64,000 nucleotides of DNA from Escherichia phage muut. Of this stretch, positions 1-64,000 are shown piece after piece (positions within the stretch are counted from its first letter, which is position 1; every line of letters starts with the position of its first letter). The position numbers and the translations under genes were made by a program. The stretch lies in sequence record NC_052657.1; one strand, given 5' to 3'. The notes beneath the pieces were generated by a model. The model was given only the letters and a program-made list of their open reading frames with translations, did no database searches and was not told the origin of the DNA.

Positions 1-101
1 ACAAAAAAGGGTATGTTTCTGTTGACAATGGTGTTACGTGGGTACAAAATGGCACTTCAGAACAACTGATCAAGGCTTTACCTTACTATGAGGAGGTTTA
101 A
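1..101 (+). CDS. 3' end of an upstream gene (partial, hypothetical)
   Basis: Frame open from nt 3 to TAA at 99-101, reading ...GVTWVQNGTSEQLIKALPYYEEV; stop abuts the next ATG. Confidence 0.35.
   Translation, partial: KKGYVSVDNGVTWVQNGTSEQLIKALPYYEEV
22..50 (+). promoter_or_regulatory. sigma70-like promoter candidate (TTGACA-17-CAAAAT)
   Basis: TTGACA at 22-27, 17 nt spacer, CAAAAT at 45-50; GGAGG RBS at 90-96 before ATG 102. Confidence 0.3.
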
Positions 102-425
102 ATGTCCAACAATCTGTTTAGCGTGTCAATTGCACCGCGTGTTAATATTCGCTGTCAGTTTGTTAACTTACCAGGTGTGACACATATCACTTTAGAGTAT
201 GATCCTCGTTCACAAGAGAACCCAATTACAGGCAAGATTGATTCAGCCTACGGCGACTTTCTGATGGATCACCAAGCAATCTTATGTTGTGTGCAACGCT
301 TACAAGCAGGGTCTTTATACATCTTCAAGAAATCTGTGTTCCAGGAGATTGCTCAAGCGGTTGAGAGTGGTATGGAAACACTTAACAACATGATCGAAGC
401 CGCTAACAAAAAGGAGGTTTTATGA
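102..425 (+). CDS. hypothetical early protein
   Basis: 107 aa ORF, GAGGAGG RBS, stop overlaps next start. Confidence 0.55.
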   Translation: MSNNLFSVSIAPRVNIRCQFVNLPGVTHITLEYDPRSQENPITGKIDSAYGDFLMDHQAILCCVQRLQAGSLYIFKKSVFQEIAQAVESGMETLNNMIEAANKKEVL

Positions 426-679
426 CACTTTATCATGTAACTACCGAAGGTGATTGCGAAGGTCGTACCACAAAAGATTTAGGGTATGTCGAAGCAGATT
501 CGCCTGAACATGCAATTAAGTATCTGCACTCTATTGGTAAGTATGCTTATTATGAATATTATATCCATGAAATTGAGGAAAATCCTATACAAGTAGCAAC
601 ACCTATGGTAGAGTTGGAACATCTTAAAGCAAAAGTTAAAACTGGCAGCACATCTGGATTTAAGGGGGTAGTACAATGA
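422..679 (+). CDS. hypothetical early protein
   Basis: 85 aa ORF, ATGA overlap with upstream gene. Confidence 0.5.
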   Translation: MTLYHVTTEGDCEGRTTKDLGYVEADSPEHAIKYLHSIGKYAYYEYYIHEIEENPIQVATPMVELEHLKAKVKTGSTSGFKGVVQ

Positions 680-945
680 AAATTCGTGATAATATTGCAG
701 ACTACATTGTAACTTGTGAAGATGGTACAGACGTTTTGCTTCCGCAACCAATTGTTTGGGAGGATGGTGAAATGTACCGTATAGCTACGGAACATTATAA
801 AGGTATTGACATTAAAGCTCTTTGTGCTATGCTTGTCGAAGATCAAGAATCTGATCTCTCAGTTGTAACATATCAAGATGTGTATGAAATCTGTGAAACT
901 TTACTACAAATGCATGAAGATGGACAAGAGGTGTTTCCAAAATGA
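676..945 (+). CDS. hypothetical early protein
   Basis: 89 aa ORF, ATGA overlap, acidic. Confidence 0.5.
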   Translation: MKIRDNIADYIVTCEDGTDVLLPQPIVWEDGEMYRIATEHYKGIDIKALCAMLVEDQESDLSVVTYQDVYEICETLLQMHEDGQEVFPK

Positions 946-1142
946 CAGAATGGGTAAAAGTAGAAGACCCATACGATATCCCACTAGGTGAGTATGTGGT
1001 GGTAATGGAAGATGGTGGAAAAGGGTATTGTGAAGTGCATAAAAGTATGTCTGGTAAGATTATTGTGGTGAACCATCATTTTCACTTTGATTACCCTCCT
1101 ATTGTGGCATATATGCCTTTACCTAAATATGAAGGGGATTAA
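942..1142 (+). CDS. hypothetical early protein
   Basis: 66 aa ORF, ATGA overlap. Confidence 0.45.
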   Translation: MTEWVKVEDPYDIPLGEYVVVMEDGGKGYCEVHKSMSGKIIVVNHHFHFDYPPIVAYMPLPKYEGD

Positions 1143-1289
1143 ATGTTATTCTTTAGACTTAATATTGCTTTTTGTTTGTTTGCAAACATTGCATTCTGGG
1201 TATTGGGTAGTGTAAAATTAGGCTACTTCTTTATTGTACTACAAGCTATTTGTTTAGCTGGTCAAATAATCACTAAGGGGCGAGTATGA
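1143..1289 (+). CDS. small hydrophobic membrane protein (48 aa, not in ORF track)
   Basis: ATG 1143 directly after TAA 1140-1142; translation MLFFRLNIAFCLFANIAFWVLGSVKLGYFFIVLQAICLAGQIITKGRV; TGA overlaps ATG 1286. Confidence 0.4.
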   Translation: MLFFRLNIAFCLFANIAFWVLGSVKLGYFFIVLQAICLAGQIITKGRV

Positions 1290-1714
1290 CACAACAAATC
1301 CAAGATAAATTTAATGAACTCTATCCAGCAAGCGAAAGCGGCACTCATAACGTGCGTAAATCGCTCTATAACGTCTTTAAAGCAGGATGGGAGGCTTGCC
1401 TTCAGGCTCAAGAAAAACCAGTGTCAGGGACGCGTAACGGCTTTTATATCCCGATTGTTGAAAGTGAGGAAGGATGGGGTAGCAAACATGATGGTTATAT
1501 GGTAGGATTCACCATAGAAGATCTTGAAGAACGCCGTAAAGTCTTTGAGGCAGCTAATACAGAAAAGTATGGCTACTATTATGAACGACCTGTTCGTTAC
1601 ATTCCTGTTGTGCTTAGTCCTAAAGCTGTTGAAACAATGTCTGCAACAGAAAAAGAAAGGACTCGCCATTGTGTATGGTTTGATGATATTGACGATTTTC
1701 GATTTGGAGAATAA
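1286..1714 (+). CDS. hypothetical protein
   Basis: 142 aa ORF. Confidence 0.55.
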   Translation: MTQQIQDKFNELYPASESGTHNVRKSLYNVFKAGWEACLQAQEKPVSGTRNGFYIPIVESEEGWGSKHDGYMVGFTIEDLEERRKVFEAANTEKYGYYYERPVRYIPVVLSPKAVETMSATEKERTRHCVWFDDIDDFRFGE

Positions 1715-1717
1715 TTT

Positions 1718-1990
1718 ATGAAAAATAAACACCCTTACTATCAACTATTGCATGTACTGCGCCGATTGCGCAATAAGCAGATTGAAGATTTCCGTCACTT
1801 CAAGCGTGATCGTGTGAATCGTCAATGGATGGATCATCGTTTCTTCTCTTTAACTGTACGTAAGTTCCGTGAAGAGATTAAGAAGACAGACCAGGTAATT
1901 GCAGGTGCTAAACGTGCAATCTCTATGTCAAAAATCACAGGTGTAAATCATATGTACGACTTCAAAACAGATTCTGTTGTACCTATGTAA
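1718..1990 (+). CDS. hypothetical basic protein
   Basis: 90 aa ORF, Arg/Lys rich. Confidence 0.5.
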   Translation: MKNKHPYYQLLHVLRRLRNKQIEDFRHFKRDRVNRQWMDHRFFSLTVRKFREEIKKTDQVIAGAKRAISMSKITGVNHMYDFKTDSVVPM

Positions 1991-2019
1991 AAGTATTTTG
2001 TAAAGTTTTGTGGAGAGTA

Positions 2020-2048
2020 TTGACTTTTTCAGAAAAACATGCTACCCT
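2020..2048 (+). promoter_or_regulatory. promoter candidate with TTGACTTT -35 box
   Basis: TTGACT at 2020-2025; -10 region weak (TACCCT). Confidence 0.2.
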
Positions 2049-2078
2049 AAACCTGAAAGGTGACGAGCGAAGCGAGTT

Positions 2079-2154
2079 AGTATTCTCTATAGATATTGTT
2101 CCTGTCACTCATGGAGGGGCAGGAACAGAGTATATTACTGTATAGGAGAATACT
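2079..2154 (+). promoter_or_regulatory. structured 5' leader that could sequester the RBS of the 2155 gene
   Basis: AGTATTCTC 2079-2087 is complementary to GAGAATACT 2146-2154 (covers the SD and abuts ATG 2155); nested hairpin GTTCCTG 2098-2104 / CAGGAAC 2120-2126. Confidence 0.35.
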
Positions 2155-2421
2155 ATGGATGTTACTACACTAAGGTTTATACTTCTCTTCTTACTTATAG
2201 TTATAGGTTTAATTGTTATACCATATCTATATGTCTACATGTTATCTCGTAAGTATGGTTATGATCGTATACCATTTTACTATTTAATACCTGTCTTAGT
2301 TATCTATCTATTTCTCTTTTGTAGATATTGTCCTGAACTAGTTCCTGAACACTGGAAGTTAGAACCTGTTGAAGTTTACCATTGTGAATGGAAGACAGAA
2401 TACAGATCTAACAGTAATTAG
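2155..2421 (+). CDS. small integral membrane protein
   Basis: 88 aa, two long hydrophobic segments. Confidence 0.55.
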   Translation: MDVTTLRFILLFLLIVIGLIVIPYLYVYMLSRKYGYDRIPFYYLIPVLVIYLFLFCRYCPELVPEHWKLEPVEVYHCEWKTEYRSNSN

Positions 2422-2424
2422 TTA

Positions 2425-2453
2425 TTGACTCTATCTACTAAATAATCTAGACT
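2425..2453 (+). promoter_or_regulatory. promoter candidate (TTGACT-17-TAGACT)
   Basis: TTGACT 2425-2430, 17 nt spacer, TAGACT 2448-2453, upstream of small ORF 2482. Confidence 0.25.
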
Positions 2454-2481
2454 CTATGTAAAATTTACTAAGGAGACTACT

Positions 2482-2646
2482 ATGCAAAACATTTCTATCA
2501 CTAAAACAAAAAGATCTGTACCTAAACTTACTCACTCTACATATCCTGTTATCATCCGTAAAGGAAAAGAATGGATTAAAGATGATCATGGTGGTTATGT
2601 AGAAGTGTCAAAGCTGAAAGAAGCAGAAGTTAACTTTGTACGCTAA
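2482..2646 (+). CDS. small hypothetical protein (54 aa, not in ORF track)
   Basis: AGGAGA RBS then ATG 2482; MQNISITKTKRSVPKLTHSTYPVIIRKGKEWIKDDHGGYVEVSKLKEAEVNFVR. Confidence 0.45.
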   Translation: MQNISITKTKRSVPKLTHSTYPVIIRKGKEWIKDDHGGYVEVSKLKEAEVNFVR

Positions 2647-2656
2647 GGAGTAGATT

Positions 2657-2938
2657 ATGACCGAAGAATTTAAGCAATGGTTTGATAAAACCTTCCCACC
2701 ACATATGTGGCCTAACGAAGAAGAACGTCAAGAAGTGATGATCTACACTTGGCTTGCTTGGCGGGATGGTATCCGTAGCAAAGAAGCCCAGGAAGAGGAA
2801 CCTATTGCTTACATCTTTAAACATCCAGCAGGTAAGTTGTTTTGGGCTTTAACAGATGAAAGTAATAAAGATCACAATGATGTTATTCCTGTGTATGCCA
2901 AGAACAATGTAAAGGATCAATCAGATGATAATGTATAG
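2657..2938 (+). CDS. hypothetical protein
   Basis: 93 aa ORF with RBS. Confidence 0.5.
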   Translation: MTEEFKQWFDKTFPPHMWPNEEERQEVMIYTWLAWRDGIRSKEAQEEEPIAYIFKHPAGKLFWALTDESNKDHNDVIPVYAKNNVKDQSDDNV

Positions 2939-3257
2939 CATATGGGGTAGAATGGGCGAAGACCATGATTACTATTGTTTGAAAAGTAATGTTGAACAGA
3001 CAGATGTTGATAAAATCATAAAGCACTACCTGAAAACATGGCGTGAAGTGGAGTTTAGAGAGTTTGCTATCCTCCATAGTCAAGAAGGAGAAAAGGAGAT
3101 AGACATGAGTACACTAACTAAAGCAGTACAAACGCATAAAGAATATGAGGAAGCAGTTAAAGATGAAGTAAACCACGAGGATCAACTATACAAAGATATA
3201 AAGAGTGGTTGTGGGAACAAATTCGTTGTGGTAAAATCACTCTTGAGGGTTTGTTAG
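2925..3257 (+). CDS. hypothetical protein; 3' end overlaps the next ORF
   Basis: 110 aa ORF; 49 nt overlap with 3209..3427. Confidence 0.4.
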   Translation: MIMYSIWGRMGEDHDYYCLKSNVEQTDVDKIIKHYLKTWREVEFREFAILHSQEGEKEIDMSTLTKAVQTHKEYEEAVKDEVNHEDQLYKDIKSGCGNKFVVVKSLLRVC

Positions 3258-3427
3258 AATTAGAAGGGAAAGACTTAGTTTGCTTCTGCGCACCTCAACC
3301 TTGTCATGGTGATGTGTTGGTAGCAGCGGTTGCTTGGGCTAGAACAGAGTGGGATAAAAGGCATCCTACTTACACAGATGATTATTGGATTTGGGAGGAT
3401 ATTTATGAAGACTACACAAGAAATTAA
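3209..3427 (+). CDS. small Cys/His motif protein (DUF4326-like C-terminal half)
   Basis: TTG start only; motif GKDLVCFCAPQPCHGDVL recalls the CWCxPxxCHGDVL signature of small phage proteins. Confidence 0.35.
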   Translation: MWEQIRCGKITLEGLLELEGKDLVCFCAPQPCHGDVLVAAVAWARTEWDKRHPTYTDDYWIWEDIYEDYTRN

Positions 3428-3770
3428 CGTATTTGATCTGTCAGGTTTAGATATGGAAAAAGCAACCCTGTATCATCACGATAAAGATAACATTACGTAC
3501 ATCTACATCGGAGCAGATAAATATAACATTCCTGAAAACTCCTTGGCAGTAGCGAAGAAAGGGAATATGCCTTTGCAAGAGAAGATGATTGGTTTTTCCT
3601 TTCGTCAAGATGTTAAGCTGGATGGCGTTATTGCTATCTTCCAGGTGGACGAGTTTTATATGGTTACTTTTGTCACACCAAATTTCACCAATATCAATGG
3701 GGAAGAGGCAGCAAACGATGTTATTGTTCTAAATTTGGGTAATGCCTTAAAAGATTTAGAAAACGTTTAA
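3405..3770 (+). CDS. hypothetical protein
   Basis: In-frame ATG 3405 with GGGAGG RBS (ORF track start 3330 is probably too early). Confidence 0.45.
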   Translation: MKTTQEINVFDLSGLDMEKATLYHHDKDNITYIYIGADKYNIPENSLAVAKKGNMPLQEKMIGFSFRQDVKLDGVIAIFQVDEFYMVTFVTPNFTNINGEEAANDVIVLNLGNALKDLENV

Positions 3771-3791
3771 TAAACCAATAAGGAAAATATA

Positions 3792-4307
3792 ATGTTTTTT
3801 GATGCTCAATCTCCACTTGTTGACTCTGTAAGCAGAGCGGTAATATACCCAGACTTTGATGAAAGAGAAATATGGCTTAAGGAACACCACTATGATCCAG
3901 AAAATGTCAACTGGTGTAATCTGGATGTTGGTAAGTATCCGCGAGATAAGGGCATCTTGAAATATTATGCTTGCTACACGGTGGATAACATCTATGAATA
4001 CTACGTGTTTCGTAGTTTGATTATCCATCTAAATAAATTGGGTGCTCTAACAGGGGATTCTCAATTCACTCTAGGCCACTATAAACCATTTAAAAAAGGT
4101 GGAGAGCACTTTCCAAGCAATTGGATTATACAAACATTAAAAGATAATTCTCGTGCTAGTGATGTTATACCGGACAAAAAAGAAAAGTGGACATGGCATG
4201 AGCAAATGGAGTATATTATACAACATATGCCACAACGTGTATTGTACGAGGAAAAGTTGGTCAACCGTTGTGCCGAGTTAATACAAATTGTTAAGGGGTT
4301 TTACTAG
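3792..4307 (+). CDS. hypothetical protein
   Basis: 171 aa ORF, AGGAAA RBS. Confidence 0.55.
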   Translation: MFFDAQSPLVDSVSRAVIYPDFDEREIWLKEHHYDPENVNWCNLDVGKYPRDKGILKYYACYTVDNIYEYYVFRSLIIHLNKLGALTGDSQFTLGHYKPFKKGGEHFPSNWIIQTLKDNSRASDVIPDKKEKWTWHEQMEYIIQHMPQRVLYEEKLVNRCAELIQIVKGFY

Positions 4308-4315
4308 GGGGAAAT

Positions 4316-4792
4316 ATGTCTAAACGTTTTGGTCGTAATCAAAAAAGAAAGTTAAGTGCTCAACTAGCAGCTTTGCAAAAAGAGGTTAACACTTTACAAA
4401 AAAGTGTTTGTGAACTTAAGGAACAAAACCAACTTGAAAAAGAGTGTATCCAGCTTACACAGGAAGTTATTGGTGAGTATTTTCCTTCACTAGTTCCTAA
4501 GAAGGTGGCTCTTAGGGAAAATCTACCTTTTACCTTGTCCTTGATGCAAGCAAATAATAGATTCCAAACTGAAACTGATGATTTGATGTTTGCAATGCAT
4601 CAATTACATGGTTTAGAATATACAGCACAAGTGGATAAACTTCGTAACATGTTATATGTGCGGGTAGAAACACCTAAAGGTGAGACAGTAGCTTTTAATT
4701 ATAATTTCCAACAGCTACCTGATCATATTATTGAACAAATTTTAAAACGAGATTTTGTTCCTATGCTTGTTAAACAAATTAAGAGAGGTTGA
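4316..4792 (+). CDS. hypothetical protein with coiled-coil N-terminus
   Basis: 158 aa ORF. Confidence 0.55.
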   Translation: MSKRFGRNQKRKLSAQLAALQKEVNTLQKSVCELKEQNQLEKECIQLTQEVIGEYFPSLVPKKVALRENLPFTLSLMQANNRFQTETDDLMFAMHQLHGLEYTAQVDKLRNMLYVRVETPKGETVAFNYNFQQLPDHIIEQILKRDFVPMLVKQIKRG

Positions 4793-4793
4793 A

Positions 4794-7568
4794 ATGGCTA
4801 AGAAAGAGTTGAGCTTCACTCCAACAGAAGAGCAAACAGCTATTAAGGAGGCTTTTCCAGACCATCGCTTTTTAACTATCCAAGCTAAATCTGGATCAGG
4901 CAAAACGTCAACACTTTATTTGCTGGCTAACAGTACAGAAGATCGCATTCTTTACTTAGCTTTCAATAAAAGCATGGCAGAAGAAGCACGACGTAAGATG
5001 CCACCAAATGTAGAATGCCGTACATTGCATTCTATTTGCTATCAATTCCTGGATCATCGTTTACGTGCAAAACTGTCACGACCAGAAGGACAGTATGTTA
5101 ACGTTGCAGGTACAGGTAGTGAGATAGCAAAGAAATTTAAGATTAATAATCTTATTGATAAACGAGGGAAAACACTTTTAACTCGTGCCATGATTGGTTT
5201 AATGATCAAGCAAACAGTAGGTAAGTTTGAATTTTCGGATGATCCTTTTATCAGCCGTAAACATTTTCCTAGTGTACATCTTGCAGATATTAAAAGAAAA
5301 GGTATTAACGAACACAAACTAATTACAGAAGTAGTTAAGTATGCAAAACAATTGTGGCGAGAGCGCATTGATCCTAATACAGATACTTTGATGACGCATG
5401 ACACCTATGTAAAATTGTTTGAATTGTCTGGTGCTGATCTTGGTTATGATATTATTTTTGGTGATGAATTCCAGGATGTTAACCCTGCATTCTTGTCTAT
5501 TTTGCGAAATGCTAAATCTGCAAAACAAATTGTGGTAGTTGGCGATGAATTCCAATGTGTGTCAGAAAACACGGTACTTAATACCGAGAATGGTCAGGTT
5601 ACAATGAAAGACCTGCAAATCGGTGATAAGGTAGAGTCTTATTCTAATGGTAAAGTTACATTTAGAAAAGTAACAAATAAAACTTTATCTACACGTACAA
5701 AAGGTAGGAATATTATTACTACTAAAGGTAAAACTTTAGATATGACACATAATCATCGTATTTGGGCTTCACCTTATGTTCTGAAAGATGATCAAATGGT
5801 GGTATATCTAATGTGGAGGAAAGATTTAGGTTTCCGAGTAGGAATTACTAACAAATTCGATGATAAAGAAGGTTTTTCTAAACTGGGGCAACGTACACGT
5901 TCTGAAAAAGCACAGAAATTATGGGTGTTGGATATTGTTGAAAATCGCGAAGCTGCTATGGAAAAAGAAATGGCATACAGTTTACAATATGGCATTCCTA
6001 CTTGTGTATTTGAAGCAAGTTCACGCGGCATTAATCAAGAAAGGATCAATAACATCTTTGAACAATTCGGACAAAATGGTTTTAAACTTTTAGAGGATAA
6101 AGATTATCATTTTGCTTATCCACACTGGCACAGCATCAATTGTGCAGTAGATGAAAGAAAAATGCTAACAGTGACTTTGCGAGCACAAGGTTGTAAAGGA
6201 ACACAAGTTAGTTTTGAGTGGACAGAAAGTGAAATGCCGATCTATTCTTCACTGATTAAAGCAGGTGTAAGCGTAAGTGCTGCTAAATTGGAAGGTCGTT
6301 ACCGTGTACGTAAATATTTCAATTCTTATCGTGAAGCATTGAGTTTTGCACAAAAGATCCTTGAAATAGTTCCGTTTGCATCTTTAAAAGAATGCATGTC
6401 CTCTGTGAACAGTGCCAAATATAACTTAATTCCGGCAGCGGGTTTGTTTAAAGGCATGTCTGTGTTGGTAAAAGATGGTGATACTGTAACGGCAGAAGAG
6501 ATTGTGGACATTGTAGATAGTGAGGGTATCTATTATGATATTGAAGTAGAGGATACTGCTAACTTCTTTGGCAATGAAATTCTTAGCCACAACTGCATTT
6601 ATCAATTTAGAGGTAGCTCTAATATGATGATTGAAACAGCTAAGTATGGGGCAGAACTTCCATTAACTGCTTGCTTCCGTTTTGGCCCCAAAGTGGCAAA
6701 CATTGCCAATATGATTTTAAGCGATAAAGAACCTTTGCGTCATCCTTTGGTTGGTAAAGGCTTTGATACTGTAGTAGGTAGCTACAAATCAGATGTTGTA
6801 GACTATACAAAACCTTACACTATCATCTTTCGCAAGAATTTAACCTTGCTTATGGAGGCAATGGATCGTATTGCAGATGGGGAAGAAATTATTATTAACG
6901 TAGATACCAGGGATTTTATCTCTATGGTAGATAGTGTTAATGCTCTTCGGAGAGGAGATATTGAGAAAGTAAAACATGAAACTGTATTACCTTACGCAGA
7001 CTGGGATGAATTTGTTGAGTGTGCAGAGGCTGATCCAGATGCTAAACGCTTGTTAAACATCGTAGTTTCTGGTAAGGCGAACACTATAGCACATACACTT
7101 AGAACGCATAGAAATTCTCCTACAGCAAAAGTCACACTTACTACAGCACACAAGTCTAAAGGTTTGGAGTGGGATCAGGTTATTGTTGCTAATGATTTTC
7201 CTTCCAACTATGATAAAAAGACTGGTGAATGGGTAGGACTGGAAGAGGCAGAGCGAAACCTACTGTATGTAGCGCATACCCGTTGTGTTAAATGCTTACA
7301 ATGGAACACAACCGTACAGGAGATTATAGATATCAATCGTGTTGCAACAGAGAAAGTACCAACAAGCACCACTTTACCGATCAATGGTATTAAACTTGGT
7401 GTATTTGGCGCTGGCACATCTCGAAAAACTGTAGAAAAATTTGTTGCAGATTCTTTTGATGGTAACTATAATCATGCACAAGCATATGAGAGTTGGCTAG
7501 AGGAAGGTGAAGGTGATTTCTTAGGTGAAATAAATCTTTTACCAGACATAAATAAACTGGTAAACTAA
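4794..7568 (+). CDS. SF1 UvrD/Rep-like DNA helicase precursor, interrupted by an intein
   Basis: Motif I AKSGSGKTS, motif II FGDEFQDVN, motif III split as VVVGDEFQ / CIYQFRGSS, TAHKSKGLEWDQVIV, YVAHTRC; ATG 4794 with AGAGAGG RBS. Confidence 0.8.
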   Translation: MAKKELSFTPTEEQTAIKEAFPDHRFLTIQAKSGSGKTSTLYLLANSTEDRILYLAFNKSMAEEARRKMPPNVECRTLHSICYQFLDHRLRAKLSRPEGQYVNVAGTGSEIAKKFKINNLIDKRGKTLLTRAMIGLMIKQTVGKFEFSDDPFISRKHFPSVHLADIKRKGINEHKLITEVVKYAKQLWRERIDPNTDTLMTHDTYVKLFELSGADLGYDIIFGDEFQDVNPAFLSILRNAKSAKQIVVVGDEFQCVSENTVLNTENGQVTMKDLQIGDKVESYSNGKVTFRKVTNKTLSTRTKGRNIITTKGKTLDMTHNHRIWASPYVLKDDQMVVYLMWRKDLGFRVGITNKFDDKEGFSKLGQRTRSEKAQKLWVLDIVENREAAMEKEMAYSLQYGIPTCVFEASSRGINQERINNIFEQFGQNGFKLLEDKDYHFAYPHWHSINCAVDERKMLTVTLRAQGCKGTQVSFEWTESEMPIYSSLIKAGVSVSAAKLEGRYRVRKYFNSYREALSFAQKILEIVPFASLKECMSSVNSAKYNLIPAAGLFKGMSVLVKDGDTVTAEEIVDIVDSEGIYYDIEVEDTANFFGNEILSHNCIYQFRGSSNMMIETAKYGAELPLTACFRFGPKVANIANMILSDKEPLRHPLVGKGFDTVVGSYKSDVVDYTKPYTIIFRKNLTLLMEAMDRIADGEEIIINVDTRDFISMVDSVNALRRGDIEKVKHETVLPYADWDEFVECAEADPDAKRLLNIVVSGKANTIAHTLRTHRNSPTAKVTLTTAHKSKGLEWDQVIVANDFPSNYDKKTGEWVGLEEAERNLLYVAHTRCVKCLQWNTTVQEIIDINRVATEKVPTSTTLPINGIKLGVFGAGTSRKTVEKFVADSFDGNYNHAQAYESWLEEGEGDFLGEINLLPDINKLVN
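5556..6593 (+). mobile_element. intein (346 aa) inside helicase motif III
   Basis: Starts CVSENTVL (block A), LDMTHNHRIW (block B, TxxH), IYYDIEVEDTANFFGNEILSHN (blocks F/G) followed by Cys +1; about 250 aa insert between B and F with no recognisable LAGLIDADG. Confidence 0.75.
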
Positions 7569-7578
7569 GGGGGTTAAA

Positions 7579-7830
7579 GTGGCAGGGTATCATCTGAAGG
7601 AGATTAGCAAAGAGGAATATGGTTCTGTTGCTAAGATTCAAGAAGAGCTTTATGAACTTCAGGATGCTATTGATCAAGATTGCAAGCTGATGCAACTTAT
7701 TGAGTTATCAGATATTGTAGGCGCTGTTGAAGGTGTTCTTGAACAGCATTTTCCTGATATGACGCTTCAAGATTTGATCACTATGTCGAACATTACTAAA
7801 CGTGCATTCCGCAATGGAGGTCGCTCATGA
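7579..7830 (+). CDS. small MazG/HisE-like NTP pyrophosphohydrolase (tentative)
   Basis: 83 aa all-helical, acidic EExxE-type pattern (KIQEELYELQDAID ... ELSDIVGAVEGVLEQ). Confidence 0.3.
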   Translation: MAGYHLKEISKEEYGSVAKIQEELYELQDAIDQDCKLMQLIELSDIVGAVEGVLEQHFPDMTLQDLITMSNITKRAFRNGGRS

Positions 7831-8399
7831 ATGTTGAAGTAATAGCTCAAGCTATTGATTACTATGGTCGGTTTGCACAAATGTTGGAAGTTCCATATCT
7901 CGTGGATGCTGATATACTGGCGTACACACTACCAGAAAATAAAGAGGATCGCCCATTAGGGCATCCTAACGGTAAATATTATGTAGCCAGTGCAGAACAA
8001 TCTTTCCTGCAAATGGAGAAGGATGGTTTTGAATTTGCAGCAGGTAATCCTTATATGGCACTAACACCATGTTACCGTACAGAAGAAAATTTAGATGATA
8101 CTCATTTTAATATTTTCTTGAAATTGGAGTTGATTGAGTTCTATCCTGATGCTACAATTGAAGAGTATGCTAACTCTATGCGCTGTTTCTTCTCTACTTA
8201 CTATGGAGTTAAAACATATTTAGTACCCACTAATATTGGGGTTGACGTAGAAGATGAATATGGTTTAGAATTAGGTTCATTCGGTATAAGGGAGTCTCCA
8301 AAAGGTCATCCTTATATCTATGCAACAGGTATTGCGGAGCCTAGGGCTTCACTGGCAATAAACCGTGTTGTAAATAAGATTCAAAGCATTAGCAAATAA
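7827..8399 (+). CDS. class II aminoacyl-tRNA synthetase-like minimal core (AspRS/AsnA-like, tentative)
   Basis: CYRTEENLDD...LELIEF resembles class II motif 2 (CFRDEDL...EF); ELGSFGIRE resembles motif 3 / AsnA SSMGIRVD. Confidence 0.3.
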   Translation: MNVEVIAQAIDYYGRFAQMLEVPYLVDADILAYTLPENKEDRPLGHPNGKYYVASAEQSFLQMEKDGFEFAAGNPYMALTPCYRTEENLDDTHFNIFLKLELIEFYPDATIEEYANSMRCFFSTYYGVKTYLVPTNIGVDVEDEYGLELGSFGIRESPKGHPYIYATGIAEPRASLAINRVVNKIQSISK

Positions 8400-8411
8400 G
8401 AGGAGAATAGA

Positions 8412-8846
8412 ATGTCTATTGTGACACAAATGAAAGCAGATCGTATCTTAGCACGTACAACCGATAAGGGTGCTTTTGCTTTGTTAACTAATATTATTGG
8501 TGAGTTTGACCTTGCTCGTACTCAAAAGGCAAATCTAAATAAATCAGAAGATGATATTATGATTAACATTGTTAAGATTGGTATTGCACACGCTAAAGAG
8601 GAACTAGACTCGCTTAAGAAAGTTAATGCCTCCATTAGCAAATGTGAGCGAGCTATGCGTGATATCACCATTCTGGAAAAATATTTGCCAGAAATGCTAT
8701 CTGAAGATGATCTTCGAGCTATTGCTGAAGAATTTGCCTTGACAGGCAAGAAAATGCCAGATATGATGAAACACCTTAAAGCAGAGTATCCGAATCAATA
8801 TGATGGAAAACTTGCTTCTACCATTGCAAAAGAAATTTTAAACTAA
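8412..8846 (+). CDS. GatB/YqeY domain protein
   Basis: 144 aa; ILEKYLPEMLSEDDLRAIAEEFALTGKKMPDMMKHLKAEYPNQYDGKLASTIAKEIL matches the YqeY pattern. Confidence 0.6.
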   Translation: MSIVTQMKADRILARTTDKGAFALLTNIIGEFDLARTQKANLNKSEDDIMINIVKIGIAHAKEELDSLKKVNASISKCERAMRDITILEKYLPEMLSEDDLRAIAEEFALTGKKMPDMMKHLKAEYPNQYDGKLASTIAKEILN

Positions 8847-8863
8847 TTTAGAAGGAGAACATA

Positions 8864-9814
8864 ATGATTGCATTTTACGCTAATAAACTGGAAGTTAAAA
8901 AAGCAGCAGAAGAGATGGGTATCCTGCATATTCTTAACGAAGCAATTCACAAGAGTTTTGGTTACACAACTGAAGCAGAAATCAATGATCTGATTCACAG
9001 TGTTAATGATTTGTTCTTCTACCCTAACTTTCTACAGCAGTTAGATGGTTGTGGATTTGAATATATGGAGCTTCATCCTGAATATACATTTATGGAAGTA
9101 ACACCTGAAGGTTTTCTGGAGATTATTCGTACTGAATATCTTGCTAAAGAGGATAAAGAAAAAGATATGGCTGAAAAAGTACAACTGACTGTGCATAATA
9201 CGTGTTTCCTGGATACTGAGGCCACGGAAGAAAATATTAATTATCTGCTTTCCGTTTGTAATCCTCGTTGTCCACAACCACATTGGAAAAATGCAGATCA
9301 TTATCTAATGTATTCAACTGAAGAAAACATTACTTTCTTCGATGAAAACAGTGGTATTAATGGTGCACATAAGAATTCTCCATATAGGAAAGATCGGTTT
9401 GTAGTTGATGTAAAAACATTTACTAAACTGTTTGAGGAGTATTATTCAAAAAATGAAAGTAAGACTGAATCTTCACCAAAACCACGTTTTCGCCGACCGC
9501 GTAAACCTGTGCCTACTCGTTCTGTAAGTTATGTTCGTATCATTTACACTACGCAGCAGGTATATACTCTTAAGAACGTAAGCACTCTTACTGTACAAGA
9601 AGATGTAATTAATATTGTGCGTAATAATGTTATTACAGAGGGTATTGAGGAAAAGATTATGTCTGTTATCGATCCTAAACTTGTTATGGCAATCATTATT
9701 AATGAACCAAAAGGTGTAACAACATTGTTCCGAAATATTCATGGTACTTGGGAAACTCAAGTTGACGGTTTGACTTCTGACGGTTGTACACGTATTACCA
9801 AAAACCTTGACTAA
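8864..9814 (+). CDS. hypothetical protein
   Basis: 316 aa ORF, AGGAGA RBS. Confidence 0.55.
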   Translation: MIAFYANKLEVKKAAEEMGILHILNEAIHKSFGYTTEAEINDLIHSVNDLFFYPNFLQQLDGCGFEYMELHPEYTFMEVTPEGFLEIIRTEYLAKEDKEKDMAEKVQLTVHNTCFLDTEATEENINYLLSVCNPRCPQPHWKNADHYLMYSTEENITFFDENSGINGAHKNSPYRKDRFVVDVKTFTKLFEEYYSKNESKTESSPKPRFRRPRKPVPTRSVSYVRIIYTTQQVYTLKNVSTLTVQEDVINIVRNNVITEGIEEKIMSVIDPKLVMAIIINEPKGVTTLFRNIHGTWETQVDGLTSDGCTRITKNLD

Positions 9815-9862
9815 GATCAAGGACAATCTTACGAAAAAGATTTAAAATAAAGATCCACCCTA

Positions 9863-9890
9863 AAGCCAGCTTAATGCTGGCTTTTATTTT
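9863..9890 (+). terminator. rho-independent terminator
   Basis: AAGCCAGC-TTAAT-GCTGGCTT then TTATTTT. Confidence 0.6.
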
Positions 9891-9903
9891 CCACGGAGGA
9901 TTA

Positions 9904-11703
9904 ATGACCCAAAAACTATATGAGGATGTAATCGGATTCCTCGAACAAACATCCGAAGAATTTACTCGTGAAAATGCAAACAAACCTGCAATGATTGTTA
10001 ATACTCACCGAGACTTACTAGCAGGTATCCTAAGCAAGCACATGGCAATGACCCATATTTTACCGGAAGATCTAGCAGAATGGCATAAAAGTGGGTATGG
10101 TCACATTCACGATTTAGATTATTTACTCTCACCTCTAACTAATTGTTGCCTGGTAAATTACCAAGATATGCTTGAGAACGGTTTCCGTATTGGTAATGCA
10201 CATATTGAAAAACCAAAATCTATTGGCGTAGCAACTACTGTCCTAACTCAAATTATTCAAGCAGTAGCTTCTAGCCAATATGGTGGACAAACTTGTGCAC
10301 ATATTGATACTGGGCTTAGTCAATACGTTAAAGCAAGTTTTAACAAAATATATGCCGATGTTGGCGATTATGATATTGCTATGCGTATGGTAGATAAACA
10401 GGTTTACGATGCAATGCAAACTTTAATCTACCAGGTGAACACCCTAATGAGTGTAAATGGTCAGTCACCTTTTATAACAATTAGTTTAGGTTTGGATACC
10501 TCTGCTTTTGGTAGAATGATCACTAAAAACTACCTAATGGTGCACAAACAAGGATTAGGAAAAGATAGGGTAACTCCTGTGTTTCCTAAAGTTATCTTCT
10601 TCTTGGAAGATGGTGTTAACATGAAAGCTGGCGATCCAAACTATGATTTGAAGCAACTGGCAATGGAGTGTTGTGCTGAACGCATTTATCCTGATTTTAT
10701 CTCTGTACCTTTAAACAAAGAAGTTACAGGATCTTCAGATGGTCGCGTCACAAGCATGGGTTGCCGTAGTTTCTTGTCATACTATGCAACAGAGCAAGGT
10801 GAAAAATATGATGGTCGTTTCAATTTAGGCGTAGTTTCTTTAAACTTACCTATCATTGCAGCAGAGTCCCGTGAAAAGGGCATCTTATTTACTGAACTGT
10901 TGGAACAACATATGGAGATGGCGTATAAGGCACATATGCTACGTGTTAACCGTATTAGACATACCAAAGCATCTCAAAACCCTACATTGTTTATGGAAGG
11001 GGCTTTAGCTCGACTAGAAGCTAATGAAGAGATTGGTAAACTATTCGAAGGTGGTTATGCCTCTATTAGTATCGGTTATGTAGGTTTAGCAGAAGCTATG
11101 GAGATTTTATACCCAGGTAACACCAATCCAAAAGCAATGGGTAAAAACATCCTTCAATATATGAAGGATATCTGTGGCACATTTAAAGAACGTTCTGGTT
11201 TAGCTTTTAGTTTGTATGGAACACCAGCAGAATCCTTGTGCTATAAATTTGCCAAAGCATTAAATGATCGCTATCCTGGTTCTATTGATCGTGACTACTT
11301 GACAAACTCTTTCCATCAACCTGTGTGGATGCACACTACCCCGTTCCAAAAGTGGGATTATGAGGAAGGTTTTGCACAAATCAGTAATGGTGGGAACATA
11401 GGTTATGTAGAAACACCAAACCTTAAAAATAACTTGCAAGCACTGGAAACTCTTGTAGATTATGCCTACAACAAAATTCCTTATTTTGGCGTGAACCAAC
11501 CTGTAGATCAGTGTTTCAAATGTGGTTTTCATGGTGAATTTAAGGCAACAGCTAAAGGCTTCGAGTGTCCAAGTTGTGGCAATCATGAGGAAGAATCTAT
11601 ATCTGTAATCAGAAGAGTGTCAGGATATCTTTCTGCCCCTAACTCTCGCCCTTATAATAAAGGTAAAATGCAAGAGGTATTAGAAAGGGAGAAACATTTT
11701 TGA
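9904..11703 (+). CDS. nrdD: anaerobic ribonucleoside-triphosphate reductase
   Basis: About 600 aa; C-terminal glycyl-radical motif RVSGYL and CxxC zinc ribbon (CFKCG...CPSCG); ATG 9904 with GGAGGA RBS. Confidence 0.85.
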   Translation: MTQKLYEDVIGFLEQTSEEFTRENANKPAMIVNTHRDLLAGILSKHMAMTHILPEDLAEWHKSGYGHIHDLDYLLSPLTNCCLVNYQDMLENGFRIGNAHIEKPKSIGVATTVLTQIIQAVASSQYGGQTCAHIDTGLSQYVKASFNKIYADVGDYDIAMRMVDKQVYDAMQTLIYQVNTLMSVNGQSPFITISLGLDTSAFGRMITKNYLMVHKQGLGKDRVTPVFPKVIFFLEDGVNMKAGDPNYDLKQLAMECCAERIYPDFISVPLNKEVTGSSDGRVTSMGCRSFLSYYATEQGEKYDGRFNLGVVSLNLPIIAAESREKGILFTELLEQHMEMAYKAHMLRVNRIRHTKASQNPTLFMEGALARLEANEEIGKLFEGGYASISIGYVGLAEAMEILYPGNTNPKAMGKNILQYMKDICGTFKERSGLAFSLYGTPAESLCYKFAKALNDRYPGSIDRDYLTNSFHQPVWMHTTPFQKWDYEEGFAQISNGGNIGYVETPNLKNNLQALETLVDYAYNKIPYFGVNQPVDQCFKCGFHGEFKATAKGFECPSCGNHEEESISVIRRVSGYLSAPNSRPYNKGKMQEVLEREKHF

Positions 11704-12170
11704 ATTACGCCGGATATGAACCTGTTGACATGCTCAACGGTGACGGTGTAAGATGCTCTTTGTGGGTGAGCGGTTGTAGCCACGGTTGCCGTGGCTGCTT
11801 TAACCAGAAAGCCTGGTCGTATAACTACGGACAAGAGTTCACTACTGAAACATTAGATCTTATCTTGAAAGATTTATCTCGACCTTTCATTAAAGGATTA
11901 ACAGTTTTAGGTGGTGAACCTCTTGACAAAGAGAACATTGACACTGTAGCGTATGTTCTTGAGAAGGTAAGAGATTGTTTTGGAAACAAAAAAGATATTG
12001 TCTTATACACAGGATATCTTTTTGAAGAAATTCCAGAGAAAATTAAAAAACTGGTTGACATAGTGATAGATGGTAAGTATGATATGAATCAACCAACAAC
12101 GAAACGTTATAGAGGCTCAGATAATCAACGAATGTGGGTTAAGAAAGACAACATTTGGGAATCTGACTAA
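11700..12170 (+). CDS. nrdG: anaerobic RNR activating protein (radical SAM)
   Basis: CSHGCRGC 4Fe-4S motif, 156 aa, start overlaps nrdD stop. Confidence 0.85.
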   Translation: MNYAGYEPVDMLNGDGVRCSLWVSGCSHGCRGCFNQKAWSYNYGQEFTTETLDLILKDLSRPFIKGLTVLGGEPLDKENIDTVAYVLEKVRDCFGNKKDIVLYTGYLFEEIPEKIKKLVDIVIDGKYDMNQPTTKRYRGSDNQRMWVKKDNIWESD

Positions 12171-12190
12171 ATTAAATAGAGGAGAAAACT

Positions 12191-13351
12191 ATGTTTACAG
12201 TATTCGGCAATCAAATCTTCCTGCGTCAGAAATCTGGTACAGATATTGAAGAAATTCCAGCAGGAACTTTTGGTGTAGGTGTTACTCAAAGTGGTGAGTT
12301 CTTCCTGTATCCTAAAAACGATATGGAAGTGCCTTCAGTAACATACGGTGATACTGATGATAAATCAGAACGTATTATCAAAACGTTCCTTAGCCGCAAA
12401 GGTAAAAACACAGGTGTTCTCCTTGAGGGTACGAAAGGTAGCGGTAAAACTTTGCAAGCTAAAATGCTGTCTTCTGCTCTTCGTGAAATGGGTATTCCTA
12501 CTATTTCTATCGGCAGTGCTTTTAATGGCGAAGGTTTTATCAATTTTATGTCTAAAATCACACAACCTGTGATGATTATGATCGATGAATTTGATAAACT
12601 GTATGCTGAAAAAGATGCACAAGATGGTTTGCTTACCCTGTTGGATGGTGTTGGTGGCTACGACAAACTGTTTGTATTGACTAAAAATGATGGTTATGTA
12701 TCAGAATTTTTGCGTAATCGTCCTAGCCGTATTTTCTACAGTTTTAGCTATAAGAAACTACCTAAAGCTACTATGGATGATTATCTGGCTAAAAATCTGG
12801 AGAACAAAGCCTTCTTACCAGATTTTGAAACGCTTTATAATCTCTCCGTGGATTTGAACTTTGATATTGTTCAGTCATTAGTAGAAGAACTTAACCGTTA
12901 CCCTAATGACAAATTCTCTGATGCACTTGCATTGATGGGTATCAGTATTACTGAACACCGCTATGCTGCAAAAGAGGTTAAACTTCTGAAAGTTAACGGT
13001 GTAGATCGTACAGGAGATGTTTCGTCAGATACCGATATTGACGGTATGACAGCACAAGGTTTGTTTAGCGGTAATCGTTATGTTGTAGCTGTAGACCATA
13101 AACTAGGTGAAGAGCATCTTCCTGAAATGGAAGGGATTGTTACCGTAGAAGATAAAGATGAAGAAGGTGACTACTACTGGGGTGTAGACCGTATCTTGCT
13201 AACGTATGATGAAAAACACATTCGTACAATGGGTGGTGACGGTTATCACTTTATGTTCACCGATGATAAAGGTAACAACATTGAAGTTGTTATTAAAAAC
13301 AAAGAACGTAAAAACTACACAGAGTATGTGTTTGGTGGTCGTTCTTACTAA
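12191..13351 (+). CDS. AAA+ family ATPase
   Basis: Walker A GTKGSGKT, Walker B IMIDEFD; 386 aa. Confidence 0.6.
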   Translation: MFTVFGNQIFLRQKSGTDIEEIPAGTFGVGVTQSGEFFLYPKNDMEVPSVTYGDTDDKSERIIKTFLSRKGKNTGVLLEGTKGSGKTLQAKMLSSALREMGIPTISIGSAFNGEGFINFMSKITQPVMIMIDEFDKLYAEKDAQDGLLTLLDGVGGYDKLFVLTKNDGYVSEFLRNRPSRIFYSFSYKKLPKATMDDYLAKNLENKAFLPDFETLYNLSVDLNFDIVQSLVEELNRYPNDKFSDALALMGISITEHRYAAKEVKLLKVNGVDRTGDVSSDTDIDGMTAQGLFSGNRYVVAVDHKLGEEHLPEMEGIVTVEDKDEEGDYYWGVDRILLTYDEKHIRTMGGDGYHFMFTDDKGNNIEVVIKNKERKNYTEYVFGGRSY

Positions 13352-13358
13352 GTGATAA

Positions 13359-13384
13359 AAGGAGGCGAAAGCCTCCTTTATTTA
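13359..13384 (+). terminator. rho-independent terminator (GAAA tetraloop)
   Basis: GGAGGC-GAAA-GCCTCC then TTTATTT. Confidence 0.6.
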
Positions 13385-13385
13385 T

Positions 13386-13589
13386 ATGGAGGGTATTATG
13401 GATCATTATTTTGTTTTTAAAGATAAAGTTGATACCGCAGGTGGTCACGTTGCTAAAAATGATCGTGACATTAAAGAAGTATTAGGAGATCTGATTAACA
13501 TTTTAGAACAAAAAGAGTTGCTTTTAGATAAGGATATTGCTAGACTTCTGGGTGTGGGGATAAGTGACATACAAAGATTACCATTCTAA
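13386..13589 (+). CDS. small hypothetical protein
   Basis: 67 aa ORF; alternative ATG at 13398. Confidence 0.4.
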   Translation: MEGIMDHYFVFKDKVDTAGGHVAKNDRDIKEVLGDLINILEQKELLLDKDIARLLGVGISDIQRLPF

Positions 13590-13600
13590 AGGGGAAGAAA

Positions 13601-13756
13601 ATGCTTACAGATGATGAATATAAAGCTATCCAGGAAAAACTAACGGAGCTTGAAATTCTTGCTGTCAATATTAAAGATCAATCACATGCTGGAAAGTTAC
13701 TACAGCAAGAGATCAATAAAATTAAGCAGATGATATTCTTTTGGACGGAGGATTAA
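13601..13756 (+). CDS. small coiled-coil protein (51 aa, not in ORF track)
   Basis: ATG 13601 after GGGGAAG RBS; MLTDDEYKAIQEKLTELEILAVNIKDQSHAGKLLQQEINKIKQMIFFWTED. Confidence 0.4.
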   Translation: MLTDDEYKAIQEKLTELEILAVNIKDQSHAGKLLQQEINKIKQMIFFWTED

Positions 13757-13758
13757 AA

Positions 13759-14415
13759 ATGACTGTTAAGCATATTTCTTTTGATGTATGGAATACTCTT
13801 ATTACTGCTAATCCTTTGTATGCAGAAGAACGCAACAAGGTTATTGCCGAGTATGCCTCTTGTTCTGAGGTAGAAGCAGCTACCGTATATAAAGAGGTAA
13901 AAACTCTCCTGGATTTAAAAGCAGAAAAAGGTATTTGTGGAACATCTAGGCATGCTTGGGAAACACTTTCTGCTCATTTGAACATTGATCTTGATAAGGT
14001 GGATGGGTTAAAAAGAGACTGTTTAGCAATGTTTATAAAACATCCTCCAACATTAAACCCTGAACTTTGCAAGAAGTTGGAAGAGCTAAGTTCAACCTAT
14101 TCTTTGAGTATTAAAAGCAATACTAATTTTGTACCTGGTAGTTTTTTAGCTGTATATTCTGGCTTGACAAAATTACCATTCGACTTTATGCATTTTTCTG
14201 ACGAGTTTTGCTTGTGTAAACCAGATCCTAGGTTTTTTAAACTCTCTTTTGATGAAATGGTAACGTTTGATCTCGCACCAGAGGAGATCTTACACGTTGG
14301 AGATAGTTTGATCTATGATGGAAAAGCTGTTGACATAGGGATGAAGTTCTGTCATATTATTAATCCAGAAGACTTGTTGGCTAAACTTAAAAAAGAGGAA
14401 CTTATTAATGCGTAA
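13759..14415 (+). CDS. HAD-like hydrolase (variant motif I)
   Basis: ISFDVWNTLI (motif I with W in place of the second Asp), HVGDSLIYDGKA (motif IV); ATG 13759 with GGAGGA RBS; 3' end overlaps next gene. Confidence 0.45.
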   Translation: MTVKHISFDVWNTLITANPLYAEERNKVIAEYASCSEVEAATVYKEVKTLLDLKAEKGICGTSRHAWETLSAHLNIDLDKVDGLKRDCLAMFIKHPPTLNPELCKKLEELSSTYSLSIKSNTNFVPGSFLAVYSGLTKLPFDFMHFSDEFCLCKPDPRFFKLSFDEMVTFDLAPEEILHVGDSLIYDGKAVDIGMKFCHIINPEDLLAKLKKEELINA

Positions 14416-15265
14416 TCAAATTCAACATTTTGCTAATACTTTTACTAACCTGAAGGAAGCAAAATTTAACATTGCAGATTATTCCAAGCTAAAGTTTGGT
14501 AGTAACCAGGCAGCAAAAAGAATGGGGCGCATTCTGGCTGAAAGTTTCTTTTCCAAGTATGAAGAACGACTGGTAAATGAAAGTTTTGTTGTTATTCCAT
14601 CTCCATATAACTATGTGAAAAATGCAGCTACAGTGTTATCTGAACATTTTGTAGATCACCTCAACTACCTAATCTCTATCAAAGGAGGTAAAGCAGTGGA
14701 GTGGGATATCGTTCATCGTAAAGTGAGCTATATCAATGATTATGGATTTCTTAGCAAAGAAGATCGTAAGGCTTTGATCGATGGTGACACTTTCTCTATC
14801 AATCGTGATTTCTGGGGTAATAAAACTCTGATTTTCATTGATGATGTTAATATTACAGGAACGCACGAAGAAAAACTTATTGAAATTTTAGACAAAGAAG
14901 GTGTTGAAAACGATACGTTTTTCCTGTACTTTGCAAAGTATGAAGGTACAGAAGCCAATACCGAAGCTGCACTTAACTTCAACTATATCAATAACCTGGC
15001 AGCTTTTATTAAAATGATTAAACAAGAAACTGATGCTAAATGTTTGGTTCGTCCTATTAAGTATCTAATGAGTCAAAGCGAAGTTGATTTTAAAATTGCA
15101 CTTTCACAGCTTCCTTTGTATTATGTAGAACAACTGTTCTTTGGTTGCCTTGCAGAAGGCTACAATAACATTGAAAAATATAAAGAGAACTTTGATTTCC
15201 TACGTCAATTTTTTGAAAGCAACATTATCAACAAATCTAATGTTAAAGGGGATTATTATGTCTAA
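14408..15265 (+). CDS. phosphoribosyltransferase-like protein
   Basis: LIFIDDVNITGTH matches the type I PRTase PRPP-binding loop; overlaps both neighbours. Confidence 0.5.
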   Translation: MRNQIQHFANTFTNLKEAKFNIADYSKLKFGSNQAAKRMGRILAESFFSKYEERLVNESFVVIPSPYNYVKNAATVLSEHFVDHLNYLISIKGGKAVEWDIVHRKVSYINDYGFLSKEDRKALIDGDTFSINRDFWGNKTLIFIDDVNITGTHEEKLIEILDKEGVENDTFFLYFAKYEGTEANTEAALNFNYINNLAAFIKMIKQETDAKCLVRPIKYLMSQSEVDFKIALSQLPLYYVEQLFFGCLAEGYNNIEKYKENFDFLRQFFESNIINKSNVKGDYYV

Positions 15266-15974
15266 TAAAGTAATGACTTTCGGAGATCCTATCACCAATA
15301 TTACAGAAAAAGATTTTGGGCGTGTAGCAACAGATAAAGATGGTGTCTTAAGAATTCGTGTACAAGGTATTACAGCACAGGATGAATATGCTGTGTATGT
15401 TTCAGGTCTTAACTATATTGATGATCGCATTACACAAAACTTTGCACTGATCGGTGGTGTAGAGAAAATGTATTGGGAAGATGAAATTGTAACAAGTTAT
15501 CCGGCAGGTATCATTGAGGTATACGGTGATCTTTTAGCAGCAGCCGAGAGAGGCGATATAGACGCTATAGCACACTGCTGTAACTGTTTTTGCACTATGG
15601 GTAGTGGTATTGCACCAAAAATTAAAAGCAAGTGGCCTGGTGCGTTTAAAGCAGATTGTGCCACTAAACGTGGTGATTATAAAAAATTAGGTACGTTTAC
15701 CAAATATATAGAAAACAATTTGACAATTTATAATTTATATGGACAATATGGTTATAGTCGTCGTGAGGAAGGTAAGCGTGACCTGAATTATGAAGCTATC
15801 TACAATGCGTTAGATAGTATGGGAGACGATGTTGTATCTTCAGGCGGTAAAATTGTAGGTTTACCAATGCTTGGTTGTGGTTTGGCTGGAGGTTCTTGGA
15901 GTATTGTAAAACTTATGATCGAAGAAACTCTAGTAAACAAAGGTTTAAATGTAATTGTTTACAAACTGAAATAA
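15258..15974 (+). CDS. macro domain protein with an N-terminal extension of about 90 aa
   Basis: DAIAHCCNCFCTMGSGIAPKI and VGLPMLGCGLAGGS align with macro-domain blocks (DVIVNAAN..GGGGVDGAIH; FPAISTGVYG); ATG 15258 overlaps upstream stop. Confidence 0.5.
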   Translation: MSNKVMTFGDPITNITEKDFGRVATDKDGVLRIRVQGITAQDEYAVYVSGLNYIDDRITQNFALIGGVEKMYWEDEIVTSYPAGIIEVYGDLLAAAERGDIDAIAHCCNCFCTMGSGIAPKIKSKWPGAFKADCATKRGDYKKLGTFTKYIENNLTIYNLYGQYGYSRREEGKRDLNYEAIYNALDSMGDDVVSSGGKIVGLPMLGCGLAGGSWSIVKLMIEETLVNKGLNVIVYKLK

Positions 15975-15983
15975 GGAGAAAGT

Positions 15984-16190
15984 ATGGCAGGTGTTTTAGC
16001 AGTATTAGGTTGTTTTATTGTTGTGTTTTTGATTGTGTTAATCCCTAGTTGGCTACTGCTTTTAGCATACAACTATATGATTGACATTATCGGCTTAGAC
16101 TGGCATCATGTTCCTGTAACGTTTTGGAGTGTAGTCTGTGTGACGTTCATTCTTGCGGTACTTCGTGGTATCTTTCAATCTAACAAATAA
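15984..16190 (+). CDS. small membrane protein
   Basis: 68 aa, two hydrophobic helices. Confidence 0.5.
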   Translation: MAGVLAVLGCFIVVFLIVLIPSWLLLLAYNYMIDIIGLDWHHVPVTFWSVVCVTFILAVLRGIFQSNK

Positions 16191-16204
16191 GAGAGGATTT
16201 TTAT

Positions 16205-16453
16205 ATGCGTAAAGTAAATGTTGAAGTGCTTGAAAAATTTAGAAACACTCGTGATTGTACTATCGGCAAGGTTTACGAGGCTATTCTCCTTGAAGATGGA
16301 GATCAAGTTCCTGCCCCGTATCACGCCTTTAATGGTCAAATCAGCAAAGTGGAAGGTGGTCTTGCTATTTGCTTTATTGATGACGTAGGTGATGCTGTAG
16401 CTTTCCCTGTCATTAACAAAGAAGATAAACTTAAAATTACAGAACTGAACTAG
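16205..16453 (+). CDS. hypothetical protein
   Basis: 82 aa ORF. Confidence 0.45.
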   Translation: MRKVNVEVLEKFRNTRDCTIGKVYEAILLEDGDQVPAPYHAFNGQISKVEGGLAICFIDDVGDAVAFPVINKEDKLKITELN

Positions 16454-16483
16454 TTGACTTTCTTTAAAAACAGTTTATAGTAT
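16454..16483 (+). promoter_or_regulatory. promoter candidate (TTGACTTT -35, TAGTAT -10) upstream of terC-like gene
   Basis: TTGACT 16454-16459, 18 nt spacer, TAGTAT 16478-16483. Confidence 0.35.
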
Positions 16484-16493
16484 AAGACATAGA

Positions 16494-16512
16494 GCGGAGG
16501 ATTGTCCTCCGC
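16494..16512 (+). promoter_or_regulatory. 5' leader hairpin that includes an anti-SD-like CCUCC
   Basis: GCGGAGGA-TTG-TCCTCCGC, no U tract, 18 nt before ATG 16531. Confidence 0.3.
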
Positions 16513-16530
16513 ATTAAAGAGGAGAAAAGA

Positions 16531-17508
16531 ATGCAACTGGGTTTCCCAATTATTGATGTGGTTGTTTTAGTGGGTATTTTAGTCTTGTCGATTTGTATTG
16601 ACTTCTTTGGACACAGAGAAAACAAAGAAATTTCATTTAAATCTGCAATTGGCTGGTCAATTTTCTGGATTGGGGTATCATTAGCCTACTATGGTTTTGT
16701 ATACTTCCAACACGGTGCTGATTTTGCGAGCTTGTTCTTGAGTGGGTATGTGTTGGAGAAATCTCTTTCTGTAGATAACTTAGTAGTATTTGTAGCAGTA
16801 TTCGCAAGTTTTGGTATTAAAAGCACACACTTGCAGCACAAGATTCTACTTTGGGGTATTGCAGGTGCGATTGTCTTCCGAGGTGTGTTTGTAGCAGTAG
16901 GCACTTACTTGTTGAGTTTGGGCTGGTATGTTAATATCTTCTTCGGTGCTGTCATCCTTTTCTGTGCGGCTAAAATGGTATTCGCTGGAGATAATGATGC
17001 AGAAGTTGATTACTCTAAACACTGGGCTACTCGCATTGTTCGTAAGCTGTTCCCTGTATCTGATCAGATGGATGGTGAGAAGTTCTTCACAATCAAAAAT
17101 GGTGTTCGTGTAGCAACTCCGGCTCTGGTTTGTGTGTTTGTAATGGAAATGGTTGACGTAATCTTTGCAGTAGACTCTGTTCCAGCAGTAATTGCAGTGA
17201 CACAAGAACCTCTGCTTGTATTTTCTTCAATGCTGTGTGCAATTTTAGGTCTACGTGCTCTGTTCTTTGTACTTAGTGTTGCACTGAAATATTTGGTTCA
17301 TCTGGAGAAAGCAGTTATCGTAGTCCTGGTGTTTGTGGGTGTAAAACTGATGTATCATCCGTTTGCAGAAACTCTGCACGCAAAAGTGAGTTTCCTACCA
17401 GCACACATTGATCCGACGATCAGTATGTATATTGTGTTAGGTACTCTTGGGTTGGGTGTTATTGCAAGTTTAATCTTCCCTGAAAAAGAAGACCAGACTG
17501 TTGCTTAA
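16531..17508 (+). CDS. terC: TerC family integral membrane protein
   Basis: Multi-pass membrane protein with both TerC signature repeats: EKSLSVDNLVVFV and EMVDVIFAVDSVPAVIAVT. Confidence 0.8.
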   Translation: MQLGFPIIDVVVLVGILVLSICIDFFGHRENKEISFKSAIGWSIFWIGVSLAYYGFVYFQHGADFASLFLSGYVLEKSLSVDNLVVFVAVFASFGIKSTHLQHKILLWGIAGAIVFRGVFVAVGTYLLSLGWYVNIFFGAVILFCAAKMVFAGDNDAEVDYSKHWATRIVRKLFPVSDQMDGEKFFTIKNGVRVATPALVCVFVMEMVDVIFAVDSVPAVIAVTQEPLLVFSSMLCAILGLRALFFVLSVALKYLVHLEKAVIVVLVFVGVKLMYHPFAETLHAKVSFLPAHIDPTISMYIVLGTLGLGVIASLIFPEKEDQTVA

Positions 17509-17513
17509 TTCAT

Positions 17514-17536
17514 TAAGCCCCTTCGGGGGCTTTGTT
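17514..17536 (+). terminator. rho-independent terminator (UUCG tetraloop)
   Basis: AAGCCCC-TTCG-GGGGCTT then TGTT. Confidence 0.65.
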
Positions 17537-17547
17537 GAGGTGATCTG

Positions 17548-17754
17548 ATGGTGGTTTTACGTGTTCTTTGGATTCTGTTTGAAAATATTTGTTTTGCTCT
17601 AGGGTTGTTTTGTTTGATTTTTATCTTGACAACATATATTGATAACCATACAATTACTATCAACAGGAACGGAGAACAGATGTATTGTTTCTCTAGGGAT
17701 TTTAAAAATTGTGTTGAGACTTTAAATGAGAGGGTTACAAATGAAAAACATTAA
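17548..17754 (+). CDS. small membrane protein
   Basis: 68 aa, hydrophobic N-terminus. Confidence 0.35.
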   Translation: MVVLRVLWILFENICFALGLFCLIFILTTYIDNHTITINRNGEQMYCFSRDFKNCVETLNERVTNEKH

Positions 17755-18331
17755 ATCTTTTATTGTTGCAGTTGTTTTAGGTAGTGTATTGCTGGTAGGT
17801 TGTGATGATTCTGAAAATGTACAAAATCAACGTTACCAGCAAACACCAAATCAGATGGTAGATGAGCAATATGTAAATCAACCTGCACCTCAAGTTGTTC
17901 AAGCAGCACCTGCACAACCTTCAACAGTTGTTGTTCAAGGAGGCGGCAGTGGTTCTTCTGGCGTAGGTGAGTTCGCTACAGGTATGCTTCTTGGTCATAT
18001 GTTGAGTGGTAATAGTGGCGGTGGTGGTTATAGAGATGGCGGTAGCAATACAACAATTATCAATAACAACGCTGCTCCTACAACTAATAGTAAAGCATAT
18101 ACAACACAAAAGCATAGTTTTTATGATAAACAAGGAAATACATATACAACCACTAAACAAAACACAATTAAGCAGCAAAGTGTACAAACGTATTCACGCC
18201 CATCAACAACAAAAGTGAATAGTAATTACTCTGCTCGTAAGTCTTACTCAAGCCCTATTAGCTCTTATAGTAAGTCTTCGAAAAGTTATTCTTCGTCGAA
18301 ACGTAGTTTTAGTAGCTCACGTCGTCGTTAA
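17741..18331 (+). CDS. lipoprotein with glycine-zipper segment and Ser/Tyr-rich tail
   Basis: Signal peptide with lipobox LLVGC; GEFATGMLLGHMLSGNSGGGG; tail SYSSPISSYSKSSKSYSSSKRSFSSSRRR. Confidence 0.6.
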   Translation: MKNIKSFIVAVVLGSVLLVGCDDSENVQNQRYQQTPNQMVDEQYVNQPAPQVVQAAPAQPSTVVVQGGGSGSSGVGEFATGMLLGHMLSGNSGGGGYRDGGSNTTIINNNAAPTTNSKAYTTQKHSFYDKQGNTYTTTKQNTIKQQSVQTYSRPSTTKVNSNYSARKSYSSPISSYSKSSKSYSSSKRSFSSSRRR

Positions 18332-18366
18332 TAATTTAATACAGATTAAATAAGAAGGAGAAACAG

Positions 18367-19218
18367 ATGAAACTAGAAGTTGGTAAAGTATATCGCCTGG
18401 AAGGTTGGATCTTTAATCAAGAAATTCTTGAGAAGAATAAAGATGGTTTTGAGTTTGTTGGTACTACCAAGGAAAGTATGCACAATGACGAATACTGTAA
18501 ATTCGTTGGTAAAAATACAGGTCAAGAACAATTTTGCTTTAAGAGCGCAATCGGTGATTATGCTTCTGTAATGCCAACACCAGAAAAAACTCCGAAGCAA
18601 TATACTGTCTTTGGTGTAAAACTTGAAGAACTTGTAGAACACCCACGTTTTGAAGAGTTCAAGGTTGCTGCAATGCGCAAGCATTCTGAAATTAAAATAC
18701 ATAATTTGTTTGATTTAGAAGATCGGTTTGATATCTTTATGTATGATCGCAGGGAAAAGCATTTTGATGCAACGACTTCAAAATTTGCTGCAACAGAGGA
18801 TATTAAAATCCTTGATGTTGATACCTTTCTTCACAATGTATCGTTTGTATTCATTCCTAAATACAAAAAACGTAGTGATCATAAACGTGTGAAAGGAACT
18901 CCTCGTAAAAAACGTACTGTAAACAAAGCAACTTTGCACTTCACTTCTGGTGATAAGTATACTCTCAAAGGGTTTGAAAGTGTTTTGTATGATGCTGGAA
19001 CGGGTAATATCAAGTTTATCATTAAGGCAACCTACAAAGGTACGGTATTGCACGAAGAGGCTGTTACACTACCTGTATTCGATATCTCTCGTGTTGAGGT
19101 ACGGGGTGTTAAAGAGTCCTTCGATCTGGATTTCTTAACCACTAATGCTACTGGTTATGTTAATCTGGAAGCAGATGGAGCCTTTATTACTACAAATTAT
19201 TTAGATATGTTTGTTTAA
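18367..19218 (+). CDS. hypothetical protein
   Basis: 283 aa ORF, AGGAGA RBS. Confidence 0.55.
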   Translation: MKLEVGKVYRLEGWIFNQEILEKNKDGFEFVGTTKESMHNDEYCKFVGKNTGQEQFCFKSAIGDYASVMPTPEKTPKQYTVFGVKLEELVEHPRFEEFKVAAMRKHSEIKIHNLFDLEDRFDIFMYDRREKHFDATTSKFAATEDIKILDVDTFLHNVSFVFIPKYKKRSDHKRVKGTPRKKRTVNKATLHFTSGDKYTLKGFESVLYDAGTGNIKFIIKATYKGTVLHEEAVTLPVFDISRVEVRGVKESFDLDFLTTNATGYVNLEADGAFITTNYLDMFV

Positions 19219-19286
19219 TACTTAATTTGTGTTATGATGGTGGTACAGAGGTATCACCATCTACTAAAGAATATGGAGGAAATTGA

Positions 19287-20390
19287 ATGTCCAGTCCTTT
19301 TATCAGTGCCGTAAAAAGCAAACCGTCTGAAATGAGTGTATTCACGGCAACAACAGAAAAAAGTAAGTCTTTGTTTGCTCCAAGTGCTATGGATGCAAGC
19401 CCTGTATATGCCCCTGCTGTTGCACGACCTGTACAAATGCTGCCTCCAATGTCTCGTGAAGAGATTGAACAAGTTGGTGCTGATGCAGGACTTACTCTTC
19501 GTAACCTTAATGCTGAAGTGCTTAAACACCAGCGTTCATCTCAGGGGGATGAAATGAGTGAACGTTTAACTGCACTTATTAAGCAAGCAAAGCAACTTGA
19601 TCCTAACTCTATTAAACAATCTAAAGGCTTAGGTAAACTAGTTAAGAAAGTATTAGGTATGAAAGAAGATTTGTTTGGTGAATTTGACACCATCAATAAT
19701 CGTATTGAAGGTTTGGTAAAGACACTACAAACAGACTTGAAAAAAGAAGAAGATTCTTTACGATATCTGCAACGTTTAGAAGAGGCTATTGCAAAATATG
19801 CTCTTAGCTTAAACAGGGATATAGAGCTTCTAACAGCTACTTATGAAAAAGAAGAAGTTCGCCTTAATACACTACCTGAAAATGAAGTAGAAGAGCGTCA
19901 ACGTACTCGTGATACTATGGATCTGCTTGAAATTCGTATTGCAGACCTGAAAGCCTTGCGTTTACTGTGTGTTCAGATGGGGCCACGTGTACAAAGTATG
20001 CAGAAAGTATCTGCAAGTTTGATGCGATCAGCCCGTAATATTGTGAATAATGTTATCCCTGCTTACTCTGCAAACTTTTCTATGTATATTGAAAGTCTAC
20101 GCCAGAAGAAAGCAGCCGATACACAGAACAATGTGCTGAATGAATTTAATGCTGCTATTGCAATGGGTAGTGATCTGGCTGCACAAAACCAAATTGAAGC
20201 TACACAACTTGCTAATCGTCAAGTATTGGATATTGAAACATTACGTCGCGATCAAGAAAACTTAGTTAAAATGTTGGAAGAAACTAACCGAATCAACACT
20301 GAAGCCCGTGCTGCGCGTATTGATTACATTCAAGAAGTGCAATCTCTTGAAGATGGTATGATTCAAACTGTTAAACGTGGTCTACTTTAA
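19287..20390 (+). CDS. TelA/KlaA-like toxic anion resistance family protein
   Basis: 367 aa coiled-coil protein; C-terminal LDIETLRRDQENLVKMLEETNRINTEARAARIDYIQEVQ resembles the TelA block. Confidence 0.5.
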   Translation: MSSPFISAVKSKPSEMSVFTATTEKSKSLFAPSAMDASPVYAPAVARPVQMLPPMSREEIEQVGADAGLTLRNLNAEVLKHQRSSQGDEMSERLTALIKQAKQLDPNSIKQSKGLGKLVKKVLGMKEDLFGEFDTINNRIEGLVKTLQTDLKKEEDSLRYLQRLEEAIAKYALSLNRDIELLTATYEKEEVRLNTLPENEVEERQRTRDTMDLLEIRIADLKALRLLCVQMGPRVQSMQKVSASLMRSARNIVNNVIPAYSANFSMYIESLRQKKAADTQNNVLNEFNAAIAMGSDLAAQNQIEATQLANRQVLDIETLRRDQENLVKMLEETNRINTEARAARIDYIQEVQSLEDGMIQTVKRGLL

Positions 20391-20403
20391 GGAGAAATAT
20401 ATT

Positions 20404-20610
20404 ATGAATATTAAAATTTACAAACTGTCTGGTTCTATGATTGCTGTTCAGTATGACAATGAAGATCGTTATGTTCTCCTCCAGGATGCTTGGTTAGATG
20501 ATCCTAATGTATTCACTGTCCTGCGAGAACTACGCTCTGTCTATACCTATTCTTCTAAAGATGGTTTTGATAGTTCAACGATGGAATTGGTAAAAGAGGA
20601 GAATGTGTAA
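20404..20610 (+). CDS. hypothetical protein
   Basis: In-frame ATG 20404 after AAGGAGA RBS. Confidence 0.45.
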   Translation: MNIKIYKLSGSMIAVQYDNEDRYVLLQDAWLDDPNVFTVLRELRSVYTYSSKDGFDSSTMELVKEENV

Positions 20611-20810
20611 TGAGTAAAGATATTCACTTAACTCGTGAAGAATTGCAAACCATTATGGAAGATGCTTTCATTGATGGTTGGAAACAAGGTCAAGAATCAG
20701 ATTGGTATGATGCCGAAGATTTTTTGTATTATCATATGACTGCACCTGTAGACGAGCAAACACACTCTGAAACAACTTTGGCTTTAATTGATCTTAAGGC
20801 TGGTGTATAA
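20610..20810 (+). CDS. hypothetical acidic protein
   Basis: 66 aa ORF. Confidence 0.45.
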   Translation: MSKDIHLTREELQTIMEDAFIDGWKQGQESDWYDAEDFLYYHMTAPVDEQTHSETTLALIDLKAGV

Positions 20811-21373
20811 TGGGGTGTTTTAGTTTCTTGTGCAAAGAGTCTGGTAATGCTGCTCTTTCTACCTCTTTCGATGGCTCTCCTTGCTACCTATTTCTTTTGA
20901 AAGGTGGTAAGGTTGTCGAAGAGATGTATGGGAATTATGATAGCTATGGTAGTGTTTTCTCTAACGAAGAAGATAAACATGGCAATCGTAAAAGATTCAA
21001 GTGGTCTATGCCTTGGGAAGAAGTTTGTAATTTGATGTTCTCTTCCGATCTTGGAGATGGGATTGCTCTGGTATTAGAAGAACACTTTACAGGTGAGATC
21101 CCAACAGAAAGATCTGAAGAAGACCCTAACCAGGGTTGGGGTGATGGAGAAGAAGATCCAGATTGCTTCTTCAGCACTGAAAATAATAAATTTAAACGTG
21201 TTGACAATCCTTACCACAAAGTGCATAATACTTGCATTGAGACAGAAGAAGACTCAAAGCTAGAAATTGAAGATGATTTAGTTGTAACTATCTCTTTAAA
21301 CGATTTGCAAAAAATCACTAGAGAGGCTTTCTATTTAGGCTTGAGAGCAGGTAAAGGAGAAGACAGTGCTTAA
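20810..21373 (+). CDS. hypothetical protein
   Basis: 187 aa ORF. Confidence 0.5.
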   Translation: MGCFSFLCKESGNAALSTSFDGSPCYLFLLKGGKVVEEMYGNYDSYGSVFSNEEDKHGNRKRFKWSMPWEEVCNLMFSSDLGDGIALVLEEHFTGEIPTERSEEDPNQGWGDGEEDPDCFFSTENNKFKRVDNPYHKVHNTCIETEEDSKLEIEDDLVVTISLNDLQKITREAFYLGLRAGKGEDSA

Positions 21374-21635
21374 ATTTAATATCAAAGACGACAAATCAGA
21401 TGAACCTAAATGTTTTGGAGAACTTGACACAGGTGATACATTCGTATATTATGTTGCCTATCGAGATGCTGGTTTAGATACGTTCAGAAACTTAGTGTTT
21501 ATTAAGGTTAATACAAACCAAGCAATGTGTCTTAACGGTTCACAAAGAGGTCAACTTAACTGTATTTTATATGATACAGAAGTGGTAGAAGTGGATTTAG
21601 AAGTTACTAACATTACAGTCAGAAAGGAGAAATAA
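21366..21635 (+). CDS. hypothetical protein
   Basis: 89 aa ORF. Confidence 0.45.
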   Translation: MLKFNIKDDKSDEPKCFGELDTGDTFVYYVAYRDAGLDTFRNLVFIKVNTNQAMCLNGSQRGQLNCILYDTEVVEVDLEVTNITVRKEK

Positions 21636-21636
21636 T

Positions 21637-22431
21637 ATGTCCAATAAAATCAGTCTTAAAAAACGTCAAGAAACTCTTACTGTATCCCTGCGTAAGAAAA
21701 AGATTAACGATGTTGTTCTTCGTGTAGGTAGCGCCTTAGATATTTCGGGTAGTATGTGTGAGCTGTATCGTGATGGCACTGTTAGCGATTTTGTAGGTAA
21801 ACTGCTGCCGTTTGGTATGAAGTTTGATGATAATGCACAGATTGACATGTGGGCTTTCAATAGTTCTTCTTTTGAACTGCCTCCTGCAACGGCTGATGTG
21901 TATGATGATTATGTCGGCTCTTGCATGTCTAATGTTTGCATCAACGGTGGTACTGCTTATGCTCCAGTAATGCAAGAGATCTATGATACATACTTCGGTA
22001 GTGTACCTATGAAAAATATTACACGCGAAGTCGTTGAGTATGAAGAAGTTCCGGCTAAAGGTTTCCTTGCTAAACTAACTGGTAAAAAAGAACTTGTAGA
22101 AGTAACACGTACTGTTGTAGAACAGGTTGTAGATACTGATGCACAAGTTGATCGTACTCCTGCAATGATTTTCTTCCAAACTGACGGGGAGAACATGGAT
22201 ACTTCAGCAGTACGTAGCTTACTGAACAAACACCGCAATACGCCTGTTTACTGGTTTATGGTTGGTGTAGGTAATGCAAACTTTAAATTCCTGAAAGACT
22301 TGGCAAAAGAATACGATAATGTTGATTTTATCGGTATTGCAGATTTGTCCTTGTCTGACGAAGAACTTTACGATAAACTGCTATCTGAAGAGTTTGGTGA
22401 GTGGGTTAAAAAATTTGGAGCAAAAGCGTAA
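21637..22431 (+). CDS. vWA domain protein (TerY-like) with TerD-like N-terminal tag
   Basis: MIDAS DISGSM, GGTAYAP, FFQTDGE; N-terminus ISLKK..LTVSLRK parallels the TerD start. Confidence 0.55.
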   Translation: MSNKISLKKRQETLTVSLRKKKINDVVLRVGSALDISGSMCELYRDGTVSDFVGKLLPFGMKFDDNAQIDMWAFNSSSFELPPATADVYDDYVGSCMSNVCINGGTAYAPVMQEIYDTYFGSVPMKNITREVVEYEEVPAKGFLAKLTGKKELVEVTRTVVEQVVDTDAQVDRTPAMIFFQTDGENMDTSAVRSLLNKHRNTPVYWFMVGVGNANFKFLKDLAKEYDNVDFIGIADLSLSDEELYDKLLSEEFGEWVKKFGAKA

Positions 22432-22438
22432 AAAACGC

Positions 22439-22466
22439 TTGACTTTGTAGAAAAGATTAGTAAAAT
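22439..22466 (+). promoter_or_regulatory. promoter candidate (TTGACTTT -35, TAAAAT -10) upstream of terD-like gene
   Basis: TTGACT 22439-22444, 16 nt spacer, TAAAAT 22461-22466. Confidence 0.4.
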
Positions 22467-22503
22467 AGACAACGTAAATTAACAACAAAGGAGATAATAA
22501 ATT

Positions 22504-23100
22504 ATGACTCAGAAAATTTCCCTGAAAAAAGGTTCTAGCGAAAAAGTTTCTCTGAAAAAGATTGCACCAGCACTGAAACGCATTCGTCTGGAATTCTCTT
22601 GGAAATCTAACGAAAAACTGGATCTGGATGTTAGTGCTCTGATTTGCCGACACAATGCATCTGGTCTGCCGGAACTGTTGTCTCCTCGTCACCTGGTGTG
22701 CTACGCGCAGAAATTTGATCCTGAACGTTCTACTTTTGCAGGTGAAGATGTTCGTGATGGTGTAGGACAGATGGAGCAGATTGATGTTACACTGGATAAT
22801 ATCTCTGCTGAAGCACAGGAAATTGCATTCGTAATTACTATTGATGACGAAACGGGTAAGAAACGCCTTGGTCACGCTACCGAAGGTTTCCTTAAAATCT
22901 TCGATGATGAACGTAATGTTGAACTGCTGGACTTTGACTTCTTGGCTCCAGAACTTGCAGGTAACACCATTTGCCACGTTGCCTCCCTGGTGCGAGAAGA
23001 TAGCGAATGGAAACTGAAAGCATATGGTGTGGGTAAAGCTGGGCTTGACATTTACGATGTAGTTAAAGCGTTTGGCGCTGGCGACGATTGGTTCGAGTAA
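22504..23100 (+). CDS. terD: TerD family protein
   Basis: ISLKKGSSEKVSLKK, LDLDVSALI, EIAFVITID, EWKLKAYGVGKAGL align with TerD blocks (VSLSKGGNVSLSK, FDLDASAFL, KIIFVVTIH, EWKFRAVGQGYAGGL). Confidence 0.8.
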   Translation: MTQKISLKKGSSEKVSLKKIAPALKRIRLEFSWKSNEKLDLDVSALICRHNASGLPELLSPRHLVCYAQKFDPERSTFAGEDVRDGVGQMEQIDVTLDNISAEAQEIAFVITIDDETGKKRLGHATEGFLKIFDDERNVELLDFDFLAPELAGNTICHVASLVREDSEWKLKAYGVGKAGLDIYDVVKAFGAGDDWFE

Positions 23101-23107
23101 TAAATCA

Positions 23108-23132
23108 TAGCGCCCTTCGGGGCGCATATTTT
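23108..23132 (+). terminator. rho-independent terminator (UUCG tetraloop)
   Basis: GCGCCC-TTCG-GGGCGC then ATATTTT. Confidence 0.65.
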
Positions 23133-23152
23133 AAATAAAAGAGGAGAAAACA

Positions 23153-23755
23153 ATGGGTATTACTTTAGAAGGTCAAAAACTTATTCGTAGCGGCAATTTT
23201 CTTGTGGATGTTGACAACAATCAAGATTATGCTGTAGAAGTTAGTGATGTACTGTTTGATGCTTTGCAGTCTGGTTTCAATTTTGAAGTTTATGAAGTAA
23301 TCCGTGGAACTAAACTCAGAGAAACCCTTGGATCAACTAGTGATGTTTATTCTGCGATCTGGCAATATTTCGGGTTAATGGATGGTAAGACATACCTTAC
23401 TGATAGTTATTCTGAAGATGTTGTTTATCTTGATATGGAAGAGTTTCGTCGTCTGTTCAAAAGTGAAGAAAATGAAGAAGAGGGTGAACTTTTTGAAGGA
23501 ATTATTCTCGAAGGTAATGTTGAAATTGTGTACAAAGCAGGAAAAACATTCCACCTACGCGAAAACGGTAAAGCGAAAGTTGATTTTGTAAACAAGACAG
23601 TGACAACCGAACATAATTATCTTAAAGATGGTCAACCAGCTTTTGAACGTGTAAAAATTAAATTTAAAGTGTTGTCTGCACTAGTTACGGATCAAGAACG
23701 TATTGATTTTGTAGAAGATGGTGTAGTAACTCATACGAAGGTTTACAATATCTAA
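23153..23755 (+). CDS. hypothetical protein
   Basis: 200 aa ORF, GAGGAGA RBS. Confidence 0.55.
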   Translation: MGITLEGQKLIRSGNFLVDVDNNQDYAVEVSDVLFDALQSGFNFEVYEVIRGTKLRETLGSTSDVYSAIWQYFGLMDGKTYLTDSYSEDVVYLDMEEFRRLFKSEENEEEGELFEGIILEGNVEIVYKAGKTFHLRENGKAKVDFVNKTVTTEHNYLKDGQPAFERVKIKFKVLSALVTDQERIDFVEDGVVTHTKVYNI

Positions 23756-23786
23756 CAGAGTGTAAGAGGGGGATAATCCTCCTCCA

Positions 23787-23815
23787 CTTGCAAAACAGCC
23801 TCTTCTGTGTTACAA
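23787..23815 (+). promoter_or_regulatory. promoter candidate (TTGCAA-17-TACAAT)
   Basis: TTGCAA 23787-23792, 17 nt spacer, TACAAT 23810-23815. Confidence 0.4.
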
Positions 23816-23847
23816 TAAAAGTTCGTTTAACAAAATAGGAGGCAAGT

Positions 23848-24357
23848 TTGTCAATAAAAACCTTTGTCGCAATTGCGTTACTATCCTTAACTGCTTTTAC
23901 ATTTACACCTGTTGTGGCGCAAGCCGAAGCTGCAAACGTAAAAACTGCTAAAGTAGTTCACAAGTGTACAAAGCGTGATAGTAAAGAAAATCTATTAGCT
24001 TGTGCAATCTATGCAGAAAGTCGTAATCAAGGAAAGCGCGGTATGTCTGCTGTTGGTAATGTAGTATTGAATAGGGCTAGAGATTCATATTTCCCTGATA
24101 CTATAAAAGAAGTTTTGTTTCAAAAAGGACAATTCTCTTACACAAAGACATTCAACGTTATGGAACGTGATAAGTGGAAGGAAGCTAAGGCTATAGCAGA
24201 ACGTCTACTTTATCTCGATACGCATTTTCCAGAATTACGAATTGCATTAGATATTACAAAAGGAGCATTATACTTTAAAAAATCTACAATAAGAGCACAC
24301 TGGGAAAAAGATATGGTTCTAGTGTACCGCTACAAAGAACATCAATTCTATCGCTAA
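23848..24357 (+). CDS. secreted cell wall hydrolase (SleB/Hydrolase_2 family), possible endolysin
   Basis: TTG start 7 nt after GGAGG; signal peptide ending AQA; CAIYAESRNQG...AVGNVVLNRA...FPDTIKEVLFQKGQFSYT. Confidence 0.6.
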   Translation: MSIKTFVAIALLSLTAFTFTPVVAQAEAANVKTAKVVHKCTKRDSKENLLACAIYAESRNQGKRGMSAVGNVVLNRARDSYFPDTIKEVLFQKGQFSYTKTFNVMERDKWKEAKAIAERLLYLDTHFPELRIALDITKGALYFKKSTIRAHWEKDMVLVYRYKEHQFYR

Positions 24358-24367
24358 GGAGATATAG

Positions 24368-24646
24368 ATGAAAGATGGCGTTATCGTTGCAAGTTATCTT
24401 GTTATTGGTCTTACAGAAGAGGATGTACATTACATTAGGAAACATTTAGAACAGTTTGCAATGATGTTCATCGAAGACGAAGACAATGTGGATGTTTATT
24501 CAATTGAAATGATCAATGATAACGTCTATCCTTGTATAGCTTTACGAGTCGATGAAGATGTTTGGGAACGTTTTTCACGTAGTCACGATAATGTTGAATG
24601 TTCTATGGTTATGTCACAAAGCAACATACTGGGAGTGTTACACTGA
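24368..24646 (+). CDS. hypothetical protein
   Basis: 92 aa ORF. Confidence 0.45.
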   Translation: MKDGVIVASYLVIGLTEEDVHYIRKHLEQFAMMFIEDEDNVDVYSIEMINDNVYPCIALRVDEDVWERFSRSHDNVECSMVMSQSNILGVLH

Positions 24647-24876
24647 TGGCTGATGTTATTGAAGTTAACTTTAAAACAAAAAAGAAAGTTGATAAGTATA
24701 CAATCTTAAAAAATATTTGCGTTGTGTGCTTCAATTCTGTAATATATGACTCACGTAAGGGCGAAAATGAAAATGAACCTTACATCCAGATTTCTAAAGG
24801 TAAAGGGCAGTGTATCTGCAAAAACTGTGCTGTAGCAATTAAGGAGGTTGTAGATGAAAACCATTGGGATCAATGA
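24646..24876 (+). CDS. small zinc-ribbon protein
   Basis: CVVCF...CICKNC pair; ATG 24646 overlaps upstream TGA. Confidence 0.4.
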   Translation: MADVIEVNFKTKKKVDKYTILKNICVVCFNSVIYDSRKGENENEPYIQISKGKGQCICKNCAVAIKEVVDENHWDQ

Positions 24877-25048
24877 TACTGGTGAAGTTGTAAAATCTTG
24901 GGATGATCTTAGTGGTATCCCTACAGATAAACTGATTAAACTGCGTGATGTTTGTCGTGATCATCTTAATGAAACATATAAAGAGTATATGGAAGCACGA
25001 GATCACAGTTTAGCTATCCAAATGGAACTCGCAAAACGTAATCAATAG
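24854..25048 (+). CDS. hypothetical protein
   Basis: 64 aa ORF. Confidence 0.4.
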   Translation: MKTIGINDTGEVVKSWDDLSGIPTDKLIKLRDVCRDHLNETYKEYMEARDHSLAIQMELAKRNQ

Positions 25049-25105
25049 GTAAAACCATTTGGACTTTTTAGTCTAAAAATGCTAAAGTAATAATACGGAG
25101 GGAGT

Positions 25106-25669
25106 ATGATATTTCACATAACTCCCTATCTTTCTGGAGATATTGGAAAAGGTATCAATGACACAATAAGTGTCTTACCAGAAGATAGTTGGATTTGCCT
25201 AAGAGACATTGATACAATGTTTCTTCTTCCAGAACAACCTGCTTGGCTGGAATCAATTGTCCGTTCAAATCCTGATTTTGATGTTCTTGGTGCATCTTGT
25301 AACAGATTGGGATCAACATATCAATTATTTAATAATGAAAGAAGTGAAGATCCGAATATATTACACCACATTGAGATTGCAAAAAGAGCACATCTAGAAT
25401 GGGGAAACTCAATAGAGGAAGTACCTACAGATGCTATCTTAGCAGGATTCTTTCTTCTCTTTCGTAAGAGTCTGTGGAATGAAATTCCTTTTGAGGAAAG
25501 ATCAATACAGTTTGATATAATTTTCTCTAAAGCATTGCACGCTAACAATAAAAGGCTAGGTTTACTACGTGGGTTATATTTATTTCACACATACCGTTTA
25601 GGTAATGATGATCCTAGAAAAGCTGTTTCACACCTTTTACATTGTCAAGACATGAATAAAATTATTTAA
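25106..25669 (+). CDS. glycosyltransferase (GT-A-like, DxD)
   Basis: RDIDTMF DxD motif, GFFLLFRKSLW. Confidence 0.5.
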   Translation: MIFHITPYLSGDIGKGINDTISVLPEDSWICLRDIDTMFLLPEQPAWLESIVRSNPDFDVLGASCNRLGSTYQLFNNERSEDPNILHHIEIAKRAHLEWGNSIEEVPTDAILAGFFLLFRKSLWNEIPFEERSIQFDIIFSKALHANNKRLGLLRGLYLFHTYRLGNDDPRKAVSHLLHCQDMNKII

Positions 25670-25678
25670 GGAGTTATT

Positions 25679-26365
25679 TTGGAAAATACAAAAATTGGTG
25701 TTGGTGTTATTACTGTAGGTAAGCGTCCTCTTAAAGATTATCTTGTGACTGATCCTAGTGCTACTTTTGTTGTACAGTATGATCGGGAACGAAAAGGTGT
25801 TGCATATGCTCGTAATGAACTGATGAAAAAGTTTTATGATGAAGGATATGATTACTGGTTTATTTTTGATGATGATTGCTATCCTGTTGTTCAAGGTTGG
25901 GAAACATATTTTGTAAAACAGGCGAAGGAAAATGGTTGGGATTTCTTTGGTATGCCTGAATACTTTAAAGATAAAGTAAAAGGTATTGAAGGGGAAGTGG
26001 TTATTTGGGAGCTAGGAATGTGCCAGTTTGGTATGTATTCCCGTGCAGTTATTGAGAAAGCTGGCTATTTCCGCTCATACACCCACGGCTATGGGTATGA
26101 AGATGCAGAGTGGATTCATCGCGTCCCACTGGCAGGTTTGAACCGAGGTATTCAAGGCGTACCATGTCCTATTCGAATTATGGCGTTTATCCATCCTGAT
26201 GATGTATTTGGAGACAATCCTTTACCTTTTGCGAATCTGTCAAAAGAAGAGAAAGAACAGGGGATTGGTGTAAACTGGGAACAATATAAACAATCCCTGG
26301 AGGATCTTCGCAATGGTAAAACTTTTATCTCTTATGAGGAGGCTCAAAAATATGGTAAATCCTAA
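25679..26365 (+). CDS. glycosyltransferase family 2-like
   Basis: FIFDDDCYP DxD motif, YGYEDAEW. Confidence 0.55.
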   Translation: MENTKIGVGVITVGKRPLKDYLVTDPSATFVVQYDRERKGVAYARNELMKKFYDEGYDYWFIFDDDCYPVVQGWETYFVKQAKENGWDFFGMPEYFKDKVKGIEGEVVIWELGMCQFGMYSRAVIEKAGYFRSYTHGYGYEDAEWIHRVPLAGLNRGIQGVPCPIRIMAFIHPDDVFGDNPLPFANLSKEEKEQGIGVNWEQYKQSLEDLRNGKTFISYEEAQKYGKS

Positions 26366-27326
26366 TACTCCTGTACTTAAGTGTGATAATAAGTTAGGCA
26401 GTGGTTGTGATTACCATCGTATTGTAATGCCATTTGCTGGAAATACGTTTAAACCTAAGAAAGACGTTTTAGTTTTTAATAGAGTGTATTCTCGTGGATC
26501 AGACGAAGTTAAACGCCTGAAGGCACAAGGTGTTAAGATTATTGTTGATTTAGATGATTTTTATTCGCTTAATCCTGAACATTATATGGCTGGCGTATTT
26601 ACTAATCACTCAAAGACTATTGTAGAGATGATTAAGTTAGCAGATGTGGTTACTGTAACAACAGAATACCTAGCTTACAAAATTCGTCATTTAAATCGTA
26701 ATGTTGTCGTTATTAGAAACGCACTACCTTACGACGAAGGTCAATTTACTTTGACAAAAGACCGTTATTCTGACACGCCTATTATTTGGGCGGGAGGAGC
26801 AAGCCATGAACCTGATTTATCTCTTGTAGCTAATACATTTGATGATACGCTATTGACAATTGCAGGGTATGAAGTGTATCCTTCTGCACCTGTTGGAAAT
26901 AATAGTCAGTATCTAACTACTGCGGAGTGGGTTAAAGTAAAACGTAAAATTCCAAATGCACAGTATAAACCAGCTATTAAAAATTTAGGTGAGTATATGT
27001 CTGTGTATGACGGTCACAGTATTGCAATTGCTCCTCTGGTAGATAATGACTTCAACAACTGTAAAAGCAATTTGAAGATTTTGGAAGCAGGTGCAAAGGG
27101 TCTTCCTATTATCTGTTCTCCTGTGCTGCCGTACTTCAATCCGGTAGATGCAAAGGCTGTTATCTATGCAGACTCTAAAGCATCTTGGCATTATGAAGTT
27201 GTCAAGCTAATGAGGAACCCTAGATACACAGAAGATCGTGGTATGATGCTTGCAGAACACGTTCGTCTTAATTATAATCTTGCAGATGCTAATGAACTGC
27301 GTCGTCAAGTTATTGAAAGTCTTTAA
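26352..27326 (+). CDS. glycosyltransferase (GT-B-like), paralog 1
   Basis: KSNLKILEAGAKGLPIICSP; shares blocks with next gene; ATG 26352. Confidence 0.5.
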   Translation: MVNPNTPVLKCDNKLGSGCDYHRIVMPFAGNTFKPKKDVLVFNRVYSRGSDEVKRLKAQGVKIIVDLDDFYSLNPEHYMAGVFTNHSKTIVEMIKLADVVTVTTEYLAYKIRHLNRNVVVIRNALPYDEGQFTLTKDRYSDTPIIWAGGASHEPDLSLVANTFDDTLLTIAGYEVYPSAPVGNNSQYLTTAEWVKVKRKIPNAQYKPAIKNLGEYMSVYDGHSIAIAPLVDNDFNNCKSNLKILEAGAKGLPIICSPVLPYFNPVDAKAVIYADSKASWHYEVVKLMRNPRYTEDRGMMLAEHVRLNYNLADANELRRQVIESL

Positions 27327-27337
27327 TAAGGAGCTAT

Positions 27338-28282
27338 ATGCCTAATATTATTCTTGACACACGCGGAAATGAAAAGTATAGTGTATGTGATTTTCATAGA
27401 ATCATTTTGCCATATAAACGCAAACTGACCATTAATCCTAAGCATAATATTTTTGTGTTCAATGGAGTACCAACACGTGGAAAGCCAGGTTTCCTGGCTC
27501 TTAAACAACTTGGGTTTAAATTGGTAATGGATCTGGATGATTCTTTAATTATTCCTGAAGGGCATATGCTTGAAGGATTATTTGAAAATCAAATCCGAGA
27601 TGACCTAAAATGGTTCCTTGAAAGAAGTGATCTTGTAACTACAACAACTCCGGCATTAAAGGTTGAATTAAGCCAATACAATGATAATGTACATATTGTG
27701 CCTAACGGACTACCTTTTGATGAAGGACAGTTTGTTCTTACTAAAGATCGTTATTCTAAAAGTCCACTGGTTTGGGCGGGAAGTGAAACACATAAACATG
27801 ATTTAGCAATTCTTCCTGATTTTGGTAAAGATTTAACTTTATGTGGATTTCGTAGAGATCACGAAGAGTTGAGTAGTGCTCAATGGTTGCAAATTAAAGA
27901 AGATATTCAACCAGATTGTGTTTATGAAGGTATTCGTCCTTATGAGTGTTATATGGAAGCATACGATGGTCATCAAATCTCCATAGCTCCGTTAGTAAAT
28001 AATCATTTTAATAATGCCAAAAGTAATTTAAAAATTCTTGAAGCTGGTGCTAAAGGTTTGCCACTCGTTTGTTCACCACGAGAGAACTACTATACTGAAG
28101 AATTTAAAGATCTAATCTTCTTTGCTGATTCAGTTAAAGAGTGGAAAGATATTGTAGAATACTTAATCGAATCTCCTGATGTTTGTATTGAGAAAGGATT
28201 AGCTCTTGCTAAGTATGTAAGAGATAACTACAATATTGATGATTTAAATGAAACCCGCAGACTGCTTATCGAGGATTTATAA
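27338..28282 (+). CDS. glycosyltransferase (GT-B-like), paralog 2
   Basis: CDFHRIILPY, LTKDRYSKSPLVWAGSETHKHDL, KSNLKILEAGAKGLPLVCSP paralogous to the upstream gene. Confidence 0.5.
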   Translation: MPNIILDTRGNEKYSVCDFHRIILPYKRKLTINPKHNIFVFNGVPTRGKPGFLALKQLGFKLVMDLDDSLIIPEGHMLEGLFENQIRDDLKWFLERSDLVTTTTPALKVELSQYNDNVHIVPNGLPFDEGQFVLTKDRYSKSPLVWAGSETHKHDLAILPDFGKDLTLCGFRRDHEELSSAQWLQIKEDIQPDCVYEGIRPYECYMEAYDGHQISIAPLVNNHFNNAKSNLKILEAGAKGLPLVCSPRENYYTEEFKDLIFFADSVKEWKDIVEYLIESPDVCIEKGLALAKYVRDNYNIDDLNETRRLLIEDL

Positions 28283-28551
28283 TGAACACTTTTGATTTTG
28301 AGTATAAACAAGATAATAAAGAACCTATTATTGTTGAAGTAGATTACTATTATGAAGAACCTAACCCTTTCTCACGAGAAAGTGATTGGGATTATTATGG
28401 TGGTCTTATTGTTGATGGTATTAGATTTTATTCTGGTACAAAAGAACTTTTTGATATAGATATTTCCCCATCGGAAATTGTTTACCAATTTAAGAAACAT
28501 ATGGAAGATTTGGAAATGCAATATATTATGGAGACAAACGAATCATTTTAG
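28282..28551 (+). CDS. hypothetical acidic protein
   Basis: 89 aa ORF, ATGA overlap. Confidence 0.45.
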   Translation: MNTFDFEYKQDNKEPIIVEVDYYYEEPNPFSRESDWDYYGGLIVDGIRFYSGTKELFDIDISPSEIVYQFKKHMEDLEMQYIMETNESF

Positions 28552-28563
28552 TAGGAGAATCCT

Positions 28564-30336
28564 GTGTCTTATGTTGTAAATAAATATGGGTATAACATTG
28601 ATCTAAGTCAAGAAGGACATACTGGGTGTCCTCGTTGTATGAAAGGAGGGCGTGATCGATCACAAAACAATTTGATGGTATATGGCTTAGATGCCGATGA
28701 AGACCATCGAGGCGCACATTGTTTTTCTTGTGGCTTTACTATCCCTGATCAAAAATGGTTAAATGCGCACGGCGAAGAAATTGAAGAGGAGGATATCTTG
28801 GGTAGTGAGTTTAATCCAGAAGTACATGATAAACTAAAAGCCAGCACTGGAACTAATCCAAAAGGTTATCGCGGTATTCGTGAAGATATCTCTAAGCCTT
28901 TCGGTGTACGCTATATGTACGATGAAGCTACTGGCGAAGTAATTTCAACACTATACCCTACAACTAAAGATTACAATATTGCTGGGTATAAACAACGTAT
29001 CGATCCAAAAGATTTCTCACATCCTATCGGTGAAACAGGAAAGGATTGTGATCTTTTTGGGGAGTTTAAATATCGTAACCACAGCGGTACTATTCTAATC
29101 GTTGGTGGTGAACACGATATGCTGGCTGCAACACAGATGCTAAAAGATTATAACAAGGGTGGTAAATATCCTGTTCCTGCTGTAGTATCTGGTACTTGTG
29201 GCGAAACATCTCTGCATAAGCAGCTTCAACATCGTTATAAATTCTTAGATCAATTTAAAAAGATTGTTCTATGTATGGATAATGATGAAGCTGGACGTGC
29301 AGCAGTTGAGAAATGTGTTAAAATCTTACCACGTAATAAAGTTTACGTGATGGAACTAACGGATGTTAAAGATCCTAACCAGGCACTAGTAGAAGGAAAA
29401 ATTGATCATTTTATTGATCGCTTTTTCAAAGCTAAATTGTACACACCTGCTGGTGTTTACGCTTCTAACGTACTGTATGAAGCAGCCTTGGAATGCCTGG
29501 AAGCTAAAATGATCACCCTTCCTCCATTCATGCGTGTTGCTTCTAATATGTTAGGTGGAGGCTTGGTAGAAGAAGAAATTACTGTTATACTTGCAAAAAC
29601 AAGTATCGGTAAGACACTGTTGGTTAACGAGATTACAAAGCACATTATTCTTGCACATCCAGAACATACTCTTGGTATTTTATCTTTGGAGGCAACGTAT
29701 AAGAAGTATTCTCGTAACTTACTGTCTTCATTCTTGCATATCCCTCTTCACCGTAAAACGAAAGAAGAGAAGGAAAAGATTTTAAAAGATAATGAAGAAA
29801 AGATTCGTGATTTTTACGAACGAGAAGATGGAACACCACGTTTCTATGTTTGTGATGATCGTGGAGCTAACGTAGATGTGATTAAAGAGAAGGTTCTGGA
29901 AATGATTATTTATTTCGGAGTAACCATTCTTGTTATCGACCCTTATTCTGATTTGCTTTCTGGTATGGACGTGTCACAACAAGAGGAACTTGCGACGTGG
30001 CTGAAACGCATTATGAAAGAGTATGCAATAACCATTGTTGTAATTTCACACGTTAAAAAGTCTTCTAACAATAGTAATGAACATATTGTAGAAGATGATG
30101 CAATGGGTAGTAGCTTCCTTGCTAAAGGTGCTGGTATCACAATTGCGCTGGAGCGTGATAAACAAGCTGAAGATCCTATGGAACGTAACCGCACATATTG
30201 CTACATTCTAAAGAACCGTGAGTTCTCAGAGACTGGTGCAGCAGGTAGTTTCTTCTATGAGATTAAAACAGCTACACTTCACGATTACGATCAATACACA
30301 AGTAACCCAGAGAACATCTCTGCTGGTTCTTATTAA
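28564..30336 (+). CDS. bifunctional DNA primase / DnaB-like helicase (T7 gp4-like)
   Basis: GTG start after AGGAG; zinc finger CPRC...CFSC; helicase Walker A AKTSIGKT; 590 aa. Confidence 0.75.
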   Translation: MSYVVNKYGYNIDLSQEGHTGCPRCMKGGRDRSQNNLMVYGLDADEDHRGAHCFSCGFTIPDQKWLNAHGEEIEEEDILGSEFNPEVHDKLKASTGTNPKGYRGIREDISKPFGVRYMYDEATGEVISTLYPTTKDYNIAGYKQRIDPKDFSHPIGETGKDCDLFGEFKYRNHSGTILIVGGEHDMLAATQMLKDYNKGGKYPVPAVVSGTCGETSLHKQLQHRYKFLDQFKKIVLCMDNDEAGRAAVEKCVKILPRNKVYVMELTDVKDPNQALVEGKIDHFIDRFFKAKLYTPAGVYASNVLYEAALECLEAKMITLPPFMRVASNMLGGGLVEEEITVILAKTSIGKTLLVNEITKHIILAHPEHTLGILSLEATYKKYSRNLLSSFLHIPLHRKTKEEKEKILKDNEEKIRDFYEREDGTPRFYVCDDRGANVDVIKEKVLEMIIYFGVTILVIDPYSDLLSGMDVSQQEELATWLKRIMKEYAITIVVISHVKKSSNNSNEHIVEDDAMGSSFLAKGAGITIALERDKQAEDPMERNRTYCYILKNREFSETGAAGSFFYEIKTATLHDYDQYTSNPENISAGSY

Positions 30337-30346
30337 GGAGAAAAAT

Positions 30347-30742
30347 ATGAAAGACAACGAAAACATCCTCTATGGGGTATGCCCTTCTGCTTTAGCGTAT
30401 GATTATACGAAAACTATTGCTAAGTTTAAATTTCAAGACGGATCAGAATTAGAACCATACGGTTATGCTTATGGTGAACATTTGTGGTTTGAGGATGGTT
30501 GTCTATACCTTCTCATTCAAACTACCAGTGGTTTTGTGGGAGAGCTTGTAGATCGTATGTTGAAAAATGTCAGTGATAAAGTTATTCTTGATATCACTAG
30601 TAAGGATGAAAACATTAATAACATTGTTTCCACTTTTAATGGTTTGACAGGCACTGTTAAAATTGAACGTGTAGGCTTGAGAAATACCAATGGTGTCCCT
30701 AATTGCCTTATTAAAGTACAACTAAGTGCTGACAATAAATAA
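30347..30742 (+). CDS. hypothetical protein
   Basis: ATG 30347 after AAGGAGA RBS (track start 30218 lies inside the primase gene). Confidence 0.5.
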   Translation: MKDNENILYGVCPSALAYDYTKTIAKFKFQDGSELEPYGYAYGEHLWFEDGCLYLLIQTTSGFVGELVDRMLKNVSDKVILDITSKDENINNIVSTFNGLTGTVKIERVGLRNTNGVPNCLIKVQLSADNK

Positions 30743-30746
30743 CAAG

Positions 30747-30766
30747 AAGGGGCGAAAGCCCCTTTA
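30747..30766 (+). terminator. terminator-like hairpin (GAAA tetraloop, weak U tract)
   Basis: GGGGC-GAAA-GCCCC then TTTAC. Confidence 0.4.
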
Positions 30767-30774
30767 CAAAACAA

Positions 30775-30804
30775 TTAATTTGTGGTACAGTATTAACAAA
30801 TTAA
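30775..30804 (+). promoter_or_regulatory. perfect 9 bp inverted repeat, operator-like, upstream of DNA polymerase
   Basis: TTAATTTGT 30775-30783 / ACAAATTAA 30796-30804, 12 nt spacer. Confidence 0.35.
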
Positions 30805-30832
30805 GACTTTAGAAATATTTTAAGGAGGGAGA

Positions 30833-33412
30833 ATGGGAGCTTTTACTTTCGACATTGAAAGTAACAACTTGCTTAATGACGAAAGTGTAGATTACTTGGC
30901 AAGTCCATATCGTTTAAAAGATAGTTTTGCAATGCACTGTATTGTGTGCGAAAGTCATGATACTGGAGAGATTATTGCTTTCCATGATGGTGATAAATAT
31001 CTTTTCGATGGTCGTCCGTATGTTGAGACTGACGGAAAGTATGAATACCGACTGGAGGAATATGAGCATTTAGAATATACCCATTTCCCTCTTAAAGATT
31101 TTCCTGATTTTGTAAATGGAACAGGTAAATTTAAAGGTAATTCAAACTATAAAATTACCAAAGTAGTTGGACATAACATCATTAACTTTGACTTACTGGC
31201 AATTAAATTATTTTTTAAACTCAACTACAGTATTAAGTACAATACTTGGGGTAATAGTAACATTGAAATTTGTGATACTATGATCTTAAGCAAGACACTA
31301 AACCCTGATCGCTTCGGTGGTCATAGTCTGGCAGAGTTATCTAAGAAAGCTGGAGGGGATGTTAAAATTGATTTTAGAAAAAACATCCCTGAAACTGAAA
31401 GATTTAAAACATTTGCAGCAGATATGCTGTATTACTGTATTTACGATAACAAAGCTAACACCGCAGTGTTCCGTTATTTGATGGAAGAGTGGGGTGATTA
31501 TAATAAGTGGTCTGAACCATTTAACTTAGAACAACGTGTAGCTGATATTATTACACGTCAAGAGCACCGTGGCTTTGCTTTCAATATGAAACAAGCAGAA
31601 GATAATATTCGTGATCTGGATGCTCGAATGGAAGCATGTCGTTTAGAGGCAGAACCTGTGCTACCTCCTAAACCTGCTACCAAAGGTTATTTGAAATCAT
31701 TCATTCCACCTAAACTACAGTTTAAAAAGAATGGTGAACCTTCAAGTAACATGATAAAGTTTGCAGAGAAACATTCTGGTGAACTTGTACAAAAAGAAGA
31801 TGGTTGGTGGTTATTTGCACTAGGTAAAGAGTTTAAACTACCTATTCCAGCAGAAGAACCTATTTGTGATCCTACAGTACCTGCTACTTTAGACGACACT
31901 ACACATATTAAAAACTGGTTAGTTGGTTTAGGTTGGAGTCCATCTGAATATAAAGATAAAGATATCACTCTTAAATCTGGCACTAAGATTAAGAAAGATG
32001 AAGCACAAATGGAGAAAGCTATTCGTGACTATGTTGATCAAACGTTAGCATCTAATTTCTGCCAGGACAGATGTGATCATCTGGAGTGCACACCAGAAAC
32101 TTTGGAATGGAAACTAAGAGATCGTATTGCTAAAGCTAAAGGTCGTGGTGTTAAAGTGCTTACTAACCCTTCCTTTACAAAAGGGCAAGAGAAAGATATT
32201 TGTCCTAACTTGGAAGCACTAGGTGAAAAGTTTCCTTATGCTACGCAGATTGTGCAGTATCTTACGTATAAACACCGTAGGAACTCTATTCTAGGGGGTG
32301 GTGCTGATTGGGAAGAAGATGAAGAGGATTATGATAAAGGTTATCTGGCAGCAGTAAGGGCTGATGGTCGTATACCAACTCCTGCTGCAACGTGTGATGC
32401 AGCTACATCTCGTATGAAACATAGGTTAGTAGCAAATATCCCACGTGTAACATCTCTGTACGGATATGAAATGCGTAACTTATTTGGTGTAGAAGTTCCA
32501 AAATACTTCCAAATTGGTTATGACTTTGATTCTCTTGAGGCAAAAATAGAATCACACTACTGTTGGCGGTACGAGCAGGAACCACACGAATATTGTAATG
32601 CTCTATTATTGGAAAAACCTAATGATGTTCATACAATGATGGCTCGACGTATTTCTGATACTATTGGGCGTAAGTTTGAACGAAGCCCTGCTAAATCTGT
32701 TAAGTATGGTATTACTTATGGTGCTCAAGCTGCAAAAGTAGCAAAAACTATAGGTAGTGATATGTATACAGGACAGCTTGTATACGATGCTTTCTGGGAA
32801 GCTGCAAAACCTCTTGCACTTCTTAAAGAACGTCTGCATGATTTTTGGGTTAAAACAGGTAAGAAATACATTCTTGGTATTGATGGTAGAAAAGTACCTA
32901 CACGATCTGCACACGCAATACTTAACTCTCTGTTTCAGAGTGGTGGTGTTATTTGTGCAAAAAGAGCAATGGTTATCTACGACGATCTTATCGAAGAAGA
33001 AGGATTAGCTGTTGACTTTTTTGTTGATGACTGGAAAAATAAGTCATTCGTTCAACAAATGATTGCATATCACGATGAAGCACAGCTTGAAGTAACTCGT
33101 GATCTGGTGCATTTTAAATGGTTCTCTAAAGAATCTTTAGGTTGGACTCAAGTTGATGATCCAGATGAACAAAAGAAAATTGATAAAGAATGTTTGGATA
33201 AAGTTAATGCCTGGAAAGAAGAGGAAGAGAAACGTACTGGCAAGATTTGGGCTAACGTACATGAGTCTCCAAAAGGTGGTTGGTTTACAGCCTACAGTCG
33301 TGCTGGAGAATTAGCATCTATCGCTGTTAATAAAGCTGGTGAGTATTACAATCTTAATGTACCTCTCACTGCTGGTTACGATGTTGGTAACTCATGGGCC
33401 AGTTGTCACTAG
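30833..33412 (+). CDS. family A DNA polymerase with 3'-5' exonuclease domain
   Basis: 859 aa; exo motif FDIESNNL, motif B KSVKYGITYGA, motif C YHDEAQLE. Confidence 0.8.
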   Translation: MGAFTFDIESNNLLNDESVDYLASPYRLKDSFAMHCIVCESHDTGEIIAFHDGDKYLFDGRPYVETDGKYEYRLEEYEHLEYTHFPLKDFPDFVNGTGKFKGNSNYKITKVVGHNIINFDLLAIKLFFKLNYSIKYNTWGNSNIEICDTMILSKTLNPDRFGGHSLAELSKKAGGDVKIDFRKNIPETERFKTFAADMLYYCIYDNKANTAVFRYLMEEWGDYNKWSEPFNLEQRVADIITRQEHRGFAFNMKQAEDNIRDLDARMEACRLEAEPVLPPKPATKGYLKSFIPPKLQFKKNGEPSSNMIKFAEKHSGELVQKEDGWWLFALGKEFKLPIPAEEPICDPTVPATLDDTTHIKNWLVGLGWSPSEYKDKDITLKSGTKIKKDEAQMEKAIRDYVDQTLASNFCQDRCDHLECTPETLEWKLRDRIAKAKGRGVKVLTNPSFTKGQEKDICPNLEALGEKFPYATQIVQYLTYKHRRNSILGGGADWEEDEEDYDKGYLAAVRADGRIPTPAATCDAATSRMKHRLVANIPRVTSLYGYEMRNLFGVEVPKYFQIGYDFDSLEAKIESHYCWRYEQEPHEYCNALLLEKPNDVHTMMARRISDTIGRKFERSPAKSVKYGITYGAQAAKVAKTIGSDMYTGQLVYDAFWEAAKPLALLKERLHDFWVKTGKKYILGIDGRKVPTRSAHAILNSLFQSGGVICAKRAMVIYDDLIEEEGLAVDFFVDDWKNKSFVQQMIAYHDEAQLEVTRDLVHFKWFSKESLGWTQVDDPDEQKKIDKECLDKVNAWKEEEEKRTGKIWANVHESPKGGWFTAYSRAGELASIAVNKAGEYYNLNVPLTAGYDVGNSWASCH

Positions 33413-33440
33413 TATCTATTTGATTTTAAAGGAGTTTTAT

Positions 33441-33480
33441 GTGGAACAATCTGTGATTGCCAAGGTTGTTCCGCACTTTT
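33441..33480 (+). terminator. terminator-like hairpin after the DNA polymerase gene
   Basis: GTGGAACAA ... TTGTTCCGCAC then TTTT; large loop. Confidence 0.35.
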
Positions 33481-33494
33481 AAACCATTTCATAA

Positions 33495-33512
33495 TTAGAT
33501 GTTTGAACATCT
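33495..33512 (+). promoter_or_regulatory. palindrome, operator-like, upstream of nucleotidyltransferase gene
   Basis: TAGATGTT-TG-AACATCTA, 8 bp perfect arms. Confidence 0.3.
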
Positions 33513-33548
33513 AGAATAACGCAAAGACCATAAGAGATAGGAGAAAAT

Positions 33549-34142
33549 ATGAATATTGAAGATCAAAAAGTACGAGCTTTAGAAGTATTACGTATGTGCC
33601 AACTGGTAGATCCGTTTGCAATTGTAGCTGGCGGCGCTGTACGTGATTGGCGATTAGAGAAACCTGCGCAAGATATTGATATTTACTTGCGTATGCCTAA
33701 CCACAATACACTCGTACTAGTAGAGAAATTTTTGATGTTGGGTGTTGGTGCACGTAATGTTAAACAACTTACTAAGCAAACAGAACACACTTATGCCGAA
33801 CTACCACATTTGAAATGGGTATTTGAAGCATACTATAAAGATCTTAAGTTTAACTTTATGATCATGGAAGAAGGTGTACGCAGTGAAATCGTATGGAACT
33901 TTGATGTAGCTATTTGCCTGTGTTACTGGGATGGTCAAAATTATGTATATCATCCAGATTTTGAATTTGCACTGAAAACTAATATTTGTACTATTAATCA
34001 CCGCTACACAGGTAAAGAAGCACACGTCCGTAAAATGGCAGAACGTTTCCCTATGTTCCGCTTTGTAAAAGACGTTTTCATTCCCAAAGAACCAGAAGTA
34101 CGTACACTGGATTCATTTAACAACGAAGAATTTAAGATTTAA
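33549..34142 (+). CDS. minimal Pol-beta superfamily nucleotidyltransferase (CCA/poly(A) polymerase head-like)
   Basis: AGGAGA RBS; IVAGGAVRDWRLEKPAQDIDIYL matches the GGxVRD...DxD head motif; 197 aa. Confidence 0.55.
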   Translation: MNIEDQKVRALEVLRMCQLVDPFAIVAGGAVRDWRLEKPAQDIDIYLRMPNHNTLVLVEKFLMLGVGARNVKQLTKQTEHTYAELPHLKWVFEAYYKDLKFNFMIMEEGVRSEIVWNFDVAICLCYWDGQNYVYHPDFEFALKTNICTINHRYTGKEAHVRKMAERFPMFRFVKDVFIPKEPEVRTLDSFNNEEFKI

Positions 34143-34145
34143 GTG

Positions 34146-34175
34146 TTGACAAACATTATAATTATGTGTTATTAT
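34146..34175 (+). promoter_or_regulatory. promoter candidate (TTGACA, extended -10 TGnTATTAT)
   Basis: TTGACA 34146-34151, TG at 34167-34168, TATTAT 34170-34175. Confidence 0.4.
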
Positions 34176-34185
34176 GAGGACTTGA

Positions 34186-34584
34186 ATGACAGATAATCGT
34201 TCTAAAATCTTAGTCGAGACGTTCTACAGTAGAGAAACTAATCGTCTTGAGCTAACTAAAAAAGATGTTGAACCTCAAGATAATACCTTTTTTATTCAAA
34301 TACTATGTCTCTTTGGTGGATACAATCGTTTAACAGTGAGAGTAGAAAACAAAGAGATATCTGAAACCACTATCACAAAACGTGAACTAATGCTACTACA
34401 GGATACAATACGAGATGTTTTGGATAATCCTGGAAAAGCAAAAGTAATTAACCTTGGTGGAGAAAAGATACAAATCCTCCATTTCGAAAGTGGTGAAATA
34501 GGATTTGGTATTGGTCTTGGTAAATACCTGTTGGAAGAAACTGACGCTACTCTTTTACGAGAGTTTTGTGTTAAAGTAATGTAA
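34186..34584 (+). CDS. hypothetical protein
   Basis: 132 aa ORF. Confidence 0.5.
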   Translation: MTDNRSKILVETFYSRETNRLELTKKDVEPQDNTFFIQILCLFGGYNRLTVRVENKEISETTITKRELMLLQDTIRDVLDNPGKAKVINLGGEKIQILHFESGEIGFGIGLGKYLLEETDATLLREFCVKVM

Positions 34585-34600
34585 TTATAGAGGAGAATTT

Positions 34601-35548
34601 ATGCCAGTAATTAATTCTGAAATCGACCGTCGTACTAAAAAAGAAGCATTCTGGGCTGAAGGTATCGTTGAATATGTCAAACTAGATAAGTTTGATGAAA
34701 TGAAAGTCTCTTATATTAAGGTTGCAGGTCAGCCAGATAAGAAAATTGAATCAACTCACAAAGCATCCCTGCTTATTAAAGAGAAAGGTGCTGGTGCTGA
34801 TGATAAAGGTGTTTGGGTTAGCCTAGGTGAAGTTAAACTGCACCCAGAACATGAAAACCTGCAAGTTAAAGATGGTGATAAGTGGATTACTATCGAAAAA
34901 GGTGTAGAAGTAACTATGGATGTTAAACCTTCCGAATGGAATGGCAAAACATACTACAACTCCTCTAAAGGTAAAATCACTGTTCTTTCAACAGAAGGTG
35001 TTCAGCAAGCACAATCTTCTTCAAAAGGTGGAAATAAGCCATCTAATAACGAAGGTAGCAAGCCTAACTACAAAAAACGTGATACCGTAGGGATTGAAAC
35101 AGGACACGCTGTAAACGGCGCTCTGGAGCTTCTACGTGCTGGTGTGAAAGGTGATGCTTTCGACTTGGCTGGTGTGGTACAATCTGCAACTGTTACTCTG
35201 AAAGCAGAAATTGCTAAAGATCGTGGCGTTGATGTGACTGACTATGATCTTGGTGCTTCAGTTGGACACGCAATTCTTAACGCTTGTCGTGATCATACAG
35301 GTAAAACTGTAACGGCAGAAGAGATTATTGAAGCTGCTCGTGAAGTTCTTGCTTTGTCTGATAAAGTAGCTGCTGCTATCCGTGGAATGTCTACCCCAGT
35401 ACAAGAAGTTAAGAAAGAAACTAAAAAAGTAGAGAAAAAAGAGCCAGCACCGAAAGAACCAGAACCTGTTGTTCAAGATTTCGATGATGATATCCCATTT
35501 GCTCCTATTGGTTTGCAGTATGGTCGAAATTTCCTGCACTGTTTCTAA
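34601..35548 (+). CDS. putative ssDNA-binding protein with SSB-type acidic motif
   Basis: DFDDDIPF at 35477-35500, 15 codons before the stop; Gly/Ser-rich linker. Confidence 0.4.
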   Translation: MPVINSEIDRRTKKEAFWAEGIVEYVKLDKFDEMKVSYIKVAGQPDKKIESTHKASLLIKEKGAGADDKGVWVSLGEVKLHPEHENLQVKDGDKWITIEKGVEVTMDVKPSEWNGKTYYNSSKGKITVLSTEGVQQAQSSSKGGNKPSNNEGSKPNYKKRDTVGIETGHAVNGALELLRAGVKGDAFDLAGVVQSATVTLKAEIAKDRGVDVTDYDLGASVGHAILNACRDHTGKTVTAEEIIEAAREVLALSDKVAAAIRGMSTPVQEVKKETKKVEKKEPAPKEPEPVVQDFDDDIPFAPIGLQYGRNFLHCF

Positions 35549-35570
35549 TAGTTAAATATTGTGTGAATAT

Positions 35571-35596
35571 AAGGAGCCTAACGGCTCCTTTTCTTT
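35571..35596 (+). terminator. rho-independent terminator
   Basis: AGGAGCC-TAAC-GGCTCCT then TTTCTTTG. Confidence 0.65.
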
Positions 35597-35608
35597 GAAG
35601 GAGATATA

Positions 35609-36340
35609 ATGAGCGAATTTGTAAACAACACCGCATTAAACTACCTGCAAACCCTCGAAAGCAATAGTGTAGATTTGATTCTTACTGACCCACCATATGC
35701 TATTTCTCGTGACACAAATTTTCAGTCTGGAGAGCCTACTGGAAAAGATACGGATAGATTCCGTGTATCTTACAACTTCGGTGATTGGGATGTTGTAGAT
35801 ATTCCTTACTTTAAAGAAGTATTCAAAGAAGCCTACAGGGTGCTTAGAAAAGGTGGTACTTGCATAGTTTGGTATGATATCTGGAAGATCCAGGAACTAC
35901 GTGAAATCCTTGAACCGCTTGGTTTTCGTATGTTCCGTACCATCGAATGGATTAAAACAAACCCTGTACCCATCAACAGTGGTGTTAACTACCTTAGTAA
36001 CGCTAAAGAGATGGCTATTGTTTGTGTTAAAGGTTCGAAACCAACCTTCAATGCTTCCTACCATAAGGGTGTGTTTGAGTATCCTATCTATCAAGGAGCA
36101 GATCGTTTTCATCCAACACAAAAACACTTGACTTTGTTTTGTGACCTTATTAATATACACACCAACGAAGGAGATGTAGTCTTAGACTTCTTCTCTGGAA
36201 GTGCAACAACACAAGTTGCGGCACTTTTAACAGGTAGAGAATACTTAGGCTGTGAAGCCGATGTAAATATTTTTAAGCAAGCGGAGGAACGACTAAATGA
36301 GTACACTGAACAGCAAAATCACCCTGAAAGCACTGATTAA
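35609..36340 (+). CDS. DNA methyltransferase (N6-adenine or N4-cytosine, beta class)
   Basis: DPPY motif (ILTDPPYAI) ahead of AdoMet-binding VLDFFSGSATT. Confidence 0.75.
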   Translation: MSEFVNNTALNYLQTLESNSVDLILTDPPYAISRDTNFQSGEPTGKDTDRFRVSYNFGDWDVVDIPYFKEVFKEAYRVLRKGGTCIVWYDIWKIQELREILEPLGFRMFRTIEWIKTNPVPINSGVNYLSNAKEMAIVCVKGSKPTFNASYHKGVFEYPIYQGADRFHPTQKHLTLFCDLINIHTNEGDVVLDFFSGSATTQVAALLTGREYLGCEADVNIFKQAEERLNEYTEQQNHPESTD

Positions 36341-36728
36341 CAATGGTATGAACCTGGACTCTGGTCTGTCTCCAAAGATTTCTATGGCACGACTGGAACA
36401 AGTTACTGGTCTTCGTCAAGTAAGTAATGGCGGTAAGATTATTCGTGATGACGCTGTACCTTTTAATAAGTTTCAGATTGAACGTCATTACGATCCTGTA
36501 ACTGCAAGCCTCACTGGTGTAACTTTCTCAGGTTATCGTACTGCCGGATACCAGCGTAAAGTTGTAGCTGAACGTATTAAGAGTCGCAAACAGAAAATTG
36601 CGACATTGAAGAAACTGGTAGAGAAAGATGTTTCAGAACTTCTTAACCTGTATGAAACTCTTGAGACAAAAGGTGAAGATCATAAACTCTTCTCTAAAGA
36701 AGATGTAAGCGTAATTTTCACTGATTAA
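36297..36728 (+). CDS. hypothetical protein
   Basis: 143 aa ORF overlapping the methyltransferase 3' end. Confidence 0.4.
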   Translation: MSTLNSKITLKALINNGMNLDSGLSPKISMARLEQVTGLRQVSNGGKIIRDDAVPFNKFQIERHYDPVTASLTGVTFSGYRTAGYQRKVVAERIKSRKQKIATLKKLVEKDVSELLNLYETLETKGEDHKLFSKEDVSVIFTD

Positions 36729-36735
36729 GATAAAA

Positions 36736-36765
36736 GAAAAGGAGCCTAATGGCTCCTTTTTGTTT
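36736..36765. terminator. bidirectional terminator between convergent + and - transcription units
   Basis: AAAAGAAAA AGGAGCC-TAAT-GGCTCCT TTTTGTTT; A tract and T tract flank the hairpin. Confidence 0.7.
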
Positions 36766-38650
36766 ATGTAACATTGACTGTAAATCTGACAAGAGGTGAT
36801 AACACGTCATTATCAGCATCATAGTGTGCAACATCAAACACTGTTGTACCTGCTGCAAATCCATATTGTTCAACCTGATCTGCATAAGTAAATGTGTAAG
36901 TGTTAGTATCCAGGGTTTGTTCTGTAAGAATTGCTGCTGTGAGGACGTTTACATTTCGGAAGTAATGTTTAGTATATCCTGCTGGTTCCCAAGAGACAAT
37001 TGCATCTTGGTTAGCTTGTCTTACAGCGGCTCCTCCTGTTGGAACAGACATATCAACCCAAACAGGTGACGCTGATGTTAAGTCTGTACCGTCTGCTGCC
37101 GATTTAGCAAGTTTTGTAGCTGCTGTTTGATATACAGAAGAAATATAATGGATACGACCATCAATACCTTCTTCATAAACATAACCACTGTAACGTTCAG
37201 CACCATCTACCCAAGAACCAATTATAACATCATCACGTGCTGTAGAGATGGTTCTTTGTACATTTCTGTACTTCTGCCAATCCACACCATTAACTTCTAC
37301 ACCATATAAATAAGAACGTCCTAGGATCTGCCAAACAATTTTTGCTTGAGAAGCAGGAACTATTGTACGCATCTTATCAAAGATAGCTATCGTAGCATCA
37401 TGGTAACGTGTAGTGTTACTGTACCTACCTGCAACAGTCGAAGATGCTGATACAGCATCATTTTCACCTTGTCCCCAAATAATTGCTTTAACCTTACTTG
37501 CATAAGGTGTGACTTTAGTGATAAAGTTAGTTAAGCATGGCCCATCTGCTGTGTTATCCAGATCATACCAGTAGTTGTCTGGTGTTCCTGTTCCGGCTTT
37601 ATCATCTGCATATTTATCTGCTGCTGATGATCCAGAAGCTGCATTTAACGGAAGAACTTCAGCATTTGCTAAACCACGTTGCGTAGCATATGCATTACGG
37701 GCTGTTGTGCTACTCATTGCTGCTTTATTTGCACCAGATAGTTCTGTAAAGTGTGCATTTACGTTATCTTGTCCAGCAAAGACAATAACTTCTTTAATGA
37801 ATGAATCATCTGTAGCTATTGAGCTATTAAAGATAACGGCTGCTGCTTTGGTGCTCTTAACGCTAATTTTAAGGTATGTTGGAGCAAACCCATAAAGAGG
37901 AATAGAGTCAGAGATATCAAAGTAGGCGTAAGTATTTGTGGTTGTTGTAGTCCACTGGACACTATTATCACTTAAATCTAATACTTCTACAGTATAAGTA
38001 TCACCATCTAGCGGATCAGTTACATCCCAAGCAACACGAACGTCTCCATAACTGTTTGCCACGGCTGTTACATTAGAAATAACAGGAATAGCATTAACAC
38101 CTAAATAAGAACTATCAGAGGCCACAACTGTTCCTTGATACGTTGCAGTACAACCTATACGGCAATTGCCATCTTTAAGAGCAGTTATTAATCCTGTAGG
38201 GCTTACAGTAGCTACTTCTGGATCTGTTGTGGTGTATGTAATTACCATATCTGGAAGGTCTTTAGCACCTTCTGGACTGATTGTAGCAACCAACTGTTGA
38301 GTAGTGCCTACATCCATAGCCGATAGACTTTCAGTGTACACACTTAATTCTGAAGCATAACCACCAGATTGATCAGTTAAGACAGCACCTAAATTATTTT
38401 TAGCTGTCATTATTGCATCAAAACCACCTTCGGCAACAAACTCCATCATACCACTATTATCTATAACCATTTTGGTATTATCTGAAGATGAAAAAGCTAT
38501 ATCAAATAACGCACCATCTTCGGGTGTAACTGTGTATGTCAGTTGTTTTTTACTACCAACTATGGCAATACCAATAGAGGAAGTAGTTATAGATGTAGCT
38601 GTTACTACTGAAGCTGATGTTGTTGACATAAATAAAGGAATAGGATACAT
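36764..38650 (-). CDS. tail fibre / receptor-binding protein with SGNH-type esterase domain
   Basis: 628 aa; VIVFAGQDNVN and IIWGQGENDA resemble sialate O-acetylesterase/SGNH blocks. Confidence 0.5.
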   Translation of the reverse strand: MYPIPLFMSTTSASVVTATSITTSSIGIAIVGSKKQLTYTVTPEDGALFDIAFSSSDNTKMVIDNSGMMEFVAEGGFDAIMTAKNNLGAVLTDQSGGYASELSVYTESLSAMDVGTTQQLVATISPEGAKDLPDMVITYTTTDPEVATVSPTGLITALKDGNCRIGCTATYQGTVVASDSSYLGVNAIPVISNVTAVANSYGDVRVAWDVTDPLDGDTYTVEVLDLSDNSVQWTTTTTNTYAYFDISDSIPLYGFAPTYLKISVKSTKAAAVIFNSSIATDDSFIKEVIVFAGQDNVNAHFTELSGANKAAMSSTTARNAYATQRGLANAEVLPLNAASGSSAADKYADDKAGTGTPDNYWYDLDNTADGPCLTNFITKVTPYASKVKAIIWGQGENDAVSASSTVAGRYSNTTRYHDATIAIFDKMRTIVPASQAKIVWQILGRSYLYGVEVNGVDWQKYRNVQRTISTARDDVIIGSWVDGAERYSGYVYEEGIDGRIHYISSVYQTAATKLAKSAADGTDLTSASPVWVDMSVPTGGAAVRQANQDAIVSWEPAGYTKHYFRNVNVLTAAILTEQTLDTNTYTFTYADQVEQYGFAAGTTVFDVAHYDADNDVLSPLVRFTVNVT

Positions 38651-38663
38651 TTAATCTCCTTAA

Positions 38664-38688
38664 ACAATAAGCCCCCGAAGGGGCTTTG
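38664..38688 (-). terminator. rho-independent terminator (UUCG tetraloop)
   Basis: On - strand AAGCCCC-TTCG-GGGGCTT then ATTGTTT; same core as 17514-17536. Confidence 0.55.
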
Positions 38689-38689
38689 A

Positions 38690-40651
38690 TTATGTGCGTT
38701 TAGCAACAATAGCATCCACGTAATCACCAACACCACAATATGTTAGTTGTAGTATTGTTACTCCGTTAGGATCTGTATTAATATCACTAGAACCAATTAC
38801 TTTGTAAGATGGATCTAAAGTAACAGTACGACCCCCAGTGGCATCTTGGATAAGATAAACTATTGCAGAGAATGGTTTAGGTTTTGTGCTATCTTCGACA
38901 CCAGGCCATGCTTTTATAGTAGAGTTACCAGTAAGATTCAACACATTCATGTTATGTGTTCCTGGAGGTGTCCAGTCCCCTGTAACAGATTTGTTGGTGT
39001 ATGCTGTAACCTCTATAAAATTAGTTGTTACTTTTGTTGGAACTATATCTTGACCATCTACAGAACTAGTGAGTTCTTCCCATGCTCCATCTTTACGAGC
39101 ATAGATTTTACCATCACTAGGTGCATCTGTGATGCTAGGTAGTGTACCTTGAGAAGTCCAGACAGTTGCAGATGTTTTTAAGAACACCTCGCCAGTGGAG
39201 ATATTAAAGGCATAATCCCCTTGTTTACCATCACTAGAGATTGGATCTGTTGTTTTAACAATCCAAGTTGCACCATCCGTACCGTTAGTACCAGCGTCAC
39301 CTTTCTCACCCTTATCACCTTTCAAGCTACCCATATCTACATATTCAGCAGTTTGAGTTTGTTCATCATAGGTGTAAATGTAAAGATGACCTGTATCTTC
39401 CGTCAGATAAGCATCACCGTAATTGGATGTAGGAGGAAGTGCACTTGCAGACGCAACGTGTCCTTTTGCAGTGATTGGAGTACCAGCTAAACGACCAACA
39501 TTTGTCCACTGTGTGGCTCCTTGCAACCAAACCCAAAGTTCATTATTGATCAGATAACCATCACCATCTTCTCCAGTTTGTGGTAGTTCAGAAGTGTCAG
39601 TCAGAATATCAATAATGGTCAACCCTGCACCAGTTGGCCCCGTCAAGCCTTGTATACCCTGCTCACCTTGATCACCCTTGTCTCCCTTATCACCTTTTTC
39701 TCCTTTCAGAGAGGCAATATATTCGTCAATAGTACCAACGTTACCAGCGTTTAACCAGACTTGATAAGCTGAATCACCAGTGTTACCCTTATCTCCTTTG
39801 TCGCCTTTATCTCCTTTTGGCCCCACTATAGCGCCCATATTGATCCATTCTACACCGTTTGACACGTATAGATATGTACCAATACTCCATGCTTGAGATG
39901 TGTTTCCAGGAGATGCAGAAGGAAGATCTGAAACGGAATTAGCTGCACCTTGGTAATCAAAACCATTAGCATTGTTACCTGGCACACCTTGTGGCCCCTC
40001 TGGGCCAGGCTCCCCTTTATCACCTTTAATTGAAGCAAGATAATCTAGTTCTGTACCTTGGTTTCCTGCTGCAAGCCAAACTTGATAAGCTGATTTACCT
40101 TCTGGCCCCTGTGAGTTTACTTTTCTCCAAGCAGTACCATCCCAAGCATACATATTCTCGCCTACAATCCATGCATCTCCTGCATTGTTTCCAGTTGTAG
40201 GTAATTGGTTGGTATTAGATAGCGTCCCTAGCAGCTTTAATGGAGCACCTGGATCACCTTTTAAAGAAGCCAACCAGTCTGTCTCAGTGCCTTGGAAACC
40301 ATTGTCTACGGCAATCTGGTAAGCTGATTTACCAGCTTCTGGAATGGATTCTCTAAGATCTTCAATTTCAGCTTCAATAGCATCTAATTCTGATTCTATT
40401 TGAGCAATGTCATCTGCATTACCCACATTTTTCCAAGCTGTATCTGAAATCCCTCCAGTAGATGTAGGAGTAGAGTTAGCAGGTACAACTTTAGGTAGAG
40501 AACCTTTCCACTGATAGTAGTTACCGTCAGTTTCAAAGAGCAATGCTTCACGAGCATCTCTTAAGGTAAAACCACTTGCAAAACTTCTACGCTTTCTATA
40601 GCGAGACTCTACCATGTCTGCAATGGCACTATTTGGACGTGTTAAAATCAC
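38690..40651 (-). CDS. tail fibre protein with collagen-like Gly-X-Y repeats
   Basis: 653 aa; KGDKGDKGDKGNTG, KGEKGDKGDKGDQGEQGIQG, GEPGPEGPQG; recurring SAYQVW..G..GT..YxASxKG modules. Confidence 0.65.
   Translation of the reverse strand: MILTRPNSAIADMVESRYRKRRSFASGFTLRDAREALLFETDGNYYQWKGSLPKVVPANSTPTSTGGISDTAWKNVGNADDIAQIESELDAIEAEIEDLRESIPEAGKSAYQIAVDNGFQGTETDWLASLKGDPGAPLKLLGTLSNTNQLPTTGNNAGDAWIVGENMYAWDGTAWRKVNSQGPEGKSAYQVWLAAGNQGTELDYLASIKGDKGEPGPEGPQGVPGNNANGFDYQGAANSVSDLPSASPGNTSQAWSIGTYLYVSNGVEWINMGAIVGPKGDKGDKGDKGNTGDSAYQVWLNAGNVGTIDEYIASLKGEKGDKGDKGDQGEQGIQGLTGPTGAGLTIIDILTDTSELPQTGEDGDGYLINNELWVWLQGATQWTNVGRLAGTPITAKGHVASASALPPTSNYGDAYLTEDTGHLYIYTYDEQTQTAEYVDMGSLKGDKGEKGDAGTNGTDGATWIVKTTDPISSDGKQGDYAFNISTGEVFLKTSATVWTSQGTLPSITDAPSDGKIYARKDGAWEELTSSVDGQDIVPTKVTTNFIEVTAYTNKSVTGDWTPPGTHNMNVLNLTGNSTIKAWPGVEDSTKPKPFSAIVYLIQDATGGRTVTLDPSYKVIGSSDINTDPNGVTILQLTYCGVGDYVDAIVAKRT
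39625..39835 (-). repeat. collagen-like triplet repeat block inside tail fibre gene
   Basis: Runs of GGn-GAy-AAr codons (GDKGDKGDKG) seen as CCTTTATCTCC repeats on + strand. Confidence 0.6.
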
Positions 40652-40666
40652 TTTACTACTCCTTTT

Positions 40667-40690
40667 ATAAAGGGGCTTTCGCCCCTTTTT
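40667..40690 (-). terminator. rho-independent terminator (GAAA tetraloop)
   Basis: On - strand AGGGGC-GAAA-GCCCCT then TTTAT; same core as 30747-30766. Confidence 0.5.
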
Positions 40691-40692
40691 AA

Positions 40693-43107
40693 TTAAGCAT
40701 TATTGACAGTAACAAAAGTAACAGGGTTCAGAGCTTTAATTTGTGTATTCTCTGCTGTAGGTGTTACAATTGGATCTGCAATATCTATTGTGTACAAACT
40801 ATTTGTCACGTATGTAGCACGTGCTATAGTTGTCACAAGATCGCCGCCATTTGCACCTGCACCTGGAATAACAATCTTAGTACCTGCTGCTTTAGCGTAG
40901 CCATTACTAGCCCAGTTTAAAGCATTAGACTGTAGATAGGTTTGACCTGTAACAGTTGCTTTTATTTTCTCGTTGGCACTAAAGAAAGCACCACCTACTG
41001 TAACAACATGTTTTTTACCGCTTGCACAATGAATAACTGTTCCAGTAGGGAATTCACGCCCACCTGGGAATTCATCATAAGCTGTAAAATATTGTTCAGA
41101 AATAGTAGTTAAAACTGGCCCACGATGACCTGTACCATCAACAGCAGTTGGAACACCAAAGTTATTTCCAACCTGATCGCAACGATCCGTGTAGATTTTA
41201 GCAAAAGAAACTGTTGTTTCATCTCCGCTAAGTGCTGTACATCCTACCCACTTCATATACGTGAATTGGCTGCGAGTATAGAAACCGCCACCACTTCCTT
41301 CTCCGCTTCCATGTTGACCAATAAAGTCAATACTACGGCAACGAATATTATTAAAGGTAGAGCTAGATGGTAGTCCACGCCATTTAAAAACATTACAATT
41401 GATATTACTAACAATTGTAGAGTTTTCCCAGGCATCTGATCCAGATGTTGCAATCTCAATTGAAGATTCTGGAATATCCAAATTCTTAATTGTAAAGTTA
41501 ATTGGTGGCCCCGCATATCTGCCACTGTTAACACCCCAATCAATAAAGACCATGCGTGTTGAAACAGACGGATCATTAAGCAGATAACCAGTTAAACCAT
41601 CAACTTCAAAATCTTGGCATCCGTATAATGCAACACCACAAGTAGTTAAACCTGTACCTGTTGAAACTGCTGTGTTAGGATAAACTTCATTATCACGTAT
41701 TGTGAAGTTTTTACCCATTTCAACGTGTAAACATTGACGGCAATTGTAAACCCTATTCCCAACGATACTGAAGTTACGTACATATTGTGAATCAGGAACA
41801 TCAACACCATATGGGCCACTACCTGCTACACCAATACCAATACCCCAGTTTGCACCTTGTCCAGAAGCATCTACGTTAGCAATGTGGTTATTCTCGATAA
41901 TCAAACCTTCAGTGTAGTGTTTTTGAACTACGTTAAGTTCAATAGCATCACCTTTGATATCGTGAATATAGTTGTTAGAGTAACGCCCGTAGGTCATTAC
42001 TTCTCCAGTACCTTGTTGCAGGATCGCATATTTACAACCATACATTTCGTTGTAACTGAAGTCCAACGTACCTTCACTTGTCATTGCTTGCATTAAGAAT
42101 GCTGCTGTAGATGTTGCGTTGGAGAAGATATTACGATAGAATCGGCAATCACCACCTAACATCTTAACATAACATTTTTCAAAGCGAACGTTTTCCATCC
42201 AACAGGACACAGTAGAAATCATTGTTCCACCGTTACCAGTGAATGTACCTCCATACCAACGAATACCAGACATAGCAATTGAGCTTGTGAATCTATAATT
42301 CTTATCTGCACGTACTTGAATGTTATTCGTGTTAGCGAAAGTAATGGTTTTTAAAATTGCTTGAGTATCATCGGTAACTCCATCACCAATTGCACCAAAC
42401 TGCTCAGGCGTTACAAAGTATTGAGCTTGTAACAGGTTGCCTCCAGATGGAAGACCAACCATTGCTGCACCAGTGGTAGATGACAAAAGGTTTTTCTCTA
42501 CGTAAGAAGTAGAGGCTGTTGTTTTACCAATAAAAGCAAACAATTTGTTAGGTAGACCAGTAGACGGATCTAAACCTAATGGTTCTGCCAGAATAATTTT
42601 ACTATCTTTGATAGTAAATGCTTCACCTTGAATCTGAATTACACCGTTAATGGTGACAATAGCATTATCAAAGATATAAGGAGGACTGATTTCTGTTTCG
42701 TATCCTGTAGCACCTTTAAAATACCAAGGATACACATCTGAAGCTAACTGTTCAGTTTTAAGAGCGTACAGAGTCCAGTTACTGTCTCCTACAGGTGTAC
42801 CCTGCATAGGTACAGGGTTCGCAGTAGTGGCAGATGGGGCATAATAGTACCCACTCAAGATACCGTTTTCAAAATAACGTAACTGGTTAAATACAGTTTC
42901 AGTTGATCCTGCTGACCAAGCAACAGGACTCTTAAAGAAGAAGTTATCAACAAGTGCTTTACGCAGTGTAGGTATTAAACCTGTTTCGGTTTCTACAGTT
43001 GCTGTAGCATCTCCATTAATAACATCATGCATCTGGTTAGACGAGAATATAACCAGATCAACACCTTGTTCTAGTGTCGTAGCAGGATATGTTGGAAAAT
43101 TCGCCAT
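40693..43107 (-). CDS. tailspike with right-handed beta-helix (depolymerase-like)
   Basis: 804 aa; periodic Asn/Gly/Val-rich rungs (IENNHIANVDASG, VGNRVYNCRQC, IRDNEVY). Confidence 0.5.
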   Translation of the reverse strand: MANFPTYPATTLEQGVDLVIFSSNQMHDVINGDATATVETETGLIPTLRKALVDNFFFKSPVAWSAGSTETVFNQLRYFENGILSGYYYAPSATTANPVPMQGTPVGDSNWTLYALKTEQLASDVYPWYFKGATGYETEISPPYIFDNAIVTINGVIQIQGEAFTIKDSKIILAEPLGLDPSTGLPNKLFAFIGKTTASTSYVEKNLLSSTTGAAMVGLPSGGNLLQAQYFVTPEQFGAIGDGVTDDTQAILKTITFANTNNIQVRADKNYRFTSSIAMSGIRWYGGTFTGNGGTMISTVSCWMENVRFEKCYVKMLGGDCRFYRNIFSNATSTAAFLMQAMTSEGTLDFSYNEMYGCKYAILQQGTGEVMTYGRYSNNYIHDIKGDAIELNVVQKHYTEGLIIENNHIANVDASGQGANWGIGIGVAGSGPYGVDVPDSQYVRNFSIVGNRVYNCRQCLHVEMGKNFTIRDNEVYPNTAVSTGTGLTTCGVALYGCQDFEVDGLTGYLLNDPSVSTRMVFIDWGVNSGRYAGPPINFTIKNLDIPESSIEIATSGSDAWENSTIVSNINCNVFKWRGLPSSSTFNNIRCRSIDFIGQHGSGEGSGGGFYTRSQFTYMKWVGCTALSGDETTVSFAKIYTDRCDQVGNNFGVPTAVDGTGHRGPVLTTISEQYFTAYDEFPGGREFPTGTVIHCASGKKHVVTVGGAFFSANEKIKATVTGQTYLQSNALNWASNGYAKAAGTKIVIPGAGANGGDLVTTIARATYVTNSLYTIDIADPIVTPTAENTQIKALNPVTFVTVNNA

Positions 43108-43448
43108 TAATTTTTGTCCTTACTTTGTGTGCGCTTTGTAATCTCCTCTAGCATTAATTGAACAGGAGCATTTTTTAAATCCATTATTTTTTCAATCTTC
43201 TGTTCTAAGGCAGTATTATTTGCCATTAATGTAGAGTTGATCTGGTTAAGCATTTGAGCAAGTTCTGCTTTGGTAGCATAAGTGGATTCAACAAACACCA
43301 ACTTCTTTTCTAGTTCGCGGTATTTGTCTTCCATTTTATCCAAATCACTTGCCATATCATCTATCTTCTGTTTGAAGACCACCCAGATTACGCCAATAAG
43401 AGGGATAATCGCCTCTTTAGCGATATCCCATACTTCTGTTAGCTCCAT
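43107..43448 (-). CDS. membrane-anchored coiled-coil protein (i-spanin-like or fibre accessory)
   Basis: 113 aa; N-terminal TM (IIPLIGVIWVVF) then coiled coil. Confidence 0.3.
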   Translation of the reverse strand: MELTEVWDIAKEAIIPLIGVIWVVFKQKIDDMASDLDKMEDKYRELEKKLVFVESTYATKAELAQMLNQINSTLMANNTALEQKIEKIMDLKNAPVQLMLEEITKRTQSKDKN

Positions 43449-43457
43449 ACATTGCCC

Positions 43458-44009
43458 CTATTTCTTAGGTCTTGTAGGCCAAGTTATATTAGGTGCATCT
43501 TCAACGTTAATTTGAATTAATGTTGCACGATAGAGTTTAACTTTTCCTAACCAATCTTTTTGTTCTTCAGATAAACCTTGTAATTCCTCTAAATCTTGAA
43601 TCGCAGACACTTGATTCGTAGCCCAAGTTAGCTCCTTTTCTAACTTAAGAGTAGCATCTTCAATAGCAAGATTATTGTGAGGAACAAACTTACCTTCAAC
43701 ATATTGCCAAGAGCCAATATTACTTTCATCTTCTATTTTATCTGGTACATTATATGTAACTAAAATAGATTGTCCGGCAGGGAAATAGGTAGTAACATCT
43801 TTAGTAGCACCACGTACAATATTATTATCATCTAAGGTAATAAAATAAGCATCTGGATATTCTACCATCAAAGTTTTTTGAAGCTGATACCAGTCGTTAC
43901 CATCTTTGTCTTGCAAAAAACCACCACCAACAGAAAGATAAAGAATATTTTCTTCTGTTAATTCTGGTTCATACAATTCAAAACCTGTAAAAATAACGTC
44001 TTTTTTCAT
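43458..44009 (-). CDS. putative tail fibre assembly protein
   Basis: 183 aa, placed between fibre genes. Confidence 0.3.
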   Translation of the reverse strand: MKKDVIFTGFELYEPELTEENILYLSVGGGFLQDKDGNDWYQLQKTLMVEYPDAYFITLDDNNIVRGATKDVTTYFPAGQSILVTYNVPDKIEDESNIGSWQYVEGKFVPHNNLAIEDATLKLEKELTWATNQVSAIQDLEELQGLSEEQKDWLGKVKLYRATLIQINVEDAPNITWPTRPKK

Positions 44010-44018
44010 AGACTCTCC

Positions 44019-45002
44019 TTACGAAACGTTGGTTACTGTTATCCAGCTACCATTAATATAATATTGTAGCGGAGCTGACCAATACCAAGCACCACGAAGT
44101 TCTTTCTTGTCACCAAAACCCCAACCTGTGATCACGTGACCAGCATAGAAACGAGACTCAGACACACCAGCTTGGATACGTGTTCCAAGACGGATAGCAG
44201 ACACAACAGAAGAAACTCTATTGTTAATGCTATTAATTTGGCCTTGCAAGTTACTATTAACGTTGTTAATATTATTTTGCAGTGTGCTTTGCAATGAGTT
44301 TAGTCTGGAGTTAAGATAGTCTAATCTTACAAGAGCATTACCATTACCAGTATCTTGACCAGAATTAGAACGAGGGTTGTCTATTAAAACATAACCTGCA
44401 TCATATAAACGGACTGCACAAGATGTTCCTCCAGTTGATGGGTTCATTCTATAAATATAGAGTTGACCACCTGCACCTGGTTCAGAGGACATATTACCTA
44501 CTGTTTGTCCGTTGTAGTTTCTAAAAAATAATGTTGCAGGATCTGTAGCACCTGTACCACAGGTATAAATATCGCCTGCATAGATAGCACCACCATTATC
44601 ACGCTTAACAAGGACATTCCCTACAACTTGGTTTGATGTTGCGTCTGTAATGTTAGCTGATAAGTGATTATGGCTGTTATCTACGACTTGAATAGATAAT
44701 GTTACAGCAGCATTACCATTCCATGTAACTTCACCTGTAGCATCACCTGCCATTGTAATTTTAGTACCGACTATAGGAAGATATGTAGTAGGCAATGTTG
44801 GGAAGAATTCATCTTGCATATAGCGAATCCAAGACCCAATATTGTTTAAGATCCAGTTCATTTCTTCACAAGTCATAATCTGACCAAAGTCCATACCAAC
44901 ATTACGGATGGTTTCTTTTGGTCTAATCTTGTTTGTGTTTCCCGTTCCTGGGAGGGTTACTGTTTGTGTCGCCCAGTCAGGGTAGTATTGTGGCTTTGCC
45001 AT
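44019..45002 (-). CDS. tail fibre / baseplate-distal structural protein
   Basis: 327 aa, Asn/Gly/Ser-rich with N-N-x-N-S repeats. Confidence 0.4.
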   Translation of the reverse strand: MAKPQYYPDWATQTVTLPGTGNTNKIRPKETIRNVGMDFGQIMTCEEMNWILNNIGSWIRYMQDEFFPTLPTTYLPIVGTKITMAGDATGEVTWNGNAAVTLSIQVVDNSHNHLSANITDATSNQVVGNVLVKRDNGGAIYAGDIYTCGTGATDPATLFFRNYNGQTVGNMSSEPGAGGQLYIYRMNPSTGGTSCAVRLYDAGYVLIDNPRSNSGQDTGNGNALVRLDYLNSRLNSLQSTLQNNINNVNSNLQGQINSINNRVSSVVSAIRLGTRIQAGVSESRFYAGHVITGWGFGDKKELRGAWYWSAPLQYYINGSWITVTNVS

Positions 45003-45015
45003 TAAGAGTAACTCC

Positions 45016-45645
45016 TTATTCTATTTGAGCTATCAGCATAGTCATTCGCCCTGTATCATCTCCTTCAGCCTCTGTGTAAAGAGAACCTAAACCACCTATA
45101 CCATGAGGTGGAGTTGTGGCATAATAGGAAGTGAAACCAAAGGCTGCACCCGCTTTCGCACCTAAGCGATAACTACTTAGGATCGGGAAAACGTTAAGTA
45201 ACTGTGCTACTGCCTGATCGGATTGTAGACACAAATTATAAAAGAATACGTCGAATGTTTTATTTAATCCAACGTATGTATTAATCGTTTCTTTTTCTGT
45301 TCCTGTAAAACGAGCGAACATATCAATGATATCATCTCGCGTACCAGAAGACGCAACACGATAAGCCCTGATTTTTAATATTGTACGATACTCTTCATCT
45401 GTAGCACCATTTCTTTCCATCCCCATCTCTTCACCAATAAGATCTAAATACTTACCAGTTGCAGTAGAGATTAAGCGGTGTTTGGCAAGATAGATCATTG
45501 CCTGATCTATCTTTTGTTTTTCGCTAGAAATGATATAGAGTAGTTTGACAATGTTCGGAGAAGATTTAAAATCTTCAATCAGTAGGTCTTTAACATCTTC
45601 ATTGATACTATCCCACGTTGTCACATGGTCAACACTCACTGCCAT
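45016..45645 (-). CDS. baseplate structural protein (hypothetical)
   Basis: 209 aa ORF in tail module. Confidence 0.4.
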   Translation of the reverse strand: MAVSVDHVTTWDSINEDVKDLLIEDFKSSPNIVKLLYIISSEKQKIDQAMIYLAKHRLISTATGKYLDLIGEEMGMERNGATDEEYRTILKIRAYRVASSGTRDDIIDMFARFTGTEKETINTYVGLNKTFDVFFYNLCLQSDQAVAQLLNVFPILSSYRLGAKAGAAFGFTSYYATTPPHGIGGLGSLYTEAEGDDTGRMTMLIAQIE

Positions 45646-45647
45646 TT

Positions 45648-47135
45648 TTAGACTCCGTACTCGTAGGAAATATTATCAAGGTCAAAGGATGGTACAACAT
45701 TGTACGCTGGAGTGATATCTCCCTCATTATATTTACTGTCATCCTCAGTATTAAGTTTAACATAAACACGGAGAGAAGTCAAGCGTCCGAACGCAAGTGC
45801 AGAATAAATTACACCTTTTATCTGATCGTTAGTTACTGTTGACCCTAACTCAAAATAAGCCTGTAGATTTGAAAGAGCAGAAACAATATTTTCTCTTTCT
45901 GTTGTACTTAACACACTACCATTGCCAGTTTGATATACTAGTTTAAGTGAATATTCAGCATTGTCACCAGGAGAAAAACGAATTACTTCTTGACCACCAT
46001 CTTCTGTTACGATAGTAATTGCTGTTGTACCATAGGTTAGGGTGTTAATAGGCTTAGTATTATAAATAACCTGTGCAACTTCTTCTGCTGTACCACCATA
46101 CACAATAGTCTGGAATGTCATAGCTGGAGCATGTTCCTGATCATGTAATGTAGGGTTATCATAAATCTTAACCTTTGTCACACCATCTGTCAGTAGCAGA
46201 GCTTTAACAATAGCAGCACGAGTAGCAGCATTAGCTTCATCCATATTATCATTGAAACGAGAACGGAATTCTGCATCTGTTTCAACATCTGTACCTGGAG
46301 AGAATGGATAGAAGTTACCTGTATCTAAAAAGCCTGTAAACGTTGAAGAAATACCTGTGATACTTTCTGTACCTACTGGATTATAACCAACGTCTGAACA
46401 CGTAACTGGAATTTCACTCCATTTTGTACCTATTGCAATAGATGCATAAAATTTCACTGGTGTTACTAGACCTATTGGGTTAACATTATCTTCTGGATTA
46501 TAACCCATGTAAACATTACTAGCATCATTCCATACTAAAGCACGATCTGTTGTTGATACGTTAGCTTTAATGAAATTCGTGAGATCTAAAATAAAGTTTG
46601 TATTGCTAGGACTTAGTGTTTTACTGTTAAGACCACCATCAATAGCACTTTGAATGTAGAAAGTAATAGAAGTTTCACCAGAAGCTGTTGCGTTTGCTTT
46701 AGAAATGGTATATGCTCCAATCTTAGCATTCAACATTGTTGGTGCACTGACATAATATGTCAAATCGTTATCGGCGTTAAAATAAACATCTGTACTTAGC
46801 TCATAAGTCCAAGCTGCCTTATTGTTAGATTTAACATAAGCATAACCACTACCAGCAGAAGCAGCTTTACGATAAAAACCCCTTTTAGAGAAAATTTCAT
46901 CAAGGTAAATACCTTCTGCACCATCTAAGGTTTGGGTATTGTAAACACCTTGCATACCTTCCCAAAGGGTGTAATCTGTATATGCAATAATACGAAACAG
47001 TTGACCAAAGACAGTATCTTCAGATGTAGCTGTATCTGCACCGAAAGTGTTTTTCAATGCTGTCATATAATTATTTAGAATATCATCAAACGTTGGAATG
47101 ACAAAACCAGCATCTGTTAAACCATAATCTGCCAT
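45648..47135 (-). CDS. baseplate wedge structural protein (hypothetical)
   Basis: 495 aa ORF in tail module. Confidence 0.4.
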   Translation of the reverse strand: MADYGLTDAGFVIPTFDDILNNYMTALKNTFGADTATSEDTVFGQLFRIIAYTDYTLWEGMQGVYNTQTLDGAEGIYLDEIFSKRGFYRKAASAGSGYAYVKSNNKAAWTYELSTDVYFNADNDLTYYVSAPTMLNAKIGAYTISKANATASGETSITFYIQSAIDGGLNSKTLSPSNTNFILDLTNFIKANVSTTDRALVWNDASNVYMGYNPEDNVNPIGLVTPVKFYASIAIGTKWSEIPVTCSDVGYNPVGTESITGISSTFTGFLDTGNFYPFSPGTDVETDAEFRSRFNDNMDEANAATRAAIVKALLLTDGVTKVKIYDNPTLHDQEHAPAMTFQTIVYGGTAEEVAQVIYNTKPINTLTYGTTAITIVTEDGGQEVIRFSPGDNAEYSLKLVYQTGNGSVLSTTERENIVSALSNLQAYFELGSTVTNDQIKGVIYSALAFGRLTSLRVYVKLNTEDDSKYNEGDITPAYNVVPSFDLDNISYEYGV

Positions 47136-47380
47136 TAGTTATCCTCCTTATCAGGGGCAGGTGATCTGCCCCAACGTAAATCTATTAAATTCTTCATTAG
47201 TCTGGATGGTGTGATCATAAAAACAAAAGCCCAGCCCATCCATTCAGGAATTTCTTTATCAATTCCCAAATAAATAAACATACTGGACATAACAATCATA
47301 CCAATAGCATTCCAAACTTTAGTAGAACTGACTTTATTATCAGGATATGTACAAAACATACCTATTAAAAATTTTCTCAT
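47135..47380 (-). CDS. small two-TM membrane protein (holin-like)
   Basis: 81 aa, two hydrophobic helices, charged C-terminus. Confidence 0.3.
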   Translation of the reverse strand: MRKFLIGMFCTYPDNKVSSTKVWNAIGMIVMSSMFIYLGIDKEIPEWMGWAFVFMITPSRLMKNLIDLRWGRSPAPDKEDN

Positions 47381-47391
47381 ACTAGAGATCC

Positions 47392-49467
47392 TTAAGAAGA
47401 AACATATACTGTATCTTGTAAAAAGACATTCAGAGGTACGTTACCCATATAAAAAACTTGGGATTTTGAATTAAGAACAGTTAATGAATCTGCCATAATT
47501 TGTGGATAAGCCCATATGTATTGATACAAACCAACAAACTTCTGGTCATTCAATACAATATTACCTATAATCATTTTCCACAAATATGTTCTGTAGTCTG
47601 ATTCAGGATCAAAGCCATATAATGGTGCTAGAGTTGCATCTGGAACAAACCCTGCAAGATAATGTATCTTATCATAACTAAAACCTAGTTGCTCATTAGG
47701 TATTTTAATAGCGTCGAAAGATCTTTCCATCTGACCTTCCAACAACCAGTCATAACATTCTGAACAATAAAAGTCAAAGTTTTCTGGGATATAATAATCT
47801 TTAGGGAAGTTAACAAACTCCATCATACCGTTACCTAAAATGGATGGCACAAATGGTAATAATGTAACTTTAGCCCCAGGATATGCTAATCTAGTATCTG
47901 TTGCAAATTTAGCAACACGCAGTCCTAATGTTTTAGATAGGAATGCATAATATTCATCATATGGTGTACCAGTTTTATAATTCTTAACTGTACCAACATC
48001 TTGTGCATATAATCCAGTTTCATTATTAAATGCAACTTTGGTTGTATAATCATAAATACACGGTAGATTGGTAGCTGTGTTATACCACCACCACGGTTCA
48101 CCAACCTGAATAATAACAGGAAGATCATTGGCAGCGGATATAGAAGCTATCTTATTTATTACACCTTGTAAATAATTCATCCCTTCATCAATTGAAGGAG
48201 ATAAAACATAACTTGGTGGCTCATAACCTGTAGCAGCCAGATCATCATTCCAAGTATGTTGAACCCATTCTACAGGACACACTGTACTCATAAGTTCAAA
48301 ACTTAAGGAGTTCATTACTGTGTAGCCCATAGCTTTTGCATTAGCGTGGAAATTATCAAACCATGCTTCTGTTGCTGGGTTTAAATATTCTGTTCTATTC
48401 AAAACCCATTTATTAGAACCAGCATCCCAACTAAACTGATAATAGTGTGACATACCATTATAATGGTTAATCATATCCCTATAACCTAATCTGTAGGTGT
48501 TAGAAATAACTCGCTCTGGGGTCAGGTTATACATATCATCATAAGATGTACACATTCTTATGGTGTGTGCTGGAACATTTAAATTACCCATATTCATCAT
48601 ACTGTAACCAGTATCAGGCTCCAGTATGGTAAACTTAAAGGAAAGATCCACATTGTCTACAGGAATAATATCTTCAATTTCTTGATACCTTGTGGAGATC
48701 AAGGAGAAGAACATATTATCTATCTGTGTAGTGTCAACAACAATATCATTTTCTGACCCAGATTTTAAATTTGAGAAATCTAATTTTATTGTTGCTGTTT
48801 TACCATCCTCTGAAACTTCTTCTGCATAAAAGTTTAGAGATACATAATGAACTGTTTCATCCTTCAGTGTCACTGTTAAGGATGGCAATAATTTTTCTTC
48901 TTTTAATCCAGGAACACCTTGACTAAGTTCCATTTTAAACCAAAGTTTCTCTTTACTTAAGTCAGAATGTTCTTGGTAGCCTAATCCTTTGTGATCATAT
49001 TTATCGTAAGTTGACCAAATAATCCCAGCAAGACCAGCCACTGTCCTATTAACCATTCTTGCTGTGAAAGAATCACCATTAGAGATAATAGAACAACTTT
49101 CTGTTGCTTGAGAATCTATTGTCCAAAACTTAGGATCAAACATTCTAGACTTCACAACAGGCCAAGTTAGCGGGGTTGTATTCGATTGATCAGTCGTAAT
49201 AACACAACGAATTTCTTCATTGATCATCATGTTATTTTGACTTATGCTAGTAATCTCAAGAGTAAAATAAAGATCTAAAGAGTTTGCCGGACGTTCATAT
49301 ACATCAACCACTACAGTAGCAGAATCTGCATCAGAAGGGAACGTTACTGTTCCCTGTTTAGCTACATAATCTCTACCAGCGACCGCCGTTCCATCGACGG
49401 TCTTATAGCTGAATGAACTGGCATTTACTCTCGTATTTCGAGTTACAGTAAAAATAGCCTGTTTCAT
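47392..49467 (-). CDS. large tail/baseplate structural protein
   Basis: 691 aa ORF. Confidence 0.45.
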   Translation of the reverse strand: MKQAIFTVTRNTRVNASSFSYKTVDGTAVAGRDYVAKQGTVTFPSDADSATVVVDVYERPANSLDLYFTLEITSISQNNMMINEEIRCVITTDQSNTTPLTWPVVKSRMFDPKFWTIDSQATESCSIISNGDSFTARMVNRTVAGLAGIIWSTYDKYDHKGLGYQEHSDLSKEKLWFKMELSQGVPGLKEEKLLPSLTVTLKDETVHYVSLNFYAEEVSEDGKTATIKLDFSNLKSGSENDIVVDTTQIDNMFFSLISTRYQEIEDIIPVDNVDLSFKFTILEPDTGYSMMNMGNLNVPAHTIRMCTSYDDMYNLTPERVISNTYRLGYRDMINHYNGMSHYYQFSWDAGSNKWVLNRTEYLNPATEAWFDNFHANAKAMGYTVMNSLSFELMSTVCPVEWVQHTWNDDLAATGYEPPSYVLSPSIDEGMNYLQGVINKIASISAANDLPVIIQVGEPWWWYNTATNLPCIYDYTTKVAFNNETGLYAQDVGTVKNYKTGTPYDEYYAFLSKTLGLRVAKFATDTRLAYPGAKVTLLPFVPSILGNGMMEFVNFPKDYYIPENFDFYCSECYDWLLEGQMERSFDAIKIPNEQLGFSYDKIHYLAGFVPDATLAPLYGFDPESDYRTYLWKMIIGNIVLNDQKFVGLYQYIWAYPQIMADSLTVLNSKSQVFYMGNVPLNVFLQDTVYVSS

Positions 49468-49475
49468 TATTTTCC

Positions 49476-52352
49476 TTATTTGGTTACATCAACACTAATA
49501 TCATTCATAGTTAGAACAGTTAGTGTTGGTATGTTACTATTATCCAAAATTGGTAAAGCGTTTTGAGGGTTTAGTTTACGATACAAGGCATATAAACCAA
49601 AACCACGTAATAGTTCTCCAGCATGGAAACCAAAGAACATTCCGTTATCTGAATCTGGGCGTGGTGCAACACTCCAGCAACCATTCATCGGATGGTTAGG
49701 GGAAAGCACAATATAGTTTTGCTGAATCAGATCAAAACATCTGTCTGCTACAATACCAATGTTTGGAATTTGTGAATCATAACCTGCCAAGCCCATGATT
49801 GAACAACCAGCCATAAACAGTGCAGACATATGACTAGTAAAGTCATCAATAGGTGCAAGAACTGTACCATCTGGGTTAAAGATAGTTGGTGTTCTTCCAT
49901 CATTATTGTCTTGGAACCATTTAAGGTAGTTGATCCAATTTTTACAAACAGTTACTAGTTTTTCAGGAGGTGTTTCTCCTCTTTGTACAAGTTCGTATAC
50001 AGTATGACAAGCACAGTAGAATGCACGAGCTTCATAACCATCCCACGCTTTTTCATTCCAGTGTTTCATTGTAAACGTATTAGGTTCACCGTATTTTCTT
50101 GCATCCCAACGATCCCACACATATGCTTGTGCCATAGGCCCAGGCATCACAGGATCAAACGTGTTATAAAACCACATTTGAGCATCATACAAGAAATCAA
50201 TACTGTTGTTTAAACGTGTCCAATCAATATTCCTACCTGCGAAACAGTATAAGGAAGGATACTGGTATCCTGGGTATGGAATACCACGCCATCCATCGTA
50301 TAATGCAGTGTTTGGGTCACTGATATTAGAGAATGGAATTATTCCTGGTGTGTAATTAAGACTATTTAACTTATAGTCAATAATAGTACAATCACCTAAC
50401 TTAGCAGTATGAGGACTTGAAGCCTGTACAGTAATACGGAAGTACATGGTATAATCATCACCAGAAGATGACGAATATCTTTCAGGTACATCGTTAATAC
50501 AATAGAAATCTATTGTTCCTGTTAAACCATTGACAGGAGCCGTATCAAGAACTAAATTTACCTGATCTACAGCAGTAAGATTTATTGCTGAAGGTTTAGG
50601 ATCTGTTTCTGGATGATTAGGCTGGTAAGCACTTAACTTAAAAGCAGAGGCTGATAAAGTCTTCGTACTCCATGCCCCTTGCGTTTTAGGCAGCATAGCC
50701 CACCATCTCCAACCTTGATCATCCGTGATAGTCATGTTAAAGTCATCTTCATATGTTCTATATGTAATAGACTTAACATTAGCTTTTGATGTAGGAGTTA
50801 ACCAAAAACCAACAGTAACACCACCATCCGTATCCATTGATGCAGTAACAATCTGGTCATTATTAGTTCCAGCAATACCTGTTACATACTTATATTGTAC
50901 CACAGTATTGTCACCCCAGTCAACAATAATTCGCGGATCTGCGATAATATATGTTCCACCACTAGGAGGGGTACTTCTCATAAAGCTGGATAGTGGAATA
51001 TCCATGCTTGTCATATTAGCTGTACCTAGTGGTAAGCCACAGCGGTAAGTTACTATGTTATTTTCATCTTTGGTCTTACTTAATTCCAACTCTGGACGGA
51101 AAAGAATACCATGTCCTGCGTCATCTACACCTTGAAACTGGACTCGTAACTTAGAGTTCTGATCAACTTTAAACCAAATGGCTTGCTGTTCTAATGTTGT
51201 TTGAGCAGCAACATCTTGTCTAATAACAATATAGCCTAAAGTATCTCTTGAATATTTAGGTATTGCTGTAGATGGATACGAATAATCGTAAGAGATGCCA
51301 TCTGTAAACGGGATAGTTGCATATGTAGACTTACGGAAGAATTTATCAAACATATCAATGTTTGAGTAATCTTGACACACTAACAGTGAAGACTGCCAGC
51401 ATAGCCAATATTTTCTTTCTCCTGTAATTTGGTACATCAGGTAATTAGCATCACACCACCAAGTTTCAGCATCTGACGCATTATCCTGAAAGCCCATTTC
51501 TACCGGAACGTTAACTGGTCTGTTATGCCACATAGTGTTACGCTCCATTAAATAACCACCGTGTTCAACAGGGTTACAAGTCGCGTAGTTAAATTTATAT
51601 GTACCGTTTACAGAAGTATTTTTTAGTTGAACTGTTCCGTATTGAGATGTTGGAAAACCTTCTTCTAAGATATTCCCATCCCAGTCAACTTTACGTCCTA
51701 GACGATCAATGATCCAATCAACATCCCATTGATCTCCCTTCTTAGACCAATCTGTTGTACCATCTGCATTAACAGCATACACTGTAGCGTTTACAGAGTT
51801 CCATCCTAGATTACCATTAAAAGCAAACCATGCTTTGTCAAGGTATTCTCCCCAATGAGGAGCACCATGAGGAATAACTGTTCTGCCGTTAGTCCACGTC
51901 ATTAAGCTACCCTTAAAACCTCCGTGTGTAGGGTAGCCATCATCTGTAAGAGGATAGTGCGCAAGACGTGGTTCTTTACCGTTAATAATCCAGTTAGGGC
52001 GATATTTTGCTGGCGGATCTGGGATAGGTTGACCACCAAAGAAGTAATCTATATAGGCTTGCCAATATTTTTTAGCAGAGTCTAAATACTTTGTATCGCC
52101 GGAAGCCAGGTATGCATAAGCGCAACCAAGAATAAGCACGGATTGACCTTCTGTTGTAGCATCCCCGTTTGGTTGCCCTTCTTGAGCAGTCCAGTTTATA
52201 AAGTGTCTGTTATTAGCTAGAACGTTTTGTGGGTTTAATACATAGTGTTGCACTGTAGGATCTACAGTTAAACCTGTATTACGATCTAAGAACTGAATAT
52301 GTCCATCGATCAGTTGAAAAACATTGTCAATTCTGTGCTTAATTCTTGACAT
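49476..52352 (-). CDS. large tail/baseplate structural protein
   Basis: 958 aa ORF. Confidence 0.45.
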   Translation of the reverse strand: MSRIKHRIDNVFQLIDGHIQFLDRNTGLTVDPTVQHYVLNPQNVLANNRHFINWTAQEGQPNGDATTEGQSVLILGCAYAYLASGDTKYLDSAKKYWQAYIDYFFGGQPIPDPPAKYRPNWIINGKEPRLAHYPLTDDGYPTHGGFKGSLMTWTNGRTVIPHGAPHWGEYLDKAWFAFNGNLGWNSVNATVYAVNADGTTDWSKKGDQWDVDWIIDRLGRKVDWDGNILEEGFPTSQYGTVQLKNTSVNGTYKFNYATCNPVEHGGYLMERNTMWHNRPVNVPVEMGFQDNASDAETWWCDANYLMYQITGERKYWLCWQSSLLVCQDYSNIDMFDKFFRKSTYATIPFTDGISYDYSYPSTAIPKYSRDTLGYIVIRQDVAAQTTLEQQAIWFKVDQNSKLRVQFQGVDDAGHGILFRPELELSKTKDENNIVTYRCGLPLGTANMTSMDIPLSSFMRSTPPSGGTYIIADPRIIVDWGDNTVVQYKYVTGIAGTNNDQIVTASMDTDGGVTVGFWLTPTSKANVKSITYRTYEDDFNMTITDDQGWRWWAMLPKTQGAWSTKTLSASAFKLSAYQPNHPETDPKPSAINLTAVDQVNLVLDTAPVNGLTGTIDFYCINDVPERYSSSSGDDYTMYFRITVQASSPHTAKLGDCTIIDYKLNSLNYTPGIIPFSNISDPNTALYDGWRGIPYPGYQYPSLYCFAGRNIDWTRLNNSIDFLYDAQMWFYNTFDPVMPGPMAQAYVWDRWDARKYGEPNTFTMKHWNEKAWDGYEARAFYCACHTVYELVQRGETPPEKLVTVCKNWINYLKWFQDNNDGRTPTIFNPDGTVLAPIDDFTSHMSALFMAGCSIMGLAGYDSQIPNIGIVADRCFDLIQQNYIVLSPNHPMNGCWSVAPRPDSDNGMFFGFHAGELLRGFGLYALYRKLNPQNALPILDNSNIPTLTVLTMNDISVDVTK

Positions 52353-52825
52353 TAAATCACTCCTGCCATCACTAAACTACCTATCCAGGTAGCTCCATTA
52401 TCATAACTAACAAATTCAAAAATATCTGTAGCTCCCTGTTTATAACTCAAAACAGGAGCGCGACCAAAACTCCATTTAACAGATTGAGGCCACGTTACTT
52501 TATTTGCTCCACTGCCTTGACGTAGGGATAGAGTAAAGTTTTGAACAATGTTAGTTGTAACTGGAACATTACTAAATGAAATACTGCAAGTTGGACTAGA
52601 TAAAGTGGCAGAGAAATACTCTGCCGTGCTAATATCTAAAGCTAGGGTATTTGTAACAGTACCCCTTGCAGAAAGACGATTTCGTGTAACACCAGCACCC
52701 GCAAGAAGAACACGTAATGATGTTTTCTTAGTGATGCCTGATTGATCTGTTACAAAATAATCTGTGTCTGAAACAGATGTTGTTACAGGTAGATCAGACA
52801 CCTTGATTGTAGTTAAATCAGCCAT
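52352..52825 (-). CDS. tail/baseplate protein (hypothetical)
   Basis: 157 aa ORF, start overlaps upstream stop. Confidence 0.4.
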   Translation of the reverse strand: MADLTTIKVSDLPVTTSVSDTDYFVTDQSGITKKTSLRVLLAGAGVTRNRLSARGTVTNTLALDISTAEYFSATLSSPTCSISFSNVPVTTNIVQNFTLSLRQGSGANKVTWPQSVKWSFGRAPVLSYKQGATDIFEFVSYDNGATWIGSLVMAGVI

Positions 52826-53453
52826 TATTATTTGTAGCTCCCATTGTTGCTGTTATAGCATAGTTGTAATTGGTTGCAAGACCTTTATTGGCTTCGTTAA
52901 CAAGGTATTTTTCAATCAATGCCTCGTTAGACCACTCATTCCACCAAGTAGAATAAGTATCTTTAGGAAGACCAACAATGTTAATAAAGCGATAGAGTCT
53001 ATTTGCAGATTCAACAATTTCAAATGCTTCACAAGTGATTGCTGCATTATCATCACCAGCTTCTGGATAAATATATTCTTCAGACGGCTGTGTACTGAAT
53101 AGCGCACTAACAACTTGTTCACCAACTGTAACAGTAACGTTCATTGAGTAATACCTATCATCTCTATCATAAGAGGAAGTGTAGGAATTAATATTATCTA
53201 TATAAACATTACTTGCGATAGTTGATAAGAAAATGCGATCAACAATCTCTTTCTTCTTGGCAACACCAATAATCTCTTGCAGATATGGAACCCCAAAATT
53301 AGAATTGAGGAACCATTCTCCACGGAAAGTTCTAAGTGTTATTCCAAGCGTCTGTGCTGCAATTTCACTTTTAGTTGTGGTTAGTGTTAAATCACCATCC
53401 ACCATTACTAAATCGTTAGAACCATCAAGTTTTAAATCAAATGGTATTCCCAT
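52818..53453 (-). CDS. baseplate wedge protein (gp25/GpW-like)
   Basis: N-terminal DLVMVDGDLTLTTTKSEIAAQTLGITLRTFRGEWFLNSNFGVPY resembles the gp25/W fold. Confidence 0.45.
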   Translation of the reverse strand: MGIPFDLKLDGSNDLVMVDGDLTLTTTKSEIAAQTLGITLRTFRGEWFLNSNFGVPYLQEIIGVAKKKEIVDRIFLSTIASNVYIDNINSYTSSYDRDDRYYSMNVTVTVGEQVVSALFSTQPSEEYIYPEAGDDNAAITCEAFEIVESANRLYRFINIVGLPKDTYSTWWNEWSNEALIEKYLVNEANKGLATNYNYAITATMGATNNNG

Positions 53454-53456
53454 CTG

Positions 53457-54194
53457 TTAACCTCCATTTGGTTTGTCGGAAGTAACAGTGCTACCACCAG
53501 TTTCAACACCGCGCACAGGGTGTGTATGTGTGTGTAAACCAATGCCACCACTATCTTTCATACGACCGTCAGGTGTGATTGTTAAACCGTTTAAATTTAC
53601 AGTACCACCTTTATATGTCATAGTCCCACCTTGCAGTGTAAGTTTTCCTCCTCCTGCATCAGTAAGAACGATACTGTTTGGTGTCATATCTATTTTCATA
53701 CCTTGTGTGTTGTACACAGATATATTACCGTTAGGATCAAACGAAGCGTAAGTTTGCTTATTATTTGAGATAACAACTTTTTCAGAATCTACTTCTTCTG
53801 AAGAATCTGTAGCTGTTGCTATCTTAGGAATAAAACAGGCTGGATACAAACCACAAGGTTGAATTAATGTTCCGCTGCTGGCTGTATCTCCGTCTGTCTG
53901 GAAAGCATTCGACGGATCTCTTTCTGAAAAGACAACAACACCAATATCTCCTGCTTTAATTGGAAATGAAATTCTACCTGTACCACCACCATTTACCATA
54001 AAAGGAACATCGTGGAATGTTGGGTAATCTATTTCATCTTCAGTAGATCTGGTATTTTTTACGATAGATTCTAAAGTTACTGTCTTAGATCCATAATCTA
54101 CACCAATTACCCTTACAGGTAAAGATGTATGTACTTCCGCAACTTGCTCGTTGATTAGTCCACGGATTGCTGTTACAAAATTTAAAGCATCCAT
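53457..54194 (-). CDS. baseplate spike protein (gpV/gp5-like)
   Basis: OB-fold-like N-terminus (VRVIGVDYGSKTVTLE...IKAGDIGVVVFSERD); Gly-rich C-terminus with HTHTH. Confidence 0.45.
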   Translation of the reverse strand: MDALNFVTAIRGLINEQVAEVHTSLPVRVIGVDYGSKTVTLESIVKNTRSTEDEIDYPTFHDVPFMVNGGGTGRISFPIKAGDIGVVVFSERDPSNAFQTDGDTASSGTLIQPCGLYPACFIPKIATATDSSEEVDSEKVVISNNKQTYASFDPNGNISVYNTQGMKIDMTPNSIVLTDAGGGKLTLQGGTMTYKGGTVNLNGLTITPDGRMKDSGGIGLHTHTHPVRGVETGGSTVTSDKPNGG

Positions 54195-54196
54195 TT

Positions 54197-55207
54197 CTAG
54201 CCCTTCTTAATAATTGCAGATACAGATACAGACTCTACTTCAGTTGTCCAGTCTTTACCTTCCCTATCACCTGTATGAACAACAGACACCACCTTAAAAC
54301 CACCATCGTAGTTATGGCTCTTGAGCCAAACAGTTTTTTCTGGTAAGATAGCACCGTTCATTTCACATCTGAACTTAACACCATCTGTAGGCTTTTTAGC
54401 TTTCTTAGAAGATTTAGTTACTTTTTGTGTCGGTTTAATATCGTTGTGGAAAGGTTCTGGACTACCAATTAAACCTGTTTCTGCACTAATATATGCGCAT
54501 CTTGCACTAGACATTTGTGATCTTGGTGTCACGTAAACAGATCCATCTTGTATCGACACATTGTGATCAATACCTTTACAGATACTTTCTAAGTAATGTG
54601 ATGTGTTACCACACATAGCTGTTGCAGATGATAAAGTTTTCTCTGTGTCTACGTGAATATTACCTTCTGTAGTACCTAAATCTTTAACTAAGTCTTTAAC
54701 AACCTTACTTACTTTTGTACCTTTCGGATAACTTCGGCTTGTCCTTGCTTCGGAGATGTTAATACCACCATCCAGACAATGTAACACTGTACGTCTGTCT
54801 GTATTGTTAAAAGTATCACTCACCCATTGCACCGTTCCCTTAAAGATCATAATTAACTCTTGACCTTCATAACCTACTGCCAAAGCAACAGCCAAGTTGT
54901 TACGAATACCTTTGTTAATATAATTAACAGTATCATCACTTAGGTTATAAATAGTTATCTCGGCTTGATTAGGATCTTTATTATTATCTTTTCTTATTGT
55001 GAAAGATATTTGGTGCTCCGTAATAACATACAAATTAGGGGTTGATTTTTTAGCATCCCCTAGTTTAGTATCTAAGTCTACTGTAGATTTGAAAGAGGAA
55101 TTTTTTGTCCTTTTTTCTTTAGTATTAGTAGCTGTACCTATTAATAGTTTGTATGCTCTGTTTAGATTGGGTGCAGGAGCTTTTGTGTAATTTCTTTCTT
55201 CTGCCAT
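54197..55207 (-). CDS. baseplate hub / tail protein (hypothetical)
   Basis: 336 aa, position between spike and tape measure. Confidence 0.35.
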   Translation of the reverse strand: MAEERNYTKAPAPNLNRAYKLLIGTATNTKEKRTKNSSFKSTVDLDTKLGDAKKSTPNLYVITEHQISFTIRKDNNKDPNQAEITIYNLSDDTVNYINKGIRNNLAVALAVGYEGQELIMIFKGTVQWVSDTFNNTDRRTVLHCLDGGINISEARTSRSYPKGTKVSKVVKDLVKDLGTTEGNIHVDTEKTLSSATAMCGNTSHYLESICKGIDHNVSIQDGSVYVTPRSQMSSARCAYISAETGLIGSPEPFHNDIKPTQKVTKSSKKAKKPTDGVKFRCEMNGAILPEKTVWLKSHNYDGGFKVVSVVHTGDREGKDWTTEVESVSVSAIIKKG

Positions 55208-55223
55208 TTAAAAACTCCTTTTA

Positions 55224-55643
55224 TCATGCTTGATATGGAAGAGCGTCGATATAAACCAAAGCAAATCTTTTATCTACACCTGTGTCATAGTAATTAGGTC
55301 TACCGTTTATTTTAACAGTATCTACCAAATAGAGTTGACCATCCGGCACAGATTCTATATACTTATATGGTTCTAGAAGATCTAAACCATTGGTTACTTT
55401 AAAAGTTACACTAGGATTGTCTCCTGATAATCCTAATTGCATTTGCCACGCTTGATCTCTTGTGTTCCATCTCAAACGTATATCATAATCTACTCCATCG
55501 AGAGTTACTGTATATGTTTGGTCTGGGTACTGTTCTGTAGGTAAGTACCAAGAATAATAACCTAAATTTCGATCAATAAATACTGCATTGTAGCCACTAT
55601 TAGATGTGCTTCTACTGATCTTTGAATAAGATGAAATAGCCAA
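55224..55643 (-). CDS. tail protein (hypothetical)
   Basis: 139 aa ORF. Confidence 0.4.
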   Translation of the reverse strand: MAISSYSKISRSTSNSGYNAVFIDRNLGYYSWYLPTEQYPDQTYTVTLDGVDYDIRLRWNTRDQAWQMQLGLSGDNPSVTFKVTNGLDLLEPYKYIESVPDGQLYLVDTVKINGRPNYYDTGVDKRFALVYIDALPYQA

Positions 55644-55654
55644 AAATTTTCTCC

Positions 55655-56365
55655 TTATTTTTTACCATCTGCACTGTGATCACTAAGATGTTCTGTACCA
55701 GTTGCTTTCCCTGTTCTTGCATCCAAATCAGCATCTGGACTAGTACCTTTCTTGTTTTTAACACCTGTATTCTTATTTGGTTTTGTCTTAAGTGCAATAG
55801 CATTTGTTTCCCCGTAAGAAACTAATCTTACTTGTTCAAATTCCAAGTCAAATTGCATTGCATATTCTGTTTGATATTCATATGATATGCCTTTCAAAAT
55901 AACATTCTCATACACCTTATGTTCTGTTATTAAAATAATAGGCTGTCTTTCATCAAATATTTTATCTAAGTAAGTAATTGCTTGACTGATACGAGTACCG
56001 TTAACACCAGCACTATATAGCATATCTCGCATTAATCTTACAGGTGTCTCTGTAATCATTCCTGATAAAGAGAAAGTATTATTCTTAACTTGAACGTGAT
56101 CCGATACATTAGCACCATTTTCTACAGGATAGCTAGTAACATCTGCTTGACGTTTTACACCGATATTTGGAACAGCATCAAAAACTATAGCTTGGTAGTT
56201 TTGAATATATTGATCACTTGCACTATTGTAAACACTTGCTAAAATACAAAAACCATTCTCCCCTTTCACAGTAGAGGCAGAGTTATTTGTGTTTTTTGTA
56301 GAATTTATATCTTGTTCCGCTTTATAAACCGCTTGAACGTGTTGTTCTGGAGTGTTTGCTGCCAT
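55655..56365 (-). CDS. tail protein (hypothetical)
   Basis: 236 aa ORF. Confidence 0.4.
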   Translation of the reverse strand: MAANTPEQHVQAVYKAEQDINSTKNTNNSASTVKGENGFCILASVYNSASDQYIQNYQAIVFDAVPNIGVKRQADVTSYPVENGANVSDHVQVKNNTFSLSGMITETPVRLMRDMLYSAGVNGTRISQAITYLDKIFDERQPIILITEHKVYENVILKGISYEYQTEYAMQFDLEFEQVRLVSYGETNAIALKTKPNKNTGVKNKKGTSPDADLDARTGKATGTEHLSDHSADGKK

Positions 56366-56412
56366 ATAATTTTACCTCTTAATGTGATAAGAAACATTCT
56401 CCCTTATCACTC

Positions 56413-56442
56413 ATTTTATCACGAAAAACAACTCTTTGTCAA
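56413..56442 (-). promoter_or_regulatory. promoter candidate on - strand (TTGACA-18-TAAAAT)
   Basis: On - strand TTGACA (56442-56437), 18 nt, TAAAAT (56418-56413). Confidence 0.35.
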
Positions 56443-56445
56443 GAC

Positions 56446-56474
56446 AAATAAAAAGCCCCGCCGAAGCGAGGCTT
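56446..56474 (-). terminator. rho-independent terminator after tape measure gene
   Basis: On - strand AGCCTCGC-TTCG-GCGGGGCT then TTTTATTTG. Confidence 0.55.
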
Positions 56475-56480
56475 TATGCA

Positions 56481-58463
56481 TTAACCACCAGTAGAAGATT
56501 GTCCACTGCTTAACTGAAGAGTTAAACCTTGTGAGAAGTTACTAAAACTGGTATTCATTGTCGCATCTAGATAATTACTAAAACCATAGCCATCTGGAAT
56601 AACATTAATCTGGAATGCGTTATCTGGGATAACAACCGTATTCTCTACACTTAATGGTACTGGAACACCTTGGCGTGGTGTTAGCATAGATGCTGTTAAA
56701 TCAGGTCTATTGTAACCGATACTAGAAGCACTTGGGTTTAAGGCACTAGTTAAGAAACTACTATCAAAGTCACCTAAAGGTTGATTTTCAGGTTTATATT
56801 GATCTCTTCCAATAGGCCAATAAGCCCAAGGATTACCACCAACCTGTGCATCGTACCCATACTGCGTACCATTATAATAATCTCTTACAGCTTCTTTAGT
56901 ATTGTTTTTTGGCCCAACCTTATTTGAAAAATCAAGGAAATATTTCGCAATTTTTGCAAGGCTACTTACAATACTACCAGACATTTCACCAAGACCACGA
57001 GCAGCTTCTTGGAAAGTTTTCATATTCTCTGCAAAATCTGGTGCAGATTTTAAACCATCCATGAATCCTATAAGTAAGTTATTGGTAAAACCTTCTCCTG
57101 CTGCACTAATTTGTGCTCTTAGCTTAACAAAATCTTGTGCTGCTTTGATGTTTTCATCGTTAAGAGTTGCTCCTGAATTTTTTAACATATCCAAGACTTT
57201 CATGTACTCTTTACCGTTATCCAAAAACATACGTTGGTAGTGCATTAAGTCATCACCAAGGTTTTCCATCAAACGACCAATTTGCGCGGAGTTCATTCCT
57301 CTTTTTTGACCTTCATTAACAAGTGCTTGAACAAAGTCTAAAGGTCTGTTCTGGAATTTAGCAACGTCTTCTTTTGACCAACCAAATTGGTTCATGATTT
57401 CATTAATACCACTATCTCCACCTTTCCATTTACCTGATTTTTCATCAAATTCAGAGTGGAGTACAGTATTACCTAAACGTTCACGAACGTCTTTAATATT
57501 GTCAATGGCTTTAATAATGCTGGCAGAGTCTACACCGTTCATCTCACCCCAAGTACGCATTGTTAAAATTGCATTAGGGTTTACCTGTACGTTCTGACCA
57601 CCTTTACTAACCATATTAATACGTTCTGCCGCAGTTGTGATACTTTCAGCTATTTTGCTTATACCTTGATATAAACCAGCACCTAAAAGAGCAGCACCAA
57701 ACATAGCAGGGTTAAGAGCAATAGCAGCATTACCTACACCAGATAGCTTACGTTGTCTATCTCGTTGTCTTGCTTCTTTCTCTCTTCTTTGCTGACGTTC
57801 GAAATCCTTTCTTTCTCTTTCTCGGATACGCTGTCTTCTTTTATCTTCTGCTTCTTGCAGACGGGCAATTCTACGTCTAGCTCTCTCTTCATCAAGAAGT
57901 TGTGCATTCTTCTCTCTATGAGATCTGCGTAGTTCTTCTAACTGTCTAGCCAAAGTATTATTCATTTGTTGGCTAGTGATTACACCTTTACGATAAAGTT
58001 CAACAGTTTCTTCTACAATCTTTTTAGATTTTTCTAGAATTCTGCTGTCTGCTTTTGTAAAAGGCATAGCTTTAAAACTAAAATCGTCTTGCTTCATATT
58101 AGCAAGTGCTGCACGTTTAGCGGCGGCTTCTGCGGCTCTTTCCTCTGGTGTCTTACGTCCTCCAGAAGATCCAGAACCACCTCTACCACTTCCTCCTTTT
58201 CCACCACCACCACTTGAACCTCCGGTTGGTGGGATTGGTGGAGGATTACCGCCGCCAAGACCTGACATTTGCTGCCTTATTCTTTTAGCATACTCTTCCA
58301 TACTTTTAAACTGACGACGCATTTTAGTCATATTTAAAGATGGTTCAATAGATTCTGTAAAAGTTTTAAGGTTTTTAATTGCGTCTTTAGTATTTTTTAA
58401 ACTGTCTTTATCTACAGTAAACGTTACTGTATTCTTAATCTTGGAAGTGTTAATTTCTAACAA
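56481..58463 (-). CDS. tail tape measure protein
   Basis: 660 aa; Gly/Pro-rich region, coiled-coil RRQR repeats, hydrophobic segment; follows chaperone pair. Confidence 0.65.
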   Translation of the reverse strand: MLEINTSKIKNTVTFTVDKDSLKNTKDAIKNLKTFTESIEPSLNMTKMRRQFKSMEEYAKRIRQQMSGLGGGNPPPIPPTGGSSGGGGKGGSGRGGSGSSGGRKTPEERAAEAAAKRAALANMKQDDFSFKAMPFTKADSRILEKSKKIVEETVELYRKGVITSQQMNNTLARQLEELRRSHREKNAQLLDEERARRRIARLQEAEDKRRQRIRERERKDFERQQRREKEARQRDRQRKLSGVGNAAIALNPAMFGAALLGAGLYQGISKIAESITTAAERINMVSKGGQNVQVNPNAILTMRTWGEMNGVDSASIIKAIDNIKDVRERLGNTVLHSEFDEKSGKWKGGDSGINEIMNQFGWSKEDVAKFQNRPLDFVQALVNEGQKRGMNSAQIGRLMENLGDDLMHYQRMFLDNGKEYMKVLDMLKNSGATLNDENIKAAQDFVKLRAQISAAGEGFTNNLLIGFMDGLKSAPDFAENMKTFQEAARGLGEMSGSIVSSLAKIAKYFLDFSNKVGPKNNTKEAVRDYYNGTQYGYDAQVGGNPWAYWPIGRDQYKPENQPLGDFDSSFLTSALNPSASSIGYNRPDLTASMLTPRQGVPVPLSVENTVVIPDNAFQINVIPDGYGFSNYLDATMNTSFSNFSQGLTLQLSSGQSSTGG

Positions 58464-58482
58464 GGGTAATCCTCCGTATTAC

Positions 58483-59240
58483 TTATGAATCTGGAATTAA
58501 TTTTTTCATAGCCGTATCCAGTTCTCTTATTGTTCTCTGTTGACCACGTTTAATATCCGCATCTTTAACGTGAAGATCTTGTACATAATCTTCGAATGTT
58601 AAATATTCATAAATTTTAAGTAGATAATCTACACCATAATTATCTAACGAGGACAAGGTTTCGGAGGTATTCTTAATTACCTTACAAAGAATTACTTCAT
58701 ACCATGTCAAGCTAAGGGTTTGTGAGGCAATTTCAATTGCTGATTTAATTGCCGGACTTAACTCTTCGCTAGAGTCTCTATTCCTTGAAATTGGGTCAAC
58801 AGTTTTCCGAAACCTCGTTTGAAAAAAGGGGCATAGTTCACCTCAAGAACTTTTGCAGCTAAGTCAACAACTAATTCTGGGTGAGCAAAAAACAATTCAT
58901 CAAAATTATCGGAAACACTGTGACCTGCTTCTGTGTAAACTTCATCTAAAATTTTACGTAAGAATGCGGCTAAGTTTTTTTCTTCCAGACCACTGAATAA
59001 CTGGATCAGCGCCATAGCAATACGAGCTTCTAGATCTTCATCTGCTGACATAAGAGCAGTATTATACATTGTCATAGGAACAGCTAGTACACTACCTAGT
59101 TCTGGAATCCTTTCAAAAACTTTAGTTGGACTCCACTTGAGAACTCTAAATTTTACACTGCGTCCTTCATCCAGATCAATTTCAACCATTACTTCTGGAC
59201 GAGCAAATTTTGCAATAGTATTATCTTTTTGTTGTTCCAT
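58483..59240 (-). CDS. tail assembly chaperone GT-like fusion by programmed -1 frameshift
   Basis: Slippery T-TTT-TTC at 58821-58827; -1 frame open from there through the 75 aa ORF (TTG-only start) to stop at 58483. Confidence 0.5.
58758..59240 (-). CDS. tail assembly chaperone (G-like, zero-frame product)
   Basis: 160 aa ORF between tube and tape measure; slippery heptamer 61 nt before its stop. Confidence 0.6.
   Translation of the reverse strand: MEQQKDNTIAKFARPEVMVEIDLDEGRSVKFRVLKWSPTKVFERIPELGSVLAVPMTMYNTALMSADEDLEARIAMALIQLFSGLEEKNLAAFLRKILDEVYTEAGHSVSDNFDELFFAHPELVVDLAAKVLEVNYAPFFKRGFGKLLTQFQGIETLAKS
58821..58827 (-). promoter_or_regulatory. -1 ribosomal frameshift slippery heptamer (T TTT TTC)
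   Basis: On - strand C CCT TTT TTC AAA in zero frame; X XXY YYZ with X=T, Y=T, Z=C. Confidence 0.5.
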
Positions 59241-59262
59241 TATTTCCTCTCTCTTTAAAAAT

Positions 59263-59287
59263 AAAGGGCATTTCTGCCCTTTTTATT
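59263..59287 (-). terminator. hairpin/terminator between tube and chaperone genes
   Basis: AGGGCA-GAAA-TGCCCT with T/A tracts on both sides. Confidence 0.45.
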
Positions 59288-59765
59288 ACTGAATAGTTAG
59301 AGCACTAATAGAGTTAAGTGCGTTAACACCAACACCTACAGTAGAACGAAGTAGGCTTGCATCTTTAAGACCAATTACCCATTGGTTTTCTTGAATAGTT
59401 TCACCAATAGTATCGTCCGGTTGGCTTTGAATCCAACCAATTGTGCTGATATAATATCCGCGAGGGTCTTCTAGATATACGCTAAATGCTACTTGACGAG
59501 TAGAATACATCGTTTGTGCATAAGCAGCAAGAACTTCGTTTGCTGGGGAAGTACGTTGCAGTGACATTGTTAGCGTACCTAAGCGGTTACGACTAAGCGC
59601 CAAGGAAACGTCACCATCAGTACCTGAATATGGGTTGATGATATCGTTAGTTTTGTTAATAACAATTTTGGTATCTGCGGCGAAACCCCAAGGTTCCCAA
59701 CCACCCAAAGACAGGATTACTTGAGAAGGATCATAGGCCATTACGCCAGTAAGCATTTTATCCAA
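59286..59765 (-). CDS. tail tube protein
   Basis: 159 aa, directly downstream of sheath and upstream of chaperone/tape measure. Confidence 0.5.
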   Translation of the reverse strand: MDKMLTGVMAYDPSQVILSLGGWEPWGFAADTKIVINKTNDIINPYSGTDGDVSLALSRNRLGTLTMSLQRTSPANEVLAAYAQTMYSTRQVAFSVYLEDPRGYYISTIGWIQSQPDDTIGETIQENQWVIGLKDASLLRSTVGVGVNALNSISALTIQ

Positions 59766-59796
59766 AGTGGATCTCCTTTTATACTACTTTTCATAT

Positions 59797-59816
59797 AAGC
59801 GGGGTTGCCCCCGCTG
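59797..59816 (-). terminator. hairpin between sheath and tube genes (attenuator-like)
   Basis: GCGGGG-TTG-CCCCCGC; weak U tract. Confidence 0.35.
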
Positions 59817-59823
59817 CTTTTAA

Positions 59824-61230
59824 TTATGAAGATACAGTAGAGCTATTGGAATTCTGGCTATTTGCAGTGCGGTTCGTCAGAACGTTTACCTGCACTTTAA
59901 CATAGTGGAAGAATCCAGCATATACGTATTCAATAACCATACCATCAACCAAACGTGCATTGATTTGAGCATCAGTCATATCTGCACGAGATGGGATATA
60001 GATAGTAGGTTTAAGGCTTACCAGAAGTCCTGTTTCCTCTGAAGTTACTACCTCATTGGCAATAGAACCATTGTTAATACCTACTTGGATTGGGTTTGCA
60101 GTAACAGCCTGACGAATCAAAGCAAGACCAGCAGAAGTTGCTCTAACACCGCTACCAAGCATAGATTGCTGTTTAAATAGAGTGAACAGAGATTCTTCTA
60201 CGCGAGCTTTGAACCACAGAGCGTGTACCACATAGTCAACATAGAAACCACTAACCATGAAACCATCACGGTAGAACAGAACACCGTGTTCTTTACGGTA
60301 AATATTACCATTCTGTTGAACGATAAAGTTTTCTGCTGTCTGACCAAGTTTTTCAATCTCGATACCAACAAGGGTTTTACCATGCAGGGTAGTAGTACCT
60401 GGTGTTGCAGAGCAGATAGAACCAACTACAGCAGCCTCTGGGAACACTGTATCAGCGTTAGTCATCCACAATGCCATACAAGTGTTATTGTAGCCCATAT
60501 CACCTAAGCGTTCTAGAATGTTATCTTCTTCTTTAGTTAGAACACCTGGTTGCGAGGTAGAGAAGAAATACACTTTATCATGCTCTTCTACATAACCTGC
60601 TAGATCGATAATATCTTGTTCTGCGTGAGAATCAGATAGTAACCAGAACCAACTGTTTTCATAATCTGCAATTTTAGTAATATCTTCTAAGATATCATTT
60701 GCATATTCTACTTTAGTTGTGAATCCTGAACTATCCATAGTAGCGTATTTACCTGCAACTGGGGTTACAGTGATAACACTACCATCATTTGATACAGTGA
60801 AGAATTCTTTATACACTGTGTCTGCGTTGATCATTTCTGTTAAACCAACAACAATCTCTTGCGCAGTTGCAGTATCATCGGCAACAAACTTGAAGTCCTT
60901 GCTTTTTGAATTTGCTTTAATAGTGATAACGTAAGTTGCACTATCTTCAACTACTGGAGTTAGAGTCGTTTTAGAAACATCACGCTTACCGACGATAACT
61001 TGTTCTGGTGCGAACAGACCGTCAAATAGTAGTTTTGCCATTTTATAAGCTGGATCGGCAGTGCCAAAACCTGCTTGCAGAAGTGCGTCTGAAGAAGTGA
61101 AATAATCTACAAGATTGCCAGTAACGTTATGCCCTGTAAGAATTAGAGGGATATCAAACTGTGTTTCACTAATTGAAGTAGCACCGTAGGTAAGGGTTAC
61201 GGAAACTACCTTATCACGAAAAGTTGCCAT
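59824..61230 (-). CDS. tail sheath protein
   Basis: 468 aa, first gene of the sheath-tube-chaperone-tape measure order. Confidence 0.55.
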   Translation of the reverse strand: MATFRDKVVSVTLTYGATSISETQFDIPLILTGHNVTGNLVDYFTSSDALLQAGFGTADPAYKMAKLLFDGLFAPEQVIVGKRDVSKTTLTPVVEDSATYVITIKANSKSKDFKFVADDTATAQEIVVGLTEMINADTVYKEFFTVSNDGSVITVTPVAGKYATMDSSGFTTKVEYANDILEDITKIADYENSWFWLLSDSHAEQDIIDLAGYVEEHDKVYFFSTSQPGVLTKEEDNILERLGDMGYNNTCMALWMTNADTVFPEAAVVGSICSATPGTTTLHGKTLVGIEIEKLGQTAENFIVQQNGNIYRKEHGVLFYRDGFMVSGFYVDYVVHALWFKARVEESLFTLFKQQSMLGSGVRATSAGLALIRQAVTANPIQVGINNGSIANEVVTSEETGLLVSLKPTIYIPSRADMTDAQINARLVDGMVIEYVYAGFFHYVKVQVNVLTNRTANSQNSNSSTVSS

Positions 61231-61250
61231 TTATGCTCCTGTTAGAAACT

Positions 61251-61952
61251 TTATTCCAATGAATTATCCGTTGGGATATACTTAATTAATGATCCATCAT
61301 CAGTCGTCGTAAAGTAATAAGTTTTACTTCTGTGAGCAACAATGTAAATCTTATCCAAAGGAAGATCTATTGGAGTAGGATCATCGTAATCATCTCTGAA
61401 CGAATGAATGTTCATATTAATTGCTTCAATTTCGGTAGTTACTAAATCCTCAATAACCATCGTAGTATTGAATGTAAGAAATATTCTCGCTCTTTGTTCA
61501 GTTTTATCTCCATCCAGAACAGTGTTAGCCTGTGCAACATTTGTTGCAGATAAGAAGCTAATACCTTTGGAATAAAGATACTGGTATTTTAATTCATCTG
61601 CACCACGAAGTGCCGCAAGAACATAACTTAAAAGTGTCATGGGTCTTCCTCTAAAAGCCATAAGTTCTATTTCATACTTATTGTCCATTAGATAGGAAAA
61701 CACATCTTCACTAAAAGAATATTTTTGTGACCAACCACCTGAATCATCAGATGATACAATACGTAATGTCAGATATGGGGTTGTTGGTTTAACAAATGGT
61801 TTATCCATAGCATAAACCGGAAGCCCCACTAGTCTTTGTAAGAACTTAGCGATATTTAATAATATCGTATTTTCATACAATTCAATTTGTTCATAGATAT
61901 TAGCCAAAATTACCACCCTCCTCAGAATATGAATAGGTGTTATTCTGGTCAT
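61251..61952 (-). CDS. neck / tail completion protein (hypothetical)
   Basis: 233 aa ORF; start uncertain (overlaps upstream ORF by 53 nt). Confidence 0.4.
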   Translation of the reverse strand: MTRITPIHILRRVVILANIYEQIELYENTILLNIAKFLQRLVGLPVYAMDKPFVKPTTPYLTLRIVSSDDSGGWSQKYSFSEDVFSYLMDNKYEIELMAFRGRPMTLLSYVLAALRGADELKYQYLYSKGISFLSATNVAQANTVLDGDKTEQRARIFLTFNTTMVIEDLVTTEIEAINMNIHSFRDDYDDPTPIDLPLDKIYIVAHRSKTYYFTTTDDGSLIKYIPTDNSLE

Positions 61953-62316
61953 CTAGAATAGCAACACAATGTGTGTGTATTAAGAAAGATGTTCTTGTCC
62001 AGTCTTTCAAAGAATAAATGGAAAACCATTGTCCATCTATTAGTATTTGGTCAGATAATTGATCTGATCCTTGCTGGATGCCTCTGATTTCTGTTTTTGT
62101 CCAGAAGCTATATTGTGCCTTAGATCTGTATCCTTCTGGCAGTGCTTGAAGTGTTCTACCTGATATTGGTTGCAAACTTGCAGCCTCTATTGTAAAGTCT
62201 TCGTATGCTACTGTATTACCCATATTGGAAATTGGCGAATCAGGATCTTGAACATAGGTTCTTTTACGACCCTGATACGTTGTAAGATCAAGGAGAGTAA
62301 ATTGGTCTAATAGCAT
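61900..62316 (-). CDS. neck / head-tail joining protein (hypothetical)
   Basis: 138 aa ORF. Confidence 0.4.
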   Translation of the reverse strand: MLLDQFTLLDLTTYQGRKRTYVQDPDSPISNMGNTVAYEDFTIEAASLQPISGRTLQALPEGYRSKAQYSFWTKTEIRGIQQGSDQLSDQILIDGQWFSIYSLKDWTRTSFLIHTHCVAILDDQNNTYSYSEEGGNFG

Positions 62317-62360
62317 TGTATCTCCTTTTTAGTATACATCAAAAACAGACTTATTGCAAG

Positions 62361-62849
62361 TTATTTTTTAGAACGACCCTTCTTGATTTCTGATTCAATA
62401 CTGTTAATTAAGTGTCCAGTATCAATAAGAATATGAGAAGAGTAGTTACCTTTATTTCTACGGATTTTAATAGTCACAGGAGATAGTGGTCTATAACGTT
62501 GCAGAGCAATCGCTTTAGCAATAGATTCTCGTGAAACTTTTGCAATAGGTTCAAAGGCAGCTAAACCCCTTCCACGAAGTAAATAATTTCTAAACACTTC
62601 ATCAAAATGTTTAGGTATTTCTTTGCTGGCGTGGACTGCACCATCCGTTAAAAACGGACGTGCAGGAGTATTGTTTGTTTCATTACCAAATTGTTGTATG
62701 GCAGCAATTGCAGGGATAGTGAGATCTGATTCTGGATGGCGAACAGCAGTAAGAAAACCAGCATCTATTTCTATATTATCCAGAGCCAGCATTTTACTAA
62801 AATATTCATCTAACGACATATCATTGCCACGTTTGATCTCACATTTCAT
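62361..62849 (-). CDS. HK97 gp10-like tail completion protein
   Basis: C-terminal HILIDTGHLINSI resembles the gp10-family DTG motif. Confidence 0.45.
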   Translation of the reverse strand: MKCEIKRGNDMSLDEYFSKMLALDNIEIDAGFLTAVRHPESDLTIPAIAAIQQFGNETNNTPARPFLTDGAVHASKEIPKHFDEVFRNYLLRGRGLAAFEPIAKVSRESIAKAIALQRYRPLSPVTIKIRRNKGNYSSHILIDTGHLINSIESEIKKGRSKK

Positions 62850-63397
62850 TATTTATCCCTTCTGTAGTAACCAATGGGGCCATAGTTTCTGGCATACTTG
62901 ATATTTCTCGTGTGTCGATCTACACTGCCAACACCACCTAAACCATTTACTGAATTAGGATCACTGTTGACACGATCAATTTCACGAGCATCAACACCAC
63001 CAACTAATACTTTACTCGTTACACCTCTACCAGAAGTACAACCAGGTATCATCATATCACCATCAAGATATCCTTTATAGATATTTTCCCAAGGTGAGAT
63101 GTATTCTGTCTGTCCAGTACCAAAGGTTACTTCAACCTGTACTTCGCCAACTTTCTCTTTTCTAGAAAGAGCACCACCTGTCTGTGTATTATGATTTAGT
63201 ACGTCTGTATTCCACAAATATTCAAGTACAGAGATCAGACTGTTCCACAATACGGCACATTTATTGGCATCATCATTTCCTAGCACATCTATCCACGTTT
63301 GAATGATCTGTTCAATCATTGCATCAGGAAGCGTTTCTTGTGAAGGATTAAACACCAATATGCGGATCATAGGTACAAGGTCACTAGCTACAAGCAT
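62849..63397 (-). CDS. head-tail adaptor protein (hypothetical)
   Basis: 182 aa ORF, start overlaps upstream stop. Confidence 0.4.
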   Translation of the reverse strand: MLVASDLVPMIRILVFNPSQETLPDAMIEQIIQTWIDVLGNDDANKCAVLWNSLISVLEYLWNTDVLNHNTQTGGALSRKEKVGEVQVEVTFGTGQTEYISPWENIYKGYLDGDMMIPGCTSGRGVTSKVLVGGVDAREIDRVNSDPNSVNGLGGVGSVDRHTRNIKYARNYGPIGYYRRDK

Positions 63398-63409
63398 GTA
63401 AACCTCCTG

Positions 63410-63760
63410 TTACTTTTTAGTGCGCTGTGCACGTTTCTTTGCTGGTGTGTCTACTGCTTTAACTTCAATTTTATCTTGCGTTTTTAATTCTACAGGGGCA
63501 TAATCTTCATAGCTAACGAGATAGTAGCCAGGATGTTCTTCACTTCCGAAAGGATGAACCTGAATCCCTGTCTCTTCACGTAGACGAACTAAGAAGTGAA
63601 TAAAGTTACCGCCAAGGGCTACTCTACCATCTGTAGTATAGAATGACATAGGTGGAGCAACACTAAGTGTCTTACCTGCATCTAAGGCAGGAGATAGTGA
63701 AGCAAAATCCATAATCATTTCATGGTAGCTAAAATATGTTTTCAGTACAGCGTTACCCAT
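63410..63760 (-). CDS. head-proximal protein with basic C-terminus (hypothetical)
   Basis: ATG at 63760 preceded by GAGAGG; the track start 63778 contains that RBS. Confidence 0.45.
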   Translation of the reverse strand: MGNAVLKTYFSYHEMIMDFASLSPALDAGKTLSVAPPMSFYTTDGRVALGGNFIHFLVRLREETGIQVHPFGSEEHPGYYLVSYEDYAPVELKTQDKIEVKAVDTPAKKRAQRTKK

Positions 63761-63797
63761 AATCGTGTTTCCTCTCATTGTTAGTGGGACACATAAT

Positions 63798-63830
63798 AAA
63801 AAAGCCCACCCGCAAGGGGCAGGCTTTTTA
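63798..63830 (-). terminator. rho-independent terminator after a gene entering from beyond the window
   Basis: GC-rich hairpin with A tract and T tract; on - strand followed by TTTTTTATTATG. Confidence 0.6.
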
Positions 63831-63865
63831 GAATCCCGTTAAGGATTAAGCAGTAGTCAGTTTAA

Positions 63866-64000
63866 CTACCAGTTCTGGACGGGTATTAACCGCCAGCAGG
63901 GAGAATTCAGACTGTAGCTGTACAGTGCGGTGTTCAGATACCATAAAGGTATACAGATCACGAGCAACAGTGTTAGCCAGTTATCCGCTGGAGCATAGTG
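63866..64000 (-). CDS. 3' end of an upstream - strand gene (partial; possibly a head gene)
   Basis: - strand frame open from window edge to TAG at 63868-63866; locally GC-richer than the rest. Confidence 0.35.
   Translation of the reverse strand, partial: HYAPADNWLTLLLVICIPLWYLNTALYSYSLNSPCWRLIPVQNW

Follow-up and report, generated by a model that had tools for sequence, protein, structure and literature searches.

A classic-clade AAA ATPase of a phage-specific family upstream of a Ter module in a phi92-like Escherichia coli phage

MoxR-type AAA+ ATPases have known vWA partners; RavA works with ViaA, and CbbQ works with CbbO. A locus in which a P-loop ATPase and a vWA protein are encoded on the same strand within one accessory region raises the question whether the two form such a pair, as had been proposed in a sequence-only reading of the DNA, or whether the ATPase belongs to another clade and acts on its own. 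The locus studied here originates from a phi92-like E. coli myophage (Escherichia phage muut, NC_052657.1), of which a stretch of 64,000 nucleotides was analysed, referred to as the window in the following.

The ATPase gene and its transcriptional context

The ATPase gene has a length of 386 codons plus stop, starts with ATG and is preceded by a ribosome-binding site. The motifs GTKGSGKT (aa 80-87) and IMIDEFD (aa 129-135) are present in the encoded protein, confirming the P-loop ATPase that had been described before. An identical protein (100%) is found in phage vB_EcoM_AMO3598, and the counterpart in phi92 is gp190 with 98.7% identity. Further, the protein matches the profile of PHROG 2376 at full length (5.8e-104; aa 1-376 against profile positions 2-359 of 363). 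Judging from these identical or nearly identical phage proteins and the PHROG match, the ORF is no chance reading frame. It encodes a phage protein which is already catalogued (as ‘ATPase’) yet uncharacterised, and no study or experimental information on any family member was found in the literature. A second copy of the gene was not detected in the window by tblastn.

The genes nrdD and nrdG, named according to the GenBank annotation of near-identical phages, adjoin the ATPase gene directly upstream, and the trio of HAD, PRTase and macro domain genes located downstream was confirmed with Pfam (Table 1). The position previously given for the gene, between nrdDG and this trio, is therefore correct. 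A sigma-70-like promoter candidate matching the consensus at 11 of 12 positions was found within the 3′ end of nrdG, and a terminator-like hairpin follows shortly after the ATPase stop codon. The numbers of promoter- and terminator-type consensus matches are not above those expected in shuffled sequence, so that it is the position of these elements, and the conservation of this position, which is suggestive. Two relatives, with ATPases of 73% and 57% identity, have a hairpin of different sequence in the corresponding place (L011, 1686-1705, and L091, 11174-11191, respectively), giving three lineages with a hairpin behind the stop codon. Hairpins at each end suggest a transcription unit nrdD-nrdG-ATPase, in which the ATPase gene is the last and which is closed by the downstream hairpin.

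Table 1. Features of the ATPase gene, its product and the neighbouring genes in the window
Feature	Coordinates	Strand	Basis or observation
nrdD	9874-11703		GenBank annotation of near-identical phages
nrdG	11700-12170		GenBank annotation of near-identical phages
Sigma-70-like promoter candidate, TTGACA-17-TATGAT	12055..12083	+	consensus match (11/12); in nrdG 3′ end, 108 nt before ATPase start
Ribosome-binding site, GAGGAG	12179-12184		direct reading of the sequence; 6 nt 5′ of ATPase ATG
ATPase gene	12191..13351	+	ORF read from window
N-terminal small beta domain, aa 1-55	12191..12355	+	five beta strands in AlphaFold model, pLDDT 85-96
AAA alpha/beta subdomain, aa 56-187	12356..12751	+	PF00004 match aa 76-164; fold matches Bcs1, p97, FtsH
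Walker A GTKGSGKT, aa 80-87	12428..12451	+	G80, G83, G85, K86 each 120/120
Pore-loop-1 candidate F111-N-G113 (aromatic-x-Gly)	12521..12529	+	alignment to fidgetin-like 1 KWVG pore loop
Walker B IMIDE, aa 129-133	12575..12589	+	D132, E133 each 120/120
Sensor-1 Asn166	12686..12688	+	120/120; aligned with TN of p97
R177-P-S-R180, RPGR equivalent, second region of homology (arginine fingers)	12719..12730	+	HMMER pairs RPsRi with p97 RPGRL
AAA lid, four-helix subdomain, aa 188-250	12752..12940	+	model helices 192-202, 206-218, 224-236, 242-249
C-terminal beta-rich domain, aa 259-386	12965..13348	+	on flexible linker; quick divergence between lineages
Terminator-like hairpin, 9-bp stem, GAAA loop, then ATTTAT	13358..13379	+	7 nt past ATPase stop
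HAD hydrolase	13741-14415		Pfam
PRTase_3	14408-15265		Pfam
Macro domain	15258-15974		Pfam
TerC	16531-17508		Pfam
TelA	19287-20390		Pfam
vWA, PF10138 ‘vWA-TerF-like’, protein gp173	21637-22431		Pfam, 1.2e-38
TerD	22504-23100		Pfam

Clade assignment and domain architecture

Profiles, motifs and an AlphaFold model consistently show that the ATPase belongs to the classic AAA clade (Pfam PF00004; p97/Cdc48, FtsH, Bcs1 type). PF00004 was matched with 29.4 bits (cut-off 21.2) as the sole Pfam family above its cut-off, and was likewise matched by 45 of 45 family members, in agreement with the AAA+ identity assigned earlier. When the family profile was compared to PDB sequences, the 60 top matches were all classic-clade proteins, including p97/Cdc48 (3e-12), VAT, NSF, Rix7/NVL, Afg2 and Pex1. 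These alignments pair LLtllDG with LLTLMDG, tN with TN, and RPsRi with RPGRL.

The MoxR type suggested in the sequence-only reading is not supported by the same HMM classification. AAA_5 (PF07728) reached only 14.5 bits with a cut-off of 22, and AAA_3 (PF07726) was neither reported for the ATPase nor found among the 25 Pfam families most matched by the 45 relatives. Two inserts define the MoxR clade, a pre-sensor-1 beta-hairpin and a helix-2 insert, and neither is seen in the AlphaFold model, which is a predicted and not a solved structure. Helix alpha2 (114-121) is short and plain in the model. The pre-sensor-1 insert is missing, since alpha3 (148-151) and beta4 (159-165) have only 7 residues between them, which is the same length as in p97 according to the HMMER alignment. 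MoxR, RavA and CbbQ are also absent from the top 50-60 fold matches.

The clamp-loader and DnaA/DnaC clades, named beforehand as the outcome that would speak against a MoxR-vWA pair, do not accommodate the protein either. A clamp loader was rejected, as only a weak match to PHROG 168 (4e-5) stands against 5.8e-104 for the protein’s own family and the C-terminal domain is beta-rich rather than a helical collar. The Pfam clamp-loader, DnaA and DnaC families are not among the 25 families which most members match; one relative outside the 45-member alignment has a sub-threshold match to IstB_IS21 only. Membership in the initiator/helicase-loader clade was rejected as well, because alpha2 is not followed by an extra helix in the model and NCBIfam Hda and Cdc6 scored 15-16 bits (cut-offs >180). 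All other matches to curated NCBIfam profiles are similarly far under their cut-offs, and the PADLOC defence profiles gave matches below significance only (mad8 0.0015, SspF 0.01).

A homolog in a Proteus phage is annotated as ‘DNA polymerase III subunit beta’. A sliding-clamp link was dropped: Pfam detected no clamp domain in this homolog, and the C-terminal domain of gp190 matches no clamp structure. Weak DNA_pol3_beta_2 matches occur in two of the 45 relatives (best E-value 0.0011).

According to the AlphaFold model (pLDDT 86) and residue conservation scored in 120 non-identical family members, the ATPase consists of an N-terminal small beta domain, an AAA module and a C-terminal beta domain that diverges fast. 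Six positions of the N-domain are conserved among the 120 sequences (P23, G25, Y/F27, L39, Y52, G53). Within the AAA module, position 111 of the candidate pore loop, located between beta2 and alpha2, is aromatic (W, F or Y) in 114 of the 120 members and position 113 is Gly in 84. Directly after Walker B follow the family-specific residues F134, K136 and Y138, with K136 in 120/120 members. Both arginines of the RPGR-type pair, R177 and R180, are invariant (120/120 each), P178 is found in 118 members, and position 179 is either G (64) or S (55). The C-terminal part of about 200 aa had been described as free of obvious motifs. This applies to aa 259-386, a domain without any match among solved (PDB) structures, but not to aa 188-250, which form the AAA lid and contain the conserved residues F224, D225, E232, E233 and N235.

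Family distribution and gene neighbourhoods

PHROG 2376 is a large family encoded by thousands of virulent phages; clustering at 50% identity gives no fewer than 3,239 clusters (E<=1e-30). In the 150 best representatives, protein length is nearly always 347-443 aa. Two proteins exceed this length, at 617 and 523 aa, and no informative domain fusion was found in these 150, as the additional segments of the two long proteins show AAA-type Pfam matches only. Proteobacteria, Firmicutes and Bacteroidota phages all include carriers of the gene. Every member tested matches PHROG 2376; matching homologs come from Bacillus, Lactococcus, Staphylococcus, crAss-like, Aeromonas and Serratia phages. A search of 185,579 species-representative genomes yielded only 44 loci, 42 of them on MAG contigs; of the remaining pair, one is on a scaffold of 921 bp. 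The family is, thus, restricted to phages. That the function is kept in hosts ranging from Bacillus to Bacteroides speaks for a universal target.

The phi92 genome encodes a paralog of gp190, gp221, which belongs to the same PHROG 2376 and lies outside the window. It is located about 15 kb from gp190 on the other strand and in a different gene context. Over aa 2-253, which comprise N-domain, AAA module and lid, the two proteins share 47% identity and every motif is retained, whereas no BLAST similarity was found between their C-terminal domains. The Phapecoctavirus copy of the family, a single ‘putative ATPase’ of PHROG 2376, and gp221 are each followed by a PHROG 681 endonuclease.

The family has no fixed neighbour: in an unbiased clustering of the ORFs around 116 loci, any single gene family was located within 3 kb in at most 14 of them. 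A neighbourhood of NAMPT, NMNAT, macro, rII and SPFH genes holds in one broad clade. However, it was not replicated in the independent 44 loci, and its NAD/ADP-ribose component (NAMPT 1, NMNAT 1, macro 0) may therefore represent inherited gene order in a single clade.

A linkage between ATPase and vWA gene, the core of the proposed partnership, is likewise lacking. The genes are separated by 8.3 kb containing 16 annotated genes and the hairpin at the ATPase stop. Instead, the vWA gene has terD as immediate neighbour and shares its module with telA and terC. TerF itself combines a TerF-type vWA with a TerD domain in one protein. Since the vWA protein belongs with TerD, TelA and TerC, it needs no ATPase partner to be explained. 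Both families co-occur only in one phage subfamily, the Stephanstirmvirinae (two genera), and in the sister genus Phapecoctavirus the vWA gene lies on the opposite strand to the only ATPase gene, at a distance of about 23 kb. Outside the phi92-like clade, no vWA or TerD gene was present within 6-10 kb of the ATPase in any of 76 IMG/VR loci and 44 genome or MAG loci (0/120). Organism counts put the phage records that have the ATPase but lack the vWA protein at no fewer than 19 for Lactobacillus, 19 for Lactococcus and 13 for Staphylococcus; at least seven Caulobacter phage records have the vWA protein without the ATPase. No ter genes were found within 10 kb of a full-length homolog with 46% identity. 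Two Grimontviridae phages carry TerD genes 3-4 kb from the ATPase gene, showing that a loose co-location with ter genes recurs.

Possible function and comparison with known systems

On balance, we lean towards a stand-alone classic-clade AAA ATPase of three-part build from the phage-specific PHROG 2376, with a complete set of catalytic residues in its single AAA module and probably acting as a protein-remodelling or unfolding ring, independently of the downstream Ter/vWA module. Ring assembly, protein threading and the roles of the accessory domains are what we infer for it. By analogy with other classic AAA proteins, the ATPase would assemble into a ring and hydrolyse ATP at the subunit interfaces, using K86 of Walker A, D132 and E133 of Walker B, the sensor-1 residue N166 and R177/R180 as arginine fingers. 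The aromatic pore loop F111-x-G113, perhaps together with Y138, could then pull on a protein substrate, resulting in its unfolding or in the dismantling of a complex. The conserved N-domain may serve as a common docking element and the variable C-domain may provide lineage-specific targeting. We infer the threading step with caution, because behind Walker B the protein has fewer residues than typical unfoldases, as judged from gaps in the p97 alignment, and not all family members have the Gly in pore loop 1.

A MoxR-type chaperone acting on the vWA protein, or loading it with metal, appears very improbable. The shared strand and accessory region, the presence of both families in both genera of the Stephanstirmvirinae and the TerD genes near the ATPase gene in the Grimontviridae phages would fit such a pair. 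Nevertheless, the profile scores, the model without both clade-defining inserts and the fold matches all speak against a MoxR protein; the 16 intervening genes and the positionally conserved hairpin, the arrangement in Phapecoctavirus, the 120 outside loci, the many genera with only one of the two genes, the 46%-identical homolog without nearby ter genes and the ‘vWA-TerF-like’ type of a protein encoded beside TerD speak against the pairing. Even less credence, in fact hardly any, can be given to an FtsH-like ATP-dependent zinc metalloprotease, although the AAA module does resemble that of FtsH and gp190 of phi92 carries the GenBank note ‘putative ATPase or Zn metalloprotease’. The protease part of this note is refuted by the missing HExxH motif; in addition, there is no peptidase (M41) domain, the C-terminal beta domain has no PDB match, and no hydrophobic segment or membrane anchor was found (highest 19-residue Kyte-Doolittle mean 0.99).

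An accessory ATPase of DNA replication or recombination, either a loader-like factor or an AAA remodeller of replisome or recombination proteins, is a rather unlikely explanation to which several gene contexts nonetheless point. The homolog in a crAss-like phage lies between primase and a Cas4-like exonuclease. In a Staphylococcus 6ec-like phage it follows DnaB, primase, RNase H and RecJ and precedes a Holliday-junction resolvase, and in the phi92 lineage the gene comes after UvrD helicase, MazG and nrdDG. The PHROG 681 endonuclease behind gp221 and the Phapecoctavirus copy, the weak PHROG matches to the clamp loader and, for gp221, to DnaC-like loaders, and the conservation over very different hosts, as expected for a core process, add to this. 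On the other hand, many other contexts of the family contain no replication genes, the Pfam families of clamp loaders, DnaA and DnaC are missing from the 25 families most matched by the members, and the initiator-specific extra helix is missing from the model. The C-terminal domain does not correspond to a clamp-loader collar and, having no PDB match, is also unlike a sliding-clamp domain, while protein-remodelling AAAs typically have the RPGR pair and the aromatic pore loop. The preferred remodelling ring has a special case, an early phage protein for host takeover or counter-defence which dismantles a host complex and whose variable C-domain tracks the target; this seems unlikely. In a broader version, virulent phages of many bacterial phyla would carry a classic-AAA unfoldase, with a docking N-domain conserved throughout and a quickly evolving C-terminal specificity domain, that takes apart a host complex by force, for example an immune or stress-response assembly, a scenario we regard as equally doubtful. 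Trip13, which takes apart HORMA-CD-NTase complexes, offers a precedent, but its fold score is barely apart from those of other AAAs. If this scenario were true, the recurrent placement by NAMPT, NMNAT-Nudix, macro, PARP, rII and SPFH genes would be one hint of counter-defence and the phi92-like duplication with different C-domains a second; the two paralogs might even assemble into mixed rings. Against it stand the failed replication of the NAD/ADP-ribose neighbourhood in the 44 independent loci, the PADLOC matches, all below significance, and the conserved N-domain together with a range from Firmicutes to Bacteroidota, which fit a host-specific defence target poorly.

A MoxR-vWA pair in a phage Ter island would have been a new phage chaperone system; the evidence goes against it, and the island is clarified insofar as the vWA protein is now assigned with TerD, TelA and TerC. 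The preferred remodelling ATPase belongs to a very large, strictly phage-borne family, found in phages of Gram-positive, Gram-negative and Bacteroidota hosts, in which all hallmarks of a protein-threading AAA motor are preserved, and no phage-encoded classic AAA unfoldase was found in the literature searched. Naming its substrate would fill a common annotation blank in large phage genomes.

Compared to known systems, the Ter stress module (TerD, TerC, TelA and the TerF-type vWA) lies downstream of the ATPase gene on the same strand in the phi92 lineage, but the ATPase is no recognised Ter component and Ter genes are missing near 120 other family members. With the MoxR AAA+ proteins that have vWA partners (RavA-ViaA, CbbQ-CbbO, NorQ-NorD) it has the P-loop AAA+ module and a vWA gene in the same genome region in common; unlike these, it lacks the helix-2 insert, the pre-sensor-1 hairpin and an AAA_3 or AAA_5 match, and the vWA gene is not adjacent. 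Similarity to Bcs1, the mitochondrial AAA translocase of the folded Rieske protein, and to Bacillus subtilis YjoB is limited in fold to AAA module and lid, with only 14-19% sequence identity and no transmembrane anchor in the ATPase. The best profile and fold matches are the classic-clade remodellers, i.e., p97/Cdc48/VAT, NSF, Rix7/NVL, proteasomal Rpt/PAN/Mpa and the AAA module of FtsH. These share with the ATPase Walker A and B, the sensor-1 Asn, the LLxxxDG helix, an RPGR-type pair and the aromatic-x-Gly pore loop 1, and both are without pre-sensor-1 and helix-2 inserts. In contrast to them, the ATPase has a single AAA module placed between a 55-aa N-terminal and an approximately 125-aa C-terminal beta domain, neither matched to a known domain, a shorter post-Walker B stretch with the family-specific K136-x-Y138, and a family found in phages only.

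Gene, predicted fold and clade of the ATPase

The sequence-only reading had described a P-loop ATPase gene behind nrdD and nrdG, which was borne out, and the genes it named downstream (HAD, PRTase, macro domain and vWA) were recovered by Pfam. The phage is a phi92-like E. coli myophage of the genus Justusliebigvirus, and a 15-kb stretch of the window is 98-99% identical to many phi92-like phages. Four records go by the name 'Campylobacter phage' and give C. jejuni as host (MG065639, MG065645, MG065656, MG065689), yet over 15 kb they match this E. coli phage lineage at 98.4% identity; their host labels look doubtful. The ATPase is 100% identical to a protein of vB_EcoM_AMO3598 and 98.7% identical to phi92 gp190, labelled in GenBank as 'predicted AAA domain fold; putative ATPase or Zn metalloprotease'. 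The phi92 record also holds a 'hypothetical tRNA' antisense within gp190 (117581-117668, minus strand, equivalent to window 12581-12668). ARAGORN found no tRNA in window 11500-14000; this entry is therefore probably a false positive. The nrdD gene is a single unbroken ORF of 609 aa in the window; the phi92 annotation divides it into gp193 and gp192 and adds a 'spliced variant' whose span is about 250 nt longer. In some other relatives the 15-kb region searched contains an insertion of roughly 770 bp, and one such record has an endonuclease at that place. Among open frames of at least 100 aa in the window, Walker-A-like motifs occur only in the ATPase, a UvrD-like helicase (4746-7565) and a 593-aa ORF at 28555-30333 (AKTSIGKT).

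Coordinates of the ATPase gene, its predicted domains, neighbouring genes and related loci (nt in the window unless stated)
Feature	Position	Strand	Basis or remark
nrdD	9874-11703		precedes ATPase gene
nrdG	11700-12170		precedes ATPase gene
Ribosome-binding site GAGGAG	6 nt 5' of ATPase ATG		read from sequence
ATPase ORF, 386 aa, ATG start	12191-13351	+	read from sequence
Five-stranded N-terminal beta domain	ATPase aa 1-55		AlphaFold2 model
AAA alpha/beta subdomain	ATPase aa 57-187		AlphaFold2 model
GTKGSGKT	ATPase aa 80-87
IMIDEFD	ATPase aa 129-135
Four-helix lid	ATPase aa 192-249		AlphaFold2 model
Low-confidence linker	ATPase aa ~255-257		AlphaFold2 model
Beta-rich C-terminal domain	ATPase aa 259-375		AlphaFold2 model
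HAD hydrolase	13741-14415		Pfam
PRTase_3 (ComF-like)	14408-15265		Pfam
Macro domain	15258-15974		Pfam
TerC	16531-17508		Pfam
TelA	19287-20390		Pfam
vWA, PF10138 'vWA-TerF-like'	21637-22431		Pfam, 1.2e-38
TerD	22504-23100		Pfam
gp221 (paralog)	phi92 FR775895.2 133606-134733; L089 3107-4234	other strand	~15 kb away, outside window
NMNAT-Nudix/macro/NAMPT/ATPase order	L026, L030, L039, L066, L069, L075, L078, L080, L083, L085		IMG/VR loci

Classic AAA (PF00004) was the sole Pfam family above its cut-off for the ATPase (29.4 bits vs. 21.2), whereas AAA_5 (MoxR/dynein-type) stayed below its own (14.5 bits, cut-off 22). We aligned 45 relatives and scanned each against Pfam: PF00004 was found in all 45 and AAA_5 in 14, while AAA_3 (MoxR) and clamp-loader families were absent from the 25 families commonest among them, which speaks against a clamp loader. 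When a profile of this alignment was compared with all PDB sequences, the best 60 matches were all of the classic clade, led by p97/Cdc48 (3e-12) and followed by VAT, NSF, Rix7/NVL, Afg2 and Pex1; LLtllDG aligned opposite LLTLMDG, tN opposite TN and RPsRi opposite RPGRL. The MoxR clade is defined by a helix-2 insert and a pre-sensor-1 hairpin. Given the short alpha2 and an alpha3-beta4 gap of just 7 residues in the AlphaFold2 model (pLDDT 86), the predicted fold lacks both. We thus place the ATPase with little doubt in the classic AAA clade and not, as proposed before, among MoxR-type proteins.

In an alignment of 120 non-identical family members, K86, D132, E133, K136, N166, R177 and R180 were invariant. 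Position 179 is G in 64 members and S in 55, so most have a literal RPGR. Pore-loop-1 position 111 is aromatic (W/F/Y) in 114 members, and a Gly lies two residues further in 84.

Family distribution and genomic contexts

Along its full length the ATPase aligns with PHROG 2376 ('ATPase', function unknown; 5.8e-104), and the same family is matched by homologs from Bacillus (Deep Blue), Lactococcus (949 group), Staphylococcus (6ec-like), crAss-like, Aeromonas and Serratia jumbo phages; further homologs occur in Enterococcus, Lactobacillus, Erwinia, Proteus and Agrobacterium phages. HMMER, run exhaustively against 1.84 billion representatives, returned 3,239 clusters at E<=1e-30. Of the best 150 listed, nearly all share one layout at a length of 347-443 aa; the two longer proteins among them show only AAA-type Pfam matches. 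A scan of 185,579 species (one genome each) yielded just 44 loci, of which 42 are MAG contigs and one a 921-bp scaffold; this makes the family an essentially phage-only one. One member, in Proteus phage 3H10_20 (L093 4854-6104), is labelled 'DNA polymerase III subunit beta', which appears wrong since Pfam gives AAA-type matches only.

Starting 7 nt past the ATPase stop codon is a GC-rich hairpin of 9 bp with a T-rich stretch behind it (13358-13379). Hairpins of different sequence hold the same position in two relatives, L011 (1686-1705; ATPase 73% identical) and L091 (11174-11191; 57%), and all three are GC-rich tetraloop hairpins, consistent with a conserved terminator or RNA-stabilising element. 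A further terminator-like hairpin, with 9 bp in its stem (9862-9884), coincides with the start of the nrdD ORF, and the stem overlaps the listed ATG at 9874. Since the two hairpins of the window bracket nrdD, nrdG and the ATPase gene, consensus scans suggest that these may form one transcription unit apart from the island.

Phi92-like phages carry two paralogs, gp190 (the copy in this window) and gp221, which are 47% identical over aa 2-253; BLAST found no similarity between their C-domains. Both gp221 and the single Phapecoctavirus copy share a gene order in which a PHROG 681 endonuclease comes after the ATPase. Unbiased clustering of neighbouring genes at 116 loci revealed no universal partner, and no single family was found within 3 kb at over 14 of them. 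One broad environmental phage clade repeatedly has the ATPase gene directly after NAD+-salvage genes (see table), often with rIIA, rIIB and SPFH/Band-7 genes nearby, and a Proteus phage has NAMPT and TerD a few kb 5' and SPFH immediately 3' of it; this neighbourhood was not replicated in the 44 independent genome/MAG loci. In one crAss-like and one Staphylococcus phage, the gene lies inside a replication/recombination module. These contexts place it with accessory, nucleotide-metabolism and replication genes, not structural genes.

The vWA protein and candidate functions

The 'auxiliary island' (13741-23100) is a Ter-type module of TerC, TelA, a TerF-type vWA (gp173) and TerD after HAD, PRTase_3 and macro-domain genes. 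Its macro-domain protein matches the PADLOC profile of DarG (3.5e-13), an antitoxin stripping ADP-ribose from DNA, which suggests a possible phage counter to DarT-type ADP-ribosylation. In L091, the region between the ATPase gene and TerC, occupied in the window by HAD, PRTase_3 and macro-domain genes, holds a PARP-like gene (14792-16105; WGR, PARP_reg and PARP catalytic domains).

A MoxR-vWA pair had been proposed from the sequence. Both proteins overlap in Stephanstirmvirinae, and TerD genes lie 3-4 kb from the ATPase gene in two Grimontviridae phages, a single loose echo. Nevertheless, 16 annotated genes (gp189 to gp174) separate the ATPase and vWA genes, and Phapecoctavirus has just one ATPase copy, some 23 kb away from its vWA gene and on the opposite strand (ESCO13, 134097 (+) and 110685 (-)). 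Phage database records contain the ATPase in 301 cases and the vWA in 181. By organism counts, the ATPase occurs without the vWA in at least 19 Lactobacillus, 19 Lactococcus, 13 Staphylococcus and 8 Aeromonas phage records, and the vWA without the ATPase in at least 7 Caulobacter phage records. Across 80 IMG/VR loci with 10 kb of flank on each side, the vWA and, using a purpose-built HMM, TerD were confined to phi92/Klebsiella-phi1-like loci; neither occurred at the 44 genome/MAG loci (6 kb each side), and no ter gene lies within 10 kb of a full-length homolog (46% identical). TerF fuses TerD and vWA domains; in the window these are separate adjoining genes, the vWA 73 nt upstream of TerD, with TelA and TerC in the same island. 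The partners expected for the vWA are thus already at its side. On clade, gene distance, record distribution and neighbourhood, we reject the pairing as highly improbable; the ATPase is very likely independent of the vWA.

We propose instead that it would act as a stand-alone classic AAA ring ATPase whose aromatic pore loop may remodel or unfold a protein, the conserved N-domain serving as a common and the variable C-domain as a lineage-specific docking element. Threading of a protein has about an even chance of being correct. An accessory role in replication or recombination, as the two module contexts might indicate, is unlikely, and a counter-defence specialisation of the same remodelling mechanism slightly more so. 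A sequence scan found neither HExxH nor a hydrophobic segment, which leaves 'Zn metalloprotease' in the gp190 label unsupported; an FtsH-like protease has a negligible chance.

Databases already contain the gene, listed as an 'ATPase' of unknown function, and our literature search found no study of any PHROG 2376 member. The main worth of the result lies in the size and phage-only spread of this unstudied, unfoldase-looking family, whose member here is a classic AAA protein with uncharacterised accessory domains.

What the first reader, a model, noticed from the sequence alone, without database searches (positions are those of the whole stretch)
13759..15974. Translationally coupled HAD / phosphoribosyltransferase / macro-domain trio next to the Ter-like genes
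Three ORFs overlap by 8 nt each (ATG inside the upstream stop region), implying co-translation. They are a HAD-like hydrolase with a variant motif I (DVWNT), a PRTase-like protein (LIFIDDVNITGTH) and a macro-domain protein with a roughly 90 aa N-terminal extension. Ter operons in bacteria are reported to be linked to PRTase, HAD phosphoesterase and related enzymes predicted to make a nucleoside-like metabolite; the macro domain, which acts on ADP-ribose derivatives, is an unusual addition. The set could make or process a ribosylated or ADP-ribose-like small molecule, or rebuild NAD+ during infection to counter NAD-depleting defences.
Basis: partly seen in the sequence, partly recalled or inferred. 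Interest (0 to 1): 0.8.

Follow-up and report, generated by a model that had tools for sequence, protein, structure and literature searches.

The report
Phage Ter-operon enzyme pair plus macrodomain
In a phi92-like coliphage, a HAD hydrolase and a ComF-like phosphoribosyltransferase form an inseparable pair heading a phage-borne Ter stress-response operon, and the macrodomain gene after them looks like a separately acquired ADP-ribose-removing counter-defence gene, not a third step of one pathway.

Summary
Three co-oriented genes (HAD 13759-14415, PRTase_3 14408-15265, N-domain+macro 15258-15974) overlap by 8 nt each, in a window about 100% identical to Justusliebigvirus phage ESCO32.

HAD and PRTase_3 are an obligate pair: the same 155 phage records, HAD directly upstream in 30/30 loci, natural HAD::PRTase_3 fusions, and first position in bacterial Ter operons. 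The HAD has an invariant Trp in place of the Asp+2 general acid. Their product is unknown; the best guess is a PRPP-derived nucleoside-like metabolite.

The macrodomain is different. Homologues occur in about 3,000 phage records but follow PRTase_3 only in Stephanstirmvirinae, and never in bacterial Ter operons. It is an SCO6735/TARG1-type enzyme. It is 38% identical to the macro inside a Vibrio-phage NARP1-AP operon (ADPR-1''-phosphate phosphatase) and 31% to T4 Tk.4/AdfM (anti-DarTG2).

Its "N-terminal extension" is the N-domain of a MazG-like gene that sits between PRTase and macro in Klebsiella/Citrobacter relatives. The phage already has NARP1 (Adps+Namat) about 82 kb away. Overlapping junctions are common here (17/51).

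Moderate interest: a new variant of known kinds.

The parts
13358..13379 (+). Terminator-like hairpin (AAAGGAGGCGAAAGCCTCCTTT followed by a T-rich tail) after the upstream AAA-ATPase gene. It probably marks the 5' boundary of the transcription unit that holds the trio.
   Evidence: The consensus scan is at chance level overall, so this is an inference.
13386..13589 (+). Small ORF (67 aa) of unknown function in the same tightly packed unit.
13601..13756 (+). Small ORF (51 aa). Its stop lies 2 nt before the HAD start codon.
13759..14415 (+). HAD-superfamily hydrolase, subfamily IA with a C1 cap. Motifs: I = D9-V-W11-N-T13, II = S120, III = K154, IV = G181-D182...D187. Trp replaces the Asp+2 general acid. 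It is the obligate partner of PRTase_3.
14408..15265 (+). PRTase_3 (PF15610, ComF-like, Ter-associated phosphoribosyltransferase family). It has the PRPP loop LIFIDDVNITGTHE and family-invariant K29, R120, K139 and R215.
15258..15509 (+). N-terminal domain of about 84 aa of the macro protein. It is homologous to the N-domain of the N-domain+MazG-like pyrophosphatase gene that sits between PRTase and macro in Klebsiella/Citrobacter relatives, so it is a fusion remnant.
15510..15974 (+). Macrodomain of the ALC1/TARG1-like class, SCO6735/BT1257 subtype. N109, Q163 and the GCGLAGG loop are conserved. It belongs to phage family phrog_335, which also holds T4 Tk.4/AdfM and NARP1-AP Adpp-type macros.
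15984..16190 (+). 68-aa membrane protein, conserved downstream of the macro gene throughout Stephanstirmvirinae.
16205..16453 (+). 82-aa conserved protein of unknown function (phrog_17459).
16531..17508 (+). TerC-family integral membrane protein, preceded by a promoter-like site (16454-16481) and a hairpin (16494-16512).
19287..20390 (+). TelA-family protein.
21637..22431 (+). vWA-TerF-like protein.
22504..23100 (+). TerD-domain protein.

Best explanation
The locus is two things placed side by side in one tightly packed phage transcription unit.

(1) HAD + PRTase_3 is a self-contained two-enzyme module. It is the same pair that leads compact Ter operons in bacteria (HAD-PRTase_3-TerD-TerD-TelA-TerC).
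- Inferred mechanism: PRTase_3 uses PRPP to ribosyl-phosphorylate an unidentified base-like nucleophile. The HAD enzyme then removes a phosphate to give a nucleoside-like metabolite.
- That metabolite is proposed to act with the phage's own TerD/TerC/TelA/vWA membrane-associated complex, for example to remodel the infected cell envelope or to exclude superinfecting phages.
- The HAD lacks the usual Asp+2 general acid (invariant Trp), so its exact chemistry is uncertain.

(2) The N-domain+macro protein is a lineage-specific insertion downstream of the pair.
- It is an SCO6735/TARG1-type ADP-ribose hydrolase from a very widespread phage family.
- The two characterised phage members of that family are counter-defence enzymes: T4 Tk.4/AdfM against DarTG2 (removes ADP-ribose from thymidine in DNA) and the NARP1-AP phosphatase Adpp (ADPR-1''-phosphate to ADPR).
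- It most likely works independently of the pair, in one or both of those roles.
- Its N-terminal 84 aa are a remnant of a neighbouring N-domain+MazG gene. The MazG part was lost by deletion and fusion.

Shown here: gene structure, family membership, co-occurrence, fusions and synteny. Inferred: every catalytic activity and every biological role.
For: The pair is a unit:
- HAD and PRTase_3 homologues each occur in 155 phage records with an identical genus breakdown.
- HAD lies directly upstream on the same strand in 30/30 loci surveyed.
- Independent HAD::PRTase_3 fusion proteins exist: P0354, P0380, P0399, P0455 and P0477, plus P0376.

Ter linkage:
- Bacterial operons are HAD-PRTase_3-TerD-TerD-TelA-DUF8226-TerC and HAD-PRTase_3-TerD-TerD-vWA x3-PP2C-kinase-TerC.
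- A Hymenobacter plasmid carries the pair next to TerD x3, vWA, PP2C and a kinase.
- Most phage loci have TerD, vWA, TelA or TerC within 10 kb.
- The window itself has TerC, TelA, vWA-TerF and TerD.
- The literature already proposes PRTase+HAD as the Ter signal or metabolite synthesis module, including in phages (PMC7824862).

Catalytic motifs: the PRPP loop and invariant basic residues in PRTase_3, and HAD motifs I-IV with invariant D, T, S, K and D/D.

The macro is separable:
- 2,976 phage records carry homologues.
- It is adjacent to PRTase_3 only in Stephanstirmvirinae-type loci and is absent from the bacterial operons.

Macro type and relatives:
- PDB profile hits are BT1257 3e-22, TARG1 2e-21, SCO6735 2e-19, DarG 3e-12 and Poa1p 3e-10.
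- The only NCBIfam and PADLOC hits are DarG.
- The SCO6735 functional residues Asn27, Gln85 and the Gly loop are conserved.
- It is 31% identical (E=2e-17) to T4 Tk.4/AdfM.
- It is 38% identical (E=1e-32) to the macro embedded in Adps-macro-Namat of Vibrio phage River4, which is in the same genus as Gary, whose Adpp was assayed.

Fusion origin of the N-domain.
Against: - No biochemical or genetic data exist for any of the three proteins.
- PRTase_3 has no solved relative detectable by sequence. Only the PRPP loop matches HGPRT, at E=0.14. Its fold, base pocket and even its catalytic competence are therefore untested, and structure prediction could not be run.
- The invariant Trp at Asp+2 argues against a textbook phosphatase step.
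- The macro, or N-domain+MazG and then macro, always follows PRTase_3 within the subfamily and is translationally coupled. This is also what a functional link would look like.
- In other lineages the genes next to the pair include an NMNAT-like gene, Nampt, Nudix and a DSP-like phosphatase. This hints that the pair's chemistry may touch NAD or ADP-ribose after all.
- Rhizobium phages and plasmids carry the pair with no detectable Ter genes nearby, so Ter linkage is frequent but not obligatory.
Confidence: 0.55

Rival explanations
1. One integrated three-enzyme pathway. PRTase_3, HAD and the macro protein act in sequence on one ribosylated or ADP-ribose-like small molecule. For example, PRTase_3 could use ADPR-pyrophosphate made by the phage's Adps instead of PRPP, with the macro and HAD enzymes trimming phosphates.
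For: - The three genes have tight 8-nt overlaps.
- The order PRTase then (N-domain+MazG) then macro is conserved across Stephanstirmvirinae, with N-domain+MazG and macro also overlapping by 14 nt.
- The N-domain is fused to MazG in some relatives and to macro here, as expected of a shared adaptor.
- NAD- or ADPR-handling genes lie next to the pair in other lineages: NMNAT-like directly downstream in L031, NadM-like plus Nampt in L030, and Nudix in a Rhizobium phage.
- The phage encodes Adps.
Against: - The macro is absent next to the pair in every lineage outside one phage subfamily and in all bacterial operons.
- No HAD::PRTase_3 fusion examined carries a macro domain.
- The macro family is about 20 times more widespread than the pair.
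- Synteny within one subfamily is a single evolutionary event.
- Overlapping junctions are common in this genome, 17 of 51.
Confidence: 0.15
2. Reading of the macro's role within the best explanation: the macro protein is chiefly the trans-encoded Adpp of this phage's NARP1. It converts ADPR-1''-phosphate, made by RES-type NAD+ phosphorylases such as aRES, into ADPR so that Adps and Namat can rebuild NAD+.
For: - Its closest characterised-type relative is the NARP1-embedded macro of a Thalassavirus: 38% identity, E=1e-32.
- Adpp activity has been shown for the Gary enzyme.
- The ESCO32 genome has Adps and Namat homologues (35% and 40% identity to Bas63 NARP1) with no macro next to them.
- aRES occurs in E. 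coli.
Against: - It is not within two genes of NARP1, which is how NARP1-AP is defined. It lies about 82 kb away.
- By profile it is closer to TARG1, SCO6735 and BT1257 than to Poa1p.
- The residues needed for Adpp activity are not available to compare.
Confidence: 0.35
3. Reading of the macro's role within the best explanation: the macro protein is chiefly an AdfM-type anti-DarTG2 factor. It removes ADP-ribose from thymidine in phage ssDNA and so complements the NADAR (AdfN) that this genus uses against DarTG1.
For: - It is homologous to T4 Tk.4/AdfM (function).
- DarG is its only hit in NCBIfam and PADLOC.
- It is of the SCO6735 subtype, which cleaves dT-ADPr on DNA, and the Asn, Gln and Gly-loop residues are conserved.
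- Bas60-62 encode an active anti-DarTG1 NADAR that does not counter DarTG2.
Against: - Identity to AdfM (31%) is lower than to the NARP1-AP macro (38%).
- SCO6735 Val25 is Cys here.
- No DarTG2 plating data exist for this genus.
Confidence: 0.35
4. The HAD-PRTase_3 pair has nothing to do with Ter proteins in the phage. It is instead a nucleotide or NAD-precursor salvage or detoxification pair, for example one that makes or destroys a pyridine or pyrimidine ribotide.
For: - The pair occurs without nearby Ter genes in Rhizobium phages and plasmids, Caulobacter phages and several metagenomic phages.
- The HAD's nearest named families are non-canonical pyrimidine nucleotidases and ribitylamino-uracil phosphatase, all below cut-off.
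- The pair lies near nrdD/nrdG and NAD-salvage genes.
Against: - In bacteria the pair is the first two genes of Ter operons.
- In most phage lineages TerD or vWA follows it directly.
- The Pfam family was defined from Ter contexts.
Confidence: 0.12
5. PRTase_3 is not a working transferase. Like ComF-type proteins, it could be a PRTase-fold binding protein (for a nucleotide or a nucleic acid), with the HAD protein as a partner rather than the next enzyme.
For: - The family is labelled ComF-like.
- No solved relative exists and no activity is known.
- The HAD lacks the Asp+2 catalytic residue.
Against: - The PRPP-loop acidic pair and the TG(T/S) motif are invariant across 35 diverse members, along with several invariant Lys and Arg residues. 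That pattern is expected under selection for catalysis.
- The HAD keeps its nucleophile and its metal ligands.
Confidence: 0.08

Closest known systems
Bacterial compact Ter operons led by HAD + PRTase_3 (Ter-associated 'nucleoside-like metabolite' module; Anantharaman, Iyer & Aravind 2012, recalled from my own knowledge and as summarised in PMC7824862)
   Same: Same two families, in the same order and usually overlapping, followed by TerD, TelA, vWA and TerC. The HAD motif I has the same invariant Trp.
   Different: The phage locus has extra genes between the pair and the Ter genes: N-domain+macro, a 68-aa membrane protein and an 82-aa protein. It lacks the ATP-grasp, TIM-barrel lyase, TerB and TerY-kinase-PP2C parts of the large enterobacterial ter clusters. 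No enterobacterial ter plasmid carries a detectable homologue of this PRTase.
Phage-borne Ter systems noted by Iyer et al. 2021 (jumbo phages; Acinetobacter phage ME3 with PRTase+HAD) and Klebsiella phage phiKp34
   Same: A lytic phage carries TerC, TerD, TelA and vWA-TerF, here together with the PRTase+HAD module. The proposed role is superinfection exclusion or stress tolerance.
   Different: This is a 147-kb non-jumbo coliphage. The macro insertion and the N-domain fusion are not described in those papers.
T4 Tk.4 / AdfM (anti-DarTG2 macrodomain; bioRxiv 10.1101/2025.11.20.689424)
   Same: Same phage macro family: 31% identity, E=2e-17. Both resemble the DarG macrodomain.
   Different: Tk.4 is a stand-alone 155-aa protein in a different genomic context, with a variant Gly loop (GAGIGKG versus GCGLAGG). 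The window protein has an extra 84-aa N-domain. No DarTG2 test exists for it.
NARP1-AP phosphatase Adpp (Vibrio phage Gary; bioRxiv 10.64898/2026.01.28.702374) and its River4 counterpart gp177
   Same: 38% identity, E=1e-32, to River4 gp177, which sits between Adps and Namat. The window's phage also has Adps and Namat.
   Different: The window macro is about 82 kb from NARP1 and is embedded after a Ter-type PRTase instead. Its activity is untested.
SCO6735 / BT1257 / TARG1 (ALC1-like macrodomain hydrolases; PDB 5e3b, 2fg1, 4j5r)
   Same: These are the best solved relatives. The window protein shares the SCO6735-type active site (Asn, Gln, Gly-rich loop) and a long basic mobile loop.
   Different: It lacks the TARG1 Lys84/Asp125 dyad (Gln163 and Ala210 instead). 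SCO6735 Val25 is Cys. It is phage-encoded and carries an added N-domain.
PDB 2om6 (Pyrococcus horikoshii HAD, 'probable phosphoserine phosphatase')
   Same: It is the only solved HAD with a clear match (E=1.9e-8) and has the identical motif I, FDVWNTL.
   Different: It is an archaeal protein of untested function. No PRTase_3 link is known for it.

Membership tests
HAD superfamily (subfamily IA phosphatase-type) | Motif I DxDx(T/V): the nucleophile Asp plus the Asp+2 general acid/base | tested here: not met
   The motif is D9-V-W11-N-T13. The nucleophile Asp and the Thr are present, but Asp+2 is Trp. This Trp is invariant in all 11 PRTase_3-linked HADs aligned and is also present in PDB 2om6. 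The protein is therefore a superfamily member but not a canonical phosphatase motif.
HAD superfamily (subfamily IA phosphatase-type) | Motif II (Ser/Thr), motif III (Lys) and motif IV (acidic metal ligands), with a C1 cap between motifs I and II | tested here: met
   S120-N121, K154 and G181-D182...D187 are invariant. An insert of about 105 aa lies between motif I and motif II. Pfam PF00702 scores 27.9 bits against a cut-off of 26.4.
HAD superfamily (subfamily IA phosphatase-type) | Mg2+-dependent phosphomonoesterase activity | not testable with these tools
   This needs an enzyme assay.
PRTase_3 (PF15610, Ter-associated ComF-like PRTase) | Profile match above the curated cut-off | tested here: met
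   143.5 bits against a cut-off of 28.7, E=1.1e-41, over residues 16-265.
PRTase_3 (PF15610, Ter-associated ComF-like PRTase) | Type I PRPP-binding loop: a hydrophobic run, two acidic residues, then TG(T/S) | tested here: met
   The loop is L-I-F-I-D145-D146-V-N-I-T150-G151-T-H153-E154. D145, D146, T150, G151, H153 and E154 are invariant in 35 sequences.
PRTase_3 (PF15610, Ter-associated ComF-like PRTase) | Type I PRTase fold with a hood or base pocket | not tested
   The structure-prediction server failed on every attempt. Sequence and profile searches of PDB find only the PRPP loop of HGPRT, at E=0.14.
PRTase_3 (PF15610, Ter-associated ComF-like PRTase) | Genomic linkage to Ter genes and to a HAD partner | tested here: met
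   HAD is upstream in 30/30 loci. TerC, TerD, TelA or vWA lie within 10 kb here and in most loci, and the pair leads bacterial Ter operons.
Full Ter biosynthetic module (PRTases + ATP-grasp + TIM-barrel lyase + HAD) | ATP-grasp amidoligase and TIM-barrel C-C lyase present next to PRTase and HAD | tested here: not met
   Pfam scans of all neighbouring ORFs from 12191 to 28282 found none. Only the abbreviated HAD+PRTase_3 form is present.
Macro domain, ALC1/TARG1-like class (SCO6735 subtype) | Macro profile match, conserved Asn and Gln (SCO6735 N27 and Q85) and a Gly-rich phosphate-binding loop | tested here: met
   PF01661 scores 29 bits against a cut-off of 22. N109, Q163, G206, G208 and G212 are invariant in 25 homologues. 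PDB profile hits are 2fg1 3e-22, 4j5r 2e-21 and 5e3b 2e-19.
Macro domain, ALC1/TARG1-like class (SCO6735 subtype) | TARG1/DarG catalytic Lys (K84/K80) and TARG1 Asp125 | tested here: not met
   The equivalent positions are Gln163 and Ala210, as in SCO6735.
DarG antitoxin | Full-length match including the C-terminal DarT-binding domain, with an adjacent darT gene | tested here: not met
   Only profile positions 4-147 of 338 match, at 48 bits against a cut-off of 250 (PADLOC). No DarT-like neighbour is present.
AdfM (T4 Tk.4) anti-DarTG2 factor | Homology to Tk.4 | tested here: met
   31% identity over 135 aa, E=2e-17.
AdfM (T4 Tk.4) anti-DarTG2 factor | Protects the phage from DarTG2 and hydrolyses dT-ADPr on DNA | not testable with these tools
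   This needs plaque assays and enzymology.
NARP1-AP (Adps + Adpp + Namat) | The macro gene lies within two genes of Adps and Namat | tested here: not met
   Adps and Namat homologues are at 12206-14904 of record OM386658, and the macro is at 97534-98250.
NARP1-AP (Adps + Adpp + Namat) | Homology to a NARP1-embedded macro | tested here: met
   38% identity, E=1e-32, to River4 gp177, which lies between Adps and Namat. River4 and Gary belong to the same genus.
NARP1-AP (Adps + Adpp + Namat) | ADPR-1''-phosphate phosphatase activity | not testable with these tools
   This needs an enzyme assay.

The most novel reading that the evidence does not exclude
The long-sought 'Ter metabolite' is ADP-ribose- or NAD-related. 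Under this reading, PRTase_3 uses PRPP or phage-made ADPR-pyrophosphate to attach a non-standard base. The Trp-type HAD and the macro, MazG, Nudix or NMNAT neighbours then tailor or recycle the product, and the resulting nucleoside or dinucleotide acts on the TerD/TerC/TelA complex. The Stephanstirmvirinae locus would then be a genuine multi-enzyme pathway that links NAD-centred counter-defence to the Ter membrane system.
Probability: 0.1. Interest if true: 0.85.

Novelty: new variant of a known kind. Interest (0 to 1): 0.45.

Why it matters
Ter (tellurite-resistance) gene clusters have been linked to phage, colicin and xenobiotic resistance for decades, yet the metabolite made by their PRTase/HAD enzymes has never been identified.

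This analysis shows that HAD+PRTase_3 is a minimal, obligate, sometimes fused two-enzyme unit, and that genetically tractable coliphages (BASEL Bas60-62, phi92) carry it together with a small Ter set. That gives a simple system for finding the metabolite: knockout phage, metabolomics, and two small enzymes to purify.

The macro gene adds a likely counter-defence enzyme against DarTG2 and/or RES-type NAD+ phosphorylases to a phage genus used in host-range and therapy studies. If it works in trans with the phage's NARP1, the set of phages able to resist aRES-type defence is larger than adjacency-based counts suggest.

Tried and rejected
- **Structure prediction.** Prediction for PRTase_3 (alignment A3) and the macro protein (A2 or the single sequence) was attempted 12 times and the server did not complete. 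No fold searches could be run, so the PRTase fold, the HAD cap geometry and the N-domain fold remain untested.
- **PDB searches for PRTase_3.** Sequence and profile searches gave only the PRPP loop.
- **N-domain profile against PDB.** It gave only a weak, repeat-summed hit to the mollusc hemocyanin beta-sandwich domain (E=3.7e-4; best single stretch i-E 3.7). I treat this as a hint, not a finding.
- **The 2012 Ter paper.** It is not held by the library, so its content is cited from memory and through citing papers.
- **A second TerD at 23153-23755.** Rejected: no Pfam TerD hit, and BLAST against the window TerD gives E=0.64.
- **Recent horizontal acquisition of the macro, judged by composition.** There is no GC or GC3 anomaly.
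- **Promoter and terminator scan.** Counts equal the shuffled expectation, so only individual hairpins are mentioned, as inference.
- **Bas63 NARP1 being this locus.** Rejected: Bas63 is a Felixounavirus.
- **The NADAR (AdfN-Bas60) gene.** A primer-sequence search found it neither in the window nor in the loci held.
- **Enterobacterial ter plasmids as the source of the pair.** No tblastn hit.

Full report
**What the window is.** The 2.6-kb region is 100% identical to Escherichia phage vB_EcoM_ESCO32 and 98-99% identical to phi92 and to BASEL phages Bas60-62 (Justusliebigvirus, Stephanstirmvirinae). GenBank records already call the three genes 'putative HAD-like superfamily protein / putative phosphoribosyltransferase / putative macrodomain protein', or hydrolase / orotate PRTase / phosphatase. 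The domain-level reading is therefore not new.

**Check of the observation.**
- ORFs 13759-14415, 14408-15265 and 15258-15974 are all on the + strand, and each junction is ATGnnTAA, an 8-nt overlap.
- Each start codon has its own purine-rich ribosome-binding site.
- Pfam confirms HAD (27.9 bits, just above the 26.4 cut-off), PRTase_3 PF15610 (E=1e-41) and Macro (E=1e-6, residues 106-217).
- The flanking genes are nrdD, nrdG and an AAA ATPase upstream. Downstream lie TerC, TelA, vWA-TerF-like and TerD, then a cell-wall hydrolase.
- The overlap itself is unremarkable. In the annotated 30 kb around the locus, 17 of 51 same-strand junctions overlap, three of them by 8 nt.

**HAD and PRTase_3 are one unit.**
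- tblastn of each protein against 50,697 phage records finds 155 records, with the same genus breakdown for both: Escherichia 103, Rhizobium 11, Klebsiella 10, Brevundimonas 7, Campylobacter-labelled 5, Caulobacter 4, and so on.
- In a local BLAST survey of 30 loci carrying a PRTase_3 homologue (GenBank phages, IMG/VR contigs, metagenome contigs, two plasmids), a HAD homologue lies directly upstream on the same strand in all 30, usually overlapping.
- A profile search of 1.84 billion representative proteins finds a small family: 854 clusters at E<=1e-3 and 260 at E<=1e-30. At least a dozen of the best 150 are proteins of about 490-545 aa with PRTase_3 at the C-terminus.
- Pfam confirms that P0380, P0399, P0455 and P0477 are HAD::PRTase_3 fusions, and P0376 is PRTase-HAD-PRTase_3. 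P0354 is another fusion. These are Rosetta-stone evidence for a shared pathway or complex.

**The pair belongs to Ter systems.**
- In bacterial chromosomes the pair is the first two genes of compact operons: HAD-PRTase_3-TerD-TerD-TelA-DUF8226-TerC and HAD-PRTase_3-TerD-TerD-vWA-vWA-vWA/TerY_C-PP2C-kinase-TerC.
- A Hymenobacter plasmid has the pair divergent from TerD x3, vWA x2, PP2C, a kinase and DUF475.
- In most phage lineages TerD or vWA follows the pair directly, or Ter genes lie within a few kb.
- This matches the published in-silico view that PRTases and HAD phosphoesterases make a nucleoside-like metabolite or signal for the Ter complex, and that some phages carry such systems, perhaps to exclude rival phages (PMC7824862; PMC8386662; PMC8115787; the 2012 source paper could not be read).
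- The linkage is frequent but not absolute. Rhizobium phages and plasmids and several metagenomic phages carry the pair with no detectable Ter gene nearby. TerD homologues do not appear for Rhizobium or Brevundimonas phages in the genus summary, where any such hits number at most two records.
- The large enterobacterial ter plasmids hold no detectable homologue of this PRTase. ATP-grasp and TIM-barrel enzymes of the full Ter biosynthetic cluster are absent from the window.

**Enzyme anatomy.**
- The PRTase_3 alignment of 35 sequences (44-81% identity to the query) keeps an invariant PRPP loop (D145 D146 ... T150 G151. H153 E154) and invariant K29, R120, K139, R215 and others. This pattern fits a working transferase.
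- No solved structure is detectably related by sequence beyond that loop, and NCBIfam has no model for the family. The acceptor base cannot be guessed.
- The HAD protein keeps the nucleophile Asp9, Thr13, Ser120, Lys154, and Asp182 and Asp187. The Asp+2 general acid/base is Trp in every PRTase_3-linked HAD aligned, phage or bacterial.
- The only solved relative, P. horikoshii 2om6, has the identical FDVWNTL motif.
It means the phosphatase step is not textbook chemistry. Possible reasons are a good leaving group, a different acid, or a long-lived phospho-enzyme (inference).
- The nearest named HAD families are non-canonical pyrimidine nucleotidases and related enzymes, all far below their cut-offs.

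**The macro protein is a different kind of passenger.**
- Its macro part (residues ~88-238) has homologues in 2,976 phage records: T4-like, Felixounavirus, rV5-like, Pseudomonas, Vibrio and Bacillus phages, and more. Only 68 of these records cover at least 80% of the query, that is, include the N-terminal extension.
- Among loci with the pair, a macro gene follows PRTase_3 only in Stephanstirmvirinae-type genomes: Justusliebigvirus, Phapecoctavirus, and Klebsiella/Citrobacter relatives. One other phage has a macro 6.3 kb away. No bacterial operon has one.
- By sequence it belongs to the ALC1/TARG1-like class, SCO6735/BT1257 subtype. PDB profile E-values are BT1257 3e-22, TARG1 2e-21, SCO6735 2e-19, DarG 3e-12 and Poa1p 3e-10.
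- The residues shown to matter in SCO6735 (Asn27, Gln85, Gly126/128) are invariant in the phage family. The TARG1 Lys/Asp dyad is absent.
- DarG is the only NCBIfam and PADLOC hit, covering the macro part only and far below the equivalog cut-off.

**Known functions in this phage macro family.** Two phage members now have experimental functions.
- T4 Tk.4, renamed AdfM, is required for resistance to DarTG2. It is 31% identical to the window protein, E=2e-17.
- The Poa1p-like macro Adpp inside the Adps-macro-Namat operon of Vibrio phage Gary dephosphorylates ADPR-1''-phosphate, so that NARP1 can overcome the RES-domain defence aRES.
- Vibrio phage River4, in the same genus as Gary, has exactly that operon. 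Its macro is 38% identical to the window protein, E=1e-32.
- Both roles are plausible here and they do not exclude each other.
- Supporting context for the Adpp role: the ESCO32 genome encodes Adps and Namat homologues (35% and 40% identity to the Bas63 NARP1 enzymes) at 12.2-14.9 kb of the record. This is about 82 kb from the trio and outside the window, with no macro beside them.
- Supporting context for the AdfM role: Bas60-62 encode a NADAR that reverses DarTG1 but not DarTG2.

**Origin of the 'N-terminal extension'.**
- The first 84 residues match nothing in Pfam. They do align with the N-terminus of a separate ORF that lies between PRTase_3 and the macro gene in Citrobacter phage Tr1, Klebsiella phage phi1_175008 and two IMG/VR relatives. 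Invariant positions are I12, D19, G21, R22, A24, I33, V48, F62, G66, G67 and W73.
- In those phages that ORF continues into a MazG-like nucleotide pyrophosphatase (phrog_1247, E=5e-21) and overlaps the macro start by 14 nt.
- Justusliebigvirus therefore carries an N-domain::macro fusion created by loss of the MazG part. Phapecoctavirus lost the whole intervening gene.
- The N-domain may be an adaptor, or simply a deletion scar. A weak profile hit to the hemocyanin beta-sandwich domain is only a hint of a beta-rich fold.

**Is there nevertheless one pathway?** Some observations keep that reading alive at low probability.
- The insertion sits in a fixed position just after PRTase_3.
- The N-domain is shared by MazG and macro.
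- In other lineages, NAD- or ADPR-handling genes lie close to the pair. An NMNAT-like gene is directly downstream, with Nampt 3 kb away, in L031. A NadM-like gene plus Nampt lie 6-7 kb away in L030. A Nudix gene lies 249 nt downstream in a Rhizobium phage, and a DSP-like phosphatase overlaps the PRTase stop in another group.
- Against this, these are large phages that cluster auxiliary metabolic genes. The macro association is a single evolutionary event. No fusion or bacterial operon examined includes a macro.

**Transcription context (inference only).** A hairpin plus T-run follows the AAA-ATPase gene at 13358-13379. A promoter-like site (16454-16481) and a hairpin precede terC. This suggests a unit spanning 13386-16453: two small ORFs, HAD, PRTase_3, N-domain+macro, a 68-aa membrane protein and an 82-aa protein. 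The scan totals are at chance level. [quoted passage not shown]

**Verdict.**
It over-reads the overlaps as evidence for a three-step pathway.
- The best-supported picture is an abbreviated phage Ter operon whose HAD+PRTase_3 module makes an unknown PRPP-derived metabolite. A counter-defence-type ADP-ribose hydrolase, fused to a remnant N-domain, was inserted into that operon in one phage subfamily.
- The parts are members of known families, and the arrangement is a new variant.
- The main value is as a tractable entry point to the unsolved Ter metabolite, and as a candidate trans-acting Adpp or AdfM.
- All catalytic steps are inferred, and structure-based tests could not be run.

Noticed in passing
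window 17726-18331 (+): A 201-aa ORF between terC and telA. It begins with a lipobox-like signal (…VVLGSVLLVGC) and continues as a Q/S/T/N/G-rich low-complexity protein. It may be a lipoprotein component of the phage Ter cluster.
   Followed up: no
window 25106-28282 (+): Four consecutive glycosyltransferase-like genes, one with a weak TET-associated glycosyltransferase hit (PF20691, E=1.6e-4). The same genome has rmlABCD-like dTDP-sugar genes (ESCO32 35-38 kb). BASEL authors mention a putative dTDP glycosylation machinery, yet these phages are reported to be restriction-sensitive.
   Followed up: partly
OM386658.1 12206-14904 (outside the window; locus L015): A NARP1-type operon: the Adps homologue is 35% identical and the Namat homologue 40% identical to the Bas63 enzymes. 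It sits beside the tRNA cluster with no macro gene next to it. The same record also annotates a Sir2-like protein at 49617 and an RNA ligase at 18363.
   Followed up: partly
window 23110-23125: A perfect G+C-rich hairpin, GCGCCCTTCGGGGCGC, lies 10 nt after the terD stop. It is terminator-like on both strands.
   Followed up: no
window 16454-16512: TTGACT-16-TATAGT promoter-like site followed by the hairpin GCGGAGGATTGTCCTCCGC, immediately upstream of terC. This could be a separate, possibly regulated, terC leader. In E. coli the TerC homologue alx is riboswitch-controlled.
   Followed up: no
window 12191-13351 (+): A 386-aa AAA+ ATPase (phrog_2376) with an uncharacterised C-terminal half lies just upstream of the unit. 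It is conserved in Justusliebigvirus and Klebsiella relatives but was not detected upstream of the pair in the Phapecoctavirus loci examined.
   Followed up: no
L017 2992-3555; L020 9505-10071; L021 4024-4590: In Klebsiella-type relatives, a 187-188-aa protein joins the novel N-domain to a MazG-like pyrophosphatase. It sits between PRTase_3 and the macro gene and overlaps the macro start by 14 nt.
   Followed up: yes
GenBank MG065639, MG065645, MG065650, MG065656: Records labelled 'Campylobacter phage' (host C. jejuni) are 97-100% identical to these coliphages across the locus. They are probably mislabelled or propagated contaminants.
   Followed up: no
L031 10841-11926: In an unrelated 211-kb phage contig, the gene immediately after PRTase_3 encodes a 361-aa protein with a C-terminal NMNAT-type nucleotidyltransferase domain and an unassigned 200-aa N-terminus. 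Nampt lies 3 kb further downstream.
   Followed up: partly
window about 4794-7568 (+) (L002 5195-7969): A UvrD/Rep-family helicase gene, annotated in BASEL as containing an intein.
   Followed up: no

What the first reader, a model, noticed from the sequence alone, without database searches (positions are those of the whole stretch)
16454..23132. Ter-type stress-response module (TerC, TelA-like, TerY-like vWA, TerD) carried by a phage
Four proteins with signatures of the bacterial tellurite-resistance (Ter) families sit within 7 kb on one strand. TerC (16531-17508) shows both SVDN and AVDS repeats. A coiled-coil TelA-like protein is at 19287-20390. A vWA protein with an intact MIDAS motif is at 21637-22431. 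A clear TerD homolog is at 22504-23100. The vWA and TerD proteins both open with an ISLKK-type N-terminus, and both the terC-like and terD-like genes are preceded by TTGACTTT promoter-like boxes and followed by tetraloop terminators. Ter systems are described as chromosomal or plasmid-borne membrane-linked stress and phage-resistance systems; a lytic-type phage carrying a multi-gene Ter set suggests host-takeover or anti-defence use.
Basis: partly seen in the sequence, partly recalled or inferred. Interest (0 to 1): 0.85.

Follow-up and report, generated by a model that had tools for sequence, protein, structure and literature searches.

The report
Known Ter stress module in phi92-like phage
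A virulent E. coli phage of the phi92 group really does carry four bacterial "tellurite-resistance" (Ter) genes plus a linked pair of nucleoside-making enzymes. This gene set is conserved across the phage subfamily and has been annotated and discussed in print for years, although nobody has tested what it does.

Summary
All four ORFs exist at the stated coordinates and pass Pfam's curated thresholds:
- TerC: 1.2e-38; it also passes the NCBIfam TerC/Alx model.
- TelA: 5e-34.
- vWA: 1.2e-38, MIDAS motif intact.
- TerD: 5e-28.

The window is a phi92-like myovirus (Justusliebigvirus, 99.7% identical to phage Antha). The segment is absent from 5,426 complete E. coli genomes.

Two corrections:
- The vWA protein is the TerF-C-terminal type, not TerY.
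- The module starts about 2.7 kb further upstream. A HAD hydrolase (13759-14415) overlaps a PRTase_3 phosphoribosyltransferase (14408-15265). This pair is adjacent in every related phage locus I fetched and often lies next to Ter genes there.

The Ter and PRTase genes are under strong purifying selection (0-2 nonsynonymous against 9-21 synonymous differences versus phi92). About 130 Stephanstirmvirinae records retain them.

The finding is not new. phi92's GenBank record carries these annotations. Papers on ZCKP1, phiKp34 and phiPsa374 and the Aravind-group jumbo-phage review describe the same TerC/TerD/TerF-vWA/TelA set, with or without PRTase+HAD, in virulent phages, and propose superinfection exclusion.

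The function is untested. My best guess is an early-expressed inner-membrane ion and envelope module that protects the infected cell from further phage or colicin attack. Interest is low to moderate.

The parts
13759..14415 (+). HAD-superfamily hydrolase. Nucleophile Asp9, motif II Ser120, motif III Lys154 and motif IV Asp182/Asp187 are invariant; the Asp+2 position is Trp. It is the first gene of the conserved HAD-PRTase pair.
   Evidence: Pfam PF00702 4e-06, just above cut-off. NCBIfam HAD-IA/REG-2-like hits are all below their curated cut-offs. Invariant motifs in a 6-phage alignment. It lies directly upstream of PRTase_3 in 22/22 IMG/VR loci and in L002-L007.
14408..15265 (+). PRTase_3 (ComF-like phosphoribosyltransferase) with an intact PRPP loop (D145-D146-V-x-I-T-G-x-H-E). 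It overlaps the HAD stop codon by 8 nt.
   Evidence: Pfam PF15610 1.1e-41, 143.5 bits against cut-off 28.7. Invariant columns in the alignment. 2 nonsynonymous against 20 synonymous differences versus phi92. Found next to TerC/TerD/vWA in unrelated phage contigs.
15258..15974 (+). Macro-domain protein (TARG1/SCO6735/DarG type) with an extra ~85-residue N-terminal region. It overlaps the PRTase stop codon by 8 nt. Membership of the module is uncertain, because it is adjacent only within Stephanstirmvirinae.
   Evidence: Pfam Macro 1.5e-06. NCBIfam/PADLOC DarG macro domain 8e-13 and 3.5e-13. PDB 5e3b 5e-16, OARD1 4e-10. Synteny table.
15984..16190 (+). Small protein of 68 aa with two hydrophobic segments, conserved in Phapecoctavirus (60% identity). 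Role unknown.
16454..16481 (+). Sigma-70-type promoter-like site before terC (TTGACT, 16 nt spacer, TATAGT).
   Evidence: An equivalent TTGACA site is present in ZCKP1. The site is not statistically distinguishable from chance on its own.
16494..16512 (+). 5'-UTR hairpin (GCGGAGGA-TTG-TCCTCCGC) between the promoter-like site and the terC ribosome-binding site.
   Evidence: Fold -16.1 kcal/mol, z = -2.4. ZCKP1 has GCGGGGGG...CCCCCGC at the same place, so the stem is kept despite differences on both arms.
16531..17508 (+). TerC/Alx-family integral membrane protein (325 aa), with the SVDN (residue 80) and AVDS (residue 213) repeat motifs.
   Evidence: 47% identical over 99% of its length to IncHI2-type plasmid TerC. 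2 nonsynonymous against 13 synonymous differences versus phi92.
17517..17530 (+). UUCG-tetraloop GC hairpin after terC, followed by TTTGTTG.
   Evidence: The terminator scan did not list it.
17741..18331 (+). Predicted lipoprotein (signal peptide, lipobox LVGC, Asp at +2) with a Ser/Gln/Thr/Gly/Asn-rich tail. It is syntenic between terC and telA across the subfamily. Membership is uncertain.
   Evidence: SignalP note in the phi92 record. 35-51% identity in related genera.
19287..20390 (+). TelA-family protein (367 aa), predicted all-alpha with very long helices.
   Evidence: Pfam PF05816 5e-34. AF2 secondary structure shows helices 117-195, 201-309 and 317-366, but model confidence is low (pLDDT 60.5). 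2 nonsynonymous against 18 synonymous differences versus phi92.
21637..22431 (+). Stand-alone vWA protein of the TerF-C-terminal type with a complete MIDAS motif (D35, S37, S39, T106, D183). It has an insertion relative to plasmid homologues.
   Evidence: 37% identical to the vWA of a TelA-vWA-DUF475-TerD plasmid operon. 1 nonsynonymous against 21 synonymous differences versus phi92.
22439..22466 (+). Sigma-70-type promoter-like site before terD (TTGACT, 16 nt spacer, TAAAAT).
22504..23100 (+). TerD-domain protein (198 aa). It aligns end to end with K. pneumoniae TerD.
   Evidence: Pfam 5e-28. PDB 2kxt 8.6e-15, residues 5-180 against 3-178. 0 nonsynonymous against 9 synonymous differences versus phi92.
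23110..23125 (+). Terminator-like UUCG-tetraloop hairpin after terD.
18367..19218 (+). Intervening 283-aa ORF with no family hit. Poorly conserved (dN/dS 0.28; only a fragment is alignable in ZCKP1). Probably not a Ter component.
20404..21635 (+). Four intervening ORFs (68, 66, 187 and 89 aa). The 187-aa one belongs to a widespread phage family that is not linked to Ter genes elsewhere.

Best explanation
What it is (confidence about 0.95). This is the conserved accessory Ter module of phi92-like (Stephanstirmvirinae) virulent myoviruses. It has two parts:
- a translationally coupled HAD hydrolase + PRTase_3 pair;
- the four-family Ter 'hub': a TerC/Alx membrane protein, TelA, a TerF-type vWA protein and TerD.

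Unrelated small phage ORFs are interspersed among these genes.

How it most likely works (inferred, confidence about 0.4).
- The genes are read by the host RNA polymerase from sigma-70-type promoters, within the same + strand block as the nucleotide-metabolism and replication genes.
- TerC inserts in the inner membrane and moves divalent cations (Mn2+, Ca2+ or Zn2+), as its characterised relatives do.
- TerD, which keeps one of its two Ca2+ sites, and the MIDAS-bearing vWA protein act as metal-dependent soluble partners.
- The long-helix TelA protein acts at the cytoplasmic face of the membrane.
- The PRTase + HAD pair makes a nucleoside-like ligand from PRPP: the PRTase builds a nucleotide and the HAD enzyme removes the phosphate. 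This ligand feeds or tunes the system.
- The net effect is a change in the envelope and ion state that keeps the infected cell productive and refractory to further attack during the latent period. That attack would be injection by superinfecting phages or pore-forming colicins, matching the phage-inhibition and colicin-resistance phenotypes of plasmid ter determinants.
For: Shown here:
- Family membership is established, with catalytic or metal motifs intact.
- Purifying selection is strong on exactly these genes: nonsynonymous/synonymous differences versus phi92 are TerD 0/9, vWA 1/21, PRTase 2/20, TelA 2/18 and TerC 2/13. The intervening ORFs give dN/dS 0.28-0.9.
- TelA, TerD, TerC and PRTase are each found in about 130 Stephanstirmvirinae records. 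Synteny is conserved in Phapecoctavirus.
- HAD lies directly upstream of PRTase_3 in 22/22 IMG/VR loci. A Ter protein lies within 10 kb in 8 of the 17 that are not phi92-like, and in two more metagenomic phage contigs. By contrast, TerD is found in only 142 of 50,697 phage records overall.
- The same four families form a compact operon on a conjugative plasmid.
- The promoter-like site and 5' hairpin before terC are conserved across genera.

From the literature:
- Ter determinants give phage inhibition and colicin resistance (Whelan 1995, as cited).
- TerC/Alx relatives are implicated in Mn and Zn handling (paper titles and abstracts listed).
- TerD binds Ca2+.
- The superinfection-exclusion proposal and the role of PRTase/HAD in Ter systems are in PMC7824862 and PMC6141743.
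Against: - No experiment on any phage-borne Ter gene was found. PMC9796965 states that the function is unknown.
- TerB, TerA, TerZ and TerE of the plasmid operon that gives the phage-inhibition phenotype were not detected among the ORFs scanned at 9874-24357.
- PADLOC defence models do not match any Ter protein here.
- In the alignment to K. pneumoniae TerD, position D88 of the second Ca2+ site is Met and G82 is Arg.
- The two sub-modules occur apart. Rhizobium phages are prominent among the PRTase hits but not among the listed organism counts for TelA, TerD or TerC. Only one Pseudomonas record is listed for PRTase_3, and it is Phapecoctavirus-like, so the Pseudomonas phiPsa374-group phages appear to have the Ter four without it.
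- Phage JLBYU50 lacks HAD+PRTase and still grows on K-12.
- The promoter assignments are consensus matches that do not exceed chance.
Confidence: 0.45

Rival explanations
1. Metal and ion housekeeping for the phage's own benefit. The module only adjusts Mn2+/Ca2+/Zn2+ levels or relieves envelope stress, so that phage metallo-enzymes and the infected cell keep working. It has no exclusion or defence role.
For: - TerC falls in the TerC/Alx 'metal homeostasis' subfamily, above the NCBIfam cut-off.
- Alx is reported as a Mn2+ exporter, and K. pneumoniae TerC as contributing to Zn resistance (titles).
- TerD binds Ca2+.
- The module sits directly after the class III ribonucleotide reductase genes NrdD and NrdG and among nucleotide-metabolism genes.
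- A ferritin-like gene lies about 5 kb from the HAD-PRTase pair in CcrColossus.
Against: - It does not explain why TelA, vWA and TerD travel with TerC on plasmids and phages.
- It does not explain why a PRTase+HAD pair is linked to them.
- The Mn-sensing riboswitch that controls cellular alx/terC genes is absent: there were no Rfam hits in the window.
Confidence: 0.25
2. Anti-defence or host takeover. The phage proteins interfere with a host Ter or other membrane-linked defence, for example as decoys or by pre-empting a signal.
For: - Ter systems are described as anti-phage.
- A neighbouring macro domain of the DarG/TARG1 type could reverse defensive ADP-ribosylation.
- A PRTase/HAD pair could in principle make or destroy a signalling nucleotide.
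Against: - All catalytic and metal-binding motifs are intact, not degenerate as expected for decoys.
- The phage proteins are only 31-47% identical to the enterobacterial plasmid Ter proteins.
- These phages were isolated and propagated on K-12 hosts (host fields). That K-12 lacks a ter operon is from my own knowledge, not tested here.
- The same four-family set occurs on a conjugative plasmid, where counter-defence against Ter makes little sense.
Confidence: 0.15
3. The HAD + PRTase_3 pair is an independent nucleotide-metabolism or nucleoside-modification cassette that merely sits beside the Ter genes. Only 16531-23100 is 'Ter'.
For: - The pair occurs with no Ter gene within 10 kb in 9 of 17 diverse viral loci, and in Rhizobium phages among DHFR, cytidylyltransferase and PurA-like genes.
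- phiPsa374-type phages appear to have the four Ter genes without it.
- JLBYU50 has lost the pair but kept all Ter genes.
- In the window it directly follows nucleotide-metabolism genes.
Against: - Ter genes are rare in phages: TerD is in 142 of 50,697 records. Yet they lie within 10 kb of the pair in about half of the diverse loci, in different gene orders.
- The Aravind-group review lists PRTases and HAD phosphoesterases as the signal-biosynthesis branch of the Ter system.
Confidence: 0.3
4. Functionless cargo recently picked up from a host or plasmid.
For: terC and terD each look like self-contained promoter-to-terminator cassettes. terC alleles have been exchanged between genera.
Against: - dN/dS is 0-0.05.
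- The genes are present throughout the subfamily, at 65-81% amino-acid identity between genera.
- There is no DNA match in E. coli genomes, and only 31-47% identity to plasmid homologues.
Confidence: 0.02

Closest known systems
Escherichia phage phi92 gp172-gp187 and the other Justusliebigvirus genomes
   Same: It is the same module, gene for gene. Proteins are 92-100% identical and DNA is 97-99.7% identical. The phi92 record already names gp182 'putative membrane bound tellurium resistance protein', gp178 'putative stress / toxic anion resistance protein', gp172 'putative stress protein', gp186 'putative orotate phosphoribosyltransferase' and gp187 'hydrolase'.
   Different: Only point differences and mosaic best matches: Antha is closest for the Ter part and ESCO32 for the upstream part.
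Ter gene sets of other virulent phages: Phapecoctavirus (ZCKP1, phAPEC8), Klebsiella phiKp34, Pseudomonas phiPsa374, Caulobacter/Brevundimonas jumbo phages, Acinetobacter ME3
   Same: The same four families (TerC, TerD, TerF-type vWA, TelA). Some also carry PRTase + HAD. All are in lytic phages and all are discussed in print. ZCKP1 is fully syntenic, at 65-81% amino-acid identity.
   Different: Gene order and the intervening ORFs differ outside the subfamily. phiPsa374-type phages appear to lack PRTase_3. The macro domain is adjacent only in Stephanstirmvirinae.
Plasmid and chromosomal ter operon terZABCDEF (IncHI2 R478 type, widespread in Klebsiella, Escherichia, Salmonella and Enterobacter plasmids)
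   Same: It shares the TerC (47% identity), TerD-domain (about 31%) and TerF-type vWA families. It is a mobile-element-borne, membrane-linked system.
   Different: No TerB and no TerA/TerZ/TerE paralogues were detected here. The vWA is a stand-alone protein rather than fused behind a TerD domain. TelA is present here but is not a ter-operon gene. Tellurite, phage-inhibition and colicin phenotypes are shown only for the plasmid system.
Compact TelA-vWA-DUF475-TerD operon on the Caballeronia grimmiae conjugative plasmid p2 (and Burkholderia plasmids)
   Same: Four adjacent genes annotated as toxic anion resistance protein (TelA), VWA, DUF475 membrane protein and TerD. The vWA is 37% identical, the best plasmid match.
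   Different: The membrane protein there is annotated DUF475, not TerC. That DUF475 is TerC-related is from my own knowledge. No PRTase or HAD is annotated nearby. The genes are contiguous rather than interrupted by phage ORFs.
E. coli Alx and other TerC/Alx-family metal exporters
   Same: The phage TerC passes the TerC/Alx subfamily model and has both SVDN and AVDS motifs.
   Different: There is no yybP-ykoY-type riboswitch or any other Rfam element upstream. Instead there is a sigma-70-like site and a simple 5' hairpin. Transport activity is untested.

Membership tests
TerC family (Pfam PF03741; NCBIfam TIGR03718 TerC/Alx) | Profile match above the curated cut-offs | tested here: met
   133.1 bits against 27.8; 322.8 bits against 246.4
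TerC family (Pfam PF03741; NCBIfam TIGR03718 TerC/Alx) | Polytopic membrane protein with two repeated (S/A)VD(N/S) motifs | tested here: met
   Multiple hydrophobic segments; SVDN at residue 80 and AVDS at residue 213
TerC family (Pfam PF03741; NCBIfam TIGR03718 TerC/Alx) | Divalent-cation transport activity | not testable with these tools
   Needs transport or metal-content assays
TerD domain (PF02342) | Full-length profile match and alignment to a solved TerD structure | tested here: met
   98.2 bits against 25.3; 2kxt 8.6e-15 over residues 5-180
TerD domain (PF02342) | Two Ca2+ sites (K. pneumoniae TerD residues 40, 41, 42, 78, 79, 89 and 29, 82, 84, 88, as quoted in PMC8779313) | tested here: inconclusive
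   In the alignment, site 1 is kept (D-L-D; D78->E; N79->D; E89 kept). In site 2, D88->M and G82->R. Binding itself was not tested.
TelA (PF05816) | Profile match above cut-off over nearly the whole model | tested here: met
   118.3 bits against 30; model positions 13-330 of 332
TelA (PF05816) | All-helical, coiled-coil-like architecture | tested here: met
   Secondary structure is helical throughout, with helices of 79 and 109 residues. The 3D model is low confidence (pLDDT 60.5), so no fold search was run.
vWA-TerF-like (PF10138) | Profile match above cut-off | tested here: met
   133.8 bits against 29.4
vWA-TerF-like (PF10138) | Complete MIDAS motif (DxSxS ... T ... D) | tested here: met
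   D35, S37, S39, T106, D183
   PF00092 scores 22.8 bits, below its 23.8 cut-off, while PF10138 scores 133.8 bits. There is no PADLOC hit, including no TerY-P hit.
PRTase_3 (PF15610), the Ter-associated phosphoribosyltransferase | Profile match above cut-off and an intact PRPP-binding loop | tested here: met
   143.5 bits against 28.7; DDVxITGxHE is invariant
PRTase_3 (PF15610), the Ter-associated phosphoribosyltransferase | Genomic linkage to Ter genes | tested here: met
   Ter genes lie within 10 kb in 8 of 17 diverse viral loci plus L004 and L005, and in all Stephanstirmvirinae loci. The linkage is frequent but not obligatory.
Complete ter operon (terZABCDEF) or a tellurite-resistance determinant | Presence of TerB and the TerA/TerZ/TerE paralogues | tested here: not met
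   No such Pfam hits among the ORFs scanned at 9874-24357 at E <= 0.1 or 0.01. Only one TerD-domain gene is present.
Complete ter operon (terZABCDEF) or a tellurite-resistance determinant | Confers tellurite resistance, phage inhibition or colicin resistance | not testable with these tools
   Needs phenotypic assays
Known anti-phage defence systems (PADLOC-DB v2) | Match of any Ter-module protein to a defence-system model | tested here: not met
   Only the neighbouring macro domain matches, to DarG at 3.5e-13

The most novel reading that the evidence does not exclude
The HAD + PRTase_3 pair and the four Ter proteins form a single phage-encoded signal-and-effector circuit. A nucleoside-like molecule made from PRPP is sensed by TerD and the vWA protein. 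It switches TerC/TelA-dependent changes in inner-membrane ion flux that block DNA injection by competing phages and killing by colicins. If true, this would give the first mechanistic function for the widespread Ter 'hub', in a genetically tractable E. coli phage that already has a natural HAD-PRTase deletion variant (JLBYU50).
Probability: 0.2. Interest if true: 0.65.

Novelty: already known. Interest (0 to 1): 0.3.

Why it matters
The Ter hub (TerC, TerD, TelA, vWA) is found across bacteria, plasmids and phages, yet its physiological function is still unclear. A lytic E. coli phage keeps these genes under strong purifying selection across about 130 sequenced relatives. This shows that the genes pay their way within a single infection cycle.

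phi92-like phages are a convenient system for testing what Ter proteins do. They grow on K-12, the module is compact, and a natural variant lacks the PRTase/HAD branch.

As a genome-scan finding, however, it adds little. The genes are already annotated in GenBank, and several papers have already raised both the presence of Ter genes in virulent phages and the superinfection-exclusion idea.

Tried and rejected
- TelA structure. The model was built from a 17-sequence alignment and came out at low confidence (pLDDT 60.5, pTM 0.36). I ran no fold search on it, so nothing beyond 'long helices' can be said.
- Riboswitch control of terC, as in cellular alx/terC genes. There were no Rfam hits anywhere in the window.
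- Defence-system models. PADLOC gives nothing for the Ter proteins.
- TTGACTTT as a phage-specific promoter box. 7 copies against 5.6 expected, and 4 of the 7 lie inside long ORFs. It is not a distinctive motif.
- An 'envelope-themed neighbourhood' argument based on the downstream glycosyltransferases. Their Pfam matches are weak, and one leans towards a DNA-modification-associated glycosyltransferase. I dropped the argument.
- Host-chromosome or prophage origin. No megablast match in 5,426 complete E. coli genomes.
- Papers and libraries not available. The primary Ter comparative-genomics paper (Anantharaman et al. 2012) and Frampton et al. 2014 are not held in the library, so I cite them only through papers that quote them. 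The afdb50 fold library was not available.

Full report
**1. What is in the sequence**

Each matches its Pfam family far above the curated cut-off:

| ORF | Family | E-value |
|---|---|---|
| 16531-17508 | TerC | 1.2e-38 |
| 19287-20390 | TelA | 5.1e-34 |
| 21637-22431 | vWA-TerF-like | 1.2e-38 |
| 22504-23100 | TerD | 5.1e-28 |

- TerC also passes the NCBIfam TerC/Alx subfamily model, at 322.8 bits against a 246.4 cut-off. It is polytopic and carries SVDN at residue 80 and AVDS at residue 213.
- The vWA protein has a complete MIDAS motif: D35, S37, S39, T106 and D183.
- TerD aligns end to end with the solved K. pneumoniae TerD structure (2kxt, 8.6e-15).
- The shared ISLKK opening is real. An alignment with plasmid and other-phage homologues shows the N-terminal IxLxK...xLxK pattern in those vWA and TerD proteins too, so it is not a peculiarity of this window.

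**2. Regulatory signals**

- TTGACT boxes with good -10 hexamers at 16-nt spacing lie in the intergenic gaps before terC (16454) and terD (22439).
- UUCG-tetraloop GC hairpins follow terC (17517-17530) and terD (23110-23125).
- These sites do not stand out statistically. There are 43 promoter-like sites against 39 +/- 7 in shuffles. There are 7 TTGACTTT octamers against 5.6 +/- 2.3 expected, and 4 of the 7 lie inside long ORFs.
- Independent support for the terC site comes from Klebsiella phage ZCKP1, in a different genus. It has TTGACA plus a 5'-UTR hairpin at the same position, and the stem is kept despite differences on both arms (GCGGAGGA/TCCTCCGC against GCGGGGGG/CCCCCGC).
- No Rfam family, and so no Mn-sensing yybP-ykoY riboswitch of the kind found before cellular terC/alx genes, matches anywhere in the window.

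**3. Where the window comes from**

- The segment is 99.7% identical to Escherichia phage Antha. 53 phage records of the phi92 group (Justusliebigvirus, Stephanstirmvirinae) cover it at 95-99.7% identity.
- The rest of the window holds ribonucleotide reductases, a helicase-primase and a DNA polymerase, followed by a long minus-strand block of large ORFs.
- Nothing in 5,426 complete E. coli genomes matches 13700-23132.
- The refutation condition 'host chromosomal DNA' is therefore not met.

**4. The module is larger than reported**

Directly upstream lie three genes that overlap one another by 8 nt:
- a HAD hydrolase (13759-14415);
- a PRTase_3/ComF-like phosphoribosyltransferase (14408-15265; PF15610, 1.1e-41);
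- a macro-domain protein (15258-15974).

Catalytic residues are invariant in a six-phage alignment. These are the HAD motifs and the PRPP loop DDVxITGxHE of the PRTase.

Evidence on linkage between the pair and the Ter genes:
- I anchored a search of IMG/VR on the PRTase. HAD lies immediately upstream in 22 of 22 loci.
- Among the 17 loci that are not phi92-like, 8 have TerC, TelA, vWA or TerD within 10 kb by tblastn.
- Two further metagenomic phage contigs show TerC-TerD-vWA-HAD-PRTase and vWA-TerD-TerD...HAD-PRTase, by precomputed Pfam hits.
- Ter genes are rare in phages overall: TerD is in 142 of 50,697 records. This linkage is far above background.
- It matches the published description of PRTases and HAD phosphoesterases as the nucleoside-signal branch of Ter systems (PMC7824862).
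- The linkage is not obligatory. Rhizobium phages carry the pair among nucleotide-metabolism genes with no Ter gene nearby. phiPsa374-type phages appear to have the Ter four without PRTase_3. Phage JLBYU50 has deleted HAD+PRTase but keeps all Ter genes.

The macro domain is adjacent only in Stephanstirmvirinae. It is of the TARG1/SCO6735/DarG type. I treat it as a neighbour, possibly with its own role.

**5. What lies between the Ter genes**

None of these ORFs has a Pfam hit above its curated cut-off:
- a predicted lipoprotein (17741-18331; lipobox LVGC, Asp at +2);
- a 283-aa ORF;
- four small ORFs.

The 187-aa ORF (20810-21373) is as conserved between genera as the Ter proteins (74%), so I tested it as a candidate hidden component. 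Its N-terminal ~140 residues define a large, very conserved phage family. That family sits in the early or replication regions of unrelated phages with no Ter genes nearby. Its confident model (pLDDT 86.6) has no structural relative in the PDB or BFVD. It is an interloper, and interesting in its own right.

**6. Evidence that the genes are functional**

Nonsynonymous against synonymous differences versus phi92:

| Gene | Nonsynonymous / synonymous |
|---|---|
| TerD | 0 / 9 |
| vWA | 1 / 21 |
| PRTase | 2 / 20 |
| TelA | 2 / 18 |
| TerC | 2 / 13 |

- These counts give dN/dS of 0-0.05. The intervening ORFs u283, u89 and u200 give 0.28, 0.90 and 0.46.
- TelA, TerD, TerC and PRTase are each found in about 130 Stephanstirmvirinae records.
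- Gene order is conserved in Phapecoctavirus at 65-81% amino-acid identity.
- The proteins are only distantly related to the enterobacterial plasmid ter operon: TerC 47%, TerD about 31%, vWA at most 37%. The phage TelA clade is separated from cellular TelA by a wide gap. This is an old phage lineage of Ter genes, not a recent capture.
- terC behaves as a cassette. Some Phapecoctavirus genomes carry a 94-96% Justusliebigvirus-type allele while their neighbouring genes are 65-80% identical.

**7. How it probably works**

Shown here: family membership, intact motifs, selection, conservation and linkage. Everything below is inferred.

- The best plasmid match of the vWA protein lies in a contiguous operon on a conjugative plasmid, annotated TelA, VWA, DUF475 membrane protein and TerD. 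These components therefore travel together on mobile elements.
- Characterised relatives point to divalent cations at the inner membrane. Alx is reported as a Mn2+ exporter and K. pneumoniae TerC as contributing to Zn resistance (titles). TerD binds Ca2+.
- In the phage TerD, the first Ca2+ site is retained. In the second, D88 is Met and G82 is Arg (alignment, site numbering).
- The only phenotypes known for multi-gene ter determinants, apart from tellurite resistance, are phage inhibition and colicin resistance (as cited).

My best explanation is therefore an early-expressed module that resets envelope and ion state. It would keep the infected cell productive and refractory to superinfecting phages and colicins, with the PRTase/HAD product acting as a ligand or signal.

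I put about 0.4-0.45 on this. The rivals:
- Pure metal or stress housekeeping: 0.25.
- Anti-defence: 0.15.
- An independent role for the HAD-PRTase pair: 0.3. This is not exclusive of the others.
- Functionless cargo: effectively excluded.

Points against the best explanation:
- TerB and the TerA/Z/E paralogues of the operon that gives the phage-inhibition phenotype were not detected.
- No defence-system model matches any Ter protein.
- No experiment on a phage Ter gene was found. One paper states the function is unknown.

**8. Comparison with what is known, and novelty**

- The module is, gene for gene, that of phi92. Its GenBank record already labels gp182 a tellurium-resistance membrane protein, gp178 a toxic-anion-resistance protein, gp172 a stress protein, gp186 a phosphoribosyltransferase and gp187 a hydrolase.
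- A 2015 metagenomic study listed phi92 gp172, gp173 and gp178 as TerD or tellurite-resistance proteins.
- The phiKp34 paper (2021) names terC, the terF vWA domain, terD and telA, and calls them a functional hub also reported in virulent phages.
- The phiPsa374 paper (2022) lists the same four and says their role is unknown.
- The Aravind-group jumbo-phage review (2021) describes phage Ter operons with and without PRTase/HAD, mentions 'certain other related smaller tailed phages', and proposes competition with superinfecting phages.

What my analysis adds is modest:
- the corrected vWA subtype;
- the upstream extension and its linkage statistics;
- the selection contrast between Ter genes and interlopers;
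- the terC cassette exchange;
- the partial loss of the TerD Ca2+ site.

**Verdict**

The finding is already known, and interest is 0.3.

Noticed in passing
[not shown]
   Followed up: partly
window 4755-7568: The UvrD-type helicase (937 aa) carries an intein: Intein_splicing and Hint hits fall at residues ~267-613. The orthologue in phage JLBYU50 is only 578 aa, so the intein is present in some relatives and absent in others.
   Followed up: no
window 15258-15974: Macro-domain protein of the TARG1/SCO6735/DarG type with an extra ~85-residue N-terminal region, translationally coupled to the PRTase. It could reverse ADP-ribosylation by host DarT-like toxins. The Phapecoctavirus orthologue is annotated at only 157 aa and aligns to the macro part alone.
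   Followed up: partly
window 16531-17508; L015 11628; phages ECO340P1, ESCO37, phiWec190: Some Phapecoctavirus genomes carry a TerC that is 94-96% identical to the Justusliebigvirus allele, while their flanking genes are 65-80% identical. This points to recombinational exchange of the promoter-terC-terminator cassette between genera.
   Followed up: partly
window 16494-16512; L007 12592-12615: The 5'-UTR hairpin between the terC promoter-like site and the ribosome-binding site is conserved in ZCKP1, with differences on both arms that keep the stem. It may be an mRNA-stabilising or translational element.
   Followed up: partly
window 17741-18331: Predicted lipoprotein (lipobox LVGC, Asp at +2, which in E. 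coli favours inner-membrane retention) with a Ser/Gln/Thr/Gly/Asn-rich tail. It is syntenic between terC and telA across the subfamily and is a candidate exclusion or envelope protein.
   Followed up: no
L001 (phage JLBYU50) 10199-11522, against window 12191-15974: A natural deletion fuses the AAA-ATPase region to the macro gene and removes HAD and PRTase_3. The phage was isolated on K-12 MG1655, so the pair is dispensable in the laboratory.
   Followed up: partly
window 12191-13351: AAA-type ATPase (386 aa) with weak, sub-threshold STAND/AAA hits, followed by a GAAA-tetraloop terminator-like hairpin (13358-13379). It is present in Justusliebigvirus and in two related IMG/VR loci, but was not found in ZCKP1.
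   Followed up: no
window 25106-28282: Four consecutive glycosyltransferase-like genes with only weak Pfam support. One gives a sub-threshold hit to the TET-associated glycosyltransferase family, which raises the possibility of DNA-base rather than surface-sugar modification.
   Followed up: no
(GenBank MG0656xx records): Several records labelled 'Campylobacter phage' (A150, A145, C3, A110a, B15) are 98-100% identical to E. coli phi92-like or Phapecoctavirus phages. The host labels are probably wrong, or the samples were contaminated.
   Followed up: no
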